Part shown: positions 1 through 64,000 of the stretch, in pieces
Layout: the number at the start of each line of letters is the position of its first letter
How positions within the stretch are numbered: position 1 is the first letter of the stretch
Assembly (NCBI GenBank): GCA_023129325.1
Contig: JAGMCI010000017.1
Location: 13,252-77,251, forward strand
DNA length: 64,000 nucleotides
Reading direction: 5' to 3'
Origin: a candidate division WOR-3 bacterium
GTDB taxonomy: Bacteria; Hydrothermota; UBA3073; JACQXS01; JAGMCI01
Position numbers and translations under genes: made by a program
The notes under the pieces: model-generated
The model's input: only the letters and a program-made list of their open reading frames with translations
Told to the model about the DNA's origin: nothing
Databases searched by the model: none

Positions 1-1676
1 CCGTGCAAAATTTCGTAAGGAGTACTTAATTTTAGTTCAAGCTTGTAGGGAGGGGAATCTGAAGGTGTTGGCTCCTTGTATTCTATCCATGGAGCTTCTA
101 TTAAACTATCAATATAAAATGCTTTATAATAATCTGCTCCAGACTGTGATTCTGATATTACTTTTATGGTTCCTTGGTCAAGAGTTGATTGTGGGAATTG
201 CTTAGGATAATTTCCAATCCTGCTTATTATTCCTACATAAAAATTCCTCAGGTCTCCGAGTTCAAATCCACATCTGCCTCGAGAATCAGTAAACCTCCAG
301 GTTGTATAGTAAAGATATTCTGGCAAATAATAATATTCAGTAAATACATATACTCTTGCCCCATCCACAGGTAAACCTCGCTTATCAAGAATCTCTACAT
401 GAAGGGAGCAGGAATTAGAATACCTATGAGTAACATCAAATGAATTTCCATCTGACCTCCAATCCCAAACTGATGATATTCTTTTACTACCTCCATATTG
501 TTCGTCGTATCCACATTGAGGTGCATTTATATGTGTGGGACCAAATCCTCTATCAAGCTGGCATTCAAGCCAACCCTTATAATAAAATTCATTCCAAACA
601 TGGTCTTCACATATATCCATAGCACACACATTTGGAATTAAACATGCTCTTGATGCAGCACATGAAAGGTCTTGAAGTTCACCACAATTTCCGTTATGCT
701 CGTGAGCAATGATATTTGGCTGGATTGGGCGATTATCTGTTGCCATAACAGGAACAGTGCGAGTGCCCCAGTTTCCAATTACATCAAGTGCAGTCTGGGT
801 GGAATCAAAATCACGGTCAGCAGGAAAATATTGCGAAGTATCTGTGGCGAGCCATAATATTTTTACTCCTTTTAATTTTTCCGAAAGTAAAGGATAAGAC
901 AAATCTGCTTCATAAAATAGATATTCACGCCAGAATTTATCATAGACCTTTGAATCCATACGAGGCGATTCATCTGAAATTTGAGGATGGACTATATACC
1001 AGTAGTAATATTCTTTCGGCAGTTCATAAAGTATTGTATCCTCATTTTCAATAACTCTATATCTTGTAGTGGAATAATCAGAATAATCTATTATATCAAC
1101 ATAATCAAGTAAAGAATCGTTCTTATACAAGAATTTTACATTTTCAATAATTAAATTTGGGTCAAAAGTTGAGTCAATCAGGGTTTCTACACCAAGTCGT
1201 GCCACACAAAATGCTATTTCATCAAGATAGGGATAAAAAGAGTTCAAAATAAGTTCAGCATACACATTTTGTTTATCGCCTAATCTTATCAAGTTATCCC
1301 TTAATTCATCTTTCAGCCATTCTGGAGAATGTTCTATAGCTTGTTCAGAGAGTGAAGAAAGAAAAGTATCTGGAATAGAAATTATCTCAATTGTATCTAT
1401 GTCAGGATTAAAAGAGATTACAGCTCTTCCAGAAGATGGAATGCGGATAAAAGTAGAAAATGAATCTTTAAGAATCCAGGAAATAGTATCTGCCTGTTTC
1501 CCGATAGAATCGGGATGTGTAATTTTTGAAAACAATGGATAAACTTTCTTTTCCCAGGAAGGTCCAACAGATTCATCTCTCACGCATTTACAGGGACCAA
1601 TTTCAAAAGGAGTAGTAATTTCCCTTCCCTGCGAGCTTATAATAATACCCACAAAGATAACAAAAGCAAATACCAT
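1..1676 (-). CDS. secreted transglutaminase-like cysteine protease domain protein (3-prime end runs off the window)
   Basis: My own minus-strand translation from ATG 1676 (MVFAFVIFVGIIISSQ..., signal-like) stays open to position 1. It has no stop in the window, so it is absent from the ORF track. It contains HEHNGNCGELQDLSCAASRACLIP...EDHVWNEFY, a transglutaminase-like Cys/His core. The short + ORFs at 189..1054 are shadows of it. Confidence 0.7.
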   Translation of the reverse strand, partial: MVFAFVIFVGIIISSQGREITTPFEIGPCKCVRDESVGPSWEKKVYPLFSKITHPDSIGKQADTISWILKDSFSTFIRIPSSGRAVISFNPDIDTIEIISIPDTFLSSLSEQAIEHSPEWLKDELRDNLIRLGDKQNVYAELILNSFYPYLDEIAFCVARLGVETLIDSTFDPNLIIENVKFLYKNDSLLDYVDIIDYSDYSTTRYRVIENEDTILYELPKEYYYWYIVHPQISDESPRMDSKVYDKFWREYLFYEADLSYPLLSEKLKGVKILWLATDTSQYFPADRDFDSTQTALDVIGNWGTRTVPVMATDNRPIQPNIIAHEHNGNCGELQDLSCAASRACLIPNVCAMDICEDHVWNEFYYKGWLECQLDRGFGPTHINAPQCGYDEQYGGSKRISSVWDWRSDGNSFDVTHRYSNSCSLHVEILDKRGLPVDGARVYVFTEYYYLPEYLYYTTWRFTDSRGRCGFELGDLRNFYVGIISRIGNYPKQFPQSTLDQGTIKVISESQSGADYYKAFYIDSLIEAPWIEYKEPTPSDSPPYKLELKLSTPYEILH

Positions 1677-1693
1677 TTTTGTTTAATAGGGAG

Positions 1694-1720
1694 CCGCTGG
1701 GAGATTAAATCTCCCAGCGG
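1694..1720. other. intergenic 11-bp-stem hairpin between two minus-strand genes
   Basis: CCGCTGGGAGA-ttaaa-TCTCCCAGCGG. A T-rich tail follows only on the + strand, so terminator function for the minus-strand genes is doubtful. Confidence 0.5.
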
Positions 1721-1744
1721 TTTCTTTCAAACTTGCTTAAAGTT

Positions 1745-4700
1745 TTATTTCAGCAAGATGATTTTCCTTGTGGCAACAAAAGACCCAGCACTAAGACGAT
1801 AGAAGTAAATTCCATTAGCTACTTTTTCACCATTTGAATTCCGAGCATCCCAGGTTGCAGTATAGCTGCTTGGCTTGCGAATTCCATTGACAAGTGTAGT
1901 AACAAGTCTTCCAGTAAGGTCATAGACTTTAAGAGTAACCTTGGCAGTCTTGGGAATTGAATACTGAATAGCAATTGTCCTGTTCATAGGATTAGGATAG
2001 CCCTGGGATAAAGCAAATACATTTGGACTTGTAGATATTTCCTCAACTCCGGATGCGTTAAAGGAATAGAAATTGGAAATAGTATCTGCATTTGCTGGGT
2101 CTGTTGCTTGATTTGTAGGATTGGCACCATCAAAAGCTTCATAATAATATCTAATTACCGATGCACTGTCTATTTTGGGAATATCATTTTCATATATATC
2201 ACCATAATGTGGCATCGTTATACATATCCAACCACTATCATGAGTTACACGGAAGTAATGTAAGAAAGCTGAATCTACACCAGATGGGTCTTGAACTATG
2301 GTGGAACAGGGAAACGGCCCTTTAGAGTCTGTGTCAGTCCAAATCATGCTTTCAGAGAAAGTTGGTCCTTCGTTATCATTAGCACAAATTGTGAAAAGAC
2401 TGAAACTTTCAATTTTACCCGTTACCTTATTTTGAGCTGTGTCAACCGTGCTCTCAATCTCTTTCCATGTTGGGTCATCATATTTATATATTGAAATAGA
2501 AGATTCGTTATATCCAGCTGCATCCTGGTCTCTGTAGCAAAAAGTTAAATCTATGCTGTCTGCAAGTGCGATATCAGATGCTATATTAACTGCAAATTCA
2601 AGCCATTCCTCAGGTAAGCTATCTAACATTGAAGGTGTAGGATTTAATTCCTGGTCTATACCTATCTTTGCATTTGTTGAAAGAGCGCCGTCTGGAATTG
2701 ATAACCCTATCTTTCTTCCACCATTTTTAGTTCCTGTGGTAATTATATCAAAAGAATACTCTCCTGTATCTGCTAAAGTAACTACCCATTCTTCATCTGC
2801 AAATTCACTTTCCTGGCCCTCATCACTATAAGCAGTGCAAGTTATATATTTGTATTCTCTAAGACCAGGTGCCCCTAAAGTTTCAAGGTCATATTTAGTT
2901 ACATTTCCTACATTAACACTATCTGAATAACCTTTTCTGGTTGAGTTTCCATAGAATAATTTATAGCCCGAAATATTAGGTTCAGGATTTGGATTCCATA
3001 CAAGCTCACTATCTGATGCGAAATTCCAGGCAAGTCCAGTTGGCTTTGAAGGTGCTGCTCCAAATATGAGTGTGAGCCTTGAGTAAGTCCCATATCCAAA
3101 TGTCCCATCTCCTACTGTGTAATAGGCAGTAGGCTCATATTCCACGCCAAGACTATCCTCCCAGATTTTAAAGTGCATTGTATCTCCAACTGTATAACCA
3201 TCTTTCTCTGGTGTATTAGGGTCATCTTTCCAGACAAGGAAATCAGTAAATCCCCACCAGTAATTAGATGCTCCAACGCAAACGCCATCTGTAGTAAACA
3301 CACCTATGGCGTCGTCTATATCAAGTTCAAATGTATCAATGGAAGCAGAATCAATTACTATAGTATAAAAACTATCAGTTTGAGTAAAAGTATAATGTGG
3401 GTCAGGCTCCCAATGCCCTTCTGTATCTAAGCTATCTACTTCTACCATATAATTCCATTGCACATGGTCGCTCCACATAGAAGGGGGTGTTACGGTAATT
3501 CTTGCTGGGTCTGGCACTGTATAACCAATGTAAATTGTTCCAGGATTTCCAACTGAAGATGCCTGACGAGCCATATGGGGAGTCTGTTCAGGGATTTCTA
3601 CTGTCTTAACTATTGTTGTAGGATAACCCCAGGTACGTCCAGAATCAAGTGAAACAGAAGCATAAATATCCTGATAGTAATAAGGTTCTCCTATTGTTGC
3701 GTTATACTGACTCTCTATCAAATCGGTATGAGGTCTGTCTATCCAGGCGGCATAAAGTCTTCCATGGTCATCAAATGATATATCAACTTCATTTAAATTT
3801 TCAATCTGTCCAGCCTCATCTCCCACAAACCATCCATTATTAAAGGCTATTCTTGATGCTTTCCAGGTAGCTCCTAAGTCTATTGAGTATATACAATAAA
3901 TACCTTCATGTTGAGGTAAAGGATAATAATAACCACCACCAACATCTTCTCCATGTATAATTGTAGCTCCAAAATAAATAGCATTAGTTTCATCATTTAT
4001 GTTAGCACTTTGAGCCCAGGTAAAGCCACCAACATTTACGCCTGAAATTTCATTTGGGATACCAATGTCAGATGGCTTGATATGTTTAACCTCAGACCAG
4101 GTTTCTCCATAATCATTTGTAGTACTGTAAATAACCCAGAAGTCACTAAATTCAGGTGTATGTCCTGTGCACATCCAGATTCCAAATCCATCTTTTCCAT
4201 AAACAAATTGAGGAACATTCATTTCAGGGATATCAGATGGTGTAATGTCCAATTCAGGGACATTCCATGTCCAGTTAATACCATCAGGAGAAGTTCCATG
4301 AATAAATGTATAATATCCTTCATTTAACTCTCTTTCCCACAAACCACCAATATGCCATAAAGTATCGCCAGCCAATACCATATCCACCATCCCGAGCCAG
4401 AGGGAATGAATGACCCCCGGGTCACCGTTTTGAGCCATATCCTCAGGTATAGTCCAGAAACCCTCACACCAGCCCTCCTCGTCTAACGACATATAAGCTC
4501 CAGCTACAGTTTTTTGCTTACTAAAATATTCAGTCCAAAATGCATAGGGATAGTTTGGAGTAGCACAAGCGGCTGGATATCTACCACTTCCCACACAAGG
4601 GGTTGTATTTATATTTCCATGAACGCATCTATTATGCAGTTCCCCCATTGTTTCCCAAGCAGCAGCTCCAATTTCACCACTTGTTGATTCATTAAACTTT

Positions 4701-5032
4701 CTATAAACTGCTAAAAGCCACCCTGCTGGAGTATAAGCTACTGGGGTAGTAGCTCCTTGATACCATCCATATCCATTATTTGATGAATCAAAAAGCTCTG
4801 GTTCAAATTTAAGCTCCATTCCAAGATAAGGATGAATTCCCGGCTTACCTGTCGGGAGTCCTTCTACTTTTTCAAACAAACTCAATGGTGCTTGCTTCAG
4901 GATTCCTTCCACTTCTACCTTTGGTTGAAGCAGAGGCTTCAACCTACCCTTACCCTCTTGTTGTACGTTCTTTGCAAAAAGCACAGATACTATCACCAAG
5001 CAGAGTGATATTAAAACACTTCGTCTAAACAT
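1745..5032 (-). CDS. secreted BNR/Asp-box repeat (sialidase-like propeller) protein with FN3 and a T9SS type-A C-terminal sorting domain
   Basis: ORF track 1745..5053. I moved the start to ATG 5032 (AGGAGG 8 nt upstream; MFRRSVLISLCLVIVSVLFA signal). Asp-boxes DYGETWS, DLGATWK and SLDSGRTW are present. FN3-like PSKPTGLAWN...YKLFYG. C-terminus YPNPMN...KVYDLTGRLVTTLVNG...GIYFYRL. Confidence 0.75.
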   Translation of the reverse strand: MFRRSVLISLCLVIVSVLFAKNVQQEGKGRLKPLLQPKVEVEGILKQAPLSLFEKVEGLPTGKPGIHPYLGMELKFEPELFDSSNNGYGWYQGATTPVAYTPAGWLLAVYRKFNESTSGEIGAAAWETMGELHNRCVHGNINTTPCVGSGRYPAACATPNYPYAFWTEYFSKQKTVAGAYMSLDEEGWCEGFWTIPEDMAQNGDPGVIHSLWLGMVDMVLAGDTLWHIGGLWERELNEGYYTFIHGTSPDGINWTWNVPELDITPSDIPEMNVPQFVYGKDGFGIWMCTGHTPEFSDFWVIYSTTNDYGETWSEVKHIKPSDIGIPNEISGVNVGGFTWAQSANINDETNAIYFGATIIHGEDVGGGYYYPLPQHEGIYCIYSIDLGATWKASRIAFNNGWFVGDEAGQIENLNEVDISFDDHGRLYAAWIDRPHTDLIESQYNATIGEPYYYQDIYASVSLDSGRTWGYPTTIVKTVEIPEQTPHMARQASSVGNPGTIYIGYTVPDPARITVTPPSMWSDHVQWNYMVEVDSLDTEGHWEPDPHYTFTQTDSFYTIVIDSASIDTFELDIDDAIGVFTTDGVCVGASNYWWGFTDFLVWKDDPNTPEKDGYTVGDTMHFKIWEDSLGVEYEPTAYYTVGDGTFGYGTYSRLTLIFGAAPSKPTGLAWNFASDSELVWNPNPEPNISGYKLFYGNSTRKGYSDSVNVGNVTKYDLETLGAPGLREYKYITCTAYSDEGQESEFADEEWVVTLADTGEYSFDIITTGTKNGGRKIGLSIPDGALSTNAKIGIDQELNPTPSMLDSLPEEWLEFAVNIASDIALADSIDLTFCYRDQDAAGYNESSISIYKYDDPTWKEIESTVDTAQNKVTGKIESFSLFTICANDNEGPTFSESMIWTDTDSKGPFPCSTIVQDPSGVDSAFLHYFRVTHDSGWICITMPHYGDIYENDIPKIDSASVIRYYYEAFDGANPTNQATDPANADTISNFYSFNASGVEEISTSPNVFALSQGYPNPMNRTIAIQYSIPKTAKVTLKVYDLTGRLVTTLVNGIRKPSSYTATWDARNSNGEKVANGIYFYRLSAGSFVATRKIILLK

Positions 5033-5060
5033 TTTACACCTCCTTTCCGTCATCCGTCTC

Positions 5061-5089
5061 CGTTAGCTAACGAATAACGAATAACGAAC
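5061..5089. repeat. CGTTAGCTAACG palindrome plus (CGAATAA)~2.7
   Basis: The same 12-nt palindrome forms the loop of hairpin 1 in leader copy A (8741-8756). Confidence 0.7.
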
Positions 5090-8000
5090 TATCGAATTAA
5101 AAGCATCTTCTTTGTTTGAACAAAGCTTCCTGCTTCTAAACGATAGAAATATAAACCACAAACTACCTTTTCTCCCCTTTTGTTTTTTCCATTCCATACT
5201 ACATTATAATGTCCAGGTTGCTGTCTTTCGTTCACAAGAGTAGTAACAAGTCTTCCAGTAAGGTCATAAATCTTTAAAGAAACTTCACACGGACACGAAC
5301 ACGTATAACGAATCACGGTTCTCTGAGTAAATGGATTTGGATAGCTCTGAGATAAGGCAAAGGTCTTTGGAATATCTGTTGCTTCTTCAATCCCGACTTT
5401 CAGGTTAAAAGAATAGAAAGAGTTAGGTGCATTTTGAGGGTCAGTACTCGTATTTGGAGGGGATGCTTTATCAACTGCAGACAGATAGTAATTTATTTTT
5501 GTATCTAATGGTTGTTCTGGAATTTCTGCAGAATAACCATCGGTGCCAGCAATGGTATCCATAGGGATAGAAATCCATGGGGAATCTACATTTGTTCTAT
5601 ACCAAAGAGTAGCGGATTCAACGCCCGAGTAGTCTGTAATTGTTGAATTTATGAGAAAGGGTCCTACAAAACTTGTATCAGGCCATAGTGTGGTTTCAGA
5701 AAAACTTGGTCCTTGAGTATCTATACCTCCAGTTATAGAGACATCTTCATAATTTCCTGTCCGATACGGATTTCCGCGATACATATTCCAGTAAACACTG
5801 CTATTCCAGGGGTCTTTGTAATCAATTACTTGCATTCCATTTGAGTTACCAACTGCAATTTCAAGGTCTCCATCTCCATCTAAATCCCTGATACAGGGCG
5901 AAGATTCAATTGAACCATTAGTATTTATGGGAAACCCTGTTACGAGTGAGCCATTGGTATTAAGTGCATATAATTTCCCATCATTTGAACCAACTATAAT
6001 CTCAGGCTCCCAATCACAGTCAATATCAGCATATACTGGAGATGATTCTATACTGCCACCAGTGATATAAGGGAATCCAGAGATTAAATTGGCATTAGCA
6101 TCAATTCCATAAATATTATTATCACTGGACCCAAAGAAAATTTCTGGAATACTGTCTCCATCAATATCACAAAATGAGGGTGAACTCCTTATTTTATCAC
6201 CTGCTGTAAAAATGCCTACTGTGTCACCTTTATAATCAAAGATATAAAGTTTTCCATCATCACAACCACACACAATTTCCAATTTTCCGTCTTTGTCTAA
6301 ATCTGCTAATGCAGGAGCACTCTTGATTGTTCCTCCAATTAGTTGAGGCCAACCAGGTAGTATACTGTTATCTTTTGAAATAACATAGAGCTCTTTGTCG
6401 TATGTTCCTACTACTATATCAAGAGTTCCGTTTCCATCAACATCTCCAATTGCGGCTCCAGACCAAATTTTAGTGCCCAAATTACGAGGGAAAGTTCCAA
6501 AGTTTGTAGAGTCATAATTTATCACATAAAGGTTTCCTGAATAATCACCAAATATTATTTCTAATGTATCGTCATTATTTAAATCAGCTAATGCAGGAGT
6601 GGAAAGAATATAGCCTTGAGTTTCATATTTTAAAAGTAAAGAATCATCATTGTTTATAATATATAAGTTCTTATCTTTTGAACCAAATACAATCTCAAGG
6701 TCTCCATCTGCATTGACATCTCCAATTGCTGGGGCGCCCCAAATTTCATTTCCAACCACCATTGGGAACCCAGGTTTTGTAGTTGCTATTGGGTCCCATG
6801 CCCATAAATTATTATTAAAATCACCAGCAATAACTTCAAGTTCACTATCATTATCAATGTCAATAATAATTGGAGGCGACTTTACTTTTGCTCCTAAATT
6901 AATGGGCCAATGCTTTTGGTTAAGGGTTGACTCAATTTCAAATGCAAATGTATCTGAATATGGATGTTGACTTCCCAAGTTGGCAGAAATGACTATATTA
7001 AAATGGATTATACTTGGTGGAAAATCTAAAATCTTGACTTTAAAACCTTTAAAATTCACTGCTACAGACCCACCGTTAATTTTACCAAAAGAGGAACTTG
7101 AATTTATAATTGTGATTTGTGAATCTGGAGAAGATAAAGTACCTACTGCATCATTTGCAGTTCCCCACCCGGATTCATTTTTTATCACTACATGAATATT
7201 TATTATTTCTCCTGGATTTATAAGGGAATCACCATCTCCAATTAATTCTTGTGCGATATATGATTGATAAATTAACTCAGGGTAAAGGCGATGTATAAAT
7301 GTATTGTAAATATTTATTCTACCTGCTCCTAAGAATCCCTTGTAAAAAGGATTAATATCATCAATATTATCACATCCAGTAAGTATTTCTTGTTCAAGCC
7401 AGATATTAGACGAGTCAGGATAAACTGATTTAAGTAGTGCGAAACAACCTGATGCTATAGGAGCCGAACCAGAAGTTCCATCCCAAGAAACTTCTCCTCC
7501 AATCTCAAGATAAGCAGTGCCCCAGATTCCTGATGCAGGAGCGCAGCAATCAACCCAGGAGCCATATTGAGAGCCTCCCCATTTATAGTCCCCAGGAGAT
7601 GTCCCTGCAATTGCCATGCAATTATAATAAGCTGCTGGATAATTAGGTTCTGAAGTTCCATCATTTCCAGCTGAGGCACAAATTACAGCACCATAAACAT
7701 TATAAGCCACATTAATTACAGATTGCCCTGCTGAGCTACCATACTCACCACCCCAACTACAATTTATAATATCAGCTCCATTTTCAGCTGCATATCTAAT
7801 ACCTGAATAGCCATCCGAGACATGCTGGGGGTCATCATCTTCACAACATTTAATAGGCATTATTCTTACTTTCCAAGGAACAGATGCAATATATAAGTTA
7901 TTATTAGTTCTTGCATCTGCTATTCCAGCAGTCCAGGTCCCGTGCATACAATAATCCCAGGGGTCTGTATCTGGATTTCGGGGAGGTCCTTCAGGATTAT

Positions 8001-8679
8001 TATCACTTTCTCCAAAATCCCACCCAATGAGGTCATCTATATAACCATTATAATCATCGTCAACTCCATTTAAGTCGTCTGGGTCAAGAACCCAGCTTTC
8101 ATCAATATATTCAATTGTATGTCCATCTCCATCAGCATCTTCGCCAAGATTCTGCCATATATTATCAATTAAATCAGGATGGTCCCAATCAACACCTGAG
8201 TCAGTTATCCCAATAATTATGGTTGTATCACTGGGTGGTTCATCTGGCTCAAATAAGGTCCAGGCTTCAGGTGCATGGACTGCAAATAGATGCCATTGGT
8301 CTGGAAAACGAGGGTCATTTGGAGAGTCATTTTGAGGATTAAAAAATTCGGCCCTAGGTTCAAATTCAGCAAAGATTAAGTTCTTATCATCTGAAAATTT
8401 AGTAACAGCTTCCTCAATATTTTCTTTTAACTTTAATCTATAAATCTTTGTTAGATAGATATCGCCATCTTTATCTTTCTCTTTTGCATCAGAAAGCCAG
8501 CGTTCCATTTCATAGACCTTATGCTTTTGGGCGAGTTTGTCGAAAGAGGGAAGTTTAGTAGTTATATATTCACCCTTCTTACTAATTTCAGGTTTTATAT
8601 TAGGTTTAAAACAAACAAGCAATTTACCCGGGTAATAACCATTTCCCGCAATTATTATAAACCATAATAATACTTGCAT
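5089..8679 (-). CDS. subtilisin-like S8 serine protease fused to a 7-repeat FG-GAP/VCBS propeller and a T9SS C-terminal sorting domain
   Basis: Catalytic triad motifs GITDSGVDWDHPDL, HGTWTAGIA and GTSGSAPIASG. Repeats of type GDVNADGDLEIVFG, ADLDKDGKLEIVCG and RDLDGDGDLEIAVG. C-terminus YPNPFTQ...KIYDLTGRLVTTLVN...GLYFYRL. SD GGAGGT lies before ATG 8679. Confidence 0.85.
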   Translation of the reverse strand: MQVLLWFIIIAGNGYYPGKLLVCFKPNIKPEISKKGEYITTKLPSFDKLAQKHKVYEMERWLSDAKEKDKDGDIYLTKIYRLKLKENIEEAVTKFSDDKNLIFAEFEPRAEFFNPQNDSPNDPRFPDQWHLFAVHAPEAWTLFEPDEPPSDTTIIIGITDSGVDWDHPDLIDNIWQNLGEDADGDGHTIEYIDESWVLDPDDLNGVDDDYNGYIDDLIGWDFGESDNNPEGPPRNPDTDPWDYCMHGTWTAGIADARTNNNLYIASVPWKVRIMPIKCCEDDDPQHVSDGYSGIRYAAENGADIINCSWGGEYGSSAGQSVINVAYNVYGAVICASAGNDGTSEPNYPAAYYNCMAIAGTSPGDYKWGGSQYGSWVDCCAPASGIWGTAYLEIGGEVSWDGTSGSAPIASGCFALLKSVYPDSSNIWLEQEILTGCDNIDDINPFYKGFLGAGRINIYNTFIHRLYPELIYQSYIAQELIGDGDSLINPGEIINIHVVIKNESGWGTANDAVGTLSSPDSQITIINSSSSFGKINGGSVAVNFKGFKVKILDFPPSIIHFNIVISANLGSQHPYSDTFAFEIESTLNQKHWPINLGAKVKSPPIIIDIDNDSELEVIAGDFNNNLWAWDPIATTKPGFPMVVGNEIWGAPAIGDVNADGDLEIVFGSKDKNLYIINNDDSLLLKYETQGYILSTPALADLNNDDTLEIIFGDYSGNLYVINYDSTNFGTFPRNLGTKIWSGAAIGDVDGNGTLDIVVGTYDKELYVISKDNSILPGWPQLIGGTIKSAPALADLDKDGKLEIVCGCDDGKLYIFDYKGDTVGIFTAGDKIRSSPSFCDIDGDSIPEIFFGSSDNNIYGIDANANLISGFPYITGGSIESSPVYADIDCDWEPEIIVGSNDGKLYALNTNGSLVTGFPINTNGSIESSPCIRDLDGDGDLEIAVGNSNGMQVIDYKDPWNSSVYWNMYRGNPYRTGNYEDVSITGGIDTQGPSFSETTLWPDTSFVGPFLINSTITDYSGVESATLWYRTNVDSPWISIPMDTIAGTDGYSAEIPEQPLDTKINYYLSAVDKASPPNTSTDPQNAPNSFYSFNLKVGIEEATDIPKTFALSQSYPNPFTQRTVIRYTCSCPCEVSLKIYDLTGRLVTTLVNERQQPGHYNVVWNGKNKRGEKVVCGLYFYRLEAGSFVQTKKMLLIR

Positions 8680-8680
8680 A

Positions 8681-8761
8681 TTCTACCTCCTTTTCCACCG
8701 TTCTTATTAGTTTATTTGCCAGAACGGTGAGAATCCCGCACCCGTTAGCTAACGGGTGCGG
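8681..8761 (-). repeat. two-hairpin leader element plus SD, copy A (diverged), upstream of the S8 protease gene
   Basis: Sense: CCGCACCCGTTAGCTAACGGGTGCGG...CACCGTTCT-loop-AGAACGGTG-GAAAAGGAGGT-ATG. Confidence 0.8.
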
Positions 8762-8766
8762 AGTAA

Positions 8767-11550
8767 TTACTTTAAAATTATCAACTTTTTTGTAGCCTTA
8801 AAATTATCAGTCTCTATTTTTGCAAAATAAATTCCTGGAGCAGTTCCTGATGCATCCCAGTTTACAGTATACTGACCAGCTTCTTTTCTTGCATTAACTA
8901 ATGTTTTTACCAATCTGCCAGTCACATCGTAAATTTTTAAAGAGACCTTACTAATGGTTGGTAGTTGATACCTAATAGCTGTTGTAAAACTAAACGGATT
9001 TGGATAGTTTTGAAACAAGAAATAAGTTTCTGGAGTTTTCTGTTCTTCCCCTCCAGTTTTACCAGAAGCTGTATCAACAAAAGTTCTAATCATCAAATCA
9101 TAATTTAATCCAAGTTCTGTGAATTTACCCCATTCTCCATTTACGCAATACCAGGCTCTATCGTCAATTGGTAAGGTGGCATCTATCCCTATTGAAGGAG
9201 TTGATGGTAATTCTTGCAGTCCAACATAGAAATCTCCAGAACTAAGCACAATATTTTCAGGCTCTACCTCAAGTTCATTCCAGCCTTCTATTACAGATAC
9301 AGTGTCTGAATAAAGTTCATTCAGGGGTGCTTTCTCACTGGAATTCCAGACTTTGGCAATGAAATCGCCTTCTCCTGTATTAACATAATATTCAAGGACA
9401 ATAAGCTTTGTAGGATATTTATCAGGGGTAAATCTCGCTGCCATATAATGAGAAGTTCCAACATTATAACCAGCATAAGGATTACCGGCATCGTATTTGA
9501 TTTCATAAACTGTAGGTGGATTTGGCATAACTTCAATAGGATAACAATAGCGACTTTCGCCTTTTTGATAAACAGCACTAACCGCATAATAATAGCGTTG
9601 CCGATTTACTACATTAGTATCGAGATAAAAGGTATCGGTAAGTCCTTTTACAAAAGGAGCTCCAAATGATGTTCCCTTCTCTCGTTTGTATAAATTATAA
9701 CTTAATGGAGTAGGTATAGTTGTATCTATTTCCTCAATTTCAGCCCTAATCATCATATTCATAGTAGTAAAAATTGCCCATCCATTATCCCAGCAATAGC
9801 TCCTATACACAGCTGAGCCATCATCCAGCGCTGGACCCCATTGACCACTTCCCATATTATCTATTCCAATATAAAAGTCTCCTGAATCTATTTCAATTCC
9901 ATAAGAAGATAAATCTATTTCATCACATTCCGTATTAGAGGCACGGCTTGGCATTAATTTTTCAATAGTTAGAAGTTTATGCCAGGGAGCTCCAGCACTA
10001 TCATCCCAGATTACAAGGTCGTAAGTTTCATTAAATGTTTCACTTACAGAGATAAAATTAATTATTGCTCTTGAAAGTTTAGCTGGATGGTCTAATGTGA
10101 ACCTGACAGCATAAGGTTGAAGAGTATTATCTACATAATACAGGGTGTCGCTAGTTTTATCTTTATCATAAAAAAGAATCTTAAAAGTTGGGCTCCAGGT
10201 TAATTTAGCTTGATTATCTCCAGTTTCTGCGTGAAGGTTAGATGGAGGATGAAGTTCACGCTCAGTGAGAATTACAAAATCATCCATAAACATACCATCT
10301 CCTAATGGCTCTCCATACGATACGACGATGATTCTAAATTGGATTTTTCTCCCAGCATATTTTGTTATATCAAGTTTTATATCAGGGTACATACTAAAAG
10401 AATACCATATATCATCTTGAAGGATAAAAACATAAGGAGTCGGATTTTCCCAGGGACCTCCATCTATTGAAATTTCTGGATAAAAATAATCAGCATACTG
10501 GTCCGGGACATGGTGTAAGTGTCCTTTCATCGAGAAATCCCATGTTACTTTTGGTTCATCCGGGACTATAATTATAGGTGATATAATAGCATCTTTTAAA
10601 AATGCCTTATAAGTAGTATCAGTGATACAGCATCGTGCACAATGTGTTGGTGAAGGAGCATCTGTTGCTTCTTCCAGATGCCATATATCACTACCAGTAG
10701 CTGATATAGAGGCAGTGGTAAACTCAAGTGTATCGTCCCCTTCGGCATTGCTTGTAAATACATGAGCTACATCAATATTATCTATTTGCCAGCCAATTAA
10801 ATCAGGATTGTATCCTCCTTGTTGGTCATAAGTACAATATGCTGGGTCTGAAGCAAATGCCCACCTGATTTTTACAGTATCTCCAGCATAAGAACTTAAA
10901 TTGACAGTAACATTTTCCCATCCGTCAGAACTTCCACCCCAACCAGGTATTCCTGGTCCTTCACCATGTTCGTATCCAAAACTATAGAAACTCCTACAAT
11001 TGTAGGCGGGACTTACATATGGAGTGTCTAAAACTGTCCAGGTAGCTCCTCCATCAGTCGAGATTCTCACATTACAGCCATCCCAACTATCATAAGGAGG
11101 CTCGGCACCAGCTGGGTCTTCCATTTTCCTATTCTGAACAAATGTAAGTGTGCAAGAGGTGGAAGGTAAAACAATTTCACGGGTATCTAAAACTTGATAC
11201 CAGTGGTTTAAATAACCACGAATAGTATCACCAAGTTCTTCTATATAAATATAATCTCCCATCCACCATGATTTTCCAGTCCCTTCATAGGCTTGAAATG
11301 TATCTGGGTGCCATACAGGAGGATAAGGCACATTTAAGTCCTTATGAGCCCATCTCATTCCTGACTCAAAATTTTCAAGATAAAAAGTATCCAGTCTTGT
11401 AATGTAAAAATCTTTACTTTTAGAAACCTCGTGAATTGTTTTTTCCAGAGATTGCTGAGAGATAGTCTTTATTCCAGAGGGGGGAGGATGTTTCTTTACT
11501 TGCTTAATATTATAAGAACTCGTTGCTAAAATTATAAATAACCATAACAT
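8767..11550 (-). CDS. large secreted protein with FN3-like segment and a T9SS C-terminal sorting domain; catalytic function unknown
   Basis: 927-aa ORF with SD AAAGGAGGT before the ATG. N-terminal hydrophobic MLWLFIILATSS. Contains PPSNLHAETGDNQAKLTWSP. C-terminus FQNYPNPFSF...KIYDVTGRLVKTLVN...GIYFAKI. Confidence 0.7.
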   Translation of the reverse strand: MLWLFIILATSSYNIKQVKKHPPPSGIKTISQQSLEKTIHEVSKSKDFYITRLDTFYLENFESGMRWAHKDLNVPYPPVWHPDTFQAYEGTGKSWWMGDYIYIEELGDTIRGYLNHWYQVLDTREIVLPSTSCTLTFVQNRKMEDPAGAEPPYDSWDGCNVRISTDGGATWTVLDTPYVSPAYNCRSFYSFGYEHGEGPGIPGWGGSSDGWENVTVNLSSYAGDTVKIRWAFASDPAYCTYDQQGGYNPDLIGWQIDNIDVAHVFTSNAEGDDTLEFTTASISATGSDIWHLEEATDAPSPTHCARCCITDTTYKAFLKDAIISPIIIVPDEPKVTWDFSMKGHLHHVPDQYADYFYPEISIDGGPWENPTPYVFILQDDIWYSFSMYPDIKLDITKYAGRKIQFRIIVVSYGEPLGDGMFMDDFVILTERELHPPSNLHAETGDNQAKLTWSPTFKILFYDKDKTSDTLYYVDNTLQPYAVRFTLDHPAKLSRAIINFISVSETFNETYDLVIWDDSAGAPWHKLLTIEKLMPSRASNTECDEIDLSSYGIEIDSGDFYIGIDNMGSGQWGPALDDGSAVYRSYCWDNGWAIFTTMNMMIRAEIEEIDTTIPTPLSYNLYKREKGTSFGAPFVKGLTDTFYLDTNVVNRQRYYYAVSAVYQKGESRYCYPIEVMPNPPTVYEIKYDAGNPYAGYNVGTSHYMAARFTPDKYPTKLIVLEYYVNTGEGDFIAKVWNSSEKAPLNELYSDTVSVIEGWNELEVEPENIVLSSGDFYVGLQELPSTPSIGIDATLPIDDRAWYCVNGEWGKFTELGLNYDLMIRTFVDTASGKTGGEEQKTPETYFLFQNYPNPFSFTTAIRYQLPTISKVSLKIYDVTGRLVKTLVNARKEAGQYTVNWDASGTAPGIYFAKIETDNFKATKKLIILK

Positions 11551-11562
11551 ATTTACCTCCTT

Positions 11563-11581
11563 TACAGGCTGGAAGCCTGTA
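11563..11581. repeat. 8-bp hairpin immediately 5-prime of the SD of the 8767..11550 gene
   Basis: TACAGGCT-gga-AGCCTGTA followed (sense strand) by AAGGAGGT. Confidence 0.7.
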
Positions 11582-11595
11582 CCACCAGTAAGTTA

Positions 11596-12645
11596 TCACA
11601 TAGAAAAGCCAAGTGATATTCTATGAATTCCTGAAAGGTACTGGTGATTTTCGTAACTGTAATCTACAATAATTTGTCCGACTATTGCTACTGGAGTCAT
11701 TATTCCAAATCCAGCGCTTAAGCCACGATTATTTTTCTTTGTATATCCGAGACGGGCAAAGTATTTACTGTTCAAACAATACTCTATCCCTAAAGCATAA
11801 GTTGCTTCTTGGTCAGAAGGGTGAACTAAATCACTAATTAAAGTAAGTTTATAAAGAGAAGTAGATAATAAATCAACTGCAATTCCAAGCTGAAAATTAA
11901 GAGGTAGCGGATAGGACTCAGATTTATAAGTTGCAGTATGTCCTCCAATAATTGTATCCAGCGTCTCACCTGAATAAGCCATATCTGCTCCAAAATTTTG
12001 AATCATGAATCCAAATCTAAGATTCTTAAGTTTAGTATTATAGATTCCACCTATGTCGAATACTATTCCATTAGCCATTAATTTAGCAATATTTTGATTA
12101 ATTCCCTTCACAGTGAAGCCAGCGTTAAACTTATCTGTTAGCATCCTTGAATACGAAATCCCAACTGCAAAATCATTTGCAGAAAAATAATCTCCTGTTC
12201 CTTCCCAGTTGTCCATAGTTGTTTCTTCAATTTTTCCTGACAAAAGAGCAATAGCACTTATTCCTATAGCCCCATCCTTAATTGGAATAACGATGCCAAT
12301 ATTTTCCTCGCTCATTCCAGCAAACAAATTTACATGTGAGAAACTGGCTGATGTGCGTCTAATCTTTGCTAATCCAGCTGGGTTCCAGTAAATTGCATCT
12401 ACTCCTTCTGCAAAAGCAGAATAAGCTCCTCCCAATGATAAAGCTCTTGCTCCTCCACCAATGGACAGGAAACTTGCCCCACATCCTCCAAGTCTTGCAA
12501 AAGCTAAAGTAGGCAGAAAGAAGTAAGAAGTGAGAAGTAAGAAGTAGGAAGTGAGAAGAAAACAGTTTTTAAAAAGGGTTCGAGGGAAAACAAACCGTTG
12601 TGCTCCTAACATTTCACCTTTCACATTTAACATTTCGTCTTTCAT
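11596..12645 (-). CDS. PorV/PorQ-family outer-membrane beta-barrel protein
   Basis: GGGARALSLGGAYSAFAEGVDAIYWNPAGLA near the N-terminus and alternating beta-strand pattern to the C-terminal ...ISLGFSM, as I recall for the PorV/PorQ (UPF0164-like) family. Strong SD AGGAGG. It sits among T9SS cargo genes. Confidence 0.6.
   Translation of the reverse strand: MKDEMLNVKGEMLGAQRFVFPRTLFKNCFLLTSYFLLLTSYFFLPTLAFARLGGCGASFLSIGGGARALSLGGAYSAFAEGVDAIYWNPAGLAKIRRTSASFSHVNLFAGMSEENIGIVIPIKDGAIGISAIALLSGKIEETTMDNWEGTGDYFSANDFAVGISYSRMLTDKFNAGFTVKGINQNIAKLMANGIVFDIGGIYNTKLKNLRFGFMIQNFGADMAYSGETLDTIIGGHTATYKSESYPLPLNFQLGIAVDLLSTSLYKLTLISDLVHPSDQEATYALGIEYCLNSKYFARLGYTKKNNRGLSAGFGIMTPVAIVGQIIVDYSYENHQYLSGIHRISLGFSM
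12520..12558 (-). repeat. heptamer array (GAAGTRR)x5.5, ACTTC family, encoding the PorV-like signal-peptide core
   Basis: GAAGTAA GAAGTGA GAAGTAA GAAGTAG GAAGTGA GAAG encodes LLTSYFLLLTSYFF. Confidence 0.85.
12608..12645. repeat. AACATTT-type heptamer run over the first codons of the PorV-like gene
   Basis: AACATTTCACCTTTCACATTTAACATTTCGTCTTTCAT. Confidence 0.65.
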
Positions 12646-12653
12646 ATTGCCTC

Positions 12654-14408
12654 CTATTTAAATTTCTGAATTTTATTGTTAGCTGAATCCACTATGTAAA
12701 TAAAACCATCTTGAGAAATTCCTATACCAATAGGAGTATCAAATTGTCCCCAATCAGTGCCTAACATTCCCCACCTGTCAACAAATGTCCCATCAGTCGT
12801 AAACTTCTGGATTCTGTTATTTTCCGTATCAACAACATAAATATAATTACCTAAAATTGCTATATCGTGAGGTAAATCAAATTGTCCTTCAGTGCCTCCT
12901 TGACTTCCCCATTCACTCACATAAGTACCATCTTTAGTAAATTTTTGAATTCGTGCGTTTCTTTTATCAACAACATAAGCATAGCTTTCATCTACTGCTA
13001 TTCCACAAGGGGAATGGAACTCTCCTTGCCAGTCCCCTGTTTTCCCCCATTCTAATTCATACTTACCGTTTTTTGTCAGTTTTTGAATTCTATCTCCGCC
13101 TTCCTCTGCTATATAGACATAATCATTATCAACTGCTATTCCCCAGGGATATCTGAACTCTACCTCTCCATACCCTTCTTTGCCCCATATTGTATCCAGG
13201 TCTCCGGTTTTTGTGAATTTGAAAACTTGATGACTGTCAGGAGAGGTAACATAAACATAATCAGAGCCAACTGCTATTCCCCAAGGGTGATACAATTTGC
13301 CAGAAGCGTTAAATTGAGTCCATACTCCACTACTGTATTTTTGAATTCTGTTATTGCCATAATCAGTTACATAGATATCACCATTTGCATCTATTGCTAT
13401 ATCCTTAGAAAATTCAAAATCTCCGTCTACATAAGATATAAAATTTTTCTTTATTTTTACTTCCCAGGGTAAAGACCATTCAGTAGAATCTTCATATTGG
13501 TCTCTTGCCTTAACTCTTACTTCAAAAGTTCCTTCAGTTGAACAAGCATGAAAAGCAAAGAAAGGACCTATTCCATAATAATCCCAATCTTTAAAGGTTC
13601 CGTCACCCCAGTCAAATTTGCAATCAAATGCAGAATCACTTAAATCAGGGTCATGTACATAAGCTCCAAAAGAATATTCGGTGCGAGTGTATCCAGAGTC
13701 TGGGCGGTCATATACATCTTTAATTATACTTACTGAATCAGGAGCACGATTTATTATCCAGATTGTATCAGAACTCCACCCAGAAACACTGCCATGTATA
13801 TCACAGGCTTGTGCCTTTATTATGTAAAATGTGTCTGCTGTGACATAACTATGAGACCTTGCCTGTGGAGTTCCGCTTGGAACGAATTGAGTCCATACAA
13901 GTCCACTTGTATCTTCATCTCCCCACTCGTTTCTGTATCTAATTGAGTCTCCAGCAGTATCAATAGCTGAGAATGTAAATGAGTAATGCATTCCTGCGTA
14001 TCCAGAATCGGGTCCTATTATAGAGGGAGATTCAGGGGGAGGAGATTTAGAAGATATTATTAGAGTATGAGGACCAGACCACTCTGACTCATGATTGTGG
14101 ATATCCTTAGCTTGGGACTTTATTTTATATGTGCCAGCTGTTGTATAAACATGCTGCATAGTAACATGGGTACCTGAGGAGATAAATCCACTCCATCCAG
14201 ATATTCCATCTCCCCAATTAAATCTTATTGCTACATCCTCATCCTCAGGGTCGTAAGCTATTGAATAAAATGCATAAGTTGTGTCAGTCCAGCCTGATGA
14301 AGTTCCAAAAGGGATTTTAGGCTCTTTAGGCGAAGCATTTTTCTTGCAACCCACCCAATAACTAATACCAACCAAAATTAAAAAGATAAATAAGAACTTT
14401 TTCTTCAT
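12654..14408 (-). CDS. lipoprotein with PKD-like repeats and a C-terminal NHL-repeat beta-propeller
   Basis: Lipobox MKKKFLFIFLILVGISYWVGC. Three WGDG-type PKD motifs (RFNWGDGISGW, NEWGDEDTSG, KFDWGDGTFKDW). Six NHL-like blades ending NNRIQKY, GDRIQKL, NARIQKF, NNRIQKF and NNKIQKF. Confidence 0.75.
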   Translation of the reverse strand: MKKKFLFIFLILVGISYWVGCKKNASPKEPKIPFGTSSGWTDTTYAFYSIAYDPEDEDVAIRFNWGDGISGWSGFISSGTHVTMQHVYTTAGTYKIKSQAKDIHNHESEWSGPHTLIISSKSPPPESPSIIGPDSGYAGMHYSFTFSAIDTAGDSIRYRNEWGDEDTSGLVWTQFVPSGTPQARSHSYVTADTFYIIKAQACDIHGSVSGWSSDTIWIINRAPDSVSIIKDVYDRPDSGYTRTEYSFGAYVHDPDLSDSAFDCKFDWGDGTFKDWDYYGIGPFFAFHACSTEGTFEVRVKARDQYEDSTEWSLPWEVKIKKNFISYVDGDFEFSKDIAIDANGDIYVTDYGNNRIQKYSSGVWTQFNASGKLYHPWGIAVGSDYVYVTSPDSHQVFKFTKTGDLDTIWGKEGYGEVEFRYPWGIAVDNDYVYIAEEGGDRIQKLTKNGKYELEWGKTGDWQGEFHSPCGIAVDESYAYVVDKRNARIQKFTKDGTYVSEWGSQGGTEGQFDLPHDIAILGNYIYVVDTENNRIQKFTTDGTFVDRWGMLGTDWGQFDTPIGIGISQDGFIYIVDSANNKIQKFK

Positions 14409-14420
14409 TTTATCCTCCTA

Positions 14421-14512
14421 TTTGCATTGTTAATTGCTAATTGTTAAATGTTTTATGTTCCCACTGCTTTTTGCATTTAACATTTCACATAAAACATTCC
14501 ACATCTCACATG
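14421..14512. repeat. intergenic heptamer arrays (GTTAATT/GCTAATT, then ACATNNN) with an internal inverted repeat
   Basis: GTTAATTGCTAATTGTTAA (19 nt) is identical to 22029-22047. AATGTTTTATGT / ACATAAAACATT form an inverted pair. Confidence 0.8.
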
Positions 14513-14513
14513 C

Positions 14514-17500
14514 TTAACGGATTATAGCAAATTTTCCTACTTTATCCTTTCCATCAGATGTTACAACTTGGTAAATATATAAACCACTTACTGTTTCAAG
14601 TCCTTCTTTGGTTAATAAGTCCCAGGCATGAGTTCCGCTAAATCCTGTTTCATTTTGAGCGCTTGTTTTAAATACAGGACCTGAAGTTTCATCATGTTCA
14701 ATTGTTTTAATTAAAAGACCCGCCACATTAAATATTCTAATAGTACATTTTGAAGGGAGGTTGGCGAAATATATCTTGCGTTCCATTTCTCCTTCCCAAC
14801 CAGCTTTCACATAGTATGGATTAGGAACCACCCTTACATTGTCTAATTTATAGTCGGTCTTTTCAGTTGTTGCACTAACAGTCTCAATTTTATAAGAATC
14901 CACAACTTTACTTGGGTAAAGTAATTTGACATAATAAATATCATCTTTTTCGGGTGCTATTATATTTGCTGTATCTACCATTACTTCCAAAGCATACATA
15001 TATTTGTTCTTTACAGTATCTCCGGGAGCATAGAAGTAAATTTTATCTCCCTTGTTAAATATACTATCCGCTTTGTTTGGGTGTTCGCCTGGGTTATTAT
15101 CATCAAAGAAAAAGCGAGCAGCCCCCCATTTTTTGTTAATCACTGTAATTGGAGACATACACTCAAAGCTGTCAGGAGTCCATGTTTCAAAGCTACCCGG
15201 TATTTCTACTACTTTTACATCAAATTCATGACGTTTGATATTCGTATCTTTTTGTGTTGTAATAAAGAATTCGTAATTAGACTCTCCTTTTTCCCATTTA
15301 CTATAAGTTGCATCTATTACTTTTTCTGTGTCTAATACTGTCTCAGTATATGTATTCATTATTACAGAAAATCCGTCAGTCACAGGAATATTTTGCTCTC
15401 CATGAAAAGCAGTTACAGAATCAAGCACGATAGTATCTTTTGTCTCATCTGTTAGTCTCCAGTATCCAACTTCTTCTTTGCCCGGTGAAACAGGAAGAAA
15501 ACTTATTTTATACTCATCTCCAGTTAATGCAGATGGGTCAACAATTATAACCTCTACTTTTGAGTCTCCTTCTCCACTAATCCGTGTTACTTTACAGCTT
15601 GGCAATTCAAAATTAACAGGGTCCTTTCTTGGAATTGCCCAATATGTCTTACCAGATAGTCCACTTTCTAAACCTGTAATACCTAATAAAGGACGCTCAC
15701 AGGAATAAGAAGTCACTGAATAATAATAAGTTATCCCATTTGTTAAGCCCTCATCAATGTAATAATGCTTTATTCCTTTTTGTCCACCAATTGATTTTCC
15801 TTTAAAGTTTTGGACTGTAAATACATCGCCTGCAGTTGGAAATCGCTGAATGCCTGGGTTTTCATTATCATAAACTGCATCTGTAATAGATATAAATATT
15901 CCATCAAAATAAATTTCTCTTCCCGAAAGATACCCAGTGTTTGTTGGATAAGCAGAATCAGGATTTACCATTATACAATAACCCCCGCCATCTGCTATTG
16001 CATTTCTATTGTATTCATATATCTCTCCGTCAGCTGAATCATTTTGAAGTATAAATTCTTTTGAACTAAGGAATCGGATACTATATTTATCTTCATTTAA
16101 AACAGAGTCTTTTAAAAATCTAACAAAAGATATATTAGCCTTTGATATTCCTTTTGGATGGTCAACAAGAACAGTGTCTTTTGTAGAGTCAGACTGAATA
16201 TCATAATCAGCAAGTAAGTCCCATTTTCCCGGTAGCCCAGAACTACTTCTATATACCCGATAACCTGCAAATGTTGAACTATCATGCGTCATTTTACAAA
16301 CATACTTCTCAGGTTTGTTATCCCAGGAAAGATAGACTTTCCTATCGCTTGGAACAATAGAAAGTTGAGGAGAGGGAGGTGGAGCAAAACCAAGATAGCC
16401 TGATTTAAATTGCTCTAATGCATATCCTGCCCGAGTTTTAAGTTCAGCGAGAGTATAAGCTACTACCACAGCTATGGTAAAAGATATTTCTGAGTCTGGA
16501 AGTAAAGTAACATAAGGTCCAGAACAAGACAATTGACGCACATCATTAGGCACAGTAGTTCTCTGGAATGTATCTATATTGGCTCTTGCAGTTGATAAAG
16601 CCACATATTTTAAAGAATCTTGCCCATCATCATCTATAAGCATGCCAAATTCTCCTGTCCTTGTCCAGGTTTGGAAACCTGTCATTCCAAGATTCCCTGG
16701 AGTCTTACACATAATACACCCAATAAATCCAGCTGGAGTTTCCCAGCCAGGTTCATAACTGTCTGCATCATAAGAGTAGCCAAGATTAAGTGAGCGGTCA
16801 TAATCAATTAAATCATCTTCTGCTGCTTGCCCTTCTGCAGACACTCCAGACCCAATGTCATTATCCATAAAATAGCCTACATAAATATCTTTTAATGGGA
16901 ATGAGTTCATATTTTTTATTTTCCAATTAAAATAAATATAAGCATTATTATATTCGTAATTCCATGAATAAGTACGTTGTTCAATTCTTATGCCAAGTCC
17001 CCAGACATCGTAAGGACCTGTATCTCTTATCCATATACAGCTTGCATCGTTCTTCGGTATCCAGTCACCTGCACATGCATAACTATCTTCCATAGATATT
17101 ATATCACCATTCGTGGTGTCAACATGGGTAGTGCTATCTTCTCTTCTCACATTTATATCCATATCTGCAAATGGCCAAAGTGCTTGATAATCTTCCTGCT
17201 CTGCTCCATATTGTTTAAAAACAAACTGACCTTCATGGGAATAACCATAACCAATTGGCAGTATCTGATTGCTAAAGGATAATCCTGTTCCTGATATATC
17301 GCCTGCCTCTCCTGCACTCGTAAGTTCTGGTAAATTCATAGCCCCCAGGTCCGAATAATAAGCACCTTTTGATACCCTTGGTTGCCAGGTCGTATCTGGT
17401 CCCTCAATCTTGTCAGGATACTTTGCTCCTACCCATACTCCAGATGCCCAGTTATAAAATTGATTTGTCCCTGCTGGATATTCACCACAAAGGCCATGCA

Positions 17501-17819
17501 TATTGGCACTCAACATATCTAATGATAGCCAGACACAATTCCACGTCCCATCAAAATATCTACATCCTTGTGGGCAGGGGAAATATCCTCCTTGCAGAGT
17601 ATTACTCACAGTCCAGTCTGTTAAATTACCTATACCAGTCCAGTGAACCCACCAGAAATCAGCTGCCTTATCTTGTGGCTTAAATGGTTTTGAGATACCT
17701 CTCTGGGTCTGGACTTCAGGTGTCTGATAATAAGCAAATCCCTGCACCCCAATAAAAACTCCCATTAAAAAAATGATAATTGCTAATTGATAATTGCTAA
17801 TTGATAATTTATTCCTCAT
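14514..17819 (-). CDS. large secreted protein with C-terminal Ig-like (T9SS/FlgD-Ig-like) sorting domain, immediately downstream of the TonB-dependent receptor
   Basis: 1101-aa ORF with SD AGGAGG. Signal MRNKLSISNYQLAIIIFLMGVFIGVQGFA. C-terminus VVPNPYYV...CTIRIFNVAGLLIKTIEHD...GLYIYQVVTSDGKDKVGKFAIIR. Confidence 0.65.
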   Translation of the reverse strand: MRNKLSISNYQLAIIIFLMGVFIGVQGFAYYQTPEVQTQRGISKPFKPQDKAADFWWVHWTGIGNLTDWTVSNTLQGGYFPCPQGCRYFDGTWNCVWLSLDMLSANMHGLCGEYPAGTNQFYNWASGVWVGAKYPDKIEGPDTTWQPRVSKGAYYSDLGAMNLPELTSAGEAGDISGTGLSFSNQILPIGYGYSHEGQFVFKQYGAEQEDYQALWPFADMDINVRREDSTTHVDTTNGDIISMEDSYACAGDWIPKNDASCIWIRDTGPYDVWGLGIRIEQRTYSWNYEYNNAYIYFNWKIKNMNSFPLKDIYVGYFMDNDIGSGVSAEGQAAEDDLIDYDRSLNLGYSYDADSYEPGWETPAGFIGCIMCKTPGNLGMTGFQTWTRTGEFGMLIDDDGQDSLKYVALSTARANIDTFQRTTVPNDVRQLSCSGPYVTLLPDSEISFTIAVVVAYTLAELKTRAGYALEQFKSGYLGFAPPPSPQLSIVPSDRKVYLSWDNKPEKYVCKMTHDSSTFAGYRVYRSSSGLPGKWDLLADYDIQSDSTKDTVLVDHPKGISKANISFVRFLKDSVLNEDKYSIRFLSSKEFILQNDSADGEIYEYNRNAIADGGGYCIMVNPDSAYPTNTGYLSGREIYFDGIFISITDAVYDNENPGIQRFPTAGDVFTVQNFKGKSIGGQKGIKHYYIDEGLTNGITYYYSVTSYSCERPLLGITGLESGLSGKTYWAIPRKDPVNFELPSCKVTRISGEGDSKVEVIIVDPSALTGDEYKISFLPVSPGKEEVGYWRLTDETKDTIVLDSVTAFHGEQNIPVTDGFSVIMNTYTETVLDTEKVIDATYSKWEKGESNYEFFITTQKDTNIKRHEFDVKVVEIPGSFETWTPDSFECMSPITVINKKWGAARFFFDDNNPGEHPNKADSIFNKGDKIYFYAPGDTVKNKYMYALEVMVDTANIIAPEKDDIYYVKLLYPSKVVDSYKIETVSATTEKTDYKLDNVRVVPNPYYVKAGWEGEMERKIYFANLPSKCTIRIFNVAGLLIKTIEHDETSGPVFKTSAQNETGFSGTHAWDLLTKEGLETVSGLYIYQVVTSDGKDKVGKFAIIR
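17775..17809 (-). repeat. heptamer array (GATAATT GCTAATT)x2.5 encoding the signal-peptide start of the 1101-aa protein
   Basis: It encodes KLSISNYQLAII. Confidence 0.85.
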
Positions 17820-17831
17820 CTTTCCTCCTGT

Positions 17832-20800
17832 TTAAAATTTAATTTCTATGCCAAAACGAATTATCCTTGGATTACTGTAATTTGTTGGGTCATTATAATA
17901 TCGTTCCCAATTAGCAAGGTCATCTAAATACATATCCCAACCACTTTTATAATTCTTGCCATGCCTTGCGTTATAATCTTCATACTGACTCTCATAATTT
18001 TCTTTTATCCATTTTGGTGGGTCTCCATTATCATCTGGTTTCCCAGTTCTTGAGTATATATCTACAACATTCTTTGTGTTAAGTAAATTCCTGACATCTG
18101 CAAAAAATCCAATATCAAGACCTCTGAATTTAAATCCTTTATCAATTCTTAAGTCAATATTGCTTATGGCGGGCATTCGTTTTGAGCCAACTTCTTGGGG
18201 CCTGCCCTTTGAATCAGTTGGCGTGTAAGGAGCCCCTGACATAAATACAAATTGAAGGTTAGCATTTAAATTTGATAGAGGCTGTATCTTCAGGGCAAAT
18301 GGTCCCCATTTCTCTGGAATGTTAAAATTTAATCCAGTCTTAATCGTATGAGTTATGTCAAACTCAAGTGGGTATTCCTTTTTTGGTAGAGATATCCCTG
18401 TGTTCATATACCTGTAATAATACTCTCTTGACGAAGAGCCAGTGCCTTTTGCATCCTGGTATGAATATGATATCGTGCCTGATAAAAATCTTCTCGCCCT
18501 TTTTGTAAATATCACATCTATGCCCTTGACTGTTGCAAAATCTTGTAGCTGGTAAATTGTGTATGGAGCAAGTTTGCCCTTGAATATAGTGCGCTTCTCA
18601 CGAGTCGAAAGAAGTGTCTTGACATCTTTAAAATAAGCCGAAATCTCACCAGCCATGTCCGGAGTAAATGCATACCTGAACCCTCCCTCATACATAATCT
18701 CCTTTTGTGGGGGAAGATTCGGATTCCCGATTATCGGAAGTCCATTTGTTATATCAGCATCTAAATTTTGATAAATGTCTGCAAAATTTAATGGTTGGAA
18801 AAAATGACCATAATTTGCATACATTACAGATTTATCAGTCATCGCATAAGAAATGCCAAATCTTGGTGAAAATTGAATCTTTGCCTCTGCTTCTGCCTGA
18901 CCAGCAGATAATGAATCTAAATTAATATAAAAATCAGATTTCGGGTTAAAGTAATCATATCTTAAACCAGCCTTTAAAACCATATCTTCATATTCAATCT
19001 TGTCTGAAAGATATGCTGATGCTGTAAGTGGCTTCTTATCATAATGGTCCATATACGGATTCTTATTTACAAATTGAAGATATGTGAGGTCAAGATCATG
19101 TTTCTCAATATCAGCACCTGCCTTAATCTCATTGTATTTATTTACCTGGGAAATGAGATGAAAACTTGCAGAAAGTCGGGTCGTGTTCCTATCATGCCAC
19201 ATAGGATAGAAATAATAGCAAAATCTCCCAAATTCGTCCCTGTTATATCTTGTCATATACAACCCTCCCGATGGTTCTATTGAATCTTCTGGGAAATCCG
19301 TATTAATATACTTCCTAACATCGTTAATGTATTTGTCAAGACTAAATGTATGATAATATATATATAAAGTCTCCCCATCTTCCACTCCCGTATATACAAG
19401 TTTGTCTCCGCCAGGCACAGAACCTCCCTTTAAATAAGTCCCCGTTTGATAATATCTGTAATTCAAGGCATCAACAATTTCGTTGAAATCTGTCTCGTCT
19501 CCCCATTCCCATTCCCCTGTCGATGAGTTCCATTGTCCTAAATGTCGCACATTCTCATAATACCACATCCATGCCCTGTCTTCCGACCATCCCTCCTCCC
19601 ATGTCCCGTATTCAGGATTATACCAGCCAGAATCCCTTGCCACTGCTACCCAGGATAACCTCGTTCCAATTTCCTTGAAATCATTATAATCCTTACCATC
19701 CTGAGAGCTATACTTATGATAAGTGTTAAATCTCCCGATATTTAATGTGTAAAAAGTCTTCGATGACACAGAATGCGTTAGCTTTAAATTGATTTGTGAG
19801 TTCCCTCGCTGATACAGAGGTAATTCATCTATCCATTTTCCTCTTGAATATGAATGCCAGTACCCATGATACCTTCTATATGCATAATTACTTGATAAAG
19901 TTGCCTTAAATGCATTACTCAATCTCCACGCTAATTTCAATGTCCCTTTCCCTTCTATCCCATCGCTGTGCGGAAGATAAGAATCATACCCCCTGAGACC
20001 CCCAGAGAGGAAAAAACTACTCCTCTTAAGATAGGGAATAGGCCCACCCAGTGTAATGCTTCCATCATTAACCCCAAAATTATATCCCTGGTTAAATAAT
20101 TTACCCTGTTTATACAAATTAGAACTCTTCTTGAAAATATTATCCGTCGTGTATTTTATTCCACCACTATACTTTGTCCCCCCTTCCCTCGTCACCACAT
20201 TTACAACCCCAGACATAGCCCTCCCATACTCAGCATCAAATCCACCCGAAATTATAAGCATCTCCGAAATCGCATTGTTGTCAAGAATAGCCCCAGAAGT
20301 CCCATAAACAGGGTCAGTTGTGTTGATACCATCAACAATGTATACAACCTCATCTGACCTTCCACCTCTAATATGTAATCCACCCGAACTACCACGCCCA
20401 GTCTCAACCGAGCCCGCTTGCAAAGCAACTACATCCTCATAATTCGTTACAGGCATCTTAGATATCTCTTTCCCAGAAGTGCGCTTTGACGATGATGTTA
20501 CATCCCGCTCAATTATAGGCCTCTTGGCAGTCACTATAACCTCTTCTCCTTTTATTACAGTGGGCTCAAGTCTGAAGTTGACAGTGGTAGTCATATCAGT
20601 GGATACTTTTACATTCTTAACTTTCACAGCCTTGTAACCAATCATAGTAGCCTTTACTGTATAAATACCTACAGGAACATTAACAATAAAAAAATCTCCT
20701 AATTTATCCGTTGCTGCTCCCATAGTCGTTCCCTCAATAATGACATTAACAAAAGGAAGTGGCTCTCTTGTCCCTGTATCAATAACTTTCCCCGCAATCT

Positions 20801-20912
20801 TGCCCGTTATCCCTGCAAATAAAGCAGTAGGCAGTAGGCAGTAAGTAGTAAGTAGTAAGAAAATTGAAAATTGAAAATTGAAAATTGAAAATTTATATAA
20901 TTTATTACGCAT
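17832..20912 (-). CDS. TonB-dependent receptor with N-terminal carboxypeptidase-regulatory-like domain (SusC-like architecture)
   Basis: Start moved to ATG 20912 (AGGAGGT upstream); the 21 upstream codons of the track ORF lie in a repeat element. GKVIDTGTREPLPFVNVIIEGT...GIYTVKATMIGY (CarbopepD_reg-like). Plug GGLHIRGGRSDEVVYIVDGINTTDP. C-terminal ...RIIRFGIEIKF. Confidence 0.85.
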   Translation of the reverse strand: MRNKLYKFSIFNFQFSIFLLLTTYCLLPTALFAGITGKIAGKVIDTGTREPLPFVNVIIEGTTMGAATDKLGDFFIVNVPVGIYTVKATMIGYKAVKVKNVKVSTDMTTTVNFRLEPTVIKGEEVIVTAKRPIIERDVTSSSKRTSGKEISKMPVTNYEDVVALQAGSVETGRGSSGGLHIRGGRSDEVVYIVDGINTTDPVYGTSGAILDNNAISEMLIISGGFDAEYGRAMSGVVNVVTREGGTKYSGGIKYTTDNIFKKSSNLYKQGKLFNQGYNFGVNDGSITLGGPIPYLKRSSFFLSGGLRGYDSYLPHSDGIEGKGTLKLAWRLSNAFKATLSSNYAYRRYHGYWHSYSRGKWIDELPLYQRGNSQINLKLTHSVSSKTFYTLNIGRFNTYHKYSSQDGKDYNDFKEIGTRLSWVAVARDSGWYNPEYGTWEEGWSEDRAWMWYYENVRHLGQWNSSTGEWEWGDETDFNEIVDALNYRYYQTGTYLKGGSVPGGDKLVYTGVEDGETLYIYYHTFSLDKYINDVRKYINTDFPEDSIEPSGGLYMTRYNRDEFGRFCYYFYPMWHDRNTTRLSASFHLISQVNKYNEIKAGADIEKHDLDLTYLQFVNKNPYMDHYDKKPLTASAYLSDKIEYEDMVLKAGLRYDYFNPKSDFYINLDSLSAGQAEAEAKIQFSPRFGISYAMTDKSVMYANYGHFFQPLNFADIYQNLDADITNGLPIIGNPNLPPQKEIMYEGGFRYAFTPDMAGEISAYFKDVKTLLSTREKRTIFKGKLAPYTIYQLQDFATVKGIDVIFTKRARRFLSGTISYSYQDAKGTGSSSREYYYRYMNTGISLPKKEYPLEFDITHTIKTGLNFNIPEKWGPFALKIQPLSNLNANLQFVFMSGAPYTPTDSKGRPQEVGSKRMPAISNIDLRIDKGFKFRGLDIGFFADVRNLLNTKNVVDIYSRTGKPDDNGDPPKWIKENYESQYEDYNARHGKNYKSGWDMYLDDLANWERYYNDPTNYSNPRIIRFGIEIKF
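20824..20893 (-). repeat. ten heptamers (5x GYAGTAR, then 5x GAAAATT) encoding the TBDR signal peptide
   Basis: It encodes KFSIFNFQFSIFLLLTTYCLLPTA. Confidence 0.9.
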
Positions 20913-20990
20913 CTTTACCTCCTGCCGTCCGTTCTTGTAAACTTGTTTACTCAGAACGGCGAGCATCCCGCACATAAATTATGTGCGGGA
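20913..20990 (-). repeat. two-hairpin leader element plus SD, copy B, upstream of the TonB-dependent receptor gene
   Basis: Sense: TCCCGCACATAATTTATGTGCGGGA-TGCTCG-CCGTTCT-loop-AGAACGG-ACGGCAGGAGGT-ATG. Confidence 0.85.
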
Positions 20991-21090
20991 TAGCCCATGG
21001 TTTTTGTTTTTTGCCACAAAGGCTTTGCTGTTGACTGCAGCACCGCACATAAACTGTCATGCTGAACTTGTTTCAGCATCTCAACACACT

Positions 21091-21105
21091 CCGCCTAAGG
21101 CGGAT
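21091..21105. repeat. 15-nt perfect palindrome TCCGCCTNAGGCGGA
   Basis: TCCGCCTAAGGCGGA. Confidence 0.9.
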
Positions 21106-21116
21106 TGGTTAATATG

Positions 21117-21147
21117 TAGGGGCAGACCTTGCGTCTGCCTAAACTCC
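21117..21147. repeat. GTAGGGGC-family element (short form)
   Basis: GTAGGGGCAGACCTTGCGTCTGCCTAAACTC with hairpin GGCAGAC/GTCTGCC. Confidence 0.85.
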
Positions 21148-21168
21148 TTTAAATCATTATCCATCTTT

Positions 21169-21217
21169 TGGTTAATTGGTTAATTGGTTAATTAACCACT
21201 CACCATTTAACCAATCG
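21169..21217. repeat. (GGTTAAT)x3 plus CTCACCATTTAACCA module
   Basis: An inverted copy of this module lies at 25305..25361. Confidence 0.8.
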
Positions 21218-21270
21218 GCATTGGGTGACGAAAGCCGTAACCGAACTACGAAACGGGCTTCCTCACCTAT
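21213..21270. repeat. modular GGTGACGAAAGCCGTAACCGAACTACGAAACGGGCTTCCTCACC element
   Basis: It shares CCGTAACCGAACTACGAAACGGGCTTCCTCACCTAT with 22968..23028. Confidence 0.85.
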
Positions 21271-21283
21271 AACCTTTTAATTT

Positions 21284-21378
21284 CCCACTTCTAACTTCCC
21301 CACTTCTAACTTCCCACTTCTCCACTTCTAACTTCCCACTTCCCACTTCTCCACTTCCTACTTCTCCACTTCCCACTT
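21284..21378. repeat. ~13-unit degenerate heptamer array (CYNACTT, ACTTC family) directly after the tonB stop
   Basis: CCCACTT CTAACTT CCCCACTT CTAACTT CCCACTT CTCCACTT .... Confidence 0.9.
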
Positions 21379-21978
21379 CTATTCTTTAAGTCTAAATCTC
21401 ACTGGCTGATGAACTTTTACGCATACCGGTCTATCCCTTTGTTGGGCAGGTGAAAATTTCCATTTCCTTGCTGCCCTCATAGCCGCTTGGTCACATAATT
21501 CATTTAAAGATTGTAAAACCTTGACATTTATAACTCTTCCACTCGTGTCTATTATAAGTTCTAAGTAAACAGTGCCCTCAATCTCAGCTTTCCTCGCTAA
21601 CTCCGGATATTCTGGCTCTACATAAAGCTTAAGTTGTGGCTTGACTTCAACTGCCCAAAACTCATAAACCTCCGGAGTAGTGAGCTTTGGAGGTCGCTTC
21701 TCAAAACCAAAATCAGTCCTGTCAATAGTAGATGCTTCTATTTCTTTTTCACTCTCCGCAGCAACTGGCATCTTTGGCTTTGGAGGAGGAGGGGGTTCCT
21801 TTAATTGTTGCATCTGGGGTGGAAGTTGTATGGCTCGTACAACTGCATCAACTTTTGGCTCCCATTTCCTGGGTCTCGTTTTGGGAATAAATAAACAAGC
21901 TAAAATGCAGGCAATAATGGCTATGAGGAAAGAAAGTTTATTATGAAATGGTAACCGCTCCTTTAAATCATTATTCAT
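21379..21978 (-). CDS. tonB: energy transducer TonB
   Basis: TM anchor, Pro-rich PPQMQQLKEPPPPPKPKMP and C-terminal YPELARKAEIEGTVYLELIIDTSGRVINVKVLQS...ARKWKFSPA. Start set to ATG 21978 because the 14 upstream codons are encoded by a GTAGGGGC repeat copy. Confidence 0.75.
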   Translation of the reverse strand: MNNDLKERLPFHNKLSFLIAIIACILACLFIPKTRPRKWEPKVDAVVRAIQLPPQMQQLKEPPPPPKPKMPVAAESEKEIEASTIDRTDFGFEKRPPKLTTPEVYEFWAVEVKPQLKLYVEPEYPELARKAEIEGTVYLELIIDTSGRVINVKVLQSLNELCDQAAMRAARKWKFSPAQQRDRPVCVKVHQPVRFRLKE

Positions 21979-21987
21979 AAATATTAT

Positions 21988-22018
21988 GTAGGGGCAGACC
22001 TTGCGTCTGCCTAAACTC
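21988..22018. repeat. GTAGGGGC-family element, identical copy directly upstream of tonB
   Basis: The same 31 nt as 21117..21147. Confidence 0.85.
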
Positions 22019-22028
22019 ACTAATTTCC

Positions 22029-22063
22029 GTTAATTGCTAATTGTTAATTTTGCATTGTTTATT
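22029..22063. repeat. GNTAATT heptamer array between tonB and exbD
   Basis: GTTAATT GCTAATT GTTAATT TTGCATT GTTTATT. Confidence 0.8.
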
Positions 22064-22066
22064 TTT

Positions 22067-22477
22067 CTACCCTCCCTTTTCTTTTAAAGTTGAAAAGGAT
22101 ACTTTTAATGCCTTCGCGTCTTTAAATTGGTCAAGAATATCTGAAAGAACGCCATATTCCCCATCTTTGTCCATGACAATGGAAACAATGAGATTTGGGT
22201 TTATGCTTACCTTTCTCCCCATTATTGGGCCCACATAATCAGTGGTTACTATATTGTCATCTATTGATATTGCTCCTTCTGATGAAACCCAAATATGAGT
22301 TATGTTCTTCTTAGGTAGCTTTTTTGTCGCTTTTGCAGCAGGAATAGTTACACGAATCCCACGCTCTGCTACAAAAACCGTTGTTAACATGAAAAAAATG
22401 ATGAGTAAAAAAGCAATATCAGCCATCGAGCAAGTTGGTATCTCTGGACCCTTTTTGGGTGCTGTTTTAAGCTTCAT
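22067..22477 (-). CDS. exbD: ExbD/TolR biopolymer transport protein
   Basis: EIPTCSMADIAFLLIIFFMLTTVF single TM followed by a periplasmic domain, typical ExbD/TolR layout. Confidence 0.85.
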   Translation of the reverse strand: MKLKTAPKKGPEIPTCSMADIAFLLIIFFMLTTVFVAERGIRVTIPAAKATKKLPKKNITHIWVSSEGAISIDDNIVTTDYVGPIMGRKVSINPNLIVSIVMDKDGEYGVLSDILDQFKDAKALKVSFSTLKEKGG

Positions 22478-22486
22478 AATCCTTTT

Positions 22487-22541
22487 CCTACACCCTACAC
22501 CCTACACCCTACACCCTACACCCTATTATACCCTACACCCT
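22487..22541. repeat. (CCTACAC)x4 perfect plus degenerate units between the two exbD genes
   Basis: Four perfect units at 22487-22514. Confidence 0.9.
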
Positions 22542-22542
22542 G

Positions 22543-22941
22543 TCACTTTGGCGGTGCAAATGCTATCCGCTGGGCTTTAGCAAGCCGTAATTCGTCAAAT
22601 ACCTTTATTACTTTGTTATATTTGCATTTGCGGTCTATGGTCAAGGAAAATACAAGTGAATCATTAACCGTAAGTAACTGATGAGCTTTCTCTTTTATGT
22701 CCGGAAGTGGAATCTCTTCTTCCCCTATCTTTACCTGTCCCTTGGCATTTACAAATACATTCGCAATATTTGTCTTCTTGATTTTAACTTCTTCCCCCTT
22801 CTCTGGTAGTACTATTTGAAGTCCCTTCTCCGTCGCAAATACAGTAGTAAGCATAAAGAAAACTATTAAAAGAAATGCAATATCAGCCATCGAGGCTGTT
22901 GGAATTTCTGCTGCCCTCGTTATCCTCCTGCCTAATTTCAT
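22543..22941 (-). CDS. exbD: ExbD/TolR biopolymer transport protein (second paralog)
   Basis: EIPTASMADIAFLLIVFFMLTTVF. The track start 22947 is TTG; I used the ATG at 22941. Confidence 0.85.
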   Translation of the reverse strand: MKLGRRITRAAEIPTASMADIAFLLIVFFMLTTVFATEKGLQIVLPEKGEEVKIKKTNIANVFVNAKGQVKIGEEEIPLPDIKEKAHQLLTVNDSLVFSLTIDRKCKYNKVIKVFDELRLAKAQRIAFAPPK

Positions 22942-22967
22942 AATCAAGAAATAAATCCCAAATTAAA

Positions 22968-23028
22968 TCGTCAATCGGTTACGGTGACGAGACCCGTAAC
23001 CGAACTACGAAACGGGCTTCCTCACCTA
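22968..23028. repeat. same modular family, between exbD and exbB
   Basis: TCGTCAATCGGTTACGGTGACGAGACCCGTAACCGAACTACGAAACGGGCTTCCTCACCTA. Confidence 0.85.
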
Positions 23029-23043
23029 TCCGCCTAAGGCGGA
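23029..23043. repeat. 15-nt palindrome TCCGCCTNAGGCGGA
   Basis: TCCGCCTAAGGCGGA, 1 nt before the exbB stop. Confidence 0.9.
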
Positions 23044-23044
23044 C

Positions 23045-23665
23045 TCATGGTTTCTCTTCTACTAAAAATATAACTAACTCCGTAGCGGCTGATTCCATCA
23101 TCCTCGTATAACCGTTGCTTCTTGTCGTGAAATAAACATGAAAAGCAACAACCGGAAAAGCAATCGAAAGTCCTGTGGCTGTCGTTACCAATGCTTCTTG
23201 AATTCCTGTTGCTACAAGTGTTGGCTCTACTTCACCCGCTATCGCTATCGCCTGAAATGCATGAATCATCCCCATGACTGTGCCAAGAAAACCAATTATC
23301 GGTGCTATCGTGCTTACTGCAGCTAAAACAGGTAAACCCCTGTCAAGAAATGCTAATTCCGTAGTCCCAGCATTAGAAATTGCCTCCTCAATGGCATCCT
23401 TTTGTGGACCCACTTTCTTATAAGTGGCAAGAGCTGCCTCGGTAATCCTCGCTACAGGTGATTTGTTGGATTTGCAATACTCAATCCCCTTTTCTACTCC
23501 TCCTTCTTTTTTTAGACTTGTCTTTAAATCAGCCATAAACTTCTTAATATCAATCCTTGCTAATGCATAGGATATAAATCTCTCAATTATAAATGCCGCA
23601 CCCACTAAAATGCATCCTAAAAGTGGCCACATATAAATCCCTCCAATTTTGAAATAAGCTACCAT
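23045..23665 (-). CDS. exbB: MotA/TolQ/ExbB proton channel protein
   Basis: IAPIIGFLGTVMGMIHAFQAIA...IQEALVTTATGLSIAFPV, the conserved ExbB/TolQ C-terminal TM pair. SD GGAGGT. Confidence 0.85.
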   Translation of the reverse strand: MVAYFKIGGIYMWPLLGCILVGAAFIIERFISYALARIDIKKFMADLKTSLKKEGGVEKGIEYCKSNKSPVARITEAALATYKKVGPQKDAIEEAISNAGTTELAFLDRGLPVLAAVSTIAPIIGFLGTVMGMIHAFQAIAIAGEVEPTLVATGIQEALVTTATGLSIAFPVVAFHVYFTTRSNGYTRMMESAATELVIFLVEEKP

Positions 23666-23696
23666 TTTACCTCCTTTTTTAAAATATAATCAAGAT

Positions 23697-24530
23697 TTAA
23701 AAAATGTCAAGTCTTTTTTTAAAAAAATTCCACTCTTTTGTTGAATACTTCTTTAGTAATTTATCTGTAAGCTCTCTTTCCTCATTTGTAAAAGTTCCTT
23801 CAATAATTTTTATCCCGCTTGCTTTAATTCCTTGCTTTAAAGCTATTGTGATTTCCTTGAGCTTGAAGTCACGACCTAAAATTTCTGAAAGACAGGATGT
23901 AGAGCGTCCGTCAACTGATGGATAGGATACGAAATTTGGGGGTGAGATTGGTATAGTTCCTTGTTGAAGGATTGTTCCATTAGCTCTCCTTTGGGCACTT
24001 CCGAGTATCTTTTTTCCATTGACTTGAAGTTCATATCTCATAAAAGAGCTAAAACAAACTGGAATCCGTTCATAGTGATTGGTAGTTCTCACTATCTGTG
24101 TCTGCCTGCTCCGCTCCGACAAGCGAAGCGGGACGGAGCCGGCGAGGCAGGCATCAATATTTAGAGTCTTTAGCCCAAGGGCAAAAATAAGGCTTACCTT
24201 TTTATAACTCTCAAACACAGAGCCTCCGAAAGTTGGATTTGTTTCATTAGTTACGAGTGAGTAAGTGAGGTCGCCATTGTGTACCACTGCTCTGCCTCCA
24301 GTAATTCTGCGTATAATAGGAAACCCATACTTCTTAAGATTCTTTATGTCCCGAATAGATTGCGAGTACCCTATCGTGATAGCAGGTGGCGAAAAAGTAT
24401 AAAATCTTAAAGTAGAATCGTATCCGGCAGTACACAAATTGTTAGATTGTGCTTTCCTGAATAATGCTTCATCTAATGCCATATTATAGAATCCATCTCT
24501 TGCCCAAGTATTTATTAGTCTAAGAATCAT
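23697..24530 (-). CDS. lipoate-protein ligase / octanoyltransferase family protein (BPL/LPL catalytic domain)
   Basis: RRITGGRAVVHNGDLTYSLV and GKKILGSAQRRANGTILQQGTI match my memory of LplA/LipM-type domains. The gene carries an in-frame GC-rich repeat (LAGSVPLRLSERSRQTQ). Confidence 0.65.
   Translation of the reverse strand: MILRLINTWARDGFYNMALDEALFRKAQSNNLCTAGYDSTLRFYTFSPPAITIGYSQSIRDIKNLKKYGFPIIRRITGGRAVVHNGDLTYSLVTNETNPTFGGSVFESYKKVSLIFALGLKTLNIDACLAGSVPLRLSERSRQTQIVRTTNHYERIPVCFSSFMRYELQVNGKKILGSAQRRANGTILQQGTIPISPPNFVSYPSVDGRSTSCLSEILGRDFKLKEITIALKQGIKASGIKIIEGTFTNEERELTDKLLKKYSTKEWNFFKKRLDIF
24102..24152. repeat. CCGCTCCGACAAGCGAAGCGGGACGG-family copy, in frame in the lipoate ligase-like gene
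   Basis: Core at 24111-24138 with CTGCC/GGCAG flanks. Read antisense it gives LAGSVPLRLSERSRQ. Confidence 0.85.
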
Positions 24531-24544
24531 TCAAGACAAGCTCC

Positions 24545-24660
24545 AAATCCCAAGCATCAAATAACAAACAAATCACAAATCACAAATGATTTTGTTTGGG
24601 ATTTTGTTCATTAGGATTTGAATATTGTTTGGAATTTAGTGCTTGATATTTGAAATTTCT
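24545..24660. repeat. inverted CAAAT-rich heptamer arrays (long imperfect hairpin)
   Basis: AAATCCCAA...AAATCACAAATCACAAATG faces TTTGTTTGGGATTTTG...TTTGAAATTT. Confidence 0.7.
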
Positions 24661-24668
24661 GCATAGCT

Positions 24669-25298
24669 TTATATCAGATGCAGCCAGTTATGTAAAAGAA
24701 AATATATTCTTCCAATTAAAAGGGATAACCTTGCCATAACTGTGTATCCAAAACTTGCCCCAAATGATACCATTATGAATGCCATGCCTATTTTAACTGG
24801 AGGTTTTAATAACCCCTTGTGTTCTTTGGAAAAATAAAAAAACAGAAATGTGGTTAACACACCAACAACAAGAATGATATTATTAGCACTTTGTATTAAG
24901 TCTCCCTTAATAAAGAGTGGTAAGAAAGTAGCTTTTGTCTGTGGCAATATATATCCATGAATGCCAGCTACTATCCCTATTCCTGCTCCAATTCCCATAG
25001 TAAAAGCAATAGACCATCTTGAAATCCAGCCAATTTTTGGATGTATACGGAGAAGCATAATTACCCCTAAAAAGGTCGGTATAATTAGTATCCATCTTGC
25101 AAGCCCAGTTTCTGCAATGAATTTATCAATTAACATAGGTTTAATGTTAAAAAAGTAAAAATAAACAAGCATATAGGCCGCAGATGAACCAACATAAAGG
25201 TGTTCAGCAAATTTGTAGAGTGGATTGTCCTTGTAAAGAAATGAAAAAATACAAAGCGTCAAAAAAGCCGCAACCCAAATCCCAATAATTTCAGCCAT
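24669..25298 (-). CDS. polytopic membrane protein, uncharacterised (gene 4 of a 4-gene membrane operon)
   Basis: About six hydrophobic helices. Start set to ATG 25298 (MAEIIGIWVAAFL) because the 14 upstream codons are encoded by a TAACCAA heptamer array. Confidence 0.55.
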   Translation of the reverse strand: MAEIIGIWVAAFLTLCIFSFLYKDNPLYKFAEHLYVGSSAAYMLVYFYFFNIKPMLIDKFIAETGLARWILIIPTFLGVIMLLRIHPKIGWISRWSIAFTMGIGAGIGIVAGIHGYILPQTKATFLPLFIKGDLIQSANNIILVVGVLTTFLFFYFSKEHKGLLKPPVKIGMAFIMVSFGASFGYTVMARLSLLIGRIYFLLHNWLHLI

Positions 25299-25304
25299 AG
25301 TAAT

Positions 25305-25361
25305 GAACGGTGAGTGGTTAAATGGTGAGTAATTAACCAATTAACCAATTAACCATTTAAC
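25305..25361. repeat. (TAACCAAT) array plus GGTGAG module, inverted copy of 21169..21217
   Basis: GAACGGTGAGTGGTTAAATGGTGAGTAATTAACCAATTAACCAATTAACC. Confidence 0.8.
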
Positions 25362-26179
25362 TATTCTTTCTCCCTCTTTTTTAATATAAAGTAACTAAGA
25401 TTACCTAAAATTATGAAAATTATTATTGCTATGTGTCCCGCAGATTGTGCTGTCATCCCAATGATTCCAGCTCCCGGGCATTCAACTAATTTCTCATATT
25501 CTGCTGCCCCCTTTAATCCGCCAATAAGTCCCTCAATCTGTTTGGCTTGAAGATAAGGATAACAATCAGGAGCACAAACAGCAGTACAACCAAGAGTTAT
25601 TTTTTGTCCAAATTGTGCACCAGCAAGTCTAACCCAGTAGTCGCCAGTTGCTCCTGCTTCAAATCCAATAAGTAAAGTAATATCTCCATAATTATGAACT
25701 CCTTTCATTATATCAAGTGAATCAACAGGAGTCCCAGCATAATCAGAAGCAAAAAAATCTCTTATTTCTCTACCTATCCCAAGCATAATAGCTGACATCC
25801 CTGGGCGATAACCAAGATTGACATAATCTTGACCATATTTTTTGTCATATTCTTTAGCTGTTACCATCAGTGCATCTTGCCCTAAAGGAAAACCAAGAGG
25901 CCAATGACACATCATAATGACTTTCAAATTCTTCTTAAAAGCATGCCTCAAGACAGCAATTAACATTGGTTGCAGTTCTGGTTGAGAAGCAGGGTCATAA
26001 TCAACAGAAAAAAGAACGCAAGAACCCGACTCAAGTTTCTCCAGCGCCTTATAAGCTGATTTCACCGGGGCACTAACCCTAATTTCAAGAACTGTTTTTG
26101 TTAAAAATGGTATTATGATACAAAGAACAATAACAATAAAAATAATCCTTCTATCTATATTTGCTATTTTTTTCAACAT
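25361..26179 (-). CDS. bitopic membrane protein with a large soluble domain, uncharacterised (gene 3)
   Basis: N-terminal TM (IIFIVIVLCIIIPFL) and C-terminal TM (IAIIIFIILGNLSYFIL) flank a ~210-aa domain. By eye the domain looks distantly similar to the C-domain of the 26903..28015 product. Confidence 0.55.
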   Translation of the reverse strand: MLKKIANIDRRIIFIVIVLCIIIPFLTKTVLEIRVSAPVKSAYKALEKLESGSCVLFSVDYDPASQPELQPMLIAVLRHAFKKNLKVIMMCHWPLGFPLGQDALMVTAKEYDKKYGQDYVNLGYRPGMSAIMLGIGREIRDFFASDYAGTPVDSLDIMKGVHNYGDITLLIGFEAGATGDYWVRLAGAQFGQKITLGCTAVCAPDCYPYLQAKQIEGLIGGLKGAAEYEKLVECPGAGIIGMTAQSAGHIAIIIFIILGNLSYFILKKREKE

Positions 26180-26183
26180 CTCA

Positions 26184-26213
26184 CTTCCTACTGCTTACTG
26201 CCTACTCCCTACT
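26184..26213. repeat. heptamer array CTTCCTA CTGCTTA CTGCCTA CTCCCTA
   Basis: It is the reverse complement of the GCAGTAG family seen at 20824. Confidence 0.8.
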
Positions 26214-26846
26214 TTATTTTAAGTATGTTCTTTCAATCCCAAGTATAATTCTAAGAGAAGTAGCAATCATTCCAAGAGCAACGCCAATAAGTATTCCCCG
26301 CTTAGCCGCAAGTTGAGGTATATTCATAATCCATTCAGCAATAATAGGTAATTTGTTCCATATCAGATTACCTACTGGGACTCTTCCAATCATAACTAAT
26401 ACACCTGCAATTAGCAATAGTGTGGCTTCAATAGTTCTGGCTCTAAAAGCTCTATAAGCAGCACTTGCAATAAAGAAAGCAAGCAAAGAAAACATAGTAG
26501 CCGAAAGAGGAACAAGAATATTATTATAATACCACATAAAAGGAGTCCCGAGTTCAAACAGCCCTTTATATTTTATACCTGAATAAAAGCCAACAACCAG
26601 AGTCCCAAGCATAGCACCAATTAAAATAACTGAATACCCAAATCCTTGAGTGCGTTTAACAATTCTTCTTGTATGAATTCTGGTTAATGTCATAAGACCT
26701 AAAACCATAGTGAAACCAGCAATAATGGCATACCATTGCAAGAACATAGATTGAAGTCCACCGATTGGGTCATGAGGGATAAAGAAACCAATGATGAGGA
26801 GGAACCCTGTAATAAAGGTAATAGCTAAAGGAACTTCTCTTCTCAT
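26214..26846 (-). CDS. polytopic membrane protein, uncharacterised (gene 2)
   Basis: Five to six hydrophobic helices. Start set to ATG 26846 (MRREVPLAITF) because the upstream MRDSLRKE codons overlap the TCCCGCAC hairpin repeat. Confidence 0.55.
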   Translation of the reverse strand: MRREVPLAITFITGFLLIIGFFIPHDPIGGLQSMFLQWYAIIAGFTMVLGLMTLTRIHTRRIVKRTQGFGYSVILIGAMLGTLVVGFYSGIKYKGLFELGTPFMWYYNNILVPLSATMFSLLAFFIASAAYRAFRARTIEATLLLIAGVLVMIGRVPVGNLIWNKLPIIAEWIMNIPQLAAKRGILIGVALGMIATSLRIILGIERTYLK

Positions 26847-26862
26847 TTCTTTACGAAGGCTA

Positions 26863-26887
26863 TCCCGCACATAAATTATGTGCGGGA
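26863..26887. repeat. solitary TCCCGCAC...GTGCGGGA hairpin
   Basis: TCCCGCACATAAATTATGTGCGGGA, identical to hairpin 1 of leader copy B. It lies between two genes of the membrane operon. Confidence 0.85.
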
Positions 26888-26902
26888 CGGCTACAGACCA
26901 TA

Positions 26903-28015
26903 TTAAAAGCCACTAAACCAGTTAATAAAATTAGAAGCTGATGTTTTTAAAATTCCAAAACTACTTAAGCTTGCTAATAATATTCCGATACTTATAACTA
27001 TGATAATAATAAGTTTAACGAAATCCTCTCCTTTTATGCTTCCGAGCAAAGTTGGTTCTTTTGATAAATATGATGAAGCGGCATACATTTCTTCCCCAAT
27101 AAGAGTGTAATCACATGCGGCAACAAAGAATGGCAGTTGAGTGGTAGCTGGAGTTCCTGCAATTTGGATAGCGCCAATAGAATTTCCTGTTTCAGCTAAC
27201 AATAATGATTCAGCAAAAAAATAGCCTTGCAAGAAGACGGCGCCAGGCTTTTCTCTAAGCATAATACCATTAACTCCAGCGGCATAGCCAAATTGGTCAG
27301 CAGTGAGGTAAAATATTTTTGATTCATTATAAGTATCAGGTCTTCCGGCTTCCATATGAGCTTGTTTAACGACTTCTTGGGCTGCACTCATAACAATTGG
27401 GTCATAACAAGGGACTAACAAAGGGGTTCCATAGGTAGCTGCTCTTTTAGCCACTCTTCCAAGTATTGACAAACTTGCAATTGTGGCGACATCGCTCATA
27501 TCAGAGAGTCCTGTGAGATAAAGAATAGGTTTTCCTGATTCTGTAGCTCTTCCGACGGCATCATCAACAGCCTCAAGCCCTGAAATTTTGCGTATAAAAA
27601 GAGACCCACCGTGTTTAGCTTTCTTTATATACCAAAGCACTAAACCACAAAAAACAATCCCTAAGATTAATGCGTTCCATCTTTTATGGTGGAACCATTG
27701 AGCATAAGATATCACTGGACCAAGTGGTTCAGAATCTGCAAAGTCTGTAGGTGAGACCGCCCTAACTTTATACCAATATTTTTCCCCATCTTGTGTAGAG
27801 TCATCAAATTTATTTAACCCTCTTAAAACGATACCTCTTGAATAATATTCGTGTTTTTTATCTGTAGTTCTAAAAACTTCATAATAAGAAAGTACGGAAT
27901 CATCAGGAGAAAGCTTCCACTTTATAGAGATAGATTTTCCTTTGTCGTTAGGAGTATCAAATACTTGAACATTGAGAGGAGGGGAGAGTTGGAGTAAAAA
28001 AATCAATAAAAACAT
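26903..28015 (-). CDS. membrane protein: signal/FN3-like ectodomain, TM, ~200-aa domain, C-terminal TM; uncharacterised (gene 1)
   Basis: MFLLIFLLQL signal. FN3-like KGKSISIKWKLSPDDSVLSYYEVFRT...YWYKVRAV. TM ALILGIVFCGLVLWYI. C-terminal TM LIIIIVISIGILLASL. Confidence 0.6.
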   Translation of the reverse strand: MFLLIFLLQLSPPLNVQVFDTPNDKGKSISIKWKLSPDDSVLSYYEVFRTTDKKHEYYSRGIVLRGLNKFDDSTQDGEKYWYKVRAVSPTDFADSEPLGPVISYAQWFHHKRWNALILGIVFCGLVLWYIKKAKHGGSLFIRKISGLEAVDDAVGRATESGKPILYLTGLSDMSDVATIASLSILGRVAKRAATYGTPLLVPCYDPIVMSAAQEVVKQAHMEAGRPDTYNESKIFYLTADQFGYAAGVNGIMLREKPGAVFLQGYFFAESLLLAETGNSIGAIQIAGTPATTQLPFFVAACDYTLIGEEMYAASSYLSKEPTLLGSIKGEDFVKLIIIIVISIGILLASLSSFGILKTSASNFINWFSGF

Positions 28016-28060
28016 TACTCCAAATATACAATATTTTATTCAGGTGTCAAGATTTTTTTG

Positions 28061-28089
28061 TTGACAAATGACATTTTTAATAATATCAT
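28061..28089 (+). promoter_or_regulatory. sigma70-like promoter TTGACA-17-TATCAT; ATG 8 nt downstream of the -10 (leaderless)
   Basis: TTGACA at 28061-28066, TATCAT at 28084-28089, ATG at 28097. No SD lies in between. Confidence 0.55.
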
Positions 28090-28096
28090 TATTAAG

Positions 28097-28540
28097 ATGA
28101 TAATAATTTGTTTTTTTCTTCTATTGCAAGCACAACAGCCCGAGGGAGCTAAATATTATGTCTATTTGGGGGAGATAGGCGAGCTTCAGATAAAGGTTTC
28201 TATTTGGGGAGAGATTAAGTCTCCTGGACTTTATTCTATTCCTGAGGGGATGGATTTAGCTACATTTCTGACATTAGCTGGGGGCTTATTAAAGGGAGCA
28301 GATATGTCTGGGATTAAAGTGGTGAGGTCTTTTCCAGAAGCAAAAGTATTTAGTGTAAATCTCAGTAAATTTTTCAAGACAGGGAGGCGGGAAGACGTTC
28401 CTGTGTTGAATCCGGGAGATATGATATATATAAAAGGTAATTTTTATTCAAGGATTAAAGAATTTACTCATTTTTTAACGGAGACTACTTTTTTGATAGG
28501 GGCGTATTACGGAATATATCGGTTAATAAGAGGGGAGTGA
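28097..28540 (+). CDS. polysaccharide export protein with SLBB (Wza-like soluble ligand-binding beta-grasp) domain
   Basis: VSIWGEIKSPGLYSIPEGMDLATFLTLAGGL...LNPGDMIYI resembles SLBB domains. Start set to ATG 28097, 8 nt after a TTGACA-17-TATCAT promoter. Confidence 0.6.
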   Translation: MIIICFFLLLQAQQPEGAKYYVYLGEIGELQIKVSIWGEIKSPGLYSIPEGMDLATFLTLAGGLLKGADMSGIKVVRSFPEAKVFSVNLSKFFKTGRREDVPVLNPGDMIYIKGNFYSRIKEFTHFLTETTFLIGAYYGIYRLIRGE

Positions 28541-28556
28541 AATGTGGGAGGATATT

Positions 28557-28591
28557 AAACATAAAACATTTAACAATTAACATTTAACAAT
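28557..28591. repeat. AACATTT/TAACAAT heptamer array upstream of the Wzc-like gene
   Basis: AAACATA AAACATT TAACAAT TAACATT TAACAAT. Confidence 0.8.
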
Positions 28592-28598
28592 AAGAGAG

Positions 28599-30668
28599 AT
28601 GGAAGGTGAAATAGATATAAGAAGATATTTAAGTGTTTTTTTACGGAGGAAATGGGCATTTATGAGTGTTTTTTTAGGGGTAATTCTTATTACAGGAGTT
28701 AAAATTCGCCTAACTCCTAAAACTTATGTTACTTATTCGAGGGTGCTAATAAAAAGAGCATCTGTTTTTCTTGGCAGAGGCGAATTAGTAGAAGAAACTT
28801 TTGGCATTGAGACGAACTGCGAGATTCTGAGGTCAAAAGGTTTTATGAGAAAGGTAATTGATTATATGAAAGAGCAGGGGATGAAGATAGGATTTTTAAA
28901 CTTAGCTAACGCTCCCGACATACTTCTTGAGATAACAACAATAACTCCATTGAGGAATTCGGATATTATTCAGATTGGAGTCGTAGGCGAGAATCCTGAA
29001 GAAATTGCTACTATATGCAATAGCATAACTGAGACTTTTAAAAATTATTCTGTCAAGATTGCAAGGGCTAAGGTAACAGAGATAAAAAAGTTTATTGAGA
29101 ACCAACTTCCTGAAGCTGAAGGGATGCTACGAAATGCAGAGATGGATTTACAAGCATTTAAGGAAAGAGAGAAACTAATTTCAGTATCAGCTGGTGGAGA
29201 GATATTACAAGAGCAATTTGCGGAACTTCAAGCAGAATATAATGCACTTTTATCTGAAATTGATGTAAATGAAAAATCAACTGTATATTTAAAGGAAGAA
29301 TTAAAGAGAGAGAACGAGCGACTTGTTGAAGAAATTGTTAAGGTAGGAAATCCATCAATCTCAAATTTAAGGAACCAACTCTTGCAGCTTGAAAGGGAGC
29401 GTTCATCATATATTCTTGCTGGTATGTCCGAGGACCACGCTAAATTGGTAAGTTTAGAAGAAAAGATAAAAGTAGTTAAACAAGCGTTAACAGATGTAAT
29501 AAAGAATAGGTCAGCCGATGAAACGATTCTTATAGACCCTCTTTCTTATTCAGAGGAGTTATCAAGAAAGATATTAAATAAGCGCTCTGAACTTCTTACG
29601 CTTCAGATAAAGAAAGAAGTTTTAGGGGAAAGAATAGAGAAACAAAAAGTTCGTGTTCGTCGTTTTCCTGCCAAGGAGTATGAGCTTGCAGGGTTTCAAC
29701 GGGTTTACGAATTTAATGCTAATATTTATAAGAGATTAGTAGACCGGTATGAGGAGGCAAAGATAACTGAGATGGGAGAAATTGGGAATGTTGTTATTGT
29801 GGAACACGCCAAACCACCTAATATTCCTATTTCTCCAAAACCTAAACGTAGTATGACTCTTGCCTTAATTTTTGGTCTTGGACTTGGAATTGGAGCTGTG
29901 CTTTTTAAAGAATATTTAGATACCTCCCTTAAAGATGCAGAAGATATAAAGAGATTGGACATTCCAATAATTGGCGCTATCCCGATACATACACAGGGAA
30001 TTATTGAAGACCAGTTATCGCCAGCAGCTGAAACATATAAAAAATTACGGATAAATTTAAAATTTTCAAAATCAGGCGACACTAAGTTAAAAACTTTGCT
30101 TGTCTCAAGTTGTATAGCAAAAGAAGGAAAGTCAACCTTTGTTTGTAATCTTGCAATAACTTACGCCAAGGCAGGTGTAAAAACTATTATCTTAGGAGCT
30201 GACCTCCGTAAACCAAATATTTATAAGATTTTGAGAGTTACTTCTAAATTCGGACTCTCAAATTTGCTTATCGGGGAAGTAAAAAAAGAAGATGTAATAC
30301 TTCCTACTGAAATAAATAATTTATGGGTCATCCCAGCAGGCCATATACCGCCAAATCCAGGAGAAATTATTGATTCTCAAACAATGCAGACTCTCTTTTC
30401 TGAACTTAGGGAAAGTTTTGATATGGTAATAGTTGATTCGCCGCCTCTTATTGTCTGTGCAGATGGACTTTTGTTAGGAAATATGGTCGATGGTGTGGTA
30501 TTAGTTGTGGAATTGGGAAGAGCCCAGAAAGATGAGGTCTTGCAAACAATTTCTAATTTCAAGTCCACAGGAGCTTCCTTCTTGGGTGTAGTTATCAATA
30601 AGGTAAAAAAAGGTATATACTATAGGTATCATTATTATTATAAATATTATACCCCAAAATCCATTTAA
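28599..30668 (+). CDS. polysaccharide biosynthesis tyrosine autokinase (Wzz/GumC chain-length domain plus CpsD/CapB-type P-loop ATPase)
   Basis: N-terminal TM, long coiled-coil periplasmic region and a second TM. Walker A-like SSCIAKEGKSTFVCNLA, then VIVDSPPL. Tyr-rich tail YYRYHYYYKYY. Confidence 0.8.
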   Translation: MEGEIDIRRYLSVFLRRKWAFMSVFLGVILITGVKIRLTPKTYVTYSRVLIKRASVFLGRGELVEETFGIETNCEILRSKGFMRKVIDYMKEQGMKIGFLNLANAPDILLEITTITPLRNSDIIQIGVVGENPEEIATICNSITETFKNYSVKIARAKVTEIKKFIENQLPEAEGMLRNAEMDLQAFKEREKLISVSAGGEILQEQFAELQAEYNALLSEIDVNEKSTVYLKEELKRENERLVEEIVKVGNPSISNLRNQLLQLERERSSYILAGMSEDHAKLVSLEEKIKVVKQALTDVIKNRSADETILIDPLSYSEELSRKILNKRSELLTLQIKKEVLGERIEKQKVRVRRFPAKEYELAGFQRVYEFNANIYKRLVDRYEEAKITEMGEIGNVVIVEHAKPPNIPISPKPKRSMTLALIFGLGLGIGAVLFKEYLDTSLKDAEDIKRLDIPIIGAIPIHTQGIIEDQLSPAAETYKKLRINLKFSKSGDTKLKTLLVSSCIAKEGKSTFVCNLAITYAKAGVKTIILGADLRKPNIYKILRVTSKFGLSNLLIGEVKKEDVILPTEINNLWVIPAGHIPPNPGEIIDSQTMQTLFSELRESFDMVIVDSPPLIVCADGLLLGNMVDGVVLVVELGRAQKDEVLQTISNFKSTGASFLGVVINKVKKGIYYRYHYYYKYYTPKSI

Positions 30669-30708
30669 TGTGGACCTGAGATGCGCCAGAAGCCAGAAAG
30701 AGTAAGGG

Positions 30709-30745
30709 TCCCGCACATAATCCGCCTGAGGCGGAATGTGCGGGA
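30709..30745. repeat. TCCCGCAC hairpin with a TCCGCCTGAGGCGGA palindrome nested in its loop
   Basis: TCCCGCACATAA-TCCGCCTGAGGCGGA-ATGTGCGGGA. Confidence 0.85.
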
Positions 30746-30806
30746 TAATACGCCCCTGCAAGGGCAGAATTTGTGTTTCCTGCCTCGCCTGCGAGTCAAG
30801 GCGGGT

Positions 30807-31862
30807 GTGTTTTTTGTAATACTTAGTATTTCTACACTCCCCGTGCGAGCAAGATGTGAATTTAAGTCTCAGTCGGAGTTGATTGATAGTCCAACAGCGC
30901 ATGTTTCTGATGATTGGTTTGCTCTTGGAATGACCTTTTCTATTACAACTAAAGATGACCCTCACTGGGCTGTTGGTAATGCCTATTTGAAAGTCCAGAT
31001 TCCTGGGAAATTATTCCTTGGATTGTCAATTTTTAATCTTAGAGAAGCCTTGGTAGCATTTGATGCTGGATGGAAGGTAAATAAGGAAACTCAAAATATG
31101 CCAGCTATTATGTTGGGATGTTTATACCTTTCTCCTTATCGCTGGATTTCTCCAGTTGGTCATGATAGTACTGTCGGCTGGGCAGATGACCAAACTTATG
31201 ATACGAAAAGGAATTCAGAACAATTTTCTGCTTTTGTTGTTGCTACAAAAGATTTTGGACCTTATGGACTTTATAATGTTGGAATAGGAAGGGGTTCGCT
31301 GGTTGGCTATGGACCAAGGTCTCATCTCTTTAATACTGATATGTTTATGAGAGACCATCATAACGACGCTGTAGGAATTATTTGGGGTGGCGAGGTAAAT
31401 ATTAGAAAAAATATATTTGGAGTGCTTGACTTTGATGGAAGGGATTTTAATGTTGGAATTAAGATTAAAGGTAAATGGTATCAAATAGGAATCGCCGCAG
31501 CTAAACTTGAACACCGATTAGGAGGTTCTCCAATACTTTATCCTCGTTTTGCAGCAGGGTTTATAATAAATTCACATATATTAAAAAAATTGCCTCCCAA
31601 AATTCCAAAAATTGGAGCTGTTGCCGGAGTAGTACGGGATAAAAATACCCTGCAACCGTTAGTTGCTAAACTCGTGTTTACCGAAACTACCCTTCTTCCA
31701 GTAGCCACTGACAGTAACGGAAAATATACTGTTTCTATTATGCCTGGAACTTACAGGGTGAGGGCTGTTGTTTCAGGATATTATTGGCTTGAGAAAAAAA
31801 TTTATGTCGCTCCTCAAATGACAACAATATGTAACTTTGAATTAACGCCAAAGCCAAAATGA
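30807..31862 (+). CDS. putative outer-membrane protein with C-terminal carboxypeptidase-regulatory-like domain
   Basis: Track ORF 30681..31862. The first ~40 codons are repeat DNA, so I propose the in-frame GTG at 30807 (FFVILSISTLPVRA signal-like). C-terminus GVVRDKNTLQPLVAKLVF...GKYTVSIMPGTYRVRAVVSGY. The start is uncertain. Confidence 0.45.
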   Translation: MFFVILSISTLPVRARCEFKSQSELIDSPTAHVSDDWFALGMTFSITTKDDPHWAVGNAYLKVQIPGKLFLGLSIFNLREALVAFDAGWKVNKETQNMPAIMLGCLYLSPYRWISPVGHDSTVGWADDQTYDTKRNSEQFSAFVVATKDFGPYGLYNVGIGRGSLVGYGPRSHLFNTDMFMRDHHNDAVGIIWGGEVNIRKNIFGVLDFDGRDFNVGIKIKGKWYQIGIAAAKLEHRLGGSPILYPRFAAGFIINSHILKKLPPKIPKIGAVAGVVRDKNTLQPLVAKLVFTETTLLPVATDSNGKYTVSIMPGTYRVRAVVSGYYWLEKKIYVAPQMTTICNFELTPKPK

Positions 31863-31911
31863 AAAATCAAAAATTAAAATGTAAAAATCAAAATCACAAA
31901 TTAAAAATTGA
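31863..31911. repeat. A-rich heptamer array (AAAATCA AAAATTA AAATGTA ...)
   Basis: AAAATTAAAATG[C/T]AAAAATCAAAAT recurs at 37868-37895. A related run lies at 44064-44097. Confidence 0.8.
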
Positions 31912-31926
31912 AGTAAAAGGTTATAG

Positions 31927-31951
31927 GTAGGGGCAACCCTTGCGGTTGCCC
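31927..31951. repeat. GTAGGGGC-family element (variant)
   Basis: GTAGGGGCAACCCTTGCGGTTGCCC. Confidence 0.8.
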
Positions 31952-31957
31952 AAAATA

Positions 31958-32027
31958 AGTAGTTCGGTTACGGCTTTCGTCACCCAAAGCCGATTGACGA
32001 AACGGGTCTCGTCACCGTAACCATTTA
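31958..32027. repeat. same modular family, inverted and module-shuffled, upstream of leuS
   Basis: AGTAGTTCGGTTACGGCTTTCGTCACCC...CCGATTGACGAAACGGGTCTCGTCACCGTAACC. Confidence 0.8.
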
Positions 32028-32042
32028 TCCGCCTCAGGCGGA
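32028..32042. repeat. 15-nt palindrome TCCGCCTNAGGCGGA
   Basis: TCCGCCTCAGGCGGA, 12 nt before the leuS ATG. Confidence 0.9.
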
Positions 32043-32053
32043 TTAACCAAAAG

Positions 32054-34732
32054 ATGACTTATAATTTTAAAGATATTGAGGCAAGACAACAAAAGTATTG
32101 GGACCATATTGGGCTCCCTGCTCCTCCTAAAGTTCCACACAAAAAATATTATATCTTAGAGATGTATCCTTATCCTTCAGGTGACCTTCATATGGGGCAT
32201 CTTAAAAATTATGTGATAGGAGATACATTAACAAGATATAAACTAATGTGTGGATATGATATACTTCATCCTATAGGCTGGGATGCCTTTGGTCTACCTG
32301 CAGAAGAGTGTGCGATTGAGCAAGGCGTGGACCCGGAAAAATGGACTCTCCATAATATTCAAGTTTCTCGCTCAACATTCCGCCTTATGGGTATGTTATA
32401 TGATTGGGATAGAGAGATTACTACTTGCCTTCCAGATTATTATAAATGGACACAATGGTTATTTCTAAAATTATATGAACATGGCTTGGTATATCGTAAA
32501 AAAGCGTTCCAAAATTGGTGCCCTCACTGTCAGACAGTGCTTGCAAATGAACAAGTTGAGGCTGGAAGATGCTGGAGATGCGAAACCCCAGTGAGGAGAA
32601 AAGAACTAAAACAATGGTTCTTTAAAATTACCCAGTATGCTGAAAGATTGTTGACAGATATAAATAAACTCAACGGCTGGCCTGAACGAGTTAAGACACT
32701 GCAAAAAAATTGGATTGGTAAATCTGAAGGCTTGGAAATAGATTTCTCTTTACCTGCCCCGCTCCGACAAGCGAAGCGGGACGGAGATGGCAAGAAGATA
32801 CCAATATTTACTACAAGACCTGATACAATTTATGGAGTAACATTTATAGCAATTGCTCCAGAAAACGAACTTGCAAAGAGCCTTGGTAGAAACTCAAATT
32901 CAAAAAAAGAAGTCTTAAAATACATTGAAAATTCACTAAAACGAACAGAGATTGAAAGAACTTCATCAACCCGAGTTAAAGATGGAGTGAATACAGGCAA
33001 ATATGTGATTAATCCATTATCAGGTAAAAAAGCCGAAATATGGATTGCTGATTATGTCCTACCCTCCTATGGAACTGGCGTTGTAATGGGTGTCCCTGCT
33101 CACGACCAGAGAGATTTTGAATTTGCAAAGAAATACAAGATACCAATTGAAGTTGTTATTCAACCTAAAGGAGTAGGGGCGCATAGCGGCTCGACTGAGG
33201 CTTCCGTTGAGTCAGCCGAAACGCTCGCGACTCGACTGAGGCTTCCGTTGAGTCAGCCGAAACGCTCGTCGAAGCCCGAAGTCAATACGCCCCTACAAAA
33301 TATAAAACAGGCTTATGCCGAACCAGGAGTGATGATAAATTCGGGTCAGTTTAACGGTCTGGATTCAGTCAAAGGAGTAGAAAAAATAATTAAATTTGTG
33401 ACCCAAAACGGAATTGGAAGACGAAAAGTAAATTATAGGTTAAGAGATTGGTTAATATCACGCCAAAGATATTGGGGAGCACCTATTCCAATGATTCATT
33501 GTAAAAAGTGTGGAGTTGTTCCTGTTCCCTTTCATAACCTTCCAGTATACCTTCCAAAACAGGGAATCGATTTCACTCCAAAGGGAAAGTCTCCTCTTTC
33601 TTCAGTCCCTGATTTTATCAACACTAAGTGCCCAAAGTGCGGAAACCCTGCAACCCGAGACCCCGATACTATGGATACCTTTGTGGACTCTGCTTGGTAT
33701 GAGATTAGATACTTAGACCCCAAAAATGAACAAGCTCTTGTCTCAAAAAAGGAAGCCGAAAAATGGCTCCCAGTTGATCAATATATTGGAGGAGTGGAAT
33801 ATGCAACTACCCATCTCCTTTATTTTCGGTTTATCACAAAGTTTCTCTATGATATTGGAGTCCTCCCAGTAGATGAGCCAGTTGAAAATCTCTTTAATCA
33901 GGGGTTGATAAAAGATGAAACCGGGCAAAAGATGTCGAAATCAAAAGGCAATGCTGTCCCAGTAGGCCCATTTCTTAAAGAATGGGGGGCAGATATAGCA
34001 AGACTTACCATTTTATTCCTGGGACCTCCTTCTAAAGATGGAATATGGTCAGTAAAGGGCATACAAGGAGTAAGTAGATTTCTAAATAGAGTATATAAGC
34101 TTGTAAATGAAAATGCTTCTGTAGGGGCGTATGGCGACTCGACTGAGGCTTCCGTTGAGTCAGCCGAAACGCTCGCGACTCGACTGAGGCTTCCGTTGAG
34201 TCAGCCGAAACGCTCGTCGAAGTCCGAAGTCAATATGCCCCTACAAGAGGAGGAAAATTTTAAAAATACACCACTTTATAGGAAGCTTAATCTTACAATA
34301 TCAAAAGTGGAAGAGGACCTCAACTCTTTTGGATATAATACTGCTATAGCATCGCTTATGGAATTTACAAATGAACTTTATAAAACTCAAGAAAGAGGTT
34401 CCATTTTTGGGTACTCTTTAGGAGTGCTAATAAAACTACTCGCCCCATTTGCTCCCCATCTGTCTGAAGAGCTATGGCATGAGCTCGCCCATACGGGTTC
34501 AGTATTTAAATCCTGCTGGCCTGGTTGGAAAGAGGTAGAGGCAAAAAAAGTCACATTAGTGATTGAAATTAATGGAAAGCCAAGAGCTACAGTTGAGATT
34601 CCTTATGATTTAGGAGAGGAAGAAGTGAAAAAAGTTTGCTTGCATAATACTCGTATAGAAGGAAGAATTAAAGGAAAAAATATTAAAAAAATTATATTTG
34701 TTCAAAACAAGCTTATTAATTTTGTAATGTAA
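32054..34732 (+). CDS. leuS: leucine--tRNA ligase
   Basis: HIGH motif PYPSGDLHMGHLKNY, KMSKS motif QKMSKSKGN, and TTRPDTIYGVTF at the editing-domain entry. The ORF is intact despite three in-frame repeat insertions. Confidence 0.95.
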   Translation: MTYNFKDIEARQQKYWDHIGLPAPPKVPHKKYYILEMYPYPSGDLHMGHLKNYVIGDTLTRYKLMCGYDILHPIGWDAFGLPAEECAIEQGVDPEKWTLHNIQVSRSTFRLMGMLYDWDREITTCLPDYYKWTQWLFLKLYEHGLVYRKKAFQNWCPHCQTVLANEQVEAGRCWRCETPVRRKELKQWFFKITQYAERLLTDINKLNGWPERVKTLQKNWIGKSEGLEIDFSLPAPLRQAKRDGDGKKIPIFTTRPDTIYGVTFIAIAPENELAKSLGRNSNSKKEVLKYIENSLKRTEIERTSSTRVKDGVNTGKYVINPLSGKKAEIWIADYVLPSYGTGVVMGVPAHDQRDFEFAKKYKIPIEVVIQPKGVGAHSGSTEASVESAETLATRLRLPLSQPKRSSKPEVNTPLQNIKQAYAEPGVMINSGQFNGLDSVKGVEKIIKFVTQNGIGRRKVNYRLRDWLISRQRYWGAPIPMIHCKKCGVVPVPFHNLPVYLPKQGIDFTPKGKSPLSSVPDFINTKCPKCGNPATRDPDTMDTFVDSAWYEIRYLDPKNEQALVSKKEAEKWLPVDQYIGGVEYATTHLLYFRFITKFLYDIGVLPVDEPVENLFNQGLIKDETGQKMSKSKGNAVPVGPFLKEWGADIARLTILFLGPPSKDGIWSVKGIQGVSRFLNRVYKLVNENASVGAYGDSTEASVESAETLATRLRLPLSQPKRSSKSEVNMPLQEEENFKNTPLYRKLNLTISKVEEDLNSFGYNTAIASLMEFTNELYKTQERGSIFGYSLGVLIKLLAPFAPHLSEELWHELAHTGSVFKSCWPGWKEVEAKKVTLVIEINGKPRATVEIPYDLGEEEVKKVCLHNTRIEGRIKGKNIKKIIFVQNKLINFVM
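32751..32794. repeat. same family, in frame in leuS
   Basis: TACCTGCCCCGCTCCGACAAGCGAAGCGGGACGGAG encodes LPAPLRQAKRDGDGK. Confidence 0.85.
33173..33296 (+). repeat. 124-nt GTAGGGGCG...CGCCCCTAC element in frame in leuS (copy 1)
   Basis: Inverted termini GTAGGGGCGCAT / AATACGCCCCTAC. Internal 41-nt unit (CTCGACTGAGGCTTCCGTTGAGTCAGCCGAAACGCTCG plus 3 nt) present twice. Confidence 0.9.
34121..34244 (+). repeat. 124-nt GTAGGGGCG...GCCCCTAC element in frame in leuS (copy 2)
   Basis: By my alignment it differs from copy 1 at 5 of 124 positions. Same orientation and same reading frame. Confidence 0.9.
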
Positions 34733-34771
34733 ATAAAGGAAACGGATTGATATTTAATATTTAATTTTATT

Positions 34772-35851
34772 ATGGAGTTTGTGGTAAATAAGATTGAAGA
34801 TTTAGATAAAAATTTACCCTCCAATGTGAAAAGAGTTAGAATAAACCTTCCTAATCTTGACTCAGCTGATATTGTTAATTTTGTTTCTAAGTACTTATCT
34901 TGTCTGTCTGCCCGACGTCCTGCAGGCGGGCAGGCGGGCAGGCGGGCAGGCGGGCGAATTAAAGCAAATATATCTGAACAGTCCCGACTTCAGTCGGGAT
35001 TAAGAGAGGACAGGACAATTCAGGAAGTGTGGTTAAAAAGTGATAAGTTTCCTATACTTTTAAAAAATGGGTATTTAATATTCTTCTCCAAAGGCGGGTC
35101 CCTGTCCGACAGATGGCTCGCCTCGCTGAAGCTTTGGCGAAGCGGGCAGGCGGGCGCCTCTGGCGGAAAAAACCACTCCAATGAGGTTAAGACTGGTGGG
35201 AAAAGAGGATTAGATATTTTTATAAGTAGTTTGATGCTTGGCATTTCTTTTCCTATTTTGCTTGTGAGTTCTATTCTTATAAAACTTACTTCTAAGGGGC
35301 CAGTCTTGTTCCGTCAATCCCGGATTGGCGTTAATGGAAAGTTATTTAATTTTTATAAATTTAGGACGATGCATTGTTCTAATCCATTAACCGATAGAGA
35401 TATACATCGCAATTATATAAAAAAATCTATACTTGGTAGCAATTCAGGACAATCTGTCTCTCAAACTCTTGATAAAACCAGAGCGGCAAACAAGAGAGTT
35501 TACAAATTGACCAATGACCCCAGAATAACCCCCGTTGGGAGATGGCTGAGAAAACTATCAATAGATGAACTTCCACAATTGATAAATGTCTTAAAAGGTG
35601 ATATGAGTCTCATAGGACCTCGGCCTCCAATACCTTACGAAGTTAAATTATACAGTGATTGGCACTATGTTAGGCTAATTGCCCGTCCTGGCATAACCGG
35701 GCTCTGGCAAGTTATGGGGAGAAGTCTTATTCCCTTTAATCAGATGGTATTACTTGACTTTTACTATGCAGTAAATCAATCATTTTGGTTAGACTTGAGA
35801 ATATTTTTACGCACTATCCCAATGGTCTTGTCATTGAAAGGAGCGTATTAA
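34772..35851 (+). CDS. bacterial sugar transferase (polyprenyl-phosphate sugar-1-phosphate transferase family) with repeat-rich N-terminal extension
   Basis: KRGLDIFISSLMLGISFPILLVSSILIKLTSKGPVLFRQSRIG...FYKFRTM...DPRITPVGRWLRKLSIDELPQLINVLKGDMSLIGPRPP. Confidence 0.8.
   Translation: MEFVVNKIEDLDKNLPSNVKRVRINLPNLDSADIVNFVSKYLSCLSARRPAGGQAGRRAGGRIKANISEQSRLQSGLREDRTIQEVWLKSDKFPILLKNGYLIFFSKGGSLSDRWLASLKLWRSGQAGASGGKNHSNEVKTGGKRGLDIFISSLMLGISFPILLVSSILIKLTSKGPVLFRQSRIGVNGKLFNFYKFRTMHCSNPLTDRDIHRNYIKKSILGSNSGQSVSQTLDKTRAANKRVYKLTNDPRITPVGRWLRKLSIDELPQLINVLKGDMSLIGPRPPIPYEVKLYSDWHYVRLIARPGITGLWQVMGRSLIPFNQMVLLDFYYAVNQSFWLDLRIFLRTIPMVLSLKGAY
34908..34954. repeat. CTGCCCGACGTCCTGCAGGCGGG element followed by (CAGGCGGG)x4 perfect octamer tandem, in frame in the sugar transferase
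   Basis: Four perfect octamer units at 34923-34954. It encodes SARRPAGGQAGRRAGGR. Confidence 0.85.
34982..34999. repeat. 7-bp-stem hairpin in frame in the sugar transferase
   Basis: TCCCGAC-TTCA-GTCGGGA. Confidence 0.6.
35117..35156. repeat. GCCCGCTTCGCC / CAGCGAGGCGAG-family element in frame in the sugar transferase
   Basis: CTCGCCTCGCTGAAGCTTTGGCGAAGCGGGCAGGCGGGCG encodes ASLKLWRSGQAGA. Confidence 0.8.
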
Positions 35852-36523
35852 ATGGCAGTGAGGATTGGAAAATCAGTAAAAATATATCCGGGAGTGAAAT
35901 TAGGGAACGGTTGTGTAATTTATGATTTTGTTGTTCTTGGTTTTCCACCACGAAATAAAATGGTAGGGGCGTATAGCGATACGTCCCTACAGATTGGGGA
36001 AAATGCTATTATACGACCATTTACCACTATATATGCGGGTAACCGTATAGGTGACAACTTCCAGAGCGGACAAGGAACAAGTATTAGAGAGGATAATATA
36101 ATTGGCAATAATGTGAGCGTAGGTAGCAATACTACACTTGAATTCGGAAACCGTATTGGTTCAGGGACAAGAATTCACTCTTTGTGCTTCCTTGAGCTTG
36201 TTAATGTAGGGGAAAATGTTTTTATTGGTCCAGGTACAGTTTTTCTTGATGACCCTCATCCTATGAATTGTCCCAGATATCGTGAATGTCTGGGAGGTGC
36301 AAAAGTTAAGAAACTTGTTAAGATTGGTGGAGGATGTATTATCCTTCCAGGAATTACTATTGGAGAAGCTGCTCTTATAGGAGCTGGAACTTGTGTGACT
36401 AAAGATGTTCCAAAAGGAGTAGTTGTTGTTGGACATCCAGGCAAGTTTGTTAAGAAGATTGAAGAACTTAAGTGCTATCCAGGGTTTTTTAAACGTCCTT
36501 ACCTTTGGAAGCCATATATATAA
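35852..36523 (+). CDS. left-handed beta-helix (hexapeptide repeat) sugar N-acetyltransferase
   Basis: Imperfect hexapeptide repeats run through most of the protein (IGDNFQSGQGTSIREDNIIGNNVSVGSNTTLE...). The ATG directly follows the upstream stop. Confidence 0.75.
   Translation: MAVRIGKSVKIYPGVKLGNGCVIYDFVVLGFPPRNKMVGAYSDTSLQIGENAIIRPFTTIYAGNRIGDNFQSGQGTSIREDNIIGNNVSVGSNTTLEFGNRIGSGTRIHSLCFLELVNVGENVFIGPGTVFLDDPHPMNCPRYRECLGGAKVKKLVKIGGGCIILPGITIGEAALIGAGTCVTKDVPKGVVVVGHPGKFVKKIEELKCYPGFFKRPYLWKPYI
35963..35990. repeat. minimal GTAGGGGC element (termini only) in frame in the acetyltransferase gene
   Basis: GTAGGGGCGTAT-AGCG-ATACGTCCCTAC encodes VGAYSDTSLQ. Confidence 0.8.
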
Positions 36524-36530
36524 TTCCTCA

Positions 36531-36555
36531 AAAACACGGAAAACCACGGAAATCC
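36531..36555. repeat. 2x 10-nt AAAMCACGGA units
   Basis: AAAACACGGA AAACCACGGA AATCC, related to 55108-55140. Confidence 0.6.
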
Positions 36556-36556
36556 C

Positions 36557-36622
36557 TACCTGCCCCGCTCCGACAAGCGAAGCGGGACGGAGACGGCAGG
36601 CAGGTATTTTTTTCTTTTTTTT
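36557..36622 (+). terminator. Rho-independent terminator built from a CCGCTCCGACAAGCGAAGCGGGACGG-family repeat copy
   Basis: Outer stem TACCTGCC / GGCAGGTA encloses the repeat core and is followed by TTTTTTTCTTTTTTTT. It lies 34 nt after the acetyltransferase stop. Confidence 0.7.
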
Positions 36623-36631
36623 AAAAAAAAG

Positions 36632-36659
36632 TTGACAACAGATTTAATTATGCTATCAT
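36632..36659 (+). promoter_or_regulatory. sigma70-like promoter TTGACA-16-TATCAT; ATG 8 nt downstream (leaderless)
   Basis: TTGACA at 36632-36637, TATCAT at 36654-36659, ATG at 36667. It directly follows the terminator-like repeat. Confidence 0.55.
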
Positions 36660-36666
36660 TGATAGC

Positions 36667-37698
36667 ATGATAACAACAGCTATTATTGGATGTGGGTATT
36701 GGGGATTAAATATAGTAAGGACTTTATATGAGAACCCTAATTGCATATTGAAATATTGTTGTGATATAGATGAAAAAAAACTTGCTAATATTCTGAGTCA
36801 ATATCCAGAAGTAAGAATAACCAGATATAGCGAAGAAGTGTTTAATGATAAAGGTGTTCAAGCTGTATTTATAGCAACTCCGCTTAGCTGGCATTATCCA
36901 TTGGCGAAAGAAGGGCTACTTGCTAAAAAAGCTATCTTTGTTGAGAAACCTTTTGTTATGAATGTTGAACAAGGGAAAAAACTTGTCAAATTATCAGAGC
37001 AAAACAAAGTTCCTCTTGCAGTGGGCCACATTTTTGAATATGCTCCTCCCGTTATAAAAATTAAAGAACTCTTGGATAAAGATGAAATAGGGGATATCTA
37101 TTATATTTCTTCTACCAGAGTAAATCTTGGAATTCATCGAAAAGATGGGTCTGTTGTCTGGGACCTTGCTTCTCACGACCTCTCCATGATTTTTTATTGG
37201 CTTGAAGAAGAGCCAATATCAATTCAAGTTACAGGGAAAGAGTCCATAATAAAAGGAAAGCCAGATATAGCTTTTCTTACACTAAGATTCCCATCAGATA
37301 TACTTGTCAATATACAAGTTTCATGGCTTGCACCAAGTAAATTAAGAAATACTGTAATTGTGGGTTCAAAAAAGATGATTATCTATGATGATACAAATCA
37401 ACTTGAAAAAGTAAAAATTTTTGATAAGGGAATTTCTAAGCTTGAACATTCAAGTTTTGGAGAATTTCAGTTATCTTATCGCACAGGAGATATTACAGTT
37501 CCAGTTTTATCCAATGCAGAACCTCTTAGACAAGAAATTAATCATTTCTTGAAATGTGTTGAATTTAATCAGACTCCCAAAACTGATGGGAATTCAGGTA
37601 TAAGAGTTGTTAAATATCTTGAGCTTGCCGAACAATCTTTAAAAAGTAACGGAAAAACAATTACTGTCAACTCAAAAAACAAATGCCTACCTGCCTGA
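36667..37698 (+). CDS. Gfo/Idh/MocA family NAD(P)-dependent oxidoreductase (nucleotide-sugar dehydrogenase-like)
   Basis: N-terminal Rossmann AIIGCGYWGLNIVR and EKP motif FVEKPF. It sits in a sugar-modification context. Confidence 0.8.
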   Translation: MITTAIIGCGYWGLNIVRTLYENPNCILKYCCDIDEKKLANILSQYPEVRITRYSEEVFNDKGVQAVFIATPLSWHYPLAKEGLLAKKAIFVEKPFVMNVEQGKKLVKLSEQNKVPLAVGHIFEYAPPVIKIKELLDKDEIGDIYYISSTRVNLGIHRKDGSVVWDLASHDLSMIFYWLEEEPISIQVTGKESIIKGKPDIAFLTLRFPSDILVNIQVSWLAPSKLRNTVIVGSKKMIIYDDTNQLEKVKIFDKGISKLEHSSFGEFQLSYRTGDITVPVLSNAEPLRQEINHFLKCVEFNQTPKTDGNSGIRVVKYLELAEQSLKSNGKTITVNSKNKCLPA

Positions 37699-37722
37699 CG
37701 GTGAGTAGGAAAGTCTAAAATT

Positions 37723-37763
37723 CCTAAATGCTTAAAATTCAGGCATTTAGGTATTTTTCTTTT
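37723..37763 (+). terminator. Rho-independent terminator after the oxidoreductase gene
   Basis: Stem CCTAAATGC (37723-31) / GCATTTAGG (37743-51) followed by TATTTTTCTTTT. Confidence 0.7.
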
Positions 37764-37765
37764 AT

Positions 37766-37855
37766 GGAGAGGTGTCCGAGTTGGTTTAAGGAGCACGATT
37801 GGAAATCGTGTGGCCTCAGAAATGGGGCTCGCGGGTTCGAATCCCGCCCTCTCCG
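37766..37855 (+). tRNA. tRNA-Ser (anticodon GGA), type II with long variable arm
   Basis: Hand-folded. Acceptor GGAGAGG/CCTCTCC, D-arm TCC...GGA, anticodon stem CACGA/TCGTG with loop TTGGAAA, long variable arm TGGCCTCAGAAATGGGGCTC, T-arm GCGGG-TTCGAAT-CCCGC, discriminator G. No encoded CCA. Confidence 0.9.
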
Positions 37856-37863
37856 TTTTTAAT

Positions 37864-37996
37864 ATCAAAAATTAAAATGCAAAAATCAAAATTATTGTAG
37901 GCACGATTTCAAATCGCACAGGCAATTTATGATTAAGATTAAAAAAGTTTTGCTTTTTAATATGTGATTTTGATATTTGATTTTTGATATTTAATA
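37864..37996. repeat. inverted ATCAAAA / TTTTGAT heptamer arrays flanking the TGTAGGCAC hairpin
   Basis: Left array at 37864-37891 and right array at 37948-37996. Confidence 0.75.
37896..37924. repeat. TGTAGGCAC-family hairpin (short)
   Basis: TGTAGGCACGATTTCAAATCGCACAGGCA, flanked by inverted ATCAAAA / TTTTGAT arrays. Confidence 0.8.
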
Positions 37997-38006
37997 TTCT
38001 TTAATT

Positions 38007-39428
38007 ATGCTCTCAACTATAAAGGCTCAACTTAAGCCCTTTATGCCATTGTTACTTAAAGCAAAGGAACCATGGCTTGTTGGGGGTGCAATTAGAGATG
38101 CTATCATTACTTCCCACTTCTCACTTCCTACTTCCCACTTCAAAGATTTTGATTTTGCCATCAAAGGTTCAGGAATAGAATTTGCACGCTGGTTTGCACA
38201 TAAGATTTGTGCCGGAGACACATCCGCCTCCGGCATAAAGGGAAGCTTTGTTTTACTTGATTCTGAAAATGACGAAGCAAGAGTCGTGGTAAAAATCAGA
38301 AATCAGAAGTCAGAAGTCAGAAATCTTACTTTTGATTTTAATGGAATGAAGTCTATTGAGGAAGACCTTTCCCGGCGCGATTTTAGACTAAATGCCATGG
38401 CAGCAAAATTACCTGAATTTAAAATACTTGACCCATTTAAGGGCATAGAGGATATAAAGAAAAAGAGACTCAGAATGGTTTCTGAAAAATGCTTTAAAGA
38501 AGATGCACTGAGAATACTTAGAGGATTTAGATTAGAAGCAACACTTGGCTTTAAAATAACTCCTAAAACTCTTGAAGTCATGAGACTTCATAAAAATTTA
38601 CTCTTCAAAATTGCACCTGAAAGAATAAGAGAAGAGCTTTTCCTTCTTCTTAAAGCTAAGAATTGTTACAGAACCTTACGACATATGGCCAGACTTGAAA
38701 TACTTGATGTCATAATTCCGGAGACCACTCCTATGAGAGAGGTACCATCCCGATTTATCGGGAGTGGCAACTTGCTTGACCATTCAATGTTAACTGTTAA
38801 AAAGGTTGAGGACTTAGAAGCATCTGAGGACTTTAGCCCTTGGTTTAGTGAATATCTTAGAAAAAAATTACCTGTCCTAAAGTTAGCTGCTTTATTGCAC
38901 GATATTGGTAAACCATATTGCTATACTAAGAATGAATCAGGAAAAGTGCACTTTTATGGTCATGAAAAAAAGGGGATAGAACTTCTCGTAGGAATTCGTG
39001 ACCGTCTTAGATTGAGCCATAAGGAATTTAAGACCCTTCAGTTGCTTATTCATTATCATATGCGACCTCATCTTTTAGCCAGAGAGCGTTATCCAACTGA
39101 CAAAGCAATATGGAAATTTATAAGAGATGGCGGTGAAGAAGCGCAAGGCATTCTTTTGCTCGCTTATGCGGATGCCTTGGCATCTGGAAGAAGAGGAAGG
39201 AAAGGGCTTCTTAAATTACTTGATAGAGGGATAAAGATGCAAGCAGAATTCAATCGTCCTAAATTCAAACCTTTATTAACAGGTAATGATTTGATCTCTC
39301 TTGGACTCAAGCCAGGTCCCAAGTTTAAGGAAATTCTACAGATAGTAGGAGAGATGCAAGTGAGTGGCGAACTCCATACTACCAATCAAGCCCTACAATT
39401 TGTTAAGAAAAACTTCCTCGCCTCGTAA
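38007..39428 (+). CDS. cca: CCA-adding enzyme / poly(A) polymerase family nucleotidyltransferase with HD domain
   Basis: LVGGAIRD...DFDFAI (GGxxRD / DxD head domain), RRDFRLNAMA, and HD region LHDIGKP...YGHEKKG. Confidence 0.8.
   Translation: MLSTIKAQLKPFMPLLLKAKEPWLVGGAIRDAIITSHFSLPTSHFKDFDFAIKGSGIEFARWFAHKICAGDTSASGIKGSFVLLDSENDEARVVVKIRNQKSEVRNLTFDFNGMKSIEEDLSRRDFRLNAMAAKLPEFKILDPFKGIEDIKKKRLRMVSEKCFKEDALRILRGFRLEATLGFKITPKTLEVMRLHKNLLFKIAPERIREELFLLLKAKNCYRTLRHMARLEILDVIIPETTPMREVPSRFIGSGNLLDHSMLTVKKVEDLEASEDFSPWFSEYLRKKLPVLKLAALLHDIGKPYCYTKNESGKVHFYGHEKKGIELLVGIRDRLRLSHKEFKTLQLLIHYHMRPHLLARERYPTDKAIWKFIRDGGEEAQGILLLAYADALASGRRGRKGLLKLLDRGIKMQAEFNRPKFKPLLTGNDLISLGLKPGPKFKEILQIVGEMQVSGELHTTNQALQFVKKNFLAS
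38110..38141 (+). repeat. ACTTC-family heptamers in frame in cca between GGxxRD and DxD
   Basis: TTCCCACTTCTCACTTCCTACTTCCCACTTC encodes TSHFSLPTSHF. Confidence 0.85.
38293..38324 (+). repeat. (AATCAGA/AGTCAGA)x4 heptamers in frame in cca
   Basis: It encodes IRNQKSEVRN. Confidence 0.85.
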
Positions 39429-39437
39429 CTGAAAATC

Positions 39438-40208
39438 TTATTCGTTAGTCAATGGATGGGGTCGGTATTTTACCCCTTTAAGATATAGTCCTTGTGGGGG
39501 GGCAGAGAGCCATTTCTTCCCCTGGAGTTCAAGGGCTAATTTAACATCGTATTCCTTAATTTTGCCTCTTCCTAACTCAGTAAGGGTGCCGATAATCATG
39601 CGTACCATTCGCTGTAGGAATCTGTTAGCTTCGATTTTAAAAACAAATTCTTTCACACATTTTTTACGTTCCGATGTAATCGGGACGGCTACATTGGGGC
39701 GAACAAGTTCAAATCTTTTTATTTTACATTCTCCTGAGGCACGATAAGAAAATAAATCAAATCTGTGTATTCCCAAAAATAGGTTAAGTGCTTTCTTAAT
39801 TTTATCTATATCAATCGGCCAGGGATATTCCCATACCCTATTTCTTAATAGCGGCATTCTGCCAAGCCATAGCCGATATAAATATACTCTTGAAGTAGCA
39901 TCTTTTCTGGCGTTGAATTGTAAGTCCACAGGGGCAACATTCTTTACATAAATGTCTCTTGGCAAACCAAGTAGTGCATTCTTGATTTTAGAAGTTGCAA
40001 GGGGATTTTCGGTTTTAAAATTCGCAACCTGGCACAAGGCGTGCACTCCAGCATCGGTTCTGGATGCACTTGTTAGTTTAATTGGTTCTTGAAGTAGTCC
40101 GCCTAAGGCGGATTCAATTTCACCTCTTATAGTTCGTTTCCCTGGTTGAATTTCCCACCCGGCGAAATGAGTTCCATCATATTCAATTTCAAGTTTAATG
40201 TTTCGCAT
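39438..40208 (-). CDS. truA: tRNA pseudouridine(38-40) synthase TruA
   Basis: MRNIKLEIEYDGTHFAGWEIQ...SASRTDAGVHA (catalytic Asp motif). Confidence 0.9.
   Translation of the reverse strand: MRNIKLEIEYDGTHFAGWEIQPGKRTIRGEIESALGGLLQEPIKLTSASRTDAGVHALCQVANFKTENPLATSKIKNALLGLPRDIYVKNVAPVDLQFNARKDATSRVYLYRLWLGRMPLLRNRVWEYPWPIDIDKIKKALNLFLGIHRFDLFSYRASGECKIKRFELVRPNVAVPITSERKKCVKEFVFKIEANRFLQRMVRMIIGTLTELGRGKIKEYDVKLALELQGKKWLSAPPQGLYLKGVKYRPHPLTNE
40098..40112. repeat. 15-nt palindrome TCCGCCTNAGGCGGA inside truA
   Basis: TCCGCCTAAGGCGGA encodes SALGG. Confidence 0.85.
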
Positions 40209-40809
40209 TTCCTGCCCGACGGACGATAGGCGGGAGAGACTCAGCGAAAGCCTGGCTCCTCTTTATAGCCTGTTTTAAGATAGTAGCCGAACCCTTTAGA
40301 GTTCGTGATTTATGTCGTTTAGCCTCATCTTTAATCAGCCGTATAAAGTTTAAAGCAATAAGTGTAGTTTCGCCTAATTTAAGTTTGCGATGTGTGAGCC
40401 AATCCAGTGTATGGGCTAACTCGAGTGAGCCAGTGGATGCAATAAAGATAAGCGAAAAGGCAGTGGCTAATAAAGCTCGGGTTCCAAGAATCAGACTTTT
40501 ATATAGTCCCTCATAACTTATCCCGCCAAGCAAAGCGGGACGGATTCCCGGGACAACTATTTCCCCCTTGATAGCCCAGAGTGGAAAACCGTAAATTATC
40601 AGCAGGAATGGTAAAAACCATACAAATCGGTGTATAAAAATCTTCTTATTTTTTAGCAAAATGAATTCTGTTAAAAAGATGACAAAAAGAATAGCAAAGA
40701 CCTGCAAGTTTTTAGCAATTCCGCAGCTAACAAGGAGTAATATAGTAAGAATAAGCTTTAATTTTGCCCCGTCAGATAGTAAACATCTAACGGGGCGGGG
40801 CATAAGCAT
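40195..40809 (-). CDS. EcfT/CbiQ-like energy-coupling-factor transporter transmembrane protein (short, possibly degenerate)
   Basis: Multi-TM protein with LIALNFIRLIKDEAKRHKSR, resembling the ECF-T coupling-helix region. ecfT directly upstream of truA is a gene order I recall from Firmicutes. No ecfA is nearby. The C-terminus is encoded by a repeat. Confidence 0.4.
   Translation of the reverse strand: MLMPRPVRCLLSDGAKLKLILTILLLVSCGIAKNLQVFAILFVIFLTEFILLKNKKIFIHRFVWFLPFLLIIYGFPLWAIKGEIVVPGIRPALLGGISYEGLYKSLILGTRALLATAFSLIFIASTGSLELAHTLDWLTHRKLKLGETTLIALNFIRLIKDEAKRHKSRTLKGSATILKQAIKRSQAFAESLPPIVRRAGNAKH
40211..40235. repeat. related CCTGCCCGAC...GGCGGGA element at the ecfT-like C-terminus / truA start overlap
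   Basis: CCTGCCCGACGGACGATAGGCGGGA encodes PPIVRRAGN. Confidence 0.6.
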
Positions 40810-40851
40810 ATCAAAAATTAAATATCAAATATCAATTTGAATTTCTTCTAC

Positions 40852-42462
40852 TCATTTTTGTTTTTTCAGATATTCTTCATATTCTTTTTTTTCTGCGGCT
40901 TTATAGTAATCTTTTTCAGACAAAATGACCTTTCGTTGTTCCGCATCTATTTCAAGGAACTTAAGATTAAGTTCCTCACCAATTTTATATTTATTCTCTA
41001 TTTTTCGTAAATCTGGTTTGGCAAGATGAGAGACAGGGATGAAGCCTTCTACCTTGTGCTTATTTACTTTGAGTTTTACTACTACACCTTTATCTACGAT
41101 TTCCTTAATTATTCCTTTTACGGGCTTATCGATTAATTTTTCAAGTGTAAGGAGAGGATTTTGTTCGAGCTGTTTTAATCCGAAAGTGATACGCTGATGT
41201 TCGGCGTCAAGGGATAGGACTGAGCATTTGATTCGTTTTCCTTTTTTCAAGATATCACTTGGATGTTCGATGTGTTCGGTCCAAGATAAATCCCGAATAT
41301 GAAGCAAGCCTTCAATTCCGTCCTTAAGTTCGACAAAGGCACCAAAAGGAGAGAATGCCTTTACGGTACCTGAGACTATTGAGCCTTCGGGATAATTTTT
41401 TGTTGCGTTTTTCCAGGGATTTGCTTGAATCTGTCTAATGCCAAGTGAGATTTTGTTTTCGTCTTTATTGATATTTAAGATTACTGCTTGGACTGTTTCT
41501 CCCACAGCCAAGATTTGAGATGGGTGTCGGATTCGTTGGGTCCAGGACATTTCTGAGATATGGATAAGTCCTTCGACTCCTGGTTCAAGTTCAACGAAAG
41601 CACCAAAATCAGCGAGTGAAGTAACCTTAACTTTAACTTTAGAAGCTACTGGATAGCGCTCTTCGATTCCATCCCAGGGACATTGGGTGAGTTGTTTTAT
41701 TCCGAGAGCTACATGATGAGTTTCTCTATCGATACTAAGGATTTTTACTTTAACTTTATCTCCTTGCTGGAGGACTTCAGAGGGGTGGTTTATGCGACTC
41801 CAGGATAAATCTGTTATATGCACCAATCCATCGACACCACCGATATCCACAAAGGCACCAAAATCTGCTATATTTTTTACTACACCGTCTAATATTAGTT
41901 CCTCTTTTGCGGTTTCCCAGAATTTTTCACGTTTTGCCTTAAGCTCTTTTTCTATAAAAGCTCTTCTTGACAAGACTATACTTTCTCTTAATTTATCGAA
42001 CTTTGTTACCTTGAAGTTAAAGGTTTCGCCGACCAACTTACTTGTATCTTTAATTTCTACCACATCGAATTGTGAATTTGGGAGGAAGCATTCTATTCCT
42101 TTAGCATTCACGACGAAGCCACCTTTCACTGTCATACTTATTTTTCCCTCGATTGGCGTTCCATTTTTATAACTATCTTCTATGCTTTCCCAGACTCTCA
42201 TAGAGTCAGCTTTGCTTTTTGAGAGGACAACAGAGCCCTTTTCTCCCTCAATATTTTCAATAAAGACTTCAAATTTATCCCCGAGCTTGAGTTTAGAAGG
42301 GTCGTCAAATTCTGATAATGGAATTACGCCTTCTGATTTAAGTCCTACATCGACGATTACTTCTTTAGGAGACAAATTTACAATTTTACCTTCTACTATT
42401 TCACCTTCCTTTATTTTAGAAAGGGACTCATCAATTAACTTGAGCATTTCTTCTTTTTTCAT
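40852..42462 (-). CDS. rpsA: 30S ribosomal protein S1
   Basis: Six S1 OB-fold repeats (G.V....FGAFV.L..G.EGL.HIS..SW). SD GGGAGGT. Confidence 0.9.
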   Translation of the reverse strand: MKKEEMLKLIDESLSKIKEGEIVEGKIVNLSPKEVIVDVGLKSEGVIPLSEFDDPSKLKLGDKFEVFIENIEGEKGSVVLSKSKADSMRVWESIEDSYKNGTPIEGKISMTVKGGFVVNAKGIECFLPNSQFDVVEIKDTSKLVGETFNFKVTKFDKLRESIVLSRRAFIEKELKAKREKFWETAKEELILDGVVKNIADFGAFVDIGGVDGLVHITDLSWSRINHPSEVLQQGDKVKVKILSIDRETHHVALGIKQLTQCPWDGIEERYPVASKVKVKVTSLADFGAFVELEPGVEGLIHISEMSWTQRIRHPSQILAVGETVQAVILNINKDENKISLGIRQIQANPWKNATKNYPEGSIVSGTVKAFSPFGAFVELKDGIEGLLHIRDLSWTEHIEHPSDILKKGKRIKCSVLSLDAEHQRITFGLKQLEQNPLLTLEKLIDKPVKGIIKEIVDKGVVVKLKVNKHKVEGFIPVSHLAKPDLRKIENKYKIGEELNLKFLEIDAEQRKVILSEKDYYKAAEKKEYEEYLKKQK

Positions 42463-42485
42463 TTTACCTCCCTTGCATCATTGAT

Positions 42486-43343
42486 TTAAACTGAATTTTC
42501 TCTGTTTACCTCAATGAACTTTATTATTTCCTTAATTATCCAATCTGGGGTTGAAGTTCCGGCTGTTACACCGATACTTGATTTTGTTTTGAACCACTGG
42601 GGTTTAAGTTCAGCCTTTGTTTCTATATGATAAGTTTCACAACCTTGGTCTCGACTTAGTTCAGCGAGTCGCGTTGTATTGGCTGAATTATGACCTCCAA
42701 CGACAATCATTAAATCTACCTTTTTAGCAAGTTCAATTGTATGTTGTTGTCGTAAACTTACGACCTCACAAATTGTATTATAGATATGTAATTCTTTAGT
42801 GGTTTGTAGGAGATGAGATACCACTTCTGCGAATGTAGATGAGGCTAAAGTTGTTTGTGCGATAACGCCTATTTTATCAAACTTTCCACTTTCCACTTTC
42901 CACTTCCCACTTCCTGTTGGGTCTATGACTTGAGCCCGATTCTGAGTATGTCCGACTATGCTTTGAACTTCAGGGTGGTCAGGCTTACCGACCACAAAAG
43001 CTTGGTATTCGGCATCACAGAGAGCCTTAGCATAATTTTGTGCCTTTTTTACAAATGGACAGGTTGCGTCTATTATTTTAAACCCGAGTTTCAGGGCTTC
43101 ATCAATTACTGAATCTGGTGCACCATGGGACCTTATAATTAGTTTACCTATTTTAACCTTAGATAGTGATTTAATAGGACATAGTCCTAAAGTCTCAAGT
43201 TGCTTAACTACTTGTGGGTTGTGGATTACAGGGCCGTAAGAATAGACAGGCAATTTAGATTCTGTAAGAGTTTTATTGGCTATATCTATTGACCTCTTTA
43301 CTCCGAAACAAAAACCAGAATTTGGTATCTCAAATACTTTCAT
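42486..43343 (-). CDS. ispH: 4-hydroxy-3-methylbut-2-enyl diphosphate reductase
   Basis: GFCFGVKRSI, ATCPFVKK, AQTT and GGHNSANTTRLAE are IspH/LytB hallmarks including the Fe-S cysteines. Confidence 0.9.
   Translation of the reverse strand: MKVFEIPNSGFCFGVKRSIDIANKTLTESKLPVYSYGPVIHNPQVVKQLETLGLCPIKSLSKVKIGKLIIRSHGAPDSVIDEALKLGFKIIDATCPFVKKAQNYAKALCDAEYQAFVVGKPDHPEVQSIVGHTQNRAQVIDPTGSGKWKVESGKFDKIGVIAQTTLASSTFAEVVSHLLQTTKELHIYNTICEVVSLRQQHTIELAKKVDLMIVVGGHNSANTTRLAELSRDQGCETYHIETKAELKPQWFKTKSSIGVTAGTSTPDWIIKEIIKFIEVNRENSV
42882..42914. repeat. ACTTC-family heptamers in frame in ispH
   Basis: CCACTTT CCACTTT CCACTTC CCACTTC encodes GSGKWKVESGK. Confidence 0.85.
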
Positions 43344-44068
43344 TAGTTACCCACCTTCCTGCTGTCTCCGTCCCGCTTCGCTTGTCGGAGCAGGGGGCAA
43401 GGCAGGTTTGTTACTGACAGGTTTTTGATTCTACGCTCTACTTCTTTAGAAATTATGGCACGAGCTTCTCTGGGTAACTTCGCTTGCCTGCCTGCAGACA
43501 GGTCTCTGAGAAGAGAGTCATAAATAACAGGTTTCCCGAATCGAACACATACTTTTTCTTTCCGAATAAATTGTTTAATGAGTGGAGTATTAGTCCCTTT
43601 TACAAGAGTTGGTACCACAGGCACCTCGCATCTTAAAGCCAACCAGGCTACACCGGGATGAAATTCTAAAAAATGTCCTGATAGACTGCGTGTGCCCTCA
43701 GGGAAAAACATAATAGCTAAACCATTTTTTAATAATTTCTCTGTGTGCTTGAGCGCCGTTTTGTTCAGTCCTTTTGTGTTAACTTCATAAGCATTAAAAG
43801 CCTTGATTAACCAAGTATAAAATTTATTGATCACAAATAGTTCTTGTTTAGTAAAAAGATAACACTCCCTGAACCACACAGCTGCCCCAACCAATGGGGG
43901 GTCAAAGTTTGATAAATGGTTAGGTGCGATAATGACACCTCCTTTTTTAGGAATGTTTTCCCATCCCTCAATTTTAAAGCCAAATAATAATTTCCAGGTC
44001 CAATAAATTATCCTTATTGCTATCCTGTATCTTAACTTCATCACACCAAATTTAGAATTAAATATCAA
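43343..44068 (-). CDS. plsC: 1-acyl-sn-glycerol-3-phosphate acyltransferase
   Basis: HX4D motif APNHLSNFDPP and FPEGTRS. The start could instead be the internal MKLRYRI. The C-terminal ~25 aa are repeat-encoded. Confidence 0.8.
   Translation of the reverse strand: MIFNSKFGVMKLRYRIAIRIIYWTWKLLFGFKIEGWENIPKKGGVIIAPNHLSNFDPPLVGAAVWFRECYLFTKQELFVINKFYTWLIKAFNAYEVNTKGLNKTALKHTEKLLKNGLAIMFFPEGTRSLSGHFLEFHPGVAWLALRCEVPVVPTLVKGTNTPLIKQFIRKEKVCVRFGKPVIYDSLLRDLSAGRQAKLPREARAIISKEVERRIKNLSVTNLPCPLLRQAKRDGDSRKVGN
43358..43406. repeat. same family, forming the C-terminus of plsC
   Basis: The reverse complement of the core lies at 43366-43391. It encodes PCPLLRQAKRDGDSRKVGN*. Confidence 0.85.
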
Positions 44069-44224
44069 AAATCAAAATTACATATTAAAATGCAAAAATT
44101 ACAACAACAGACTGAAGACCGAAGACATAAGACTGACGACAAAAAAGTCTACGGTCTCTGGTCTTAAGTCTATAGCCTTTCTTTTTAATTTTTGATTTGT
44201 CATTTTGATATTTGATTTTTAATG
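44064..44224. repeat. nested inverted heptamer arrays between cmk and plsC
   Basis: The outer pair is ATCAAAA (44064-97) / TTTTGAT (44183-224; it encodes the cmk C-terminus). The inner pair is AGACNNA x4 (44109-40) / NNNGTCT (44147-71), separated by AAAAAA. Confidence 0.8.
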
Positions 44225-44880
44225 GTTGATATTTTTTTTATCACTTTTTCCACTTGTTCTTCAATTGATAAGTTTGTTGTATTAATAATTACTGCTCCCA
44301 AAGGAACCTTTAAAGGTGAGAGTTGTCTTAATTTGTCTTGAATATCTCTTGATTTTAAATCACGAGATATTTCTTCAAACTTTGCAGAGACTCTTTTTTC
44401 CCTTAATTCTTTTAACCTTCTTGCTGTTCTTATGTGATGGTCAGCATCCATATAAATTTTAACTTCAGCTTCTGGGAAAACCACTGTTCCAATATCCCTA
44501 CCTTCACAGACAATCCCGCACTTATGCATAAGTGCGGGACCAGATGCCATACGTCTCTGTAACTTAACCATATTTTCGCGTACTCCTTTATATTTGGAAC
44601 AAAGAGAAGCCAATTTACCTATCTCCTCTGTTCTAATGGCTTGGGTCACATCTTCATCATTTAAGAATATTTTTTCATCCCTAAAACTAATATCCAGTTC
44701 AGAAGAAAGGGCTGTAACTTTTTTCCTATTAGTTGGCTCTATTTTATTTTGTTTAACTGAAAGAGCAACGGCCCGATAAGTTGCGCCAGTATCAATATAT
44801 TTATAGCCTAATCTTTTAGCTACTAATTTAGCAGTAGTTGACTTTCCTGAGCCAGCTGTTCCATCAATTGTAACAATCAT
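44200..44880 (-). CDS. cmk: cytidylate kinase
   Basis: IVTIDGTAGSGKSTTAK P-loop and GRDIGTVVFPEA. ATGA overlap with the thiL stop. Confidence 0.9.
   Translation of the reverse strand: MIVTIDGTAGSGKSTTAKLVAKRLGYKYIDTGATYRAVALSVKQNKIEPTNRKKVTALSSELDISFRDEKIFLNDEDVTQAIRTEEIGKLASLCSKYKGVRENMVKLQRRMASGPALMHKCGIVCEGRDIGTVVFPEAEVKIYMDADHHIRTARRLKELREKRVSAKFEEISRDLKSRDIQDKLRQLSPLKVPLGAVIINTTNLSIEEQVEKVIKKISTIKNQISK
44524..44549. repeat. TCCCGCAC hairpin inside cmk, in frame
   Basis: TCCCGCACTTATGCATAAGTGCGGGA encodes GPALMHKCGI just before the GRDIGT motif. Confidence 0.8.
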
Positions 44881-45836
44881 ATTTTAAAATGGTCAAATCC
44901 CTTCACAGGAATCTCGTTTCCCTCCTCATCTATAATTTTTACTTCCCACTTCCCACTTCCCACTCCGTGGTGAAGGTCGTGGCGAACCACTTCCCACTTT
45001 TCTATTATCTCTCCTACTTCTGTAAATTCAACCCTTTTTTTAGCCTGCGTAGTATAAATTTTGGGAATTGTAAAAAGTAATTCAAATTCCTCACCTCCAT
45101 TTAAGGCACAAGAGATTGGCGAAAGAGAAAATTTACTTGTTATCTTTCTTGTTTCATTATTTATAGGGAGATTATTTCTCCATATTTTTGCCCCTACTTT
45201 TGATTCATCAAGAATATGAGAAAGGTCAATTGTGAAGCCGTCGGAAATATCTATCATTGATGTAACATAATTACTGAGCTCTTTTCCTTCCTTAATCCTG
45301 GGTAATGGATTAAGATGCTGTCTTATCAAAGGACTTTTAATTCCATTTTGAAGTGCTAAAAGTCCAGCAAAAGAGTTTCCAAGCTTGCCTGTAACACAAA
45401 TTAAATCCCCAATTTTAGCACCCGACCTTTTTATTATTTTCTTTACTTCACCAATAACACAGATAGTTATTGAAATAATTTTTGATTTTGTAAGTTCGCC
45501 ACCAATTATTTCCATATTAAACAATTTTGCTATTTCTCTTACACCACGATAAAAATCTTTTATAAACTTAAGGTCGCCAGTTGGGAGGCCAACTGAAATA
45601 AGAGCATATCTTGGTATCCCACCGCAAGCAGCAATGTCAGACATTGAAGCCGAAAGGCTCTTGTAGCCAACATCATAAGGTGTGAAATAAGCAGTATCAA
45701 AATGAACTTTCTCTATAAAAGAATCAATTGTCACAAGTGGTATAAGTCCTGGAGAAATATTAAAAGCTTCAGCATCGTCACCAATTCTTGGGAATACTTT
45801 TCTTATTTCTTTTATGAGTTCAAATTCACTTGTCAT
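44877..45836 (-). CDS. thiL: thiamine-monophosphate kinase
   Basis: AIR-synthase-related fold motifs: GDDAEAF..., DSFIEKVHF, MSDIAACGG and DISDGF. Confidence 0.8.
   Translation of the reverse strand: MTSEFELIKEIRKVFPRIGDDAEAFNISPGLIPLVTIDSFIEKVHFDTAYFTPYDVGYKSLSASMSDIAACGGIPRYALISVGLPTGDLKFIKDFYRGVREIAKLFNMEIIGGELTKSKIISITICVIGEVKKIIKRSGAKIGDLICVTGKLGNSFAGLLALQNGIKSPLIRQHLNPLPRIKEGKELSNYVTSMIDISDGFTIDLSHILDESKVGAKIWRNNLPINNETRKITSKFSLSPISCALNGGEEFELLFTIPKIYTTQAKKRVEFTEVGEIIEKWEVVRHDLHHGVGSGKWEVKIIDEEGNEIPVKGFDHFKI
44941..44959. repeat. (ACTTCCC)x2.7 in frame in thiL
   Basis: It encodes SGKWEVK. It abuts the 31-nt CCACTCCGTGG element. Confidence 0.8.
44960..44990. repeat. CCACTCCGTGGTGAAGGTCGTGGYGAACCAC element in frame in thiL
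   Basis: Read antisense it gives VVRHDLHHGVG. It is adjacent to an ACTTCCC heptamer run. Confidence 0.85.
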
Positions 45837-45870
45837 TCTACCCCACTTTAGTGGAGGGTTAATTTATATT

Positions 45871-46722
45871 TCAGATATAGTCTCTTTTCTTTCTCCCAAA
45901 ATACTCTATCCAAATATTTATCTTTTCAAGCTCTTCTCTGACCATATGTATTACATTTTCTTCGGCGGGAAACAGTCTTTTTTCAACTTCTTCTTTATAT
46001 TTAGTAATCGCCTGATAGGTCATATCTTGGTAATTGTGATACCATTTTGCATGCTTAAGCTTACGAGGCGTTATTCCCAACATATCATTAACTACTAAAA
46101 CTTGTCCATCACAGAATCTACCTGCGGCAATGCCAATTGTGGGAATACTTATTTTTTCTGTTATTATCTTTGCTATCTCTTCAGGAACTAATTCAATAAA
46201 AATAATTATTATACCGGCTTTTTCTAAGATTAATGCGTCTTCAATCAACTCTTTTGCACTTTCAAAAGTTTTGCCTTGAATTGACTTTATTACATGAGTT
46301 TGAGGATTTAAGCCTATGTGGCCGGCAACTTCAATGCCATGCTTTACTAAATATTTTATAACTTTTTCTTTTGCCCCTTCTAATTTGATTCCATCAGCAC
46401 CATTTGATATAAATATATTTGTGTTTTTTAGTGCTTGTTCAGGAGTTTCATAGGATTTATATGGCATATCAACAAGCAGATATGCATCAGTTACTCCCCG
46501 ACGGACAGCTTTCAGATGGTGAATCATATCATCCATTGTTACCTCAATTTCACTTTTATAACCTAAAACATTTGGACCAACACTATCACCAACAAAAATT
46601 ATATCAATTCCAGCTTTATCTTCTAAAACAGCAGTAGGATAGTCATAACAGGTCAATACAGTAACCTTCTGTTGATTATGCTTTTTTGAAATTAAAAACT
46701 TACTATCTTTTTTCATATTCAC
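45871..46722 (-). CDS. panB: 3-methyl-2-oxobutanoate hydroxymethyltransferase
   Basis: VLTCYDYPTA, VGDSVG, VDMPY and DGIKLEGA. Confidence 0.85.
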   Translation of the reverse strand: MNMKKDSKFLISKKHNQQKVTVLTCYDYPTAVLEDKAGIDIIFVGDSVGPNVLGYKSEIEVTMDDMIHHLKAVRRGVTDAYLLVDMPYKSYETPEQALKNTNIFISNGADGIKLEGAKEKVIKYLVKHGIEVAGHIGLNPQTHVIKSIQGKTFESAKELIEDALILEKAGIIIIFIELVPEEIAKIITEKISIPTIGIAAGRFCDGQVLVVNDMLGITPRKLKHAKWYHNYQDMTYQAITKYKEEVEKRLFPAEENVIHMVREELEKINIWIEYFGRKKRDYI

Positions 46723-46779
46723 CTTTTACCTTTAAACTCTTTTAGAAATTTTAAAGTTATCTTTTCTGTTTTTTGCATC

Positions 46780-47079
46780 TTATTTTGTCTTAGGCGGATT
46801 ACTTTTTAATTTAACATAAGTTAATTTAAGATTGCTAATCATACCTTCAAGTAATTCTTGTTCTTCTTTATTCAGGTTGCCTTTTGTCTTTTTCTTTAAC
46901 ATATCAAGAGTATCAATGCTATACTTAGCTAACTCAAGATTAGGCTCTACTTTGTCAGTGAGTGGATTTTTGACAAGCCCAAGATGTTGCGATGCTATGG
47001 TTGTGAGAAAAAGAATAAGTGATAAAAAAGATGCTTCTGGTGGTTCACCACGACCTTCACCACGGAGTGGTTTTTCCAT
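46780..47079 (-). CDS. DUF1844-like small protein
   Basis: FLSLILFLTTIASQHLGLVKNP...NLELAKYSIDTLDMLKKKTKGNLNKEEQELLE matches my memory of DUF1844. The N-terminal EKPLRGEGRGEPP is repeat-encoded. Confidence 0.55.
   Translation of the reverse strand: MEKPLRGEGRGEPPEASFLSLILFLTTIASQHLGLVKNPLTDKVEPNLELAKYSIDTLDMLKKKTKGNLNKEEQELLEGMISNLKLTYVKLKSNPPKTK
47040..47072. repeat. same 31-33-nt element, opposite orientation, in frame at the DUF1844 N-terminus
   Basis: It encodes KPLRGEGRGEP. Confidence 0.85.
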
Positions 47080-48416
47080 TATACCTCCTGCCGTCCGTTC
47101 TTATCAACTCGACTTGTTGATTTAGAACAGCGAGCATCCCGCACCGTATGGTGCGGGAATTCATTCTTAGTTGTATCTATTAGTAAAGATTTTACTCCAC
47201 AAGGTTTGCCATTATTGATGTAAATACGCGGGACCCTTGGACATATATTGGTAAGTATTTCATAACTAATAGTTCCTGCAAGTTTAGCAACTTCATCGCA
47301 ACTTATACCATTGCCAATAAGAGTAACTTTGTCACCTATTTTTACATCAGGAATATGAGTTACATCAACCATAGTAAGGTCCATACACACAGCCCCAACA
47401 ACTTTAGCCCGTTTACTCTTTATAACAACAATTCCCTTATTTGAAAGGCTCCGTGGATAGCCATCTCCATAACCAACAGATAAGGTGGCAATTTTGCTTG
47501 ATTCATTAGTAATGTAGGTTCTGCCATAAGAAATTGGAGTCCCCGGAGGAACTAACTTTAACTGGCAAACCCGGGTATAAAGATTTAAAATTGGTTTTAC
47601 CTCAATTGAGCTTGTGTGCACTGATGGATATAAGCCATAGAGCAAAAGTCCTGGTCTTATCATATTAAAATAAGAATCGGGAAATCCAAGTATAGCCGCA
47701 GAGTTCGCAGTATGAACCAAAGGCACTTGAATTCCCTTATTTTGTAATTCCTGAATTAAAGCATTAAATTTTTCAAGTTGATTAAGTGTAAAATTTTTAT
47801 CTCCCCCGCCTGCAGGATGTCGGGCAGGTCTTTCTGTTTCAGCAAAATGAGTAAACAGACCGTCTAACTTAAGATTCTTTAATTCAAGCACCTTAAGGAT
47901 AAAATCTATGGCTTCAGTGTAAGGGGTCCCAGTCCTGCCCATTCCAGTATCAACCTCAATATTGATTTTGATAATTTTACCCGCTTCTTTGGCACGCTTA
48001 TTAAGTTCAATAGCAAAAGGATAATATGTAACTGTTGGTATAAAGTCATTAGATACCTGCCCGCTCGCCTCGCTCTCGCTCCGGCGAAGCGGGCTGCTCT
48101 GCTTTGGCAGGCGGGTAAGTTTTGGCACATCGCTTACTAAAATGGGTGAAAGAATTACTATTGGTAAACCTATTTCGGCTAACTCACAAGCCTCATCAAT
48201 TGAGGCTACTCCCAACATATCAATTCCTTCCTCTTTTAATGTTTTTGATATTTCTCGTGCCCCATGTCCATAAGCGGCAGCTTTAACAGCTGCTAAAATC
48301 CTCACCTTACTATTTGATTTGTTAATAGTTTGATAGCTTGAAAGCCTTTCTTTTAGAGCTTTTACATTAGACTTTAACTTATCTAAGTCCACTACTGCCC
48401 AAGTTCTGCCATCCAT
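47079..48416 (-). CDS. alr: alanine racemase
   Basis: PLP-lysine motif AAVKAAAYGHG, HFA and YGDGYPR. Two in-frame repeat insertions, plus a C-terminal extension read through the downstream leader element. Confidence 0.85.
   Translation of the reverse strand: MDGRTWAVVDLDKLKSNVKALKERLSSYQTINKSNSKVRILAAVKAAAYGHGAREISKTLKEEGIDMLGVASIDEACELAEIGLPIVILSPILVSDVPKLTRLPKQSSPLRRSESEASGQVSNDFIPTVTYYPFAIELNKRAKEAGKIIKINIEVDTGMGRTGTPYTEAIDFILKVLELKNLKLDGLFTHFAETERPARHPAGGGDKNFTLNQLEKFNALIQELQNKGIQVPLVHTANSAAILGFPDSYFNMIRPGLLLYGLYPSVHTSSIEVKPILNLYTRVCQLKLVPPGTPISYGRTYITNESSKIATLSVGYGDGYPRSLSNKGIVVIKSKRAKVVGAVCMDLTMVDVTHIPDVKIGDKVTLIGNGISCDEVAKLAGTISYEILTNICPRVPRIYINNGKPCGVKSLLIDTTKNEFPHHTVRDARCSKSTSRVDKNGRQEV
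47080..47158 (-). repeat. two-hairpin leader element plus SD, copy C, upstream of the DUF1844 gene (also read as the alr C-terminus)
   Basis: It shares ACCTCCTGCCGTCCGTTCTT and GCGAGCATCCCGCAC with copy B. The loops differ. Confidence 0.85.
47805..47827. repeat. reverse-complement copy of CTGCCCGACRTCCTGCAGGCGGG in frame in alr
   Basis: One mismatch to 34908-34930. It encodes RPARHPAGGG. Confidence 0.8.
48056..48115. repeat. same family, in frame in alr
   Basis: CCTGCCCGCTCGCCTCGCTCTCGCTCCGGCGAAGCGGGCTG...GGCAGGCGGG encodes LPKQSSPLRRSESEASGQV. Confidence 0.8.
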
Positions 48417-48464
48417 TTAAATTAATTATATTATATTTTTTAAAAATTGCAAGTTTTTTTCTTC

Positions 48465-48492
48465 TTGACTTTTTACCTTTTGAATTTATGAT
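48465..48492 (+). promoter_or_regulatory. possible promoter TTGACT-16-TATGAT overlapping the first ATGs
   Basis: TTGACT at 48465-48470 and TATGAT at 48487-48492. In-frame ATGs at 48497 and 48500 would then be leaderless starts. Confidence 0.35.
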
Positions 48493-49333
48493 GAAAATGA
48501 TGAAGTTATTATTTGGCACTGCTGGTGTTCCTTTATCAGCTACTTCAAGGACCACGGAGAGCGGTATCCAAAAAATAAATGAATTAGGACTCGATTGCAT
48601 GGAACTTGAATTTGTAAGGGGTGTGAAGATGGGGTCCGAAAAGGCGCAAGTTGTGAGGAAAATAGCTGATAATCTTGGAGTCCAGCTTACAGTCCATAGT
48701 CCTTATTATATAAATCTGAATTCAAAAGAACCTGATAAAGTTAAAGCTTCTAAACAACGAATCCTTGATTCAGCTAAAATAGGTGCACTTGCTGGGGCAC
48801 ACTCAGTTACTTTCCATGCCGCTTATTATATGGGAATGAATCCTAAAGAAGTGTATCAAATAGTGAAAGATGCTCTTCTTGAGATTATGGAAAACTTAAA
48901 TCAAACTAACATACGCATTGATATAAGTCCTGAGACTACAGGCAAGCTTTCACAATTTGGGACTCTTGAGGAAATTATTAGTTTAGCTAAAGAGATTCCA
49001 GGAGTCAAGCCATGTATTGATTTTGCCCATCTCCATGCGAGAGGAGGCGGAAAGCCAAATTCGTATAACGAATTTATGAAAATTATTGAATTAGTGAAGG
49101 AAGAACTTGGCTCATTTGCCCTAAAAGATATGCATCTCCATATATCTGGGATACATTATGGACCAAAAGGTGAACTTAATCACCTTACATTTGAGGACCC
49201 AGAGTCCAAATTCAGATACAAGGAACTGTTACAGGTTTTAAAGGATGAAAATGTAAGTGGATTTTTAATTTGCGAGTCTCCAACACTTGAAATCGATGCC
49301 CTCCTTATCAAAAATATTTACCGAAACCTTTAA
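48488..49333 (+). CDS. endonuclease IV-like (AP endonuclease family 2, xylose-isomerase-like TIM barrel) protein
   Basis: HSPYYINLNS, SPETTG and IDFAHLHARGG resemble Nfo motifs HAPYLINL / E..AG / DTCH. The real start may be ATG 48500 (leaderless). Confidence 0.6.
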   Translation: MMKMMKLLFGTAGVPLSATSRTTESGIQKINELGLDCMELEFVRGVKMGSEKAQVVRKIADNLGVQLTVHSPYYINLNSKEPDKVKASKQRILDSAKIGALAGAHSVTFHAAYYMGMNPKEVYQIVKDALLEIMENLNQTNIRIDISPETTGKLSQFGTLEEIISLAKEIPGVKPCIDFAHLHARGGGKPNSYNEFMKIIELVKEELGSFALKDMHLHISGIHYGPKGELNHLTFEDPESKFRYKELLQVLKDENVSGFLICESPTLEIDALLIKNIYRNL

Positions 49334-49367
49334 AATTTTTCAGGTAGTTATAATTCCAAATAGTTAT

Positions 49368-49420
49368 TGTAGGCACGATTTCCTTCGGGCCGAGTCTCAG
49401 GACGAGGTCAAATCGTGCAG
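49368..49420. repeat. TGTAGGCAC-family hairpin with 28-nt cargo
   Basis: TGTAG-GCACGATTT-(28 nt)-AAATCGTGC, with perfect 9-bp arms. Confidence 0.85.
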
Positions 49421-49481
49421 ATAGTCTAAAGCTTGTGGATAGACTCTTTCGCAGTATATCTGCAGTTTTGCACATAATTAG

Positions 49482-49510
49482 TTGACAGCTTAACTTTTTT
49501 AAGATATAAT
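49482..49510 (+). promoter_or_regulatory. consensus sigma70 promoter TTGACA-17-TATAAT; nfi ATG 7 nt downstream (leaderless)
   Basis: TTGACA at 49482-49487, TATAAT at 49505-49510, ATG at 49517. Confidence 0.65.
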
Positions 49511-49516
49511 TAAACT

Positions 49517-50209
49517 ATGGATTGGAGTCTTTCATCCGTTAGCCCGCTTCGCCGAAGCTTCAGCGAGGCGAGCCGGCGGAAAGCATTTAAAATGCAGGAA
49601 GAACTTAGTCAGAAATTAATTTTGGAACCTGTAACCTACAATTTTAAATCTATTTGTGGAACAGATGTTGCTTTCACTACCAATAATAGTGGGATAGCTT
49701 ATGCTGTTTGTTGTTTATTTTCATTTCCTGAGTTAAAGTTAATTGAAGAGTCAAGGGCAACTATGCCTATAAATTATCCTTATATACCAGGGCTTTTTGC
49801 CTTTAGAGAGGGTCCTATTTTACTTAAAGTAATTAAGAAGCTCCACGTTGAACCTGATATTATTTTGTTTGATGGGCACGGTATTGCTCATCCAAGGGGA
49901 TTTGGGTTAGCATCACATCTTGGTTATTTACTCAGTAAACCAACAATTGGCTGTGCTAAGACAAGATTGGTTGGAGAATATAAAGAGCCTGGAGCGAAAC
50001 AAGGTTCCTCGTCACTGCTTACTTTAAACAAAAAAATTATTGGAGCGGCGGTAAGGACAAAAGATGGGATAAAACCTGTCTTTATCTCGCCTGGTAATTT
50101 AATCGACCTTGAAACATCTATAAAAATAATTCTCTCTGTTTCTCAAGGTTATAGGATTCCTGAGCCCTTAAGACTTGCACATATAAAAAGTCGTAAAATT
50201 GCTTTGTAA
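49517..50209 (+). CDS. nfi: endonuclease V (deoxyinosine 3-prime endonuclease)
   Basis: GTDVAF, YIPGLFAFREGP and DGHGIAHPRGFGLASHLG. The N-terminal SPLRRSFSEASRRK is repeat-encoded. Confidence 0.85.
   Translation: MDWSLSSVSPLRRSFSEASRRKAFKMQEELSQKLILEPVTYNFKSICGTDVAFTTNNSGIAYAVCCLFSFPELKLIEESRATMPINYPYIPGLFAFREGPILLKVIKKLHVEPDIILFDGHGIAHPRGFGLASHLGYLLSKPTIGCAKTRLVGEYKEPGAKQGSSSLLTLNKKIIGAAVRTKDGIKPVFISPGNLIDLETSIKIILSVSQGYRIPEPLRLAHIKSRKIAL
49542..49579. repeat. same family, in the nfi N-terminus
   Basis: GCCCGCTTCGCCGAAGCTTCAGCGAGGCGAGCCGGCGG encodes SPLRRSFSEASRR. Confidence 0.8.
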
Positions 50210-50223
50210 GTGAAGGAGGTAAA

Positions 50224-51525
50224 ATGATATATGCACTTTTGTTTCTTATTGGCTGGTCAAACTGGCTTGGAATATATCTTAAAGGTGAGAAGGTCGGATA
50301 TACGCAGGTATTAACCGAGAAGATAGCCGATGGCTATAAAATATCCGAACTAACTCATATGAAGCTCTCAATGATGGGTATGGAAAGAGAATTGAAATCC
50401 ATTTCCCAGTATGAGGTAGCACCTGATTTTAGCCTTAAATCCTTTACTTTTGAGCTTGAAACCGAAGCCCAAAAGATTTTAACAAGGGGAGAGATAAAAG
50501 ATAGTGAACTTAAAATACTTATAAAAACTGGTGGCACGACTCAAACTAAGTCTATCTCTTTTAAAAAAAAGGTTTTTCCTGTTACTGCCCTGCCTATGTT
50601 AGCTCCTAAATTTACAAAATCCTCTAAAAAAATAGAAGTCTTTGACCCATCAATTCAAGCTATAAATCCAGCAACCTGTAAATTACTTGAAACTCGACGT
50701 GATTCAATTAAAGTTAAGATTACTATACTTGGAGCTTCATCAATAGCCTGGGTTAGACACAATGGTATCCTTTTATCTGAAAGTCAGCCGATGGGAATTT
50801 TTACTAAAAAAGAATCCAAAGAAGAGGCAATAAAAATTGGTGAAATATCACCTGAAGTGCTTACCCTTTTTGGCATTCCATCAAATGTTGAAATTAAAAA
50901 TCCAAGACAGGTAAAAAATTTAAAACTCATTGTTAAGGGTAAATTTCTTGAAAATGAGAGACAAAAAAGATTTGGTGACACCCTTATAATTCAAGTTCTA
51001 GGACCAAAGCCCAAAGCTGGTGGTTGTTGGGCACGAATAAGCACAGGACCAAAAGAATATTTAAAACCAACGCCATTTATTCAATGCAAAGATAAAAGAA
51101 TTGTGGATTTGGCTCATCGCATTATTGGCAAAACTCGCAATCCATGGGACAAAGTCAAAAAACTTATAAATTGGGTCTCAGACAATATCCGGGATATGCC
51201 AACTGTCACTATTCCGTCAGCATTAGATGTTCTCGAAACTATGGAAGGCGACTGTGGTGAACACTCTATACTCTTTGTGGCTCTTGTAAGGGCTTGTAAA
51301 ATACCGGCTCGTGTAGTTGTGGGGCTTGTTTACACAGGAGACGGTTTTTATTATCATGCTTGGGCAAAAGTATGGGTTGGGAGATGGGTTGAAGTTGACC
51401 CTACATTCAGGGAGTCGATTGCTGACGCAACCCATATTGCGCTTGCTGAAGGCGGACTTGAGGAACAAGCAAAAATTATGGACCTTGTTGACAAAATTAA
51501 AATCAAAGTTATTGAATATAATTAA
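50224..51525 (+). CDS. transglutaminase-like domain protein
   Basis: C-terminal GDCGEHSILFVALVRACKIPARVVVGLVY...YHAWAKVWVGRWVEVDPT (Cys-His-Asp core). SD GGAGGT. Confidence 0.7.
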   Translation: MIYALLFLIGWSNWLGIYLKGEKVGYTQVLTEKIADGYKISELTHMKLSMMGMERELKSISQYEVAPDFSLKSFTFELETEAQKILTRGEIKDSELKILIKTGGTTQTKSISFKKKVFPVTALPMLAPKFTKSSKKIEVFDPSIQAINPATCKLLETRRDSIKVKITILGASSIAWVRHNGILLSESQPMGIFTKKESKEEAIKIGEISPEVLTLFGIPSNVEIKNPRQVKNLKLIVKGKFLENERQKRFGDTLIIQVLGPKPKAGGCWARISTGPKEYLKPTPFIQCKDKRIVDLAHRIIGKTRNPWDKVKKLINWVSDNIRDMPTVTIPSALDVLETMEGDCGEHSILFVALVRACKIPARVVVGLVYTGDGFYYHAWAKVWVGRWVEVDPTFRESIADATHIALAEGGLEEQAKIMDLVDKIKIKVIEYN

Positions 51526-51635
51526 TAAGACTTTTCTGCTCTCTTTGACCTTTTCTCTTTTCTCTTTTCTTTAATTGATTTTTTAGGGCTCTTTTTAACC
51601 TTTTTATCTTTAGCACCCTTATCTTTTCTACCCAT
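51522..51635 (-). CDS. 37-aa lysine/arginine-rich small protein (not in the ORF track)
   Basis: My own translation gives MGRKDKGAKDKKVKKSPKKSIKEKRKEKRSKRAEKSY*. GGAGGA lies 7 nt upstream of the ATG, preceded by TTGACT-16-TATATA. Confidence 0.4.
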   Translation of the reverse strand: MGRKDKGAKDKKVKKSPKKSIKEKRKEKRSKRAEKSY

Positions 51636-51658
51636 AATTTGTCCTCCTTTTTATAATT

Positions 51659-51686
51659 TATATATCACAAGACCAACAGAAGTCAA
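51659..51686 (-). promoter_or_regulatory. divergent promoter TTGACT-16-TATATA for the 37-aa basic ORF
   Basis: Minus-strand read: TTGACT (51686-51681), TATATA (51664-51659), then GGAGGA and ATG 51635. Confidence 0.45.
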
Positions 51687-51694
51687 TAAAAAAC

Positions 51695-51722
51695 TTGACA
51701 AGTAAAAGAAAAAAGATATAAT
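51695..51722 (+). promoter_or_regulatory. promoter TTGACA-16-TATAAT; TTG/ATG start 8-11 nt downstream (leaderless)
   Basis: TTGACA at 51695-51700, TATAAT at 51717-51722, TTG at 51730 and ATG at 51733. Confidence 0.55.
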
Positions 51723-51729
51723 CTTAAAA

Positions 51730-53010
51730 TTGATGAGTATTTTTTTGTTCATTTTCCTTCAAGTTAAGCCTCCTGCACTTGAACTGCCAAAAGTAGTTAT
51801 ATACGGACAAAGAGAGGTAAGGTTAAAAATTATAAAAGGCGAACTTATCCCGGATACTATACCAAGCTATGAACTTCCCGTCCTTAGTCAAGCAAAATTA
51901 GAATCTAAAAAATCTCATTGTCCTGTAAGTTATAAAGGACTTAGTTCTATAATCAGATTTAAAGGCTGTCTGGGAAGAGAAGGAAGCTCAGGAGAAATTG
52001 AGGGATTTTACGGAAAGGAAAATTACTCATTAACTCTTTCATATCTTAAAGATATAGAGAGGCTAAAAGGCGGTCTGCACTTAAAATTAGGAGGAGGTTT
52101 TAAGAATACTTCATTCGGTGCTTGTTATGAGATTAAGGATTATATAGAAAGAGGAAAATATAGTGTATTTAAGATGAACTTAAGCTACACTTTGCCTACT
52201 TTTTTTATAAAAACTGACGCTTTTTGGGGAGAGCTAGAGAAAGAAAAAAAAGAGCTCTTTTTTACCACTTATGGTAATTTTTCTATACCCTTGAAAGCTT
52301 CGGATTTATCAATTATTTTTTGTGCAATGTGGGATAGTCTACCACTCTTTAGCTTGGGTGGGAAAGTTAGGTACAATCTTGAAACCTGGGGCATTGAACC
52401 TGGGGTTAAGATTCTTTCAGAAAAACCATATCTATTACCTCATTTAAAGTTAGGAAACAATAAAATATGGCTTGAATATTTACCGTTTTTTAAACTTAGA
52501 ACAAGAGATGAAGCCTTAAGATATAATAGATTTGTAAACTCTAAAATACACATAGATAAAAGAAAGATACTCAGAGCAGGAGGACAATTTTTAGATTACA
52601 AATTAAATTTTGAATGGATAGAAGATTATCCGTATTTTTTTAAATCCGATTCTTCATATTTACAGGGAGATACCACAATTCTGGCAATTGAAGCTTTGAT
52701 GTGCCAAAAATTAGGAACTAATGAGTCGCCGAAGGCAACTATAAAATTAAGATATAATCTAACCGGGACTCCAGAATATATTCCAAGGTTCATTGGCAGT
52801 TTAAATGTAAACTGGATCCCTCTTACTTTTAATCTTGATTATGGGTGCAGGGATTATAATTACCTGGATTTTAAAATTACTTGGGCTATTCTCAATAATC
52901 TTTCTTTGTTTTTAGATGTTAGGAATCTATTTAATGAAGGAGAAGAAATATTTAAGGTATATTACGAACCAGAGCAAAAGATTTTATTTGGCTTAAATTT
53001 AAAGCTCTAA
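51730..53010 (+). CDS. putative outer-membrane beta-barrel protein
   Basis: Alternating-strand pattern. C-terminus ...LSLFLDVRNLFNEGEEIFKVYYEPEQKILFGLNLKL resembles the TBDR terminal strands (compare DVRNLLNT in the 17832 gene). No plug motif seen. Confidence 0.4.
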   Translation: MMSIFLFIFLQVKPPALELPKVVIYGQREVRLKIIKGELIPDTIPSYELPVLSQAKLESKKSHCPVSYKGLSSIIRFKGCLGREGSSGEIEGFYGKENYSLTLSYLKDIERLKGGLHLKLGGGFKNTSFGACYEIKDYIERGKYSVFKMNLSYTLPTFFIKTDAFWGELEKEKKELFFTTYGNFSIPLKASDLSIIFCAMWDSLPLFSLGGKVRYNLETWGIEPGVKILSEKPYLLPHLKLGNNKIWLEYLPFFKLRTRDEALRYNRFVNSKIHIDKRKILRAGGQFLDYKLNFEWIEDYPYFFKSDSSYLQGDTTILAIEALMCQKLGTNESPKATIKLRYNLTGTPEYIPRFIGSLNVNWIPLTFNLDYGCRDYNYLDFKITWAILNNLSLFLDVRNLFNEGEEIFKVYYEPEQKILFGLNLKL

Positions 53011-53020
53011 GTTAGTTTAC

Positions 53021-53101
53021 CCAGCACATAACTTATGTGCTGGATGCTCGCCGTTCTGAGTCCGTCAGCTGACGGATAAGAACGGACGGCAGGAGGGAGA
53101 A
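53021..53101 (+). repeat. two-hairpin leader element plus SD, copy D, upstream of the second exbB
   Basis: CCAGCACATAACTTATGTGCTGG-ATGCTCG-CCGTTCT-loop(TCCGTCAGCTGACGGA)-AGAACGG-ACGGCAGGAGGG-ATG. Hairpin 1 carries a compensatory C:G to A:T change. Confidence 0.85.
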
Positions 53102-53680
53102 ATGACTTTTTTAAACATTTTAGTCAAAGGCAGTTGGTTAATGATTCCTATTGCCATTTGTTCAGTTATTGCTATTATCATTATTATTGAGCGTTTTTTA
53201 GTTTTATCTCATACAAATTTGCCTTCTGATTTTATTGAACGCTGCAAAGCTATGTTGCAAAAGGGAGACAAGGAAGGGGTCATTAAACTATGTGAAGCTT
53301 ACGACTCACCTATTGCCAGAGTTATAAAGGAAGGCATTGTCAATGGGGAGGAAGCTTTATCTATTAAGGCAAATGAGGAGATTGCAAGTCTTGAGCGTTA
53401 TTTTACTGGTTTAGCCACAATAGTTGGTATTGCCCCTTTACTTGGTTTTCTCGGCACAGTGACAGGAATGATAAGTGCTTTTATGCGAGTTCAGCAACTT
53501 GGCGGAAATGTAAATGCGAGTGTGTTGGCAGGTGGTATTTGGGAAGCATTAGTCACAACAGCAGCTGGACTCGGAGTTGGGATAATCAGTTATATATTTT
53601 ATAATTATTTAGTGGGCAGAGTAAAAAAGATTGCTCAAGTTATGCAAAGTCAAGGATATGAGGTCCTAAAATGCAGATAA
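53102..53680 (+). CDS. exbB: MotA/TolQ/ExbB proton channel protein (second copy)
   Basis: IAPLLGFLGTVTGMISAF...IWEALVTTAAGLGVGI. Confidence 0.85.
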   Translation: MTFLNILVKGSWLMIPIAICSVIAIIIIIERFLVLSHTNLPSDFIERCKAMLQKGDKEGVIKLCEAYDSPIARVIKEGIVNGEEALSIKANEEIASLERYFTGLATIVGIAPLLGFLGTVTGMISAFMRVQQLGGNVNASVLAGGIWEALVTTAAGLGVGIISYIFYNYLVGRVKKIAQVMQSQGYEVLKCR

Positions 53681-54072
53681 AAGCTCGTCACGAACTACTT
53701 TCAAGTTTAAATCCTATATCAATAGCAGATATAGTTCTATTACTACTAATCTTCTTTCTCCTCACTTCAACCTATGTTCTTGAACCCGGCATCAGAGTTA
53801 AGCTTCCAGCATCAACATCAGCTGAGGTCGTATCCAAAAAGGAAATTGTGGTAACAATTACTAAAGAAGGCGAACTCTTCTTGGGAGACAAAAAAGTTGG
53901 ACTGCCTGAATTTGCTACCCTATTAGAAGCAGAGCTGAAGGAATCAGAGCAAAAATTGATAATCATAAGAACAGATAAAGAAGTAGAAGTTGATAGACTT
54001 GTAAGGATAATGGACCTCTCAAGGAGTGCTGGGGGAGAGAAATTCTTCATCGCCACCCGAAGAGCAGAATAA
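53671..54072 (+). CDS. exbD: ExbD/TolR protein (third copy)
   Basis: LNPISIADIVLLLLIFFLLTSTYV TM plus a periplasmic domain. Overlaps the exbB stop. Confidence 0.85.
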   Translation: MQIKARHELLSSLNPISIADIVLLLLIFFLLTSTYVLEPGIRVKLPASTSAEVVSKKEIVVTITKEGELFLGDKKVGLPEFATLLEAELKESEQKLIIIRTDKEVEVDRLVRIMDLSRSAGGEKFFIATRRAE

Positions 54073-54119
54073 TCAACCACACCTGCCCCGATACATCCGG
54101 GGAAGACACAGAGAAAACG

Positions 54120-54152
54120 AACCACTCCGTGGTGAAGGTCGTGGTGAACCAC
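54120..54152. repeat. same element, intergenic (exbD to deacetylase)
   Basis: AACCACTCCGTGGTGAAGGTCGTGGTGAACCAC. Confidence 0.85.
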
Positions 54153-54170
54153 GAAGTGCACGAATAAAAA

Positions 54171-55103
54171 ATGATTAAAATTATTTTTTCTAAAAGATGT
54201 CTTGAATATGAATCTCCGGGACATCCTGAATCACCAAAGAGGGTTAAGATAATATATGACTTCTTGAAATCAAAAAGATATAAATTTATTGAGCCTGAAG
54301 AGTGTAATGAGAAAGACATTTTATTCGTTCATAGTCAGGAGTTATTAAATAAAGTAAAGCAAGGTAATTTCTTTGACCCTGATACCCCATCACTTCCTAA
54401 AATTTATGAATATGCAAAGCTTTCAGTTGAGGATGCAATAAAAGCAATGCAAGTCTCCCTTGAGGGAGACATAGGCTTTTCTATTATGAGGCCACCTGGA
54501 CATCATGCAAATCGGGATTCGCTTGGCGGGTTTTGTTACTTTAATAATATTGCAATTGCAATTGAGCACTTTGTAGGCACAAATTCAATTTGTGCTAAGT
54601 TTGTAGGCGAACCCTTTTCCGCAAAAGGCGGATGTGCCTCTGGCACAAGGGTTCGGAGGGCTGCAATTCTTGATATAGATTGCCATCACGGGAATGGGAC
54701 ACAGGATATATTTTTAGGAAGAAAGGATGTTTTATATGTCTCACTTCACAGGTTTGCTGCCTTTTATCCAGGGACAGGTGGAAAGTCTATTAAAAATGCA
54801 ATAAATTATCCTCTTAAATTTGGGATAGGTGAAAGTGAATATCTTGCAACTCTTGAAAATGCACTTAAAGGAATCAAGAAATTCAATCCCTCAATAATTG
54901 GAGTATCAGTCGGTTTTGATACTTACAAGTTTGACCCTATTGGGGGACTCGGACTTGAAATAAGTTCTTATAGGAAGATTGGGACACTTATCTCAGAACT
55001 AAATATCCCAACTTTTTATGTCCTTGAAGGCGGCTACAGTGACGACCTTCCCAAATGCGTTCTTGAATTTTTGCTTGGAATAAATAAACACAAAATCCTA
55101 TGA
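54171..55103 (+). CDS. histone deacetylase / acetoin-utilisation (arginase-deacetylase fold) family deacetylase
   Basis: RPPGHHA, GFCYFNNIAIA, DIDCHHGNGTQDIF and LEGGY. Confidence 0.8.
   Translation: MIKIIFSKRCLEYESPGHPESPKRVKIIYDFLKSKRYKFIEPEECNEKDILFVHSQELLNKVKQGNFFDPDTPSLPKIYEYAKLSVEDAIKAMQVSLEGDIGFSIMRPPGHHANRDSLGGFCYFNNIAIAIEHFVGTNSICAKFVGEPFSAKGGCASGTRVRRAAILDIDCHHGNGTQDIFLGRKDVLYVSLHRFAAFYPGTGGKSIKNAINYPLKFGIGESEYLATLENALKGIKKFNPSIIGVSVGFDTYKFDPIGGLGLEISSYRKIGTLISELNIPTFYVLEGGYSDDLPKCVLEFLLGINKHKIL
54572..54658. repeat. two tandem TGTAGGC-family hairpins in frame in the deacetylase gene
   Basis: TGTAG-GCACAAATT-c-AATTTGTGC, then TTTGTAGGC-GAACCCTT-(nested hairpins)-AAGGGTTC. It encodes VGTNSICAKFVGEPFSAKGGCASGTRVR. 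Confidence 0.8.
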
Positions 55104-55107
55104 AACC

Positions 55108-55140
55108 ACGGATTTCACGGATTATACTGATTTCACTGAT
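55108..55140. repeat. 9-nt-period CACGGAT/CACTGAT units after the deacetylase stop
   Basis: CACGGAT TTCACGGAT TATACTGAT TTCACTGAT. Confidence 0.7.
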
Positions 55141-55156
55141 TAAAAATCTGTGTAAT

Positions 55157-55196
55157 CCGTCTCCGCCTGAGGCGGATGACGGAGTGGCTATTTTTT
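55157..55196 (+). terminator. possible terminator after the deacetylase gene: nested hairpin plus T-run
   Basis: CCGTC-TCCGCCTGAGGCGGA-TGACGG, then 8 nt, then TTTTTT (55191-96). Confidence 0.35.
55162..55176. repeat. 15-nt palindrome TCCGCCTNAGGCGGA nested in a CCGTC/GACGG stem
   Basis: TCCGCCTGAGGCGGA. Confidence 0.9.
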
Positions 55197-55199
55197 GTC

Positions 55200-55227
55200 T
55201 TGACAAAGTGAATTTTGGGGTTATATT
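55200..55227 (+). promoter_or_regulatory. promoter TTGACA-16-TATATT ahead of the 17-aa ORF and the hypothetical block
   Basis: TTGACA at 55200-55205 and TATATT at 55222-55227. Confidence 0.5.
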
Positions 55228-55249
55228 ACTAACAAATCAAAGGAGAAAA

Positions 55250-55303
55250 GTGAGTTATTTCATAACATATCCCAGTTGGATGGAGGTATGTTATAAAACC
55301 TAA
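55250..55303 (+). CDS. possible 17-aa aromatic-rich peptide (GTG start)
   Basis: AGGAG lies 4 nt upstream of GTG. Sequence (M)SYFITYPSWMEVCYKT*. It is downstream of a TTGACA-16-TATATT promoter and is followed by hairpin AAGCCAgaatTGGCTT and the next gene. This call is speculative. Confidence 0.25.
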   Translation: MSYFITYPSWMEVCYKT

Positions 55304-55330
55304 GCCAGAATTGGCTTGAAAGAAGGAAAA

Positions 55331-56065
55331 ATGAAAAAGGAGAAAATTAACGAGATTTTGCAAGATATAAGGGATCCTGATAGACTATTAGAAGCATGCA
55401 AAAGGTACCATAATGAAGTAGAAAAAAGAGGTATTGCATACGCTGTTTCTAAATATATAATATCCAAGGAACCGAGTAATTATAATTATATTTTGGCTAG
55501 TATAAAATTGATTCTTATAACATGGAATGCCGTGCGATTCCAAAGATTAAAAAAGAGGGTGCAAATAAAAATAGACGATAACATTTTAGGAGCTTATAAA
55601 TATTGTGAAAAAGACTTAAATAAACTAAAAGAGGAAAAATTGGAAAGTATAGACTTGAATGTTTACGGAGAAAAAATTAAGAAAGTATTTAAGAGTTTCT
55701 CTGAGAAAAAGTCTATAGGCTACACTGGGGCATCTAAAGCGTTACACCTCATTAATCCCGAGTTGTTTATGATGCGAGATGATTCCATTACAAAAGCCTA
55801 TCACATTCTTTCTCCCAATTATAGAAAGAGGAAAATAAAACATGAGGAATCTTATTTAGAATTTATGGAAGTTTCTCAAAGAATTGCTAAAGAGCTTTTG
55901 AAAAAAACAAGCAAAGAAGAAATTTGGAAGAAACATTGGGATTCTATGGACAAAGAGTTCATGAGAGCATTTTATTATAAAGAGACTCTTCCAAAAATGA
56001 TGGATGAGTATAACTATGTTAAAATTACAAAAGCCGATATTAAAAAAACAAGAAAGAAAAAGTAA
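55331..56065 (+). CDS. hypothetical cytoplasmic protein
   Basis: ATG 55331 with GAAGGA SD (the track start 55316 is TTG). IGYTGASKALHLINPELFMMRDDSI faintly recalls the S-K-x-L-H...P..F motif of OGG-fold-like proteins, which is weak evidence. Confidence 0.5.
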   Translation: MKKEKINEILQDIRDPDRLLEACKRYHNEVEKRGIAYAVSKYIISKEPSNYNYILASIKLILITWNAVRFQRLKKRVQIKIDDNILGAYKYCEKDLNKLKEEKLESIDLNVYGEKIKKVFKSFSEKKSIGYTGASKALHLINPELFMMRDDSITKAYHILSPNYRKRKIKHEESYLEFMEVSQRIAKELLKKTSKEEIWKKHWDSMDKEFMRAFYYKETLPKMMDEYNYVKITKADIKKTRKKK

Positions 56066-56078
56066 AGAAGGGAAAAGG

Positions 56079-57461
56079 ATGTATAGAATATCTGTTTTGT
56101 GGGTTATGGCCACATTTATATTCACAGGGTGTGCCACACGACAAATTGGGACACAAAAGAGAATAAACCTTTCTACTAAAATCATAAAACGAGAATCGCT
56201 CATCCTAGAGAAGGAAACTCCCACACCTATTAACCCATATTTTATACTACAGGGAGTAGAAAAATGGCATGAAAAAGAAAAGGGAGCGATTGAAACTACT
56301 TATAAAACAGGTTTCACAAAGAAAACTAAAAATTACATCGAGAATAATCCATCTAGTGTAGGATTAGGTTGCTTAGGGAGCCTATTTATAGTCGGTGGCT
56401 TGCTTTCAGTAATTGATACAAGCTTGGTTAAATGGGGTATATTGGGTGTAGGGATAAGTGGATTAGCTGTTTATCTTATTCCATCTGTACCCGACTATAC
56501 ATACACAAAAAAAGTAGGATATGTAGATACATTGATTGATTATGTTCCTCTTCCTAATGAAGCTATTGAGATAAAAGCTTTAGATATTGGATATTGTGAT
56601 ACCCTTGAAACTGATGAATGGGGGTTTTTAAAAATAGACACGCGAGAATTTTTAAAGCGTGTTCCTAAGGGTGAAGATTTAGCACTTACAGGAAAATTAT
56701 TTGAAAGAGTTCATGTCCCTCAAACATTTACTATCTCCTCAACCTTCTTTACAGCCTTGCAGGAACATTTGCTTGTCGAGGAGAAGGCTAATAAGATATT
56801 AAAGAAAGCGAACAGATATTACGAACACGGCAATTATTCCCAAGCAAAGAAACTATATTCTGCCATAATTGAAAAATATCATGGCACTCTTGCCTATCAG
56901 CAAGCAAAGAAGGGAATAGAGGATATAAAAGAGAGAAGGGCTGAGAGACTTTTTGAAAAGGCGGAACAATTATTTACTACAGGAAACTATTCAGATGCTT
57001 TCAGCCTTTATTCTAAACTGCAAAAAGAATATAAAGATACTCAAATATATGAAAAGTGGAAAAAAGAAATTAGAAGAGCTAAAATCAAAGCATCCTTAGA
57101 ATCGAGACGAGGATATAATTTATCAAATTTCCTATCTCGGAAAGGATTTGAACAATGGGAGATATCCTATATTCGATATGCATTAGAAAATATAAACATA
57201 GAAAGCGCTTTTCTCATAATGGTGGAAGGACTTGGAATGAGCATCGACGTCTTTGATGCAGCCGCCGAATTTCGCAGGCTTGATGATTATCAGAAATTAT
57301 ATGCTGTAATTTTTGCTTCTAAGAAGCTCGCTTATTTAATAAGTGGACGAGAGAGTGGCTCAGAATTTGAATATATGAAAATAACGCTATTAAAACAATG
57401 GCTTTTTCTGTCTCAATCTGTTCTTTACAAGCTTTCTTCAATTTCACCAAGTACTATGTGA
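56079..57461 (+). CDS. hypothetical lipoprotein/membrane protein with TPR-like repeats
   Basis: Start set to ATG 56079 (MYRISVLWVMATFIFTGC lipobox). Two central TM helices. ANRYYEHGNYSQAKKLYSAIIEKY and AEQLFTTGNYSDAFSLYSKLQKEY resemble YbgF/BamD-type TPRs. Confidence 0.5.
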   Translation: MYRISVLWVMATFIFTGCATRQIGTQKRINLSTKIIKRESLILEKETPTPINPYFILQGVEKWHEKEKGAIETTYKTGFTKKTKNYIENNPSSVGLGCLGSLFIVGGLLSVIDTSLVKWGILGVGISGLAVYLIPSVPDYTYTKKVGYVDTLIDYVPLPNEAIEIKALDIGYCDTLETDEWGFLKIDTREFLKRVPKGEDLALTGKLFERVHVPQTFTISSTFFTALQEHLLVEEKANKILKKANRYYEHGNYSQAKKLYSAIIEKYHGTLAYQQAKKGIEDIKERRAERLFEKAEQLFTTGNYSDAFSLYSKLQKEYKDTQIYEKWKKEIRRAKIKASLESRRGYNLSNFLSRKGFEQWEISYIRYALENINIESAFLIMVEGLGMSIDVFDAAAEFRRLDDYQKLYAVIFASKKLAYLISGRESGSEFEYMKITLLKQWLFLSQSVLYKLSSISPSTM

Positions 57462-57489
57462 AAAAATAATAGAAAAATGGGAGGTAAAA

Positions 57490-58101
57490 ATGCAATATAA
57501 CCGAAAGAGTTACCTGATTATTTTTGTTTTAATCACTGGAATCTTGGGATGTGGGAAATTTGCAGAAGAGAAGTATTTTAAGGAGGCATCAGCACTTTTC
57601 ATTCAATTTAGTAATATAGAAGAAAGATGGAACTCCCATTCAGAGAAGATGAACTCTGAATTACAGGAATGTTTTCGTCATGACCGCTTTACATATCGTA
57701 GAGAAGACTACAAAAAGGCTATGGATCTAATAGGTATGGACAAACAACGATGGGAAGAGGTATACTCAGAGCTTGTACGAGTTTACAATAAATGGGGACA
57801 ACTATCGGTTCCTAAAAAATGGCAACCGTGCCATAAAGCCACAGGTGAAAATATGTTTCGTCGTTTACAAGTATTTCGTAAGTATAAAGAAAAACTATTA
57901 GCCGATGAAGAGATAGTAAAATGCTATCTAAATAGAACTATCCGTTCGTGGGAAGGGATACAAGACCTTACAGAAAAGATTAGCAAAGCAAAGAAAATTC
58001 AACAGGAGATAAACGAAATTCAAGTGGGATGGGAATCTCTTCCTTTGACAAGTGACTGGCAAGAGTATAGAGATAAACTTTTATCAAAAGCAAAAGAATG
58101 A
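57490..58101 (+). CDS. hypothetical lipoprotein
   Basis: MQYNRKSYLIIFVLITGILGC lipobox. SD GGGAGGT. No recognised domain. Confidence 0.5.
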   Translation: MQYNRKSYLIIFVLITGILGCGKFAEEKYFKEASALFIQFSNIEERWNSHSEKMNSELQECFRHDRFTYRREDYKKAMDLIGMDKQRWEEVYSELVRVYNKWGQLSVPKKWQPCHKATGENMFRRLQVFRKYKEKLLADEEIVKCYLNRTIRSWEGIQDLTEKISKAKKIQQEINEIQVGWESLPLTSDWQEYRDKLLSKAKE

Positions 58102-58329
58102 AAGCACCGTGTTTTTGTATTTATAACCTTTAAGACAAGGCAAATGGTTTGAAAGGGGAGGGTAAGACTTGATATCAGTTCTTCGTAAGCCCCTGAAAAT
58201 AAATAAGTTCCACCAATATTTTCCTGTTTCAATCAATAATAAATTACAGATCCGCTCCGTTTTTTTGTTAAGCTTCTTGTCCTAACGATGTGAACACAAT
58301 AAGGAAAGCTGAAAATAATTAGGAGAGAG

Positions 58330-59631
58330 TTATTTTTTACCTGCGACGCTCATATTGTTGAATAAGAGCCATGGTCTGCCATAGAAGTCTAATTCCTTGC
58401 TTATTGAGTGCAAGTTTTGAAAGTTATCATATATATTTCCTGATACCATAGCATCAATAGCACGTCCTTGAATAACTCCATCTTTTACATAATAGCCAAG
58501 CCCTACATTAACTGAAAATTGACCTGCTGGAATGTTGCCAGAATGCGCACCAATAGGAGAATTTAATATTATCCCCTCATCCATAGCTTTTATCTGGTCA
58601 GCAAGTGATAAGTCACCTGGCTTAAAGACCAAATGACAAGGATGAGGGGTAACAGGAGTTGAAATTGAGCCACCCCACATAGTTGTTTTATAGCCATTAC
58701 CTGTTGACTGAGTGCCATATTCTTGAGCAGTCCGTAAATCAAAGATAAAATTCTTGAACACACCATTTTCTATAATGGGAAGCACTTGAGTTTTGACTCC
58801 CTCATCATCAAATGGGCGAGAAGCAGGACAGTTTTTAATATGTGGGTTTTCATAAATACTTACTCGCTCATCAAATATCTTTTTACCAAGCTTGCCTTCA
58901 AGCGGTGAAATATGCTCAAGTAATGAATCTCCGGAAATAGCTTTATATAATCTCCAGTAAATAACATGCATAGCATTGGGAGTGAACATAACCTTCATTG
59001 GTCTTGTAGGAACCTTGCATTCTTTTTGTGCATTTTGGTAAATTTTTAAAAGCTGTTCTAATTTCTTTGTGTCACATTTACGATATGTATACCATTCATC
59101 CTCAATATATGGACCTGAGCCAGAACCTTTCAATATGAGTTCATGCACGCGGACTATCTCTGTCATCTTATGGCTTGCAAAGAGACCTGAAGTGTTCAAA
59201 ATATTTAATTCTTCGGATGCTGCAACCATATAAACATTTACAGGGGTCTTAACGCCTTTATTAGTATACCATTTTATTGCACTGACGCCATCTTCAGCAA
59301 GTTTTTCAATTGGGAAGTTCTCAATTTCAGGGTCATAATTATTATAGCTCTCCTCGCTACTTTCTTTGGGGAACTTGTATTCTATTTTTGGCCCATATTT
59401 AGAAGCAAAAACAGCTTGCTCTACTAATTTTTCTGGCTCTTTTAGAGAAGTGCCAAAACTTGTTCCTAATTTACTATTTCGGATAATTCGCAATCCAATT
59501 TCAATATAATGCTTTAAATTTATATTTTGTAGTTCACCATTTTCAAAAGTGAGTGGGGTAATCTTTACTTTAGAAACATAAACTTCAGACATATCAGATT
59601 GCCTTTTAGCCAATTCTAAAAGCTTTTTCAT
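58330..59631 (-). CDS. pmbA: TldD/PmbA family metallopeptidase (PmbA-like paralog)
   Basis: Paralogous in length and C-terminal pattern to the adjacent TldD. The track start 59646 is TTG; ATGs at 59634 and 59631 follow AGGAGG. Confidence 0.75.
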   Translation of the reverse strand: MKKLLELAKRQSDMSEVYVSKVKITPLTFENGELQNINLKHYIEIGLRIIRNSKLGTSFGTSLKEPEKLVEQAVFASKYGPKIEYKFPKESSEESYNNYDPEIENFPIEKLAEDGVSAIKWYTNKGVKTPVNVYMVAASEELNILNTSGLFASHKMTEIVRVHELILKGSGSGPYIEDEWYTYRKCDTKKLEQLLKIYQNAQKECKVPTRPMKVMFTPNAMHVIYWRLYKAISGDSLLEHISPLEGKLGKKIFDERVSIYENPHIKNCPASRPFDDEGVKTQVLPIIENGVFKNFIFDLRTAQEYGTQSTGNGYKTTMWGGSISTPVTPHPCHLVFKPGDLSLADQIKAMDEGIILNSPIGAHSGNIPAGQFSVNVGLGYYVKDGVIQGRAIDAMVSGNIYDNFQNLHSISKELDFYGRPWLLFNNMSVAGKK

Positions 59632-59708
59632 CATTCCTCCTAACAAATTACATGTTATGCAAAATATCTAACCGCAGAGTTAAAGAAATTCAAAAATCAA
59701 AGACATCA

Positions 59709-59809
59709 GCACGCAGATATTCACAGATAAAACAGATTTGCACAGACATAATTTATTCGCTTTATTCAAATCTGTGCCTATCCTCGCTATCTGTGTGAAT
59801 CTGTGTGCT
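59709..59809. repeat. inverted clusters of CACAGAT / ATCTGTG motifs between tldD and pmbA
   Basis: The left cluster GCACGCAGATATTCACAGATAAAACAGATTTGCACAGAC faces the right cluster AAATCTGTGCC...ATCTGTGTGAATCTGTGTGC. Confidence 0.75.
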
Positions 59810-59871
59810 ATTTTGAGTTTTTATTTATCATGACCTCTGCGTTCATCTGTGGTTTATTCATAAAATTTACA

Positions 59872-61233
59872 TCACCCGATAACAATGTCGTCAATTATAG
59901 TATGCGGACCGCCAAGTCCAGATTGCAGGTTTGTTTGTCCGCCTTTTCCACAACCACCAGATTCAGAAAATTTTAAGTCATTTCCTATGGCTATTATGTT
60001 CTTTAAGGTAGTAAAAAGATTGCCAGACATATTTATACCCCTTAATAACTTACCTAATTTTCCGTCCTTGATTTCATATCCGTATTGGGCGCCAAAAGAG
60101 AACTGGTCGCCCATAGTTTGACCACCCTTTGCATCACAAATATAAAGCCCCTTATCTATTGAGGAAAGCAATTCGTCAAAACTCTTTTCACCCGGCTTTA
60201 TATATATATTTGACATTCTCACAATTGGAGTATATTTCCAGCCAACTGCAATATTATTTCCTGTCAATTCTCCTTCCATAGCCTGAGCAGTTTCCATTGA
60301 ATGCATACGTCCTCGGAGCCAACCATCCTTAATTAAGATTGTCTCTCGTCCTTTAACTCCTTCGTCATCATAAACCCAGAACCCCGGATGTCCATATAGT
60401 GTGGCGTCATCTATTACTGTAAGAAGAGAACCCCCTATTTTAGTATCAAGCTTTAATTTTTCAAGTATTCCTGGATTATCTTTAATAATATCAGCTTCAG
60501 AAAAATGTCCAAATGCCTCATGTATAAATACACCAACCATTGATTGGTTTAAGAGGACACGATAAGTGCCAGGTGTCACCTTTGGAGCTTTTAAAAGGTC
60601 AATTGCAAGCTTGGCTTTTCTTTCAAATACATCTTCACGATTACGAATTTTAGAAAAACTATCATATCCACCTGCCTCTACACGAACATTTTCTGTATGT
60701 GTTCCATCTCCAGCAATAATTTCACCTGATATATAGCAAATGAGTTGTTCCTGGTCAAGTTCAGTGCCAAAAGAGTTTACAAAATATTTATGTTTAACCC
60801 ACTCTTTGTAATAAAGGTCAGTTGACTGTATTTTGTTATACTTTAAAATAAGGTCGTTATAATGCTTTAAAAGAGAAAGTTTTTCTTCCAGAGGAACTTT
60901 TCTTGGGTCCTCTTCTGGAGAAATTGTTACCTTATCTTTAACAGGTGGGGCTTGTTTAAAAGCTATTGGTTTGGTTGTATATTTCCCTCCAATTTTAGCA
61001 GCGGCAACACTTTCTTTAATAGCCTGAGGCATATCTTTAATATCGCTAAAACTATTACTGCCCTCGCCACCGCCTGATAGAATCCTTAAATGGAAACCAG
61101 ATGTTGTGCTATCTGAGATGGTATTAAGTTTTTTGCCTTTTAAGTTAATCAAGATAATTTCATCCGTTTCATGTCTGATATCGGCATATTCTTCCTGGCA
61201 CATAGAAAGTCCTTTTTTTAAAGTTTCAATCAT
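59872..61233 (-). CDS. tldD: TldD family metallopeptidase
   Basis: HExxxH site FIHEAFGHFSEAD and C-terminal GGCGKGGQ. SD GGAGGA. Confidence 0.85.
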   Translation of the reverse strand: MIETLKKGLSMCQEEYADIRHETDEIILINLKGKKLNTISDSTTSGFHLRILSGGGEGSNSFSDIKDMPQAIKESVAAAKIGGKYTTKPIAFKQAPPVKDKVTISPEEDPRKVPLEEKLSLLKHYNDLILKYNKIQSTDLYYKEWVKHKYFVNSFGTELDQEQLICYISGEIIAGDGTHTENVRVEAGGYDSFSKIRNREDVFERKAKLAIDLLKAPKVTPGTYRVLLNQSMVGVFIHEAFGHFSEADIIKDNPGILEKLKLDTKIGGSLLTVIDDATLYGHPGFWVYDDEGVKGRETILIKDGWLRGRMHSMETAQAMEGELTGNNIAVGWKYTPIVRMSNIYIKPGEKSFDELLSSIDKGLYICDAKGGQTMGDQFSFGAQYGYEIKDGKLGKLLRGINMSGNLFTTLKNIIAIGNDLKFSESGGCGKGGQTNLQSGLGGPHTIIDDIVIG

Positions 61234-61616
61234 AAATCCTCCTTTTAAAAATTATAATGACTCTTGCTATACATAACTACAAAATTCAGACCTCAGACGC
61301 CTGGAGCATAGATTTTAAAAACAATGGTTATTGCGACCAAGAGCGAGTCTTTTGTTTTTATCGCTCACATAAGCTATAAAATTAAGACATAGTTCTATAG
61401 ATTTTTTAAATATACCAAATATTCTCTCTTTGTCAAGAAAAAGGTTGATTTTCCCACAAAATTATGGTAAAGTATGATGGTGTTTAGGAATAGAGTCATT
61501 TCATTAGATAGGTTAAATGTGAAAATCTGTGAAATCTTTAGCTTAAGGTAAACAGGAGTGACTAAGGGGGAAATATGATTATTTTTTTACTTTTTGTTTT
61601 ATCAAAAGGAGGGATT

Positions 61617-62189
61617 ATGGAACTTCCGCAACCTGTTCAGATAGGGGAAGTCTCGGTTGAGGAGTGTATTGCAAAAAGAAGGTCAGTTAGGGCTTATTCT
61701 TCAAAACCTCTTACTCTTAAAGAGCTTTCCCAACTTTTATGGGCGGCTCAGGGCATAACTGACCCAAAGGGTTTAAGGACTGCTCCATCAGCTGGTGCCA
61801 CTTATCCTCTTGAAATAAGGGCTGTTACCCGTGAGGGTATTTTTCATTACATTCCAGAAGGGCATAAGCTAATAAAAGAGCAGTCAGGAGATTTAAGGCC
61901 AAAACTTGCTCGTGCTGCTTCAGGGCAGTCTTTTATTAAAGAGGTGCCTTGCAATTTTGTTATATCTTGTGTTTATGAACGAACTACTATGAGATACAAG
62001 GAAAGAGGAATAAGGTATGTTCATATAGAAGCGGGTCATGTGGCAGAGAATATTCATCTCCAGGCAGTAGCTCTTGGCCTTGGTTCTGTTCCTGTGGGTG
62101 CCTTTTGGGATTCTGAAGTAAAGGAACTCTTAAATTTACCCAAAAATGAGGAGCCCATTTACATAATCCCTGTTGGACATCCTAAATAG
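61617..62189 (+). CDS. SagB-type dehydrogenase / nitroreductase family protein
   Basis: RRSVRAYS, RTAPSAGATYPLEI, YKERGIRYVHIEAGHVAENIHLQAVALGLGSVPVGAF. Start at ATG 61617 after AAAGGAGGG. Confidence 0.75.
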   Translation: MELPQPVQIGEVSVEECIAKRRSVRAYSSKPLTLKELSQLLWAAQGITDPKGLRTAPSAGATYPLEIRAVTREGIFHYIPEGHKLIKEQSGDLRPKLARAASGQSFIKEVPCNFVISCVYERTTMRYKERGIRYVHIEAGHVAENIHLQAVALGLGSVPVGAFWDSEVKELLNLPKNEEPIYIIPVGHPK

Positions 62190-62336
62190 CACTATTTGGT
62201 TTTATTCAGACTCAGATTAACACTGATTATATTTGTGAATACGGCATTCATTCCATAGTTGCGCAGGGGTGAACCCTGTCCTCACATTATTGTCCTCTTA
62301 TGCATTAGCAAGTTAATAGACTTTGACAAGATTTTC

Positions 62337-62364
62337 TTGACATTTTTAAAAAGATAATTATAGT
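62337..62364 (+). promoter_or_regulatory. promoter TTGACA-16-TATAGT; ATG 8 nt downstream (leaderless)
   Basis: TTGACA at 62337-62342, TATAGT at 62359-62364, ATG at 62372. Confidence 0.5.
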
Positions 62365-62371
62365 AGTAGAA

Positions 62372-63136
62372 ATGAGTAAAAAATGGTTTTTCGTGATATT
62401 TGTGATTATGACTTTTAAAGCTAATGCATCTCCAATTGTTGGTTCCAGTGCTAACACATTGCCAGAAGGTAAATTTATGTTTGAGGCTCATATTATGTAT
62501 ATGAACTTCACCGAAAGTTATTCTAATGACTGGATTAGGTTTGCAGGAGACTCGTCTTTCAATGTTGTTTTACTGCTTCCACAGTTTTATTACGGGATAA
62601 GAGATTTCTTAACAGTCAGGCTAACTATCCCAATCACGATAAATAACCAGAATTTTGGTGTAAAGAAAAAATCTCAAGGTTTGGGAGATATTGTATTGGA
62701 TACTAAATATAATTTTTACAAAGAACCTAAAATTTCAGGTTTTTTGGGCTTGAGATTTCCTACTGGTGATAAAAATGCAGAGATTTCGCTTGGTGATGGC
62801 TCAACCGATATGGTGGGTGGTGTATTGATAACAAAAAGGGTTGCACCTATAGCCTATCATATTAAGCTTGGATACTGGTTAAATGGTAAAGGATTTGATG
62901 ATAAAATATTTTACAACCTAACTCTTGAAAAGCCTATATTTAACAAATGGGCGATAGTAGGAGAGCTTGATGGTTCCAGACAAGGCGACAAATATATTTT
63001 ACAATTTTGTCCTGGCATTCAATATAAGGGAATTACAGGGCTTACACTTGAAGCCTCATTTGAGATACCAGTTACAGCAAAAGGAGGTTTTAAATATCAA
63101 TACGCTCCCTTTATCGGTTTAATATATATATTTTGA
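62372..63136 (+). CDS. small outer-membrane beta-barrel (MetA-pathway/transporter-like family)
   Basis: Signal MSKKWFFVIFVIMTFKANA, alternating strands, GLGDIVLDTKY and C-terminal FIGLIYIF. Confidence 0.45.
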   Translation: MSKKWFFVIFVIMTFKANASPIVGSSANTLPEGKFMFEAHIMYMNFTESYSNDWIRFAGDSSFNVVLLLPQFYYGIRDFLTVRLTIPITINNQNFGVKKKSQGLGDIVLDTKYNFYKEPKISGFLGLRFPTGDKNAEISLGDGSTDMVGGVLITKRVAPIAYHIKLGYWLNGKGFDDKIFYNLTLEKPIFNKWAIVGELDGSRQGDKYILQFCPGIQYKGITGLTLEASFEIPVTAKGGFKYQYAPFIGLIYIF

Positions 63137-63230
63137 TATGACTTTATTTGGTTGTCCAATAGTTACATTTTTAGCTTATATTGTGGTTTTGTGCTCAGTT
63201 GTGGGTTCAATTATATGGGGGGTGAGAAAA

Positions 63231-63376
63231 CAGTAGATAGTAGTAAGTATTCAGTAGTCAGGGAGAAGATGGATAGGATAAAGGATTTTAGGGAGCTTGA
63301 AGTTAGGGAAAGAATGCTTGCCGGACTTATTCACTCAATTAAGACCTAACTACTTTCTACTAACTACTGGCTACTA
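63231..63376. repeat. inverted AGTAGNN / NNCTACT heptamer arrays upstream of the symporter gene
   Basis: CAGTAGA TAGTAGT AAGTATT CAGTAGT (63231-60) faces CTAACTA CTTTCTA CTAACTA CTGGCTA (63346-76). Confidence 0.75.
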
Positions 63377-63385
63377 TATTCTAAT

Positions 63386-64000
63386 ATGATTTATTGGATT
63401 GTAATCGTTGCTTATTTATTACTTCTTACCTTGATTGGTATTTATTCCAGAAGAGGACTTAAAAAAGTTGAAGATTTTCATATTGGAGGCCGAAAAATTG
63501 GTCCCTGGGTAACTGCCTTTTCATTTGTATCTGCTTATTTCTCATCAGTGGTGATAGTTGGAGGGGGAGGATTTGGTTATAAATTTGGAATGTCAGCTAT
63601 ATGGGTTGGGGCAGCAAATGTATTAGTTGGATGCACACTTTGCTGGATTGTCTTAGGGGAAAGAATAAGAAAGTTTACAGCTAAACTTGGAACTATGACA
63701 ATACCTGGTTTCTTTGGTAAAAGATTTAAATCAAAAGAAGTTAAAATATTTTCAGCAGTGGTAATTGTCATATTTATGATTGTATATAATATTAGTATCC
63801 TTAAAGGTATGGGAAATATGTTTCAAGTATTAATGGGTATGCCTTATGTTTGGGGAGCTTTAATTTCAGGTTTAATAATAATACTTTATGTTGCTATTGG
63901 AGGATATATAGCTGTAGTATGGACTGGTTTTATTCAAGCCTGGATAATGATGTTCGGATTGCTCTTACTTACTTTTGCTGCTCTTCACAAAATTGGTGGC
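63386..64000 (+). CDS. sodium:solute symporter family transporter (5-prime part; runs off the window)
   Basis: My own translation from ATG 63386 gives MIYWIVIVAYLLLLTLIGIYSRRGLKKVEDFHIGGRKIGPWVTAFSFVSAYFSSVVIVGG.... It is open to the window end, so it is absent from the ORF track. Confidence 0.75.
   Translation, partial: MIYWIVIVAYLLLLTLIGIYSRRGLKKVEDFHIGGRKIGPWVTAFSFVSAYFSSVVIVGGGGFGYKFGMSAIWVGAANVLVGCTLCWIVLGERIRKFTAKLGTMTIPGFFGKRFKSKEVKIFSAVVIVIFMIVYNISILKGMGNMFQVLMGMPYVWGALISGLIIILYVAIGGYIAVVWTGFIQAWIMMFGLLLLTFAALHKIGG

Follow-up and report, generated by a model that had tools for sequence, protein, structure and literature searches.

The small repeats scattered through the 64-kb stretch of DNA analysed here (the window) are probably members of the superfamily of GTAG-tagged repetitive extragenic palindromes (REPs), moved by a RAYT (REP-associated tyrosine transposase) encoded elsewhere in the genome. 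They make up a small, non-autonomous and apparently mobile element family, of which three copies lie between genes and three lie in frame within genes, two in leuS and one in the gene of a hexapeptide acetyltransferase. Elements of this kind, and their occurrence within genes, have been described before; new are the host lineage, the doubly tagged single hairpin within genes, the nested composite found twice in leuS, and the breadth of this GGGC-stem type across phyla.

The exact octamer GTAGGGGC occurs nine times on the two strands of the window versus 0.78 expected, a count reached in none of 100 shuffles. With one mismatch allowed there are 26 occurrences versus 23 expected, and because this is no excess, the repeat family is sharply defined. 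GTAG-tagged hairpins of any kind number 10, versus 2.0 expected. All six copies listed in a preliminary description of this DNA are present, including the two 124-nt forms in leuS (124 nt between tags in each, within a repeat unit of 126 nt) and the termini-only 28-nt form in the acetyltransferase gene (35963-35990), and the partial seventh copy suspected at about 30747 is a genuine solo right arm. The features are as follows.

21116-21140, forward strand: singly tagged REP GTAGGGGCAGACCTTGCGTCTGCCT, made of GTAG, stem GGGCAGAC, loop CTTGC and stem GTCTGCCT; intergenic, between a TonB gene and a TonB-dependent receptor gene.
21988-22012, forward strand: singly tagged REP, identical in sequence to the copy at 21116; downstream of exbD and overlapping the called 5' end of the TonB ORF.
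30747-30761, forward strand: solo right-arm fragment AATACGCCCCTGCAA, 14 of whose 15 positions agree with the leuS right end AATACGCCCCTACAA.
31927-31951, forward strand: singly tagged REP GTAGGGGCAACCCTTGCGGTTGCCC, with the stem variant GGGCAACC/GGTTGCCC and loop CTTGC; it opens a cluster of hairpins upstream of leuS.
33173-33298, forward strand: composite element, leuS copy 1, 126 nt, codons VGAHSG...NTPLQ, repeat family D7; 124 nt between tags (33173-33296).
33173-33184, forward strand: left arm of this composite.
33185-33188, forward strand: its loop remnant.
33189-33284, forward strand: its nested element of a second family, with a 41-nt unit at 33191-33231 repeated at 33232-33268.
33285-33296, forward strand: its right arm, followed by AA.
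34121-34246, forward strand: composite element, leuS copy 2, 126 nt, codons VGAYGD...NMPLQ; 124 nt between tags (34121-34244).
35963-35992, forward strand: doubly tagged single REP hairpin in the acetyltransferase gene, GTAG-GGGCGTAT-AGCG-ATACGTCC-CTAC (the 28-mer) plus AG.

The copy at 21116-21140 has a predicted DNA fold of -7.4 kcal/mol (z -3.6), that at 21988 belongs to repeat family D15 (97% over 37 nt), and the exact 25-mer of 31927-31951 recurs in many phyla. The acetyltransferase copy, whose stem includes one G·T pair, supplies 10 codons (VGAYSDTSLQ) to a variable loop of the protein. The fragment at 30747-30761 has no convincing left arm; it adjoins other hairpins and likely lies in the 5' leader of a gene starting near 30681. 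The ninth octamer, at 45190 on the reverse strand, is not followed by a REP-type hairpin and may reflect chance or decay. Heptamer tandem repeats are found near the insertions in the window.

A single architecture underlies all six copies: GTAG is followed directly by an 8-bp stem starting with GGGC (GGGC-NNNN) and enclosing a loop of 4-5 nt, so that each copy fits the definition of a REP as a palindrome of 20-50 nt directly after a conserved GTAG (PMC8266576). Each short copy, coding or intergenic, is one hairpin; the intergenic copies carry the tag at a single end, as ordinary REPs do, and only the three coding copies are bounded by GTAG...CTAC at both ends. The three short intergenic forms had been described as having different cores, but two of them share the same core, and the two kinds of core that exist in all (GGGCAGAC/GTCTGCC(T) versus GGGCAACC/GGTTGCCC) are set apart by compensatory stem changes, the manner in which REP sub-families differ. 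Several features speak against the REP reading. Half of the copies in the window (three of six) are inside genes, which is atypical for a class that is mostly extragenic; no RAYT-like ORF is present in the window; the acetyltransferase copy is not a clean insertion; and the window has no classical two-hairpin dimers of the GTAGGGGC family, containing instead single hairpins with both tags and mosaic clusters that include hairpins of other families. Copy number is six to seven per 64-kb window, with no GTAGGGGC in the 9 kb fetched beyond it.

The preliminary description had interpreted these repeats as a family of miniature inverted-repeat transposable elements (MITEs) with variable cargo. A classical MITE, as a deletion derivative of a DDE-type insertion sequence moving by cut-and-paste via terminal inverted repeats (GTAGGGGCGYAT), would explain the 12-bp inverted ends of three copies and a size series of 28 and 124 nt with differing interiors. 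It is nevertheless quite unlikely: no direct repeat indicative of target-site duplication, which the preliminary description had proposed to look for, is present in the flanks of the three doubly tagged copies; the motif stands at a single end in the other three; the ends are the tag and stem of a hairpin that has 43 stem variants elsewhere; the window contains no transposase; and what fills the long form is an element in its own right and no remnant of a transposase. An apparently mobile non-autonomous family was rightly recognised, and what had been taken for its termini is the REP tag plus the base of an 8-bp hairpin stem. The size series also stands, with inverted ends confined to the three coding copies and absent from the three intergenic ones, and the interiors do vary, from two separate causes: compensatory stem variants, and an unrelated element nested in the loop.

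This nested element is found in the two leuS copies. Their arms, GTAGGGGCG(C/T)AT ... AT(A/G)(C/T)GCCCCTAC, are the same as those of the 28-mer hairpin but stand about 100 nt apart, and a 41-nt unit is repeated in tandem within the 96 nt that follow the loop remnant. The two 126-mers differ at five positions, four in the arms and loop remnant and one in the cargo tail. In a metagenome scan, a 22-mer of the cargo was located in eight contigs (Hainich groundwater and SDBU01), where the cargo stands alone, without GTAG arms (consensus about GGCTCGRCTGAGGCTTCCGTTGAGTCAGCCGAAACGCTCGCCGAAGTCG), within long ORFs of organisms of 50-56% GC; in four of the eight contigs its reading frame yields (S/T)EASVESAE, like that of leuS. 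Within the window and all fetched loci the only copies of the cargo are the two in leuS, and it has no significant fold of its own. A hammerhead ribozyme was considered as the identity of the cargo and dropped for lack of an Rfam match: the whole window yields only one tRNA at the gathering score, and positions 33100-34300 yield no match at E up to 1. Since the cargo occurs alone elsewhere, the 126-mer is evidently a REP hairpin tagged at both ends, whose loop holds a nested foreign element that was then partly duplicated, and since the same composite is present at two unrelated sites of leuS, it apparently formed once and was copied thereafter as one unit, with the GTAG and CTAC tags as its bounds.

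Within genes the repeated unit measures 126 nt or 30 nt (42 and 10 codons), since CTAC is followed by two more bases, AA or AG. The 126-mer can be read in six frames, and +1 alone contains no stop; both leuS copies lie in it. For the 30-mer, three frames of six are open. With a single frame open, purifying selection would be expected to leave just the shared VGA...PLQ frame, and this sharing implies that the blocks are probably translated, not removed. An assembly artefact is unlikely, because the exact LeuRS protein is on record on three contigs and a public Logan read-run assembly independently matches, at 100%, the neighbouring 13.2 kb of the contig that carries the window (DAOWLA010000007.1, MAG GCA_030643605.1).

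Orthologues provide both filled and empty sites, the comparison among relatives that the preliminary description had called for. LeuRS is 892 aa long in the window versus 797-821 aa in nine aligned relatives, and both 42-residue blocks, which occupy length-variable regions, are absent from the Thermus thermophilus enzyme and from all nine relatives. The nearest LeuRS is only about 57-63% identical, so that the comparison at these sites is with distant relatives. A structure prediction of LeuRS from a 10-sequence alignment (mean pLDDT 56, with the inserts below 50 like much of the protein) is uninformative about exposure of the inserts. The acetyltransferase homologue of locus L125 (73% identical) has an ordinary loop, GKKSGELKLT, with no palindrome, but that of locus L124 (80% identical) has in the same place a 28-nt palindrome, GGAAGGGTTCAAAATTTTGACCCCCTAC, of the same length and with the same right tag as the 28-mer of the window and a different core, three base pairs being swapped compensatorily; an extra 24-nt hairpin lies just upstream of it. 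The acetyltransferase event predates the split from L124, and filled and empty sites exist among relatives, though not as a recent polymorphism. The loop in the window is only 9 nt longer than the empty loop of L125, and thus the event was not a clean insertion but apparently replaced about 21 nt of the native loop.

Such a replacement is also what might result if no enzyme were involved, and the hairpin or composite were copied from one site to another when replication or repair switched templates between short GC-rich palindromes, or when such palindromes underwent gene conversion. The hairpin arms would give the microhomology, the nearest relative has a 28-nt palindrome of different core at the very same site, and no RAYT is seen locally; this route accordingly retains a small but real probability. 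It leaves unexplained, however, the invariant unpaired GTAG of the singly tagged copies and the physical association of REPs with RAYT genes in other genomes (4 of 120 listed repeat-selected loci, and L136), and arms of twelve bases are short for recombination.

A scan of species-representative genomes with the pattern GTAGGGGCANNCCTTGCGNNTGCC returned at least 120 stretches, and the consistent terminal structure that the preliminary description had asked for across a genome is seen across the 120 listed loci, which come from other genomes. The matches listed belong to at least 12 phyla and include complete chromosomes and cultured strains; among them are Chloroflexota, Bacteroidota, Desulfobacterota (including Geobacter), Caldimicrobium, Bacillota, Planctomycetota, Acidobacteriota, Cloacimonadota, Nitrospirota, Chlorobiales, Bdellovibrionales, Gammaproteobacteria and FCPU426. 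The 120 listed loci (827 kb) contain 324 GTAGGGGC octamers, 255 of them directly followed by a hairpin; 230 of these hairpins have stems of exactly 8 bp, in 43 distinct versions, all complementary. When the 146 matches to the search pattern are set aside, a hairpin still follows 109 of 178 octamers. The window stems GGGCGTAT and GGGCGCAT also occur in Planctomycetota, Bacteroidales, Deltaproteobacteria and Ruminococcus (e.g., GTAGGGGCGTATTGCAATACGCCCCTA in L088), and doubly tagged single hairpins of 28-29 nt were found at seven positions in four loci (14 over both strands; e.g., GTAGGGGCACGTTGCAACGTGCCCCTAC). Units of the form GTAGGGGC...GCCCCTAC range from 28-29 nt to about 134 nt, with a mode near 54-60 nt that corresponds to the many two-hairpin dimers of other genomes; thus, the size series noticed in the window is a property of the whole family. 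Literature string searches with the exact hairpin sequences retrieved no relevant paper; the GGGC stem type may coincide with one of the 24 GTAG families of PMC3733652.

Recurrence in at least 12 phyla and in unrelated contexts also bears on whether the hairpins are host regulatory structures (terminators, mRNA stabilisers or protein-binding sites) that are kept for their function and do not move. The intergenic copies do lie between co-directional genes, a common position for REPs, their stems change in a compensatory manner, and co-option of REPs is known (PMC3733652). Nonetheless, a regulatory origin is highly improbable, for besides this phylogenetic breadth, the hairpins lack a T-tail (with no terminator-like sites in 20900-22100) and have no Rfam match, three copies are translated inside genes, and the composites are the same at two unrelated leuS sites.

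Physical association with RAYT genes favours instead the assignment to mobile REPs, and the preliminary description had already named TnpA(REP), that is RAYT, as a candidate partner. RAYT-like genes are next to or invaded by these REPs in four of the 120 listed repeat-selected 8-kb loci (L086, L009, L121 and L095). As a rough estimate, chance would put RAYT genes in well under one of 120 loci, a genome having one to a few such genes. In L086 (Desulfuromonadaceae), an ORF of 183 aa scores 71.9 bits with the NCBIfam model NF047646 (REP-associated tyrosine transposase) when intact and 81.5 bits (cutoff 80) when the nine residues contributed by its own in-frame REP are removed, and a GTAG...CTAC pair abuts its stop codon. 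In L009 (Bacteroidetes), the RAYT gene contains numerous in-frame hairpins and has others on its flanks; L121 and L095 have partial RAYTs. A fifth locus, L136, from a 39%-GC FCB-group MAG and fetched by RAYT homology, has a RAYT gene with a GTAGGGGT hairpin inside it, where GTAGGGGTATCC...GGATACCC lies in frame at the same spot after the HUH motif.

The identity of the L086 protein as a RAYT is based on NCBIfam and Pfam matches and on source names among its homologues, of which there are 6751 at E up to 1e-10, with several sources giving the name REP element-mobilizing transposase RayT; a single-sequence search against solved structures gave no match. Identity to this protein is 92% in Desulfuromonadales, about 60% in Geobacteraceae, about 52% in Brocadiales, 43% in the FCB group and about 40% in Chloroflexus. 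Because it falls with taxonomic distance, the gene looks old and not recently transferred, and its distribution hints at old or vertical inheritance. The window itself, in which the preliminary description had recognised no transposase gene, yielded none: no RAYT-like ORF was detected with the L086 RAYT (phmmer, E up to 1), no RAYT or IS608 TnpA was detected by tblastn, and no transposase Pfam appears in the gene tables for positions 1596-64000 and the 9 kb beyond.

The RAYT association also offers a simpler, DNA-level route than spread through RNA, in which the hairpin would be copied via a transcript and reinserted, as was reportedly suggested for the small dispersed repeats (21-27 nt) of cyanobacteria. 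That G-U pairs are tolerated (the G·T pair of the 28-mer), that insertions are nested and that heptamer tandem repeats are nearby would fit such a process, but no reverse transcriptase is evident in the gene tables of the window, and an RNA route is the least probable of the alternatives.

In their anatomy, the intergenic units are ordinary singly tagged REPs and the coding units are one such hairpin tagged on both strands; the 126-nt form arose by insertion of another small element, unrelated to the hairpin, into the loop, where it was partly duplicated. By analogy with the enzymes of E. coli, Stenotrophomonas and Marinomonas (PMC8266576), the RAYT, also called TnpA(REP), would be a Y1 HUH transposase whose gene lies elsewhere in the genome; it would bind the folded single-stranded hairpin via GTAG, cut at a nearby CT or CA, and rejoin the DNA without target duplication. 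The role of GTAG and cleavage at CT or CA are documented in PMC8266576, according to which REP transposition in vivo has not been shown for any system; both dinucleotides are present in CCCCTACA(A/G). Copies within genes would survive only where the frame is kept, no stop codon is introduced and the site is a length-variable loop, and the resulting protein would be longer by 10 or 42 residues.

A more far-reaching proposal can be made only tentatively and is rather doubtful: if the composite moved as a unit, REP/RAYT systems could move cargo in the manner of true single-stranded-DNA mini-transposons. The GTAG plus GGGC-8-bp-stem hairpin and its RAYT clade would then also be a single lineage, very widespread (at least 12 phyla), for which coding sequence is a routine target; one recurrent site would be the stretch directly behind the HUH motif in the lineage's own RAYT gene.

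These results refine existing knowledge and do not overturn it. As to how REPs spread, a passenger-bearing composite at two sites of a single essential gene is an argument for movement of the GTAG...CTAC unit as a discrete whole, in a hairpin type shared by many uncultured phyla. That such hairpins lengthen conserved proteins (892 aa for LeuRS versus about 800-820 aa) matters for annotation, alignment and phylogeny of proteins from MAGs.

Among known systems, the closest are the GTAG-REPs, BIMEs and REPINs that together with RAYT genes are termed REPtrons (PMC2817692, Nunvar 2010; PMC3116915, Bertels and Rainey 2011; PMC3733652, Di Nocera 2013; PMC8266576, Corneloup 2021). PMC3733652 describes 24 GTAG families in Proteobacteria, Cyanobacteria, Chloroflexi and the Planctomycetes-Verrucomicrobia-Chlamydiae (PVC) group, with complementary stem variants, variable loops, dimers with GTAG at their outer ends (termed HH), and a minority of intragenic REPs, which include in-frame copies in genes such as those of tRNA synthetases and encode peptides like VGAGLPA. 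The repeats of the window share with REPtrons the conserved GTAG 5' of a short GC-rich palindrome, the stem sub-families, GTAG at outer ends, the lack of target duplications, the in-frame intragenic copies, tRNA synthetase genes as sites, and peptides starting with VGA; in other genomes, moreover, RAYT genes are flanked by hairpins of this type. They differ in their host, an uncultured low-GC FCB-group or WOR-3-like lineage, in that half of the window copies are intragenic, in having a single hairpin tagged on both strands versus two hairpins in inverted order, in the 96-nt foreign element in the loop of a composite present twice, and in that the window has no RAYT.

Rickettsia palindromic elements (RPE) are likewise palindromic selfish DNA inserted in frame in essential genes, where they add surface peptides and do not destroy the protein. 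RPE-4 and RPE-6 are classed with the CGTC tag and not with GTAG, and no transposase is associated with them (PMC3733652). As a sequence family and in their host, RPE are unrelated to the repeats of the window. The small dispersed repeats (SDR) of cyanobacteria, reportedly described by Elhai et al. in 2008 as hairpins of 21-27 nt with compensatory variants and nested insertions, located among heptamer tandem repeats, are by that description similarly small, variable in their stems and nested, but an RNA route was proposed for SDR, whereas a RAYT link is supported for the hairpins of the window. Palindrome-associated elements derived from IS200/IS605 and the bacterial MITEs (Nezha, Correia/NEMIS, ERIC) are also small, non-autonomous and hairpin-forming, and the IS200/IS605 type moves as single-stranded DNA without target duplication, as the repeats of the window would. 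MITEs, in contrast, are marked by long terminal inverted repeats, by target duplications and by a parent insertion sequence that can be recognised, none of which is seen in the window. Thus, the repeats of the window are best described as GTAG-tagged REPs, not as a MITE.

The cargo in the loops of the two leuS composite hairpins is an independent small element of about 50 nt, which encodes the peptide (S/T)EASVESAE(TLAE) and occurs alone, in frame, within other genes at metagenome loci; at one of them, L130, the gene is an integrase-like ORF and the element adjoins its catalytic region.

33189-33284, cargo element in leuS
34137-34232, cargo element in leuS
L127-L134, cargo element in metagenome loci

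The window also contains a third GC-rich hairpin family, with CCTGCC...GGCAGG arms enclosing the core CCGACAAGCGAAGCGGGACGGA.

24103-24152, third-family hairpin
32751-32800, third-family hairpin
36557-36606, third-family hairpin
40523-40544, third-family hairpin
43358-43407 (-), third-family hairpin

One such hairpin lies in frame in leuS and encodes LPAPLRQAK, a segment missing in all relatives compared; another separates the acetyltransferase gene from the next gene, a spacer of only 8 nt in the relative L125. The sugar transferase gene (34772-35851) contains blocks rich in GGCGGGCAGG-type motifs, among them a tandem run (CGGGCAGG)n. These blocks are absent from the L125 orthologue, which is 299 aa in length versus 359 aa for the protein of the window.

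34904-34961, GGCGGGCAGG-type block in the sugar transferase gene
35093-35170, GGCGGGCAGG-type block in the sugar transferase gene
40210, 47800, 48052-48115 and 49542, further GGCGGGCAGG-type sites

Beside the hairpins of the main repeat family, tagged by the octamer GTAGGGGC, the window has a second GTAG-tagged family (GTAG-TTCGGTTACGG...CCGTAACC), and the two form BIME-like mosaic clusters 5' of leuS and around exbB-exbD-tonB, intergenic clusters in which small TCCGCCT(A/C/G)AGGCGGA hairpins are also recurrent.

31958-32022 (+), second GTAG-tagged family
22973-23008, second GTAG-tagged family
21224-21270, second GTAG-tagged family
~21093, 23031, 30721, 32029 and 55160, TCCGCCT(A/C/G)AGGCGGA hairpins

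Cumulative GC skew reaches its minimum at ~26000-28000, where minus-strand genes give way to plus-strand genes; all six GTAGGGGC tags are on the plus strand, on either side of this switch.

Three genes of REP-associated tyrosine transposases (RAYTs), each from a different phylum, carry in-frame REP hairpins at one common spot, just 3' of the HUH motif (HGII...). Either this spot is a loop that tolerates insertions, or the hairpins there serve self-targeting or regulation in this RAYT clade.

L086 (Desulfuromonadaceae) 1022-1050, in-frame REP hairpin
L009 (Bacteroidetes) ~2320-2500, in-frame REP hairpins
L136 (FCB-group MAG) 3256-3285, in-frame REP hairpin

Tandem arrays 3' of many GTAGGGGC hairpins were found in other genomes (L011, L034, L050, L081, L091, L121). 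Their units of 7-18 nt, such as CTTGCGGGTGCC x n and CCGTCTGCC x n, are copies of sequence in the hairpin's 3' half, a pattern that points to slippage, or to nicking that recurs, at the hairpin. Within the window, many intergenic spaces are occupied by heptamer tandem arrays (ACTTCCC-like, TAATTGN, AAAATCA).

21260-21391, 26169-26208, 38109-38148, 42883-42919, 44936-45014; 17763-17824, 22017-22064; 31850-31912, 37862-37904, 44048-44117, heptamer arrays

Cyanobacteria and large sulfur bacteria have short tandem repeats of which these heptamer arrays are reminiscent.

Follow-up and report, generated by a model that had tools for sequence, protein, structure and literature searches.

The intergenic repeat copy from which this analysis starts lies in a 64,000-nt stretch of DNA from a candidate division WOR-3 bacterium (the window, whose numbering is used throughout), between genes for a hexapeptide acetyltransferase (35852-36523, + strand) and a GFO/IDH/MocA oxidoreductase (36667-37698, + strand, ATG at 36667). 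It reads TACCTGCC-CCG-CTCCG-ACAAGCGAAGCGGGA-CGGAG-AC-GGCAGGCAGGTA at 36557..36606 on the + strand, with TACCTGCC...GGCAGGTA as outer arms, and is directly followed by a T7-C-T8 run (36607..36622, +) and then by a sigma-70-like promoter (TTGACA, 16 nt, TG-n-TATCAT; 36632..36659, +), which matches at 11 of 12 positions and is the best match in the 30-46 kb region. The initial annotation had expected such a promoter behind the T-run, and also placed the element directly after the acetyltransferase stop; the latter was inaccurate, since the stop codon is at 36521-36523 and the element begins 33 nt later. Three further copies lie in genes for leucyl-tRNA synthetase (LeuRS; 32054-34732, +), an LplA/LipB-like protein (23697-24530, -) and a PlsC-type acyltransferase (43343-44068, -). 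Pfam upheld the gene identities that had been proposed. An identical LeuRS is encoded on contig DAOWLA010000007.1 (142,798 bp) of the MAG GCA_030643605.1, annotated as candidate division WOR-3, in which the window spans positions 13529-77528.

The window contains the 26-nt core CCGCTCCGACAAGCGAAGCGGGACGG four times, as had been noticed before, versus 0 expected: three exact matches at 24111(+), 32759(+) and 36565(+) and one with a single mismatch at 43368(-), compared with no match in any of 100 dinucleotide-preserving shuffles of the window. Similarity among the window copies extends beyond this core over ~50 nt. The element can be described as a ~51-nt GC-rich compound hairpin, ACCTGCCTGCC...GCGAAGC...GGCAGGCAGGT, delimited by 10-11-nt terminal inverted repeats (ACCTGCCTGCC / GGCAGGCAGGT), with an inner stem CCG-CTCCG / CGGAG-n-CGG and an apex holding GCGAAGC, a sequence that forms an extraordinarily stable DNA mini-hairpin (PMC13037366). 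The consensus, ACCTGCCTGCC-CCG-CTCCG-ACAAGCGAAGCGGGA-CGGAG-nC-GGCAGRCAGGT, was derived from a nine-copy alignment comprising the four window copies and five JGI metagenome members, L004, L010 (identical to L014), L013, L016 and L018. These true family members reside on independent metagenome contigs, both in intergenic positions and in an ORF; the remaining matches of the same scan fell into a conserved gene of 59%-GC Acidobacteria and are attributable to chance. Four of the nine distinct copies are located in ORFs and five are intergenic, the window contributing one intergenic copy and three in intact ORFs (leuS, lplA-like, plsC). The intergenic, lplA and plsC copies fold as RNA with -29 to -33 kcal/mol (z about -2.5 to -4.2), in contrast to the leuS copy, which folds weakly (-17.9 kcal/mol, z = -1.7) and whose 3' arm has decayed to GGCAAGAAGATA. 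As DNA, the two strands of the consensus gave z = -5.4 and -6.0. A profile search of 78,048 bp of the source contig, window included, retrieved only the four copies plus one degenerate relic, CCCGCCAAGCAAAGCGGGACGGA, in cbiQ (40524..40546, +; nhmmer E = 0.007), which corresponds to an 8-aa insertion relative to a syntenic relative and differs in its reading phase. Rfam held no family matching the element, neither at the gathering threshold nor at E <= 1, and a scan of viral contigs found no match; a 20-mer core scan of a genome contig collection that did not include the source MAG yielded only two chance matches, in Acidobacteria and Lloydbacteria.

The segment 36557-36622 has the sequence make-up of a Rho-independent terminator, i.e. 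a GC-rich stem-loop with a directly adjoining U-tract, downstream of a gene and co-oriented with it. Folding of the intergenic copy gave -31.6 kcal/mol (z = -4.0), and none of 200 shuffles was as stable. The hairpin was omitted by a consensus terminator scan, whose loop limit is 3-8 nt; ordinary hairpin-plus-T terminators exist in the organism, for example at 37723-37751. A strong hairpin placed against the T-run at 36607-36622 should terminate like any intrinsic terminator, and termination at 36622 appears somewhat more probable than read-through. The initial annotation had gone further and assigned the terminator role to the repeat family. Its description of the site holds with regard to the hairpin and the T-run; its extension to the family does not, as the T-run is missing from all eight other aligned copies, including the four intergenic metagenome copies. 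Because it has no counterpart in these copies, the T-run belongs to the flank and not to the element. An own-strand T-run thus accompanies only one of the five intergenic copies, and the L018 copy, which lies between convergent genes, has a weaker T-rich stretch, TTTGATTTTTG, on the opposite strand (reverse complement of the left flank). Since the spacers of this genome consist of AT-rich, low-complexity sequence, chance is likely to place a hairpin next to a T-run. We interpret the terminator look of the intergenic copy as a positional by-product of its landing site rather than as a property carried by the element.

The leuS copy (32751..32800, +), identified by core match and orthologue comparison, is read in the sense direction as LPAPLRQAKRDGDGKKI. 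The segment PAPLRQAK(R) is lacking in T. thermophilus LeuRS and in 11 of the 11 nearest homologues (56-63% identity), and the protein has 892 aa compared with 797-832 aa in these homologues. The net gain at this copy is 9-11 codons relative to all homologues, or 11 aa relative to the syntenic relative, with repeat similarity spanning ~16 codons, so that the boundaries of this insertion are only approximate; the native DG(S)DGK loop of LeuRS is similar to DGDGR, which the element encodes in its 3' arm. In an AlphaFold2 model of modest quality (mean pLDDT 67), the insert (residues 235-246) lies between strands 223-232 and 248-253 as a coil of low confidence. LeuRS otherwise aligns with its homologues over the full length and has kept its HIGH (HMGH) and KMSKS motifs, and an open frame of 892 codons in 37%-GC DNA implies that selection must maintain the ORF. 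The lplA-like copy comprises 51 nt (24102..24152, + strand, in a gene on the - strand), is read in the antisense direction as LAGSVPLRLSERSRQ(T), and encodes the peptide DACLAGSVPLRLSERSRQ; the protein carries ~16 extra residues, LAGSVPLRLSERSRQT, relative to nine homologues. The LplA and PlsC homologues were obtained with a joined LplA+PlsC query against a representative protein library. Ribosomal protein S8 (rpsH) on metagenome contig L016 harbors the same element in the same frame, DLPAPLRQAKRDGAGKAS, as an insertion of exactly 17 aa (51 nt) relative to solved S8 structures. Translation bore out the sense reading LRQAKRDG in leuS and plsC and the antisense reading VPLRLSERSRQ in the lplA-like gene, and with it the earlier observation of one family that occurs between genes as well as, in either orientation, inside ORFs that remain intact. 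Judged from the comparison with orthologues, which lack them in the case of LeuRS, the LplA-like protein and PlsC alike, the in-ORF copies are lineage-specific insertions.

The sequence source is a metagenome-assembled genome, and one may ask whether the copies are assembly artefacts or the host genes pseudogenes. We consider this scarcely conceivable, as the same element is present on JGI metagenome contigs of other projects, including one inside rpsH, and all host ORFs are intact and align end-to-end with their homologues. The pseudogene alternative, which the initial annotation had named as well, was rejected on the same grounds and in view of the two preserved LeuRS signature motifs. DNA uptake sequences (USS/DUS) were likewise dismissed as an explanation. 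Such sequences are 9-12-nt motifs that occur about once per kb and arise in genes by point mutation, not by insertion; here, only four copies exist in 78 kb and the copies are insertions relative to orthologues.

The copy at the 3' end of plsC (43353..43407, -) is read in the sense direction as NLPCPLLRQAKRDGDSRKV, resulting in the C-terminal peptide NLPCPLLRQAKRDGDSRKVGN directly before the stop. Nine PlsC homologues terminate about where the element starts, so that the element-encoded part forms a C-terminal tail in this protein, and the element sits exactly between the conserved plsC end (...RIKNLSVTN) and the ispH ATG. The initial annotation had the element supply both the last ~19 codons and the stop of plsC. 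The element does provide these codons but not the stop codon: TAA is at 43345-43343, 7 nt past the end of the repeat, within a TAATG (43341..43345, -) in which the plsC stop overlaps the ispH start and which lies outside the repeat. To speak of an element recruited as a gene end was therefore an overstatement, and the event is best described, on the present comparison, as an insertion into the plsC/ispH gene junction that is read through to the first stop beyond it. In mechanistic terms, the copy would have landed in this junction, leaving plsC to read on to the next stop. At a distance of 8 nt from the ispH ATG, the 3' arm of the copy, AGGAAGGTG, looks like a Shine-Dalgarno site. The plsC of the syntenic relative L025 ends with ...RIEELYESATCT and overlaps ispH by 23 nt, and the ispH Shine-Dalgarno sequence, GAGGAG, sits within this plsC.

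The window contains 17 GC-rich islands (>= 70% GC over 30 nt) in sequence of 37% GC, most of them inside ORFs. They cluster into several palindromic insertion families, several of which share ACCTGCC / GGCAGG ends and one of which also shares the apex motif. ACCTGCC occurs 13 times versus 4.0 expected, and the apex motif GCGAAGCGG seven times versus 0.07 expected. One sister-family member with ACCTGCC / GGCAGG ends and the GCGAAGCGG apex is found at 48052..48115 (+), where it constitutes a 20-aa insertion in alanine racemase; relatives are located at 35092-35174 (Bac_transf) and 49541-49581 (endonuclease V). In the CCTGCC...GGCAGG group as a whole, 13 of 14 copies reside in ORFs when island coordinates are compared with the gene tables, which equals the proportion expected from a coding fraction of 0.91 and indicates that the group shows no ORF avoidance. 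That the studied family is one of several GC-rich palindromic families went beyond the initial annotation, as did the finding that leuS holds three insertions, namely the copy of the studied family and two of 42 aa each. The latter two are copies, 96% identical, of a 126-nt palindromic element, GTAGGGGCG...CGCCCCTAC (33173-33298 and 34121-34246), which folds with -60.5 kcal/mol (z = -4.8); of its six frames, only the one in use is open.

Two syntenic relatives with the same GC content offered empty sites for comparison: L024 (SLBB-wzz-CarboxypepD_reg-leuS-Bac_transf; GC 37.5%) and L025 (alr-DUF1844-panB-thiL-cmk-plsC-ispH-S1-cbiQ-truA; GC 36.1%). In the matching spans, both contain 0 GC-rich islands versus 2.7 per 10 kb here. 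The 15 orthologue pairs revealed 15 insertions with a GC content of 0.56-0.75 in eight genes (alr, DUF1844, thiL, plsC, cbiQ, CarboxypepD_reg, leuS, Bac_transf), and all of the ~15 GC-rich inserts examined preserve the frame and are devoid of stop codons. These inserts bear on the question of whether the in-ORF copies might stay untranslated, owing either to ribosomal bypassing as at the T4 gene 60 coding gap or in Magnusiomyces, or to removal from the mRNA. The mitochondrial byps of Magnusiomyces capitatus, short and GC-rich hairpins inserted into the genes of an AT-rich genome, superficially present the same picture, and they share with the gene 60 gap and the elements described here the nature of short nucleotide blocks inserted within protein genes. 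According to a review of the Magnusiomyces case, inserted blocks at 81 positions are bypassed during translation, and the inserts break the frame in 12 of 15 genes, ribosomes skipping them (PMC5009743). In the WOR-3 bacterium, by contrast, the frame is always kept, which makes plain translation the simple reading; frame preservation and absence of stops throughout ~15 inserts are expected only if these are translated, and no copy combines a take-off codon with a subsequent stop codon. We hence regard bypassing or mRNA removal as highly improbable.

The element is free of stop codons in all of its six frames. This property is unremarkable for a sequence of this composition (P = 0.16), and we rejected it as a sign of selection, given that 16% of same-composition shuffles are likewise open. 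The inserts in S8 and the lplA-like gene are both 51 nt long, so that the full-length unit is a multiple of three, and by virtue of this length and its openness a copy can occupy an ORF in either orientation without breaking the frame. By inspection, the six-frame peptides are rich in Gly, Ala, Arg and Pro. All four full-length in-ORF copies share one codon phase relative to the element, which would occur by chance with a probability of ~1/27: three have the sense reading LRQAKRDG, and the antisense reading SVPLRLSE is its register complement. Among the six consensus frames, cysteine is absent only from these two. The shared phase is no more than a hint, since the cbiQ relic uses another one. 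A joined six-frame query of element peptides against proteins gave 38 word-sharing candidates, none with E <= 10, and an X-padded element-peptide profile, which scored E ~2e-6 on LeuRS itself, returned no protein from the word index.

Some features could also be understood if the host had selected the element as a functional module and kept it for that function in every copy, be it as a terminator, as a hairpin for mRNA stabilization or RNase processing, or as a site that binds protein or DNA. As counted in alignments, the core differs by only 0-1 mismatches among the four window copies, while the arms differ by ~10%; of the five intergenic copies, three are situated at the 3' end of a gene or between convergent genes; the plsC copy provides ispH with its Shine-Dalgarno-like AGGAAGGTG, where the relative uses GAGGAG; and roles of this kind have been credited to REP, Correia and SPRITE elements (PMC10969869). 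A common function is difficult to reconcile, however, with an own-strand T-run at a single intergenic copy, with mutually unrelated host genes, with the use of both orientations (the apex motif GCGAAGCGG is sense in four and antisense in three cases), with the largely lost hairpin stability of the leuS copy, with relatives that manage without such elements, and with the lack of an Rfam match. Taken together, we consider selection for a host function in every copy very unlikely.

The reading we favor, with a probability of about 0.78, is that the family represents a small non-autonomous mobile element of the REP/MITE type in a candidate division WOR-3 bacterium that is tolerated in-frame in ORFs. 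An insertion into a gene would neither shift nor stop the frame but add a loop of 9-17 residues that the protein tolerates, and selection would eliminate a copy only if it damaged the protein. The annotated genes of the 78 kb include neither a transposase nor a RAYT, so that mobility is deduced solely from the distribution of the copies. The nine-copy alignment revealed no consistent target-site duplication; ATCAA is found on both sides of the L004 copy, in a spacer that itself is a periodic AAATCAA repeat. A single-strand transposase of the HUH/RAYT type would fit both the hairpin ends and the absence of target-site duplications. As to the flanks, the 9-mer CAATATTTA is present only three times in the window; two of these occurrences immediately follow the lplA and leuS copies on the 3' side, at an identical offset, and encode native conserved residues in both genes. 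Its presence in two 3' flanks hints at target choice or at microhomology-driven copying rather than simple transposition. On the other strand, TTGAT precedes two copies and TTGGT one; TTGAT is the target of ISDra2. The CAATATTTA 3' of two copies and the TTGAT/TTGGT 5' of three are hints that would fit an IS200/IS605-like single-strand transposase.

The same flanks can be read differently, in that the element may not transpose at all; template switching or gene conversion may instead spread it among sites that have short stretches of homology to its 3' arm and flank. This would account for CAATATTTA in native residues at the same 3' offset of the lplA and leuS copies, for the resemblance of the leuS DG(S)DGK loop to the DGDGR of the element together with a net gain of merely 9-11 codons, and for the fact that neither a target-site duplication (alignment) nor a transposase (78 kb) was seen. 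Yet, the other six copies are flanked by unrelated sequences, the insertion in S8 measures a clean 51 nt, and the same terminal inverted repeats recur in sister families whose interiors differ, a pattern that usually marks recognition by a transposase. On balance, spread by template switching or gene conversion seems unlikely to us.

One may further speculate that the hairpin group CCTGCC...GCGAAGC...GGCAGG is adapted to life inside coding sequence, considering its multiple-of-three length, its freedom from stop codons, the lack of ORF avoidance, the shared phase and the hints of sequence-directed targeting. We consider this possible but rather doubtful. Should it prove true, nature would offer, besides Rickettsia, a second example of selfish DNA remodelling a proteome, one that is independent and more extreme, with a LeuRS bearing three inserts and a ribosomal protein S8 bearing one.

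The closest known counterparts in terms of behavior are the RPEs of Rickettsia, for which ten families with 44 insertions are listed in R. conorii, nearly half of the elements being in ORFs (PMC10969869, citing Ogata et al. 2000, 2002). As summarized there, RPEs resemble the studied family in being dispersed palindromic repeats that occur between genes as well as in-frame in unrelated housekeeping genes; in both cases, several families coexist per genome, a peptide is added to proteins that stay intact, and close relatives lack the inserts. The family indeed consists of palindromic, dispersed hairpin repeats inserted in-frame into unrelated genes and absent from the orthologues. RPEs are larger (~100-150 nt versus ~51 nt here), the 126-nt leuS element with its single open frame being the closer match in size. 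Furthermore, the host belongs to WOR-3 and not to the Alphaproteobacteria, and the studied element differs from RPEs in being open in six frames, used in both orientations and GC-rich amid an AT-rich genome; a relationship at the sequence level is not expected, and the likeness refers to behavior, without a claim to RPE family membership. We classify the family as coding palindromic mobile repeats of the kind known from Rickettsia, here in a new phylum. A full-text literature search for WOR-3 combined with repeat or palindromic elements found no description of such elements. In-frame palindromic selfish DNA in essential genes has so far been treated as a Rickettsia curiosity; here, it is encountered in an unrelated uncultured phylum and at high density, with three inserts in LeuRS and GC-rich inserts in eight of 15 compared genes. 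Such elements may be a more general source of protein loops, C-terminal tails and gene-junction signals, and the landing site alone would decide whether an insertion ends up as the hairpin of a terminator, as a loop in a protein, or as the tail of a gene together with a ribosome-binding site. A practical corollary is an annotation hazard, as odd-length proteins and intragenic GC-rich islands in MAGs may be taken for errors.

REP/REPIN elements are extragenic, have GTAG heads and depend on a RAYT (PMC3116915, PMC3337134). Common ground with the family exists insofar as these are short GC-rich imperfect palindromes with many copies and no target-site duplication, which can act as terminators or mRNA stabilizers at gene ends. 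In contrast to REPs, three of the four window copies, four of all nine copies and 13 of 14 members of the wider group are in ORFs, the ends in the nine-copy alignment read ACCTGCC, with neither GTAG nor GGAG conserved, and a RAYT gene is missing among the annotated genes of the 78 kb. For Correia/CREE (Neisseria), SPRITE (S. pneumoniae) and ERIC elements, some copies are terminators or promoters and some are intragenic (PMC10969869). SPRITE carries its own terminator-like sequence, as opposed to the T-run at 36607-36622, which comes from the flank. The terminal inverted repeats and the strongly folding transcript are MITE-like, although the studied element is at the lower size limit of MITEs and revealed no target-site duplication, TA or otherwise. 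The window also contains a separate REP-like family with GTAG heads, at 21110, 21982 and 31921.

LeuRS contains three selfish inserts: one copy of the 51-nt GC-rich hairpin element, and a palindromic element of 126 nt (42 codons) that occurs twice in frame within leuS (window 33173-33298 and 34121-34246). The two 126-nt copies, each a palindrome of the form GTAGGGGCG...CGCCCCTAC, are 96% identical, lie in the same orientation and have only one of six reading frames open; all homologues lack the element. Further GC-rich hairpins, belonging to sister families that have CCTGCC/GGCAGG ends in common, were found at window positions 30778-30809, 34901-34965, 35092-35174, 40210-40240, 47799-47832, 48052-48115 and 49541-49581, as well as on the same contig beyond the window (68209-68270 and -4572..-4513). 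Their host genes are those for Bac_transf, alanine racemase, endonuclease V, cbiQ, a CarboxypepD_reg protein, a DAO-type oxidoreductase and mfd. The GCGAAGCGG apex is also present in one of these families (family 2), and the copy at 34901 contains a tandem expansion with a unit of the GGCGGGCA type.

In the LplA-like homologue P0124 from another lineage, a different insertion of ~28 aa with a high content of Ser, Thr, Pro, Ala and Gly occupies the same LplA loop (alignment columns 135-175), and this loop seems to be a recurrent site tolerant of insertions. At the plsC/ispH junction (window 43341-43360), the GAGGAG that serves as the ispH Shine-Dalgarno sequence inside plsC of the syntenic relative contig L025 (4590-4610) is replaced by AGGAAGGTG, which originates from the 3' arm of the 51-nt element and is located 8 nt upstream of the ispH ATG. 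A second, small insertion in PlsC adds 7 aa at residues about 181-195 (window 43456-43500), where the protein reads LLRDLSAGRQAK versus SGIKQGK in the relative. The DNA of this insertion, CTGTCTGCAGGCAGGCAAGCGAAG, is similar to fragments of the 51-nt element family. Another repeat, GTGGTTCACCACGACCTTCACCACGGAGTGGTT (window 44960-45019, 47040-47072 and 54120-54152), accounts for a 9-aa insertion at the DUF1844 N-terminus and is also found within the C-terminal part of thiL, with two of its copies representing a perfect inverted match over 33 nt.

Repeats of the form CAGAACGGCGAGCATCCCGCAC-(AT-rich loop)-GTGCGGGA are positioned at the starts or ends of genes, for example overlapping the beginning of the ORF for the TonB-dependent receptor (window 8709-8741, 20941-20995, 26858-26887, 47112-47157 and 53018-53061). 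A mostly intergenic, GTAG-headed family, TGTAGGGGCAGACCTTGCGTCTGCCTAAAC (window 21110-21146, 21982-22018 and 31921-31957), has the look of classical REP sequences, from which the genome may be predicted to also contain a RAYT-type system; within the same spacers, these repeats are adjoined by the intergenic family GGTGACGAAAGCCGTAACCGAACTACGAAACGGGCTTCCTCACC (window 21203-21270, 22983-23029 and, as the reverse complement, 31959-32019). Most intergenic regions are made up of AT-rich tandem motifs with a periodicity of 7 or 14 nt, such as AAATCAAAAATTAAAATG, TAATTGCTAATTGATAATTG and CTTCCCACTTCTAA (window 17763-17824, 21274-21375, 31850-31912, 37862-37998, 44048-44233 and others), and the spacer motif AAATCAAA also borders copies of the 51-nt element in the metagenome contigs L004 and L018. 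Finally, in the interval 36632-36667 of the window, a sequence strongly resembling a promoter (TTGACA, 16 nt, TG-n-TATCAT) ends 8 nt upstream of the ATG of the GFO/IDH/MocA gene, whose mRNA may be leaderless or nearly so.

Follow-up and report, generated by a model that had tools for sequence, protein, structure and literature searches.

Tandem heptamer arrays in the head domain of a class II tRNA nucleotidyltransferase gene from a candidate division WOR-3 bacterium

Introduction

How does a tandem repeat with a unit of seven nucleotides come to lie within a catalytic motif of a tRNA-maturation enzyme, and what has it done to the protein? The question is raised by a gene on a stretch of 64,000 nucleotides from a candidate division WOR-3 bacterium (the whole stretch analysed here is called the window). 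An earlier note, made from the sequence, had described an in-frame heptamer array between the GGxxRD and DxD motifs of what it named a CCA-adding enzyme, had pointed to a second array further on, and had proposed that repeat expansion is tolerated next to the metal-binding carboxylates. The locus offers a checkable example of how a non-triplet microsatellite can enter an essential enzyme.

An excess of heptanucleotide repeats, biased towards intergenic DNA, is present in many prokaryotic genomes, and a polymerase contact spanning 7 nt has been connected with their slippage (Mrazek et al. 2007, as relayed in passages of PMC4679880 and PMC4692102). In coding DNA, slippage-derived indels survive mainly where the protein structure tolerates them (Lin and Kussell 2012; PMC3315296); that study covers units of 1-3 nt, and neither 'heptamer' nor 'heptanucleotide' is mentioned in it. 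Here, we describe a computational analysis of the two arrays, of the enzyme that carries them, and of the heptamer repeats in the surrounding DNA.

Results

The arrays lie in an intact gene (38007..39428, + strand) encoding a class II tRNA nucleotidyltransferase of 473 aa with head, RNA-binding, HD and tail domains. Its product matched the Pfam head-domain family PF01743 at 69.9 bits (cut-off 23) and PF12627 at 52.7 bits (cut-off 22); PF01966 (HD) also scored above its cut-off, and PF13735, the tRNA-nucleotidyltransferase tail, reached 26.3 bits, slightly under its cut-off of 27. The top NCBIfam match, the HD-containing actinobacterial CCA model TIGR02692, was far under its cut-off (161.6 vs 438.8 bits). 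Conservation columns were taken from an alignment of the 120 best homologues, and the window protein keeps all 21 of the invariant and all 37 of the nearly invariant family columns, among them R30, D31, D47, D49, D110, R124-D125-F126, D166, R169 and H298-D299.

The catalytic motifs can be placed individually. The first half of motif A, G26-G27-A-I-R30-D31 (38082..38099, +), contains an invariant R30, with G26, G27 and D31 at least 90% conserved. [quoted passage not shown] D110 (38334..38336, +), an invariant column that aligns with AaS D112, is the probable third catalytic carboxylate; D58, D60 and D112 are the catalytic carboxylates of AaS (PMC3925840). Motif B is present as R123-R124-D125-F126 (38373..38384, +), with R124, D125 and F126 as invariant positions. 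The sequence E165-D166-A-L-R169 supplies motif D (EDxxR), which selects the nucleotide; its D166 is at least 90% conserved and its R169 invariant. The features of the class II family, namely PF01743 above threshold, GGxxRD, DxD, a third carboxylate and motifs B and D, were thus all found. The nucleotidyltransferase-fold signature hG[GS]x9-13Dh[DE]h, which Holm and Sander reportedly set out in 1995 and which allows G[GS] and the first Asp to be 9-13 residues apart, does not fit this protein: 19 residues separate G27 from D47, where relatives have 12. It is the profile and the catalytic residues that place the protein in the family, and not the G[GS]-to-Asp spacing. The gene is intact and apparently functional, with activity probably retained.

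As to what the enzyme adds, the class II assignment in the earlier note stands and its 'CCA-adding' label does not carry over as readily. Among solved structures, the A. aeolicus CC-adding enzyme gave both the top sequence match (3wfo, E 8e-45, residues 23-469) and the top fold matches in Foldseek (TM ~0.75 to 3wfr). AaS and the window protein are both built of head, neck, HD-containing body and tail, in that order, their three catalytic Asp residues align, and the loop from the third carboxylate to motif B is short in both. They differ in that identity is only ~27%, in that the RD-to-DxD spacer is 11 aa in AaS and 15 aa in the window protein, and in that AaS is without the repeat-derived segments of the window protein. 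A short or deleted flexible loop between the strand of the third carboxylate and motif B is a hallmark of CC-adders (Neuenfeldt 2008, as cited in passages of PMC3925840 and PMC2910056); loop length alone is no sufficient determinant of CC-adding (PMC3925840). The T. maritima enzyme has its flexible loop at residues 107-115, after the third carboxylate, D99, and the flexible-loop position in the window protein is therefore D110..D120, which is short. This interval spans 9 aa by alignment column, as against 15 in AaS by hand count and ~27 aa in the CCA-adding enzyme 6ibp (counted from sequence), and it is 9-11 aa long in all 120 subfamily members, so that the window protein has the short loop of the CC-adding subtype. 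Judged by its closest sequence and fold and by this loop before motif B, the window enzyme looks CC-adding rather than CCA-adding, and the 'CCA-adding' label is therefore uncertain and unproven. An HMMER alignment to 6ibp had hinted that array 2 might be a regrowth of the flexible loop that CC-adders have lost; this was rejected, because it is D110 that corresponds to the catalytic D112 of AaS in the alignment, and array 2 precedes D110.

The only tRNA gene in the window, a tRNA-Ser(GGA) gene at 37765..37856 (+; ARAGORN), adjoins the nucleotidyltransferase gene; its sequence lacks an encoded 3' CCA and continues with TTT, and nucleotidyltransferase activity is therefore needed. A search of the six-frame translation of the 64-kb window with the family profile returned no second cca/pcnB family member. 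If the window enzyme is a CC-adder, an A-adding partner would be expected elsewhere in the genome, where it would complement and not replace it, such partners being complementary, not redundant, to CC-adders (PMC3925840).

Array 1 (38109..38141, +) is made up of the units ACTTCCC, ACTTCTC, ACTTCCT and ACTTCCC and a partial ACTTC, and was scored by TRF as period 7, 4.7 copies, 84% matches, score 52. It encodes T35-F45, read in frame as TSHFSLPTSHF within LVGGAIRDAII-TSHFSLPTSHF-KDFDFAI, so that sequence, TRF and translation agree on the in-frame array that had been reported between GGxxRD and DxD. Relative to its homologues the window protein has gained a net 21 nt (7 aa) here. Of the 120 best homologues, 104 (87%) have an RD-to-DxD spacer of 8 aa, which bears out the figure of about 8 residues that the earlier note had given; 11 have a spacer of 9-11 aa, and a single one, the window protein itself, has 15 aa. 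The four other family members have spacers of 19, 19, 27 and 36 aa. No relative more than 64% identical to the window protein was present in the databases searched, and all eight of the closest (56-64% identical) read RD-AILGLPxK-DFD, with an 8-aa spacer. The characterised enzymes agree: the spacer is 8 aa in the solved CCA-adding enzyme 6ibp and in E. coli poly(A) polymerase (3aqm), as against 11 aa in AaS, and exactly 7 gap columns were placed at the spacer by HMMER in the alignments to 6ibp and to 3aqm. By these sequence comparisons array 1 is a true in-frame insertion, with an excess of exactly 7 aa, 21 nt or three units, just as had been counted. The spacer lies beyond the usual family range, yet four homologues exceed it; since these four carry longer inserts at the same place, the site is therefore permissive, and a spacer of 15 aa is to be seen as unusual and not unique.

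The DNA of the relatives indicates what the array may have grown from. P0005, P0006 and P0007 encode the homologous Gly-Leu-Pro as GGACTTCCT (GGA CTT CCT), P0009 encodes it as GGACTTCCG (GGA CTT CCG), and the codons in P0002 are GGA CTG CCT. The relatives' Gly-Leu-Pro codons GGA CTT CCT contain ACTTCCT, and the seed heptamer therefore pre-existed at the site. In the middle of array 1 the window DNA still reads TCA CTT CCT (Ser-Leu-Pro); together with the seed in the relatives, this is consistent with an array that slippage enlarged on the spot and that a few substitutions then altered. Simple duplication of GGACTTCCT would not give the edges of the array as they stand, since the GG is gone and the last partial unit has taken the place of the Phe/Val codon, and extra substitutions must therefore be assumed. 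Among the other homologues, P0013 has AAAAATC/AAATATC heptamer arrays at the first site, and G+C-rich palindromes occupy both sites in P0085, from Omnitrophica; both loops are therefore permissive.

The placing of the inserts in the fold was examined with AlphaFold2. The model of the window protein has a mean pLDDT of 94.7 and a pTM of 0.91, with pLDDT ~89-93 over arrays 1 and 2. A comparison of head-domain models with and without the insert had been proposed earlier, and was made here between the window protein and the insert-free P0002. The helix after GG spans residues 27-38 in the window protein and 31-38 in P0002, the loop to the DxD strand 39-46 and 39-43, and the DxD strand itself 47-53 and 44-50; the hairpin strands are at 90-98 and 104-114 in the former and at 77-82 and 86-93 in the latter. 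Array 1 is modelled as approximately one extra helical turn plus three loop residues at the end of the helix, before the DxD strand, this longer helix and loop having a pLDDT of ~90, and array 2 is modelled as a lengthened beta-hairpin. According to the model, array 1 would adjoin the carboxylates in sequence only. The proposal that the expansion is tolerated beside the carboxylates consequently holds for the sequence and for the gene, which is intact; in the predicted fold, the added residues would sit at a permissive helix end and loop, and they belong to a genome-wide habit described below. A third lineage-specific insert, G+C-rich and 30 nt long with the inverted repeat GCCGGAG...CTCCGGC, is found at 38205..38234 (+) and encodes ICAGDTSASG. 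It is the block of lowest confidence in the model (pLDDT 72), and the interval D49..G79 amounts to 29 aa in the window protein vs 19 aa in 116 of the 120 homologues.

Array 2 (38293..38325, +; TRF and translation) consists of AAATCAG, AAATCAG, AAGTCAG and AAGTCAG followed by a partial AAATC, recorded by TRF as AAATCAG x4.7 with 92% matches. It encodes K/IRNQKSEVRN, in agreement with the IRNQKSEVRN read earlier, and forms the tip of the beta-hairpin E90-98 / E104-114, with D110 four residues past its end. The segment from V93 to D110 was compared among orthologues at the DNA level, and most of the close orthologues so compared carry a hairpin heptamer array, the units of which differ. No heptamer unit is present in P0002 (segment of 8 aa), P0003 (13 aa), or P0010 and P0013 (11 aa). 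P0004 has AAAACCG x3 (15 aa), the window protein, P0001, has AAATCAG / AAGTCAG (16 aa), and segments of 17 aa are found in P0005 (AAAATGC x4), P0006 (AAACCGC x4) and P0009 (CAAAGTT x4), while P0007 carries AAGTCAC x3 plus ACTCACG x4 in a segment of 30 aa. Segments lacking an array are thus 8-13 aa long; one array brings the length to 15-17 aa and two bring it to 30 aa, in steps of ~7.

In a neighbour-joining tree P0004-P0009 group together (72% bootstrap), apart from the window protein with P0002/P0003 (47%). The sisters P0006 and P0009 have hairpin arrays of equal length with units that differ at 3 of the 7 positions. Two histories of the hairpin fit these data, one old array kept with turnover of its unit or several independent gains. 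The more unusual point of the locus is this long-lived or recurrent hairpin heptamer array across the clade.

Both arrays have their counterparts throughout the window. A match/mismatch scan run at every period from 4 to 15, on the window and on 10 dinucleotide-preserving shuffles of it, found 15 period-7 arrays, three of period 8 and two of period 15 in the 64 kb, with none at periods 4-6 and 9-14; the shuffled window gave no array at any of the periods scanned. TRF reported 29 separate period-7 arrays, 19 of them in the ~7.1 kb outside long ORFs and 10 in the ~56.9 kb of ORFs. The non-coding bias, ~15-fold, is as expected if most coding arrays are purged. Arrays 1 and 2 have the marks of heptanucleotide repeats, with at least three head-to-tail copies (4.7 each) and with period 7 in excess over chance and over other unit lengths, and they are local cases of a genome-wide heptamer habit that is not peculiar to the nucleotidyltransferase gene.

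Successive copies of a tandem heptamer are translated in each of the three frames in turn, which bars from genes any unit with a stop triplet. ACTTCCC and ACTTTCC are stop-free on both strands, and they occur in the sense orientation in cca and antisense in ispH and thiL (GSGKWKVESGKF and GVGSGKWEV). By TRF, ACTTCC-type arrays are found at four places in the window, 21282-21380, 38109, 42881 and 44941. The ispH array corresponds to a difference of 0-2 aa against the solved IspH proteins, which are distant, with no clean gain of 7 aa, and the thiL array falls beyond the region aligned with a distant solved homologue. Outside the window, (ACTTCCC)3 was found at at least 120 loci in cyanobacteria, Bacteroidota, Gemmatimonadota, Planctomycetota and others; for the exact 21-mer, ~0.3 matches are estimated by chance in 596 Gb, both strands counted.

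An intergenic element at 37858..37998 (no strand assigned), directly upstream of the nucleotidyltransferase gene, has two arms composed of inverted A/T-rich heptamer arrays of the TCAAAAA and TTTTGAT types (TRF; inverted repeats I4 and I7), and it aligns with a similar element at 44040-44245. A role of these arms in RNA structure was considered and rejected, since they fold weakly better than shuffles (z -1.8). Larger insertions were also observed in leuS, where dispersed copies of 126-nt elements are inserted in frame, and G+C-rich palindromic inserts occur in leuS and in other genes; the inserts of the essential leuS are bigger than those of the nucleotidyltransferase gene.

Discussion

We consider it likely that the two arrays arose by slipped-strand expansion of heptamers, a process that appears to be highly active in this genome, and that the need to stay in frame and the tolerance of certain loops decided which expansions persisted. 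The ancestral Gly-Leu-Pro codons (GGA CTT CCT) would have supplied ACTTCCT as the seed of array 1; with three units, or 21 nt, gained on balance, the frame would have been kept, and a unit without a stop triplet on either strand could be read through. Its seven extra residues would have been placed where the GGxxRD helix ends and the loop to the DxD strand starts, and array 2 would have lengthened the beta-hairpin ahead of the third catalytic Asp. Selection would have purged out-of-frame and disruptive variants, leaving near-neutral surface extensions of a working enzyme, and later point substitutions would have rendered the units imperfect, which should damp further slippage. Slippage as the mechanism, the neutrality of the extensions and the retention of activity are what we infer from the repeats, the exact gain of 7 aa, the seed that pre-existed in relatives, the heptamer excess, the kept catalytic residues and the confident model. 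The arrays are most likely tolerated loop extensions that call for no new mechanism, and what is known of CCA addition is left unchanged by them.

A preformed ACTTCCC-type array, as a member of a dispersed repeat family, might instead have reached the gene as a copy, through recombination, gene conversion or an unknown mobile process. ACTTCC-type arrays at four loci in 64 kb, all in + strand orientation, are in keeping with such an origin, as are the 126-nt leuS elements, which are clearly dispersed copies that landed in frame inside genes, and the presence of the 21-mer (ACTTCCC)3 in many phyla. We nevertheless judge it unlikely: relatives already have the ACTTCCT seed in the corresponding codons, the flanks of array 1 show no terminal repeats or target-site duplication, and the units at site 2 vary among orthologues, which favours local growth and turnover over a shared mobile unit. 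Both arrays are near catalytic carboxylates in sequence, the last residue of array 1 being two positions ahead of D47 and that of array 2 four positions ahead of D110. The loop residues, including two His beside DxD, or the longer hairpin could in principle alter the handling of metal, nucleotide or tRNA and have been favoured by positive selection, and the site 2 arrays do persist in an orthologue clade only 58-64% identical to the window protein. Against this, the encoded peptides are wholly different among orthologues, the closest homologues do without insert 1, similar arrays occur in unrelated genes and mostly in non-coding DNA, and the model puts the inserts at the far ends of helix and hairpin; adaptive inserts are, for these reasons, very unlikely.

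Two further readings concern the gene as a whole, and we give hardly any credence to either. Gain or loss of one unit would shift the frame and switch the gene off or on, and non-triplet tandem repeats in ORFs are a classic substrate of such phase variation (PMC3315296; also passages of PMC2651432). A contingency switch would be out of place in a housekeeping tRNA-maturation enzyme that adjoins a tRNA gene without CCA. Moreover, both arrays are imperfect (84% and 92% matches) and short, unlike the long perfect tract in a dispensable, usually surface gene that marks phase-variable loci, and like arrays are present in ispH and thiL. No variant alleles are on record: in a look-up by exact sequence, every contig with this protein encodes the identical one, and the nearest relative is 64% identical. 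That the gene is a decaying or redundant paralogue, in which insertions are free to accumulate, might be suggested by its three lineage-specific insertions in the head domain and by the second family member that the genome should hold if this enzyme is a CC-adder. Yet the ORF is intact with every invariant residue kept, its model is of high confidence, the orthologues are single, conserved and also array-bearing, an A-adding partner would complement and not duplicate it (PMC3925840), and the essential leuS has even bigger inserts.

The arrays that we attribute to slippage in place belong with the prokaryotic 7-nt long simple sequence repeats, such as the cyanobacterial STRR, GGGAATC of Xanthomonas/Nostoc and TAACTGA of Beggiatoaceae. 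As in the window, these form many short arrays with a strong intergenic bias, they sometimes occur as inverted pairs, and slippage has been proposed as their origin (PMC4692102, PMC4679880); the ACTTCCC unit itself forms arrays in cyanobacteria and many other phyla. The window differs in that many units coexist with no single dominant one, and in that the genes of conserved housekeeping enzymes contain several of the arrays, as three-unit gains that keep the frame beside catalytic residues. Such gains in conserved enzymes, and the recurrence of a hairpin array across orthologues, are not described in the passages of the heptamer-repeat literature that were compared (PMC4692102, PMC4679880).

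We suggest, tentatively, that in this WOR-3-like clade heptamer slippage may continually supply essential proteins with insertions of 7 residues, and that the microsatellite of one hairpin may have been held across orthologues 58-64% identical to the window protein, its unit turning over by concerted evolution while period and frame were kept. If this is true, non-triplet microsatellites would offer a route, open to measurement, by which loops next to an active site evolve. The locus points to three filters on coding heptamers, namely gains of three units, units free of stops, and loops that are permissive even 1-4 residues from carboxylates. It also flags two loops in the head domain of class II nucleotidyltransferases as natural insertion-tolerant sites, which may be useful for engineering, and it marks this lineage, represented by a MAG, as unusually rich in small in-frame insertions, both heptamer arrays and G+C-rich palindromes. 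The palindromes recall the Rickettsia palindromic elements, said to have been described by Ogata et al. in 2000 (Science 290:347) as short DNA lying in frame in essential protein genes and tolerated in surface loops, and reportedly dispersed, palindromic, mobile and ~100-150 nt long. The likeness is to the palindromic in-frame inserts of this genome, for example those in leuS, whereas arrays 1 and 2 are built of tandem heptamers and most likely expanded where they stand.

Palindromic inserts within coding sequences

Besides its two in-frame heptamer arrays, the class II tRNA nucleotidyltransferase gene of the window carries a G+C-rich, hairpin-like insert of 30 nt (38205-38234; GCCGGAG ACACATCCG CCTCCGGC), which encodes ICAGDTSASG and is absent from 116 of the 120 best homologues of the protein. 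The insert immediately precedes the strand that, in the CC-adding enzyme of A. aeolicus, stacks on the tRNA acceptor end, and it constitutes the lowest-confidence block of the AlphaFold model. A distant homologue from Omnitrophica (P0085; gene at 1001-2527 of DNA record L132) possesses G+C-rich palindromic inserts, GGCCGCAGACC...GGTCTGCGGCC and CGCCAGAAATC...GATTTCTGGCG, at both of the head-domain sites that are occupied by heptamer arrays in the window protein.

Larger inserts of this kind are found in leuS (ORF 32054..34732), where two G+C-rich elements of 126 nt, or 42 codons, lie in frame at 33173-33298 and 34121-34246. An internal tandem duplication of 41 nt is present in each of the two, which are 96% identical to each other and have inverted repeats (GTAGGGGCGTAT...ATACGCCCCTAC) as their ends. 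When the leuS product is aligned with T. thermophilus LeuRS (1h3n), the alignment is interrupted precisely over residues 374-414 and 689-735. The leuS elements resemble the Rickettsia palindromic elements. The terminal motif GTAGGGGCGYAT occurs eight times in the window, against 0.15 occurrences expected, with sites at 35963-35990 and also at 28496-28507 and 30748-30759; one occurrence is a minimal back-to-back palindrome of 28 nt within a hexapeptide-transferase ORF, where it reads VGAYSDTSLQ.

A second G+C-rich palindrome family (CTGCCCCGCTCCGACAAGCGAAGCGGGACGGAG...) is represented by four copies, at 24095-24159, 32751-32800, 36557-36606 and 43349-43411. Three of these lie within ORFs (leuS, an acyltransferase ORF and ORF 23697-24530), and the fourth is intergenic and is followed by a T-run, giving it a terminator-like appearance. 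Islands of the GCGAAGCGGGC type, at 35083-35183, 48045-48121 and 49533-49586, are similar to these palindromes.

Heptamer and octamer arrays elsewhere

The longest array of the window, approximately 13.6 ACTTC-type heptamer units spanning 99 nt (21282-21380), is situated between two minus-strand ORFs. Three large minus-strand ORFs have heptamer arrays within their first ~50 codons (12507-12558, 17774-17809 and 20822-20893), whose putative products are hydrophobic and signal-peptide-like (for example, KFSIFNFQFSIFLLLTTYCLLPTA). Where the true start codons lie determines whether these arrays are translated. In two of the three ORFs the sequence MRNKL is found just upstream of the array-encoded stretch; it stands at the start of one ORF and ~20 codons into the other, where it may mark the true start.

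Arrays of ACTTTCC/ACTTCCC units are also present inside ispH and thiL (42881-42914 and 44941-44964), with the antisense readings GSGKWKVESGKF and GVGSGKWEV; no clean length excess was apparent in comparison with distant solved homologues. The nucleotidyltransferase gene of the orthologue P0007 bears three separate heptamer arrays (1685-1715, 1727-1758 and 2244-2277 of DNA record L008), two at the hairpin and one farther downstream.

Octamers are likewise repeated in tandem. The arrays TTGGTTAA x3.2 (21168-21193) and AATTAACC x3.9 (25331-25361) consist of one octamer unit in opposite orientations, and a further array, GCAGGCGG x4.2 (34922-34955), reads AGGQAGRRAGG inside a Bac_transf ORF.

Intergenic elements with heptamer arms

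Inverted arrays of A/T-rich heptamers (ATATCAAAAATCAAAATG... / ...CATTTTGATTTTTGATAT) form the arms of intergenic elements at 31856-31909, 37858-37998 and 44040-44245. These elements, whose fold signal is weak, could represent either small mobile elements or hairpins with a regulatory role. A 32-nt arm is shared at 94% identity between 31863-31894 and 37861-37892, and the core of the element at 44040-44245 contains GAAGACC-type repeats.
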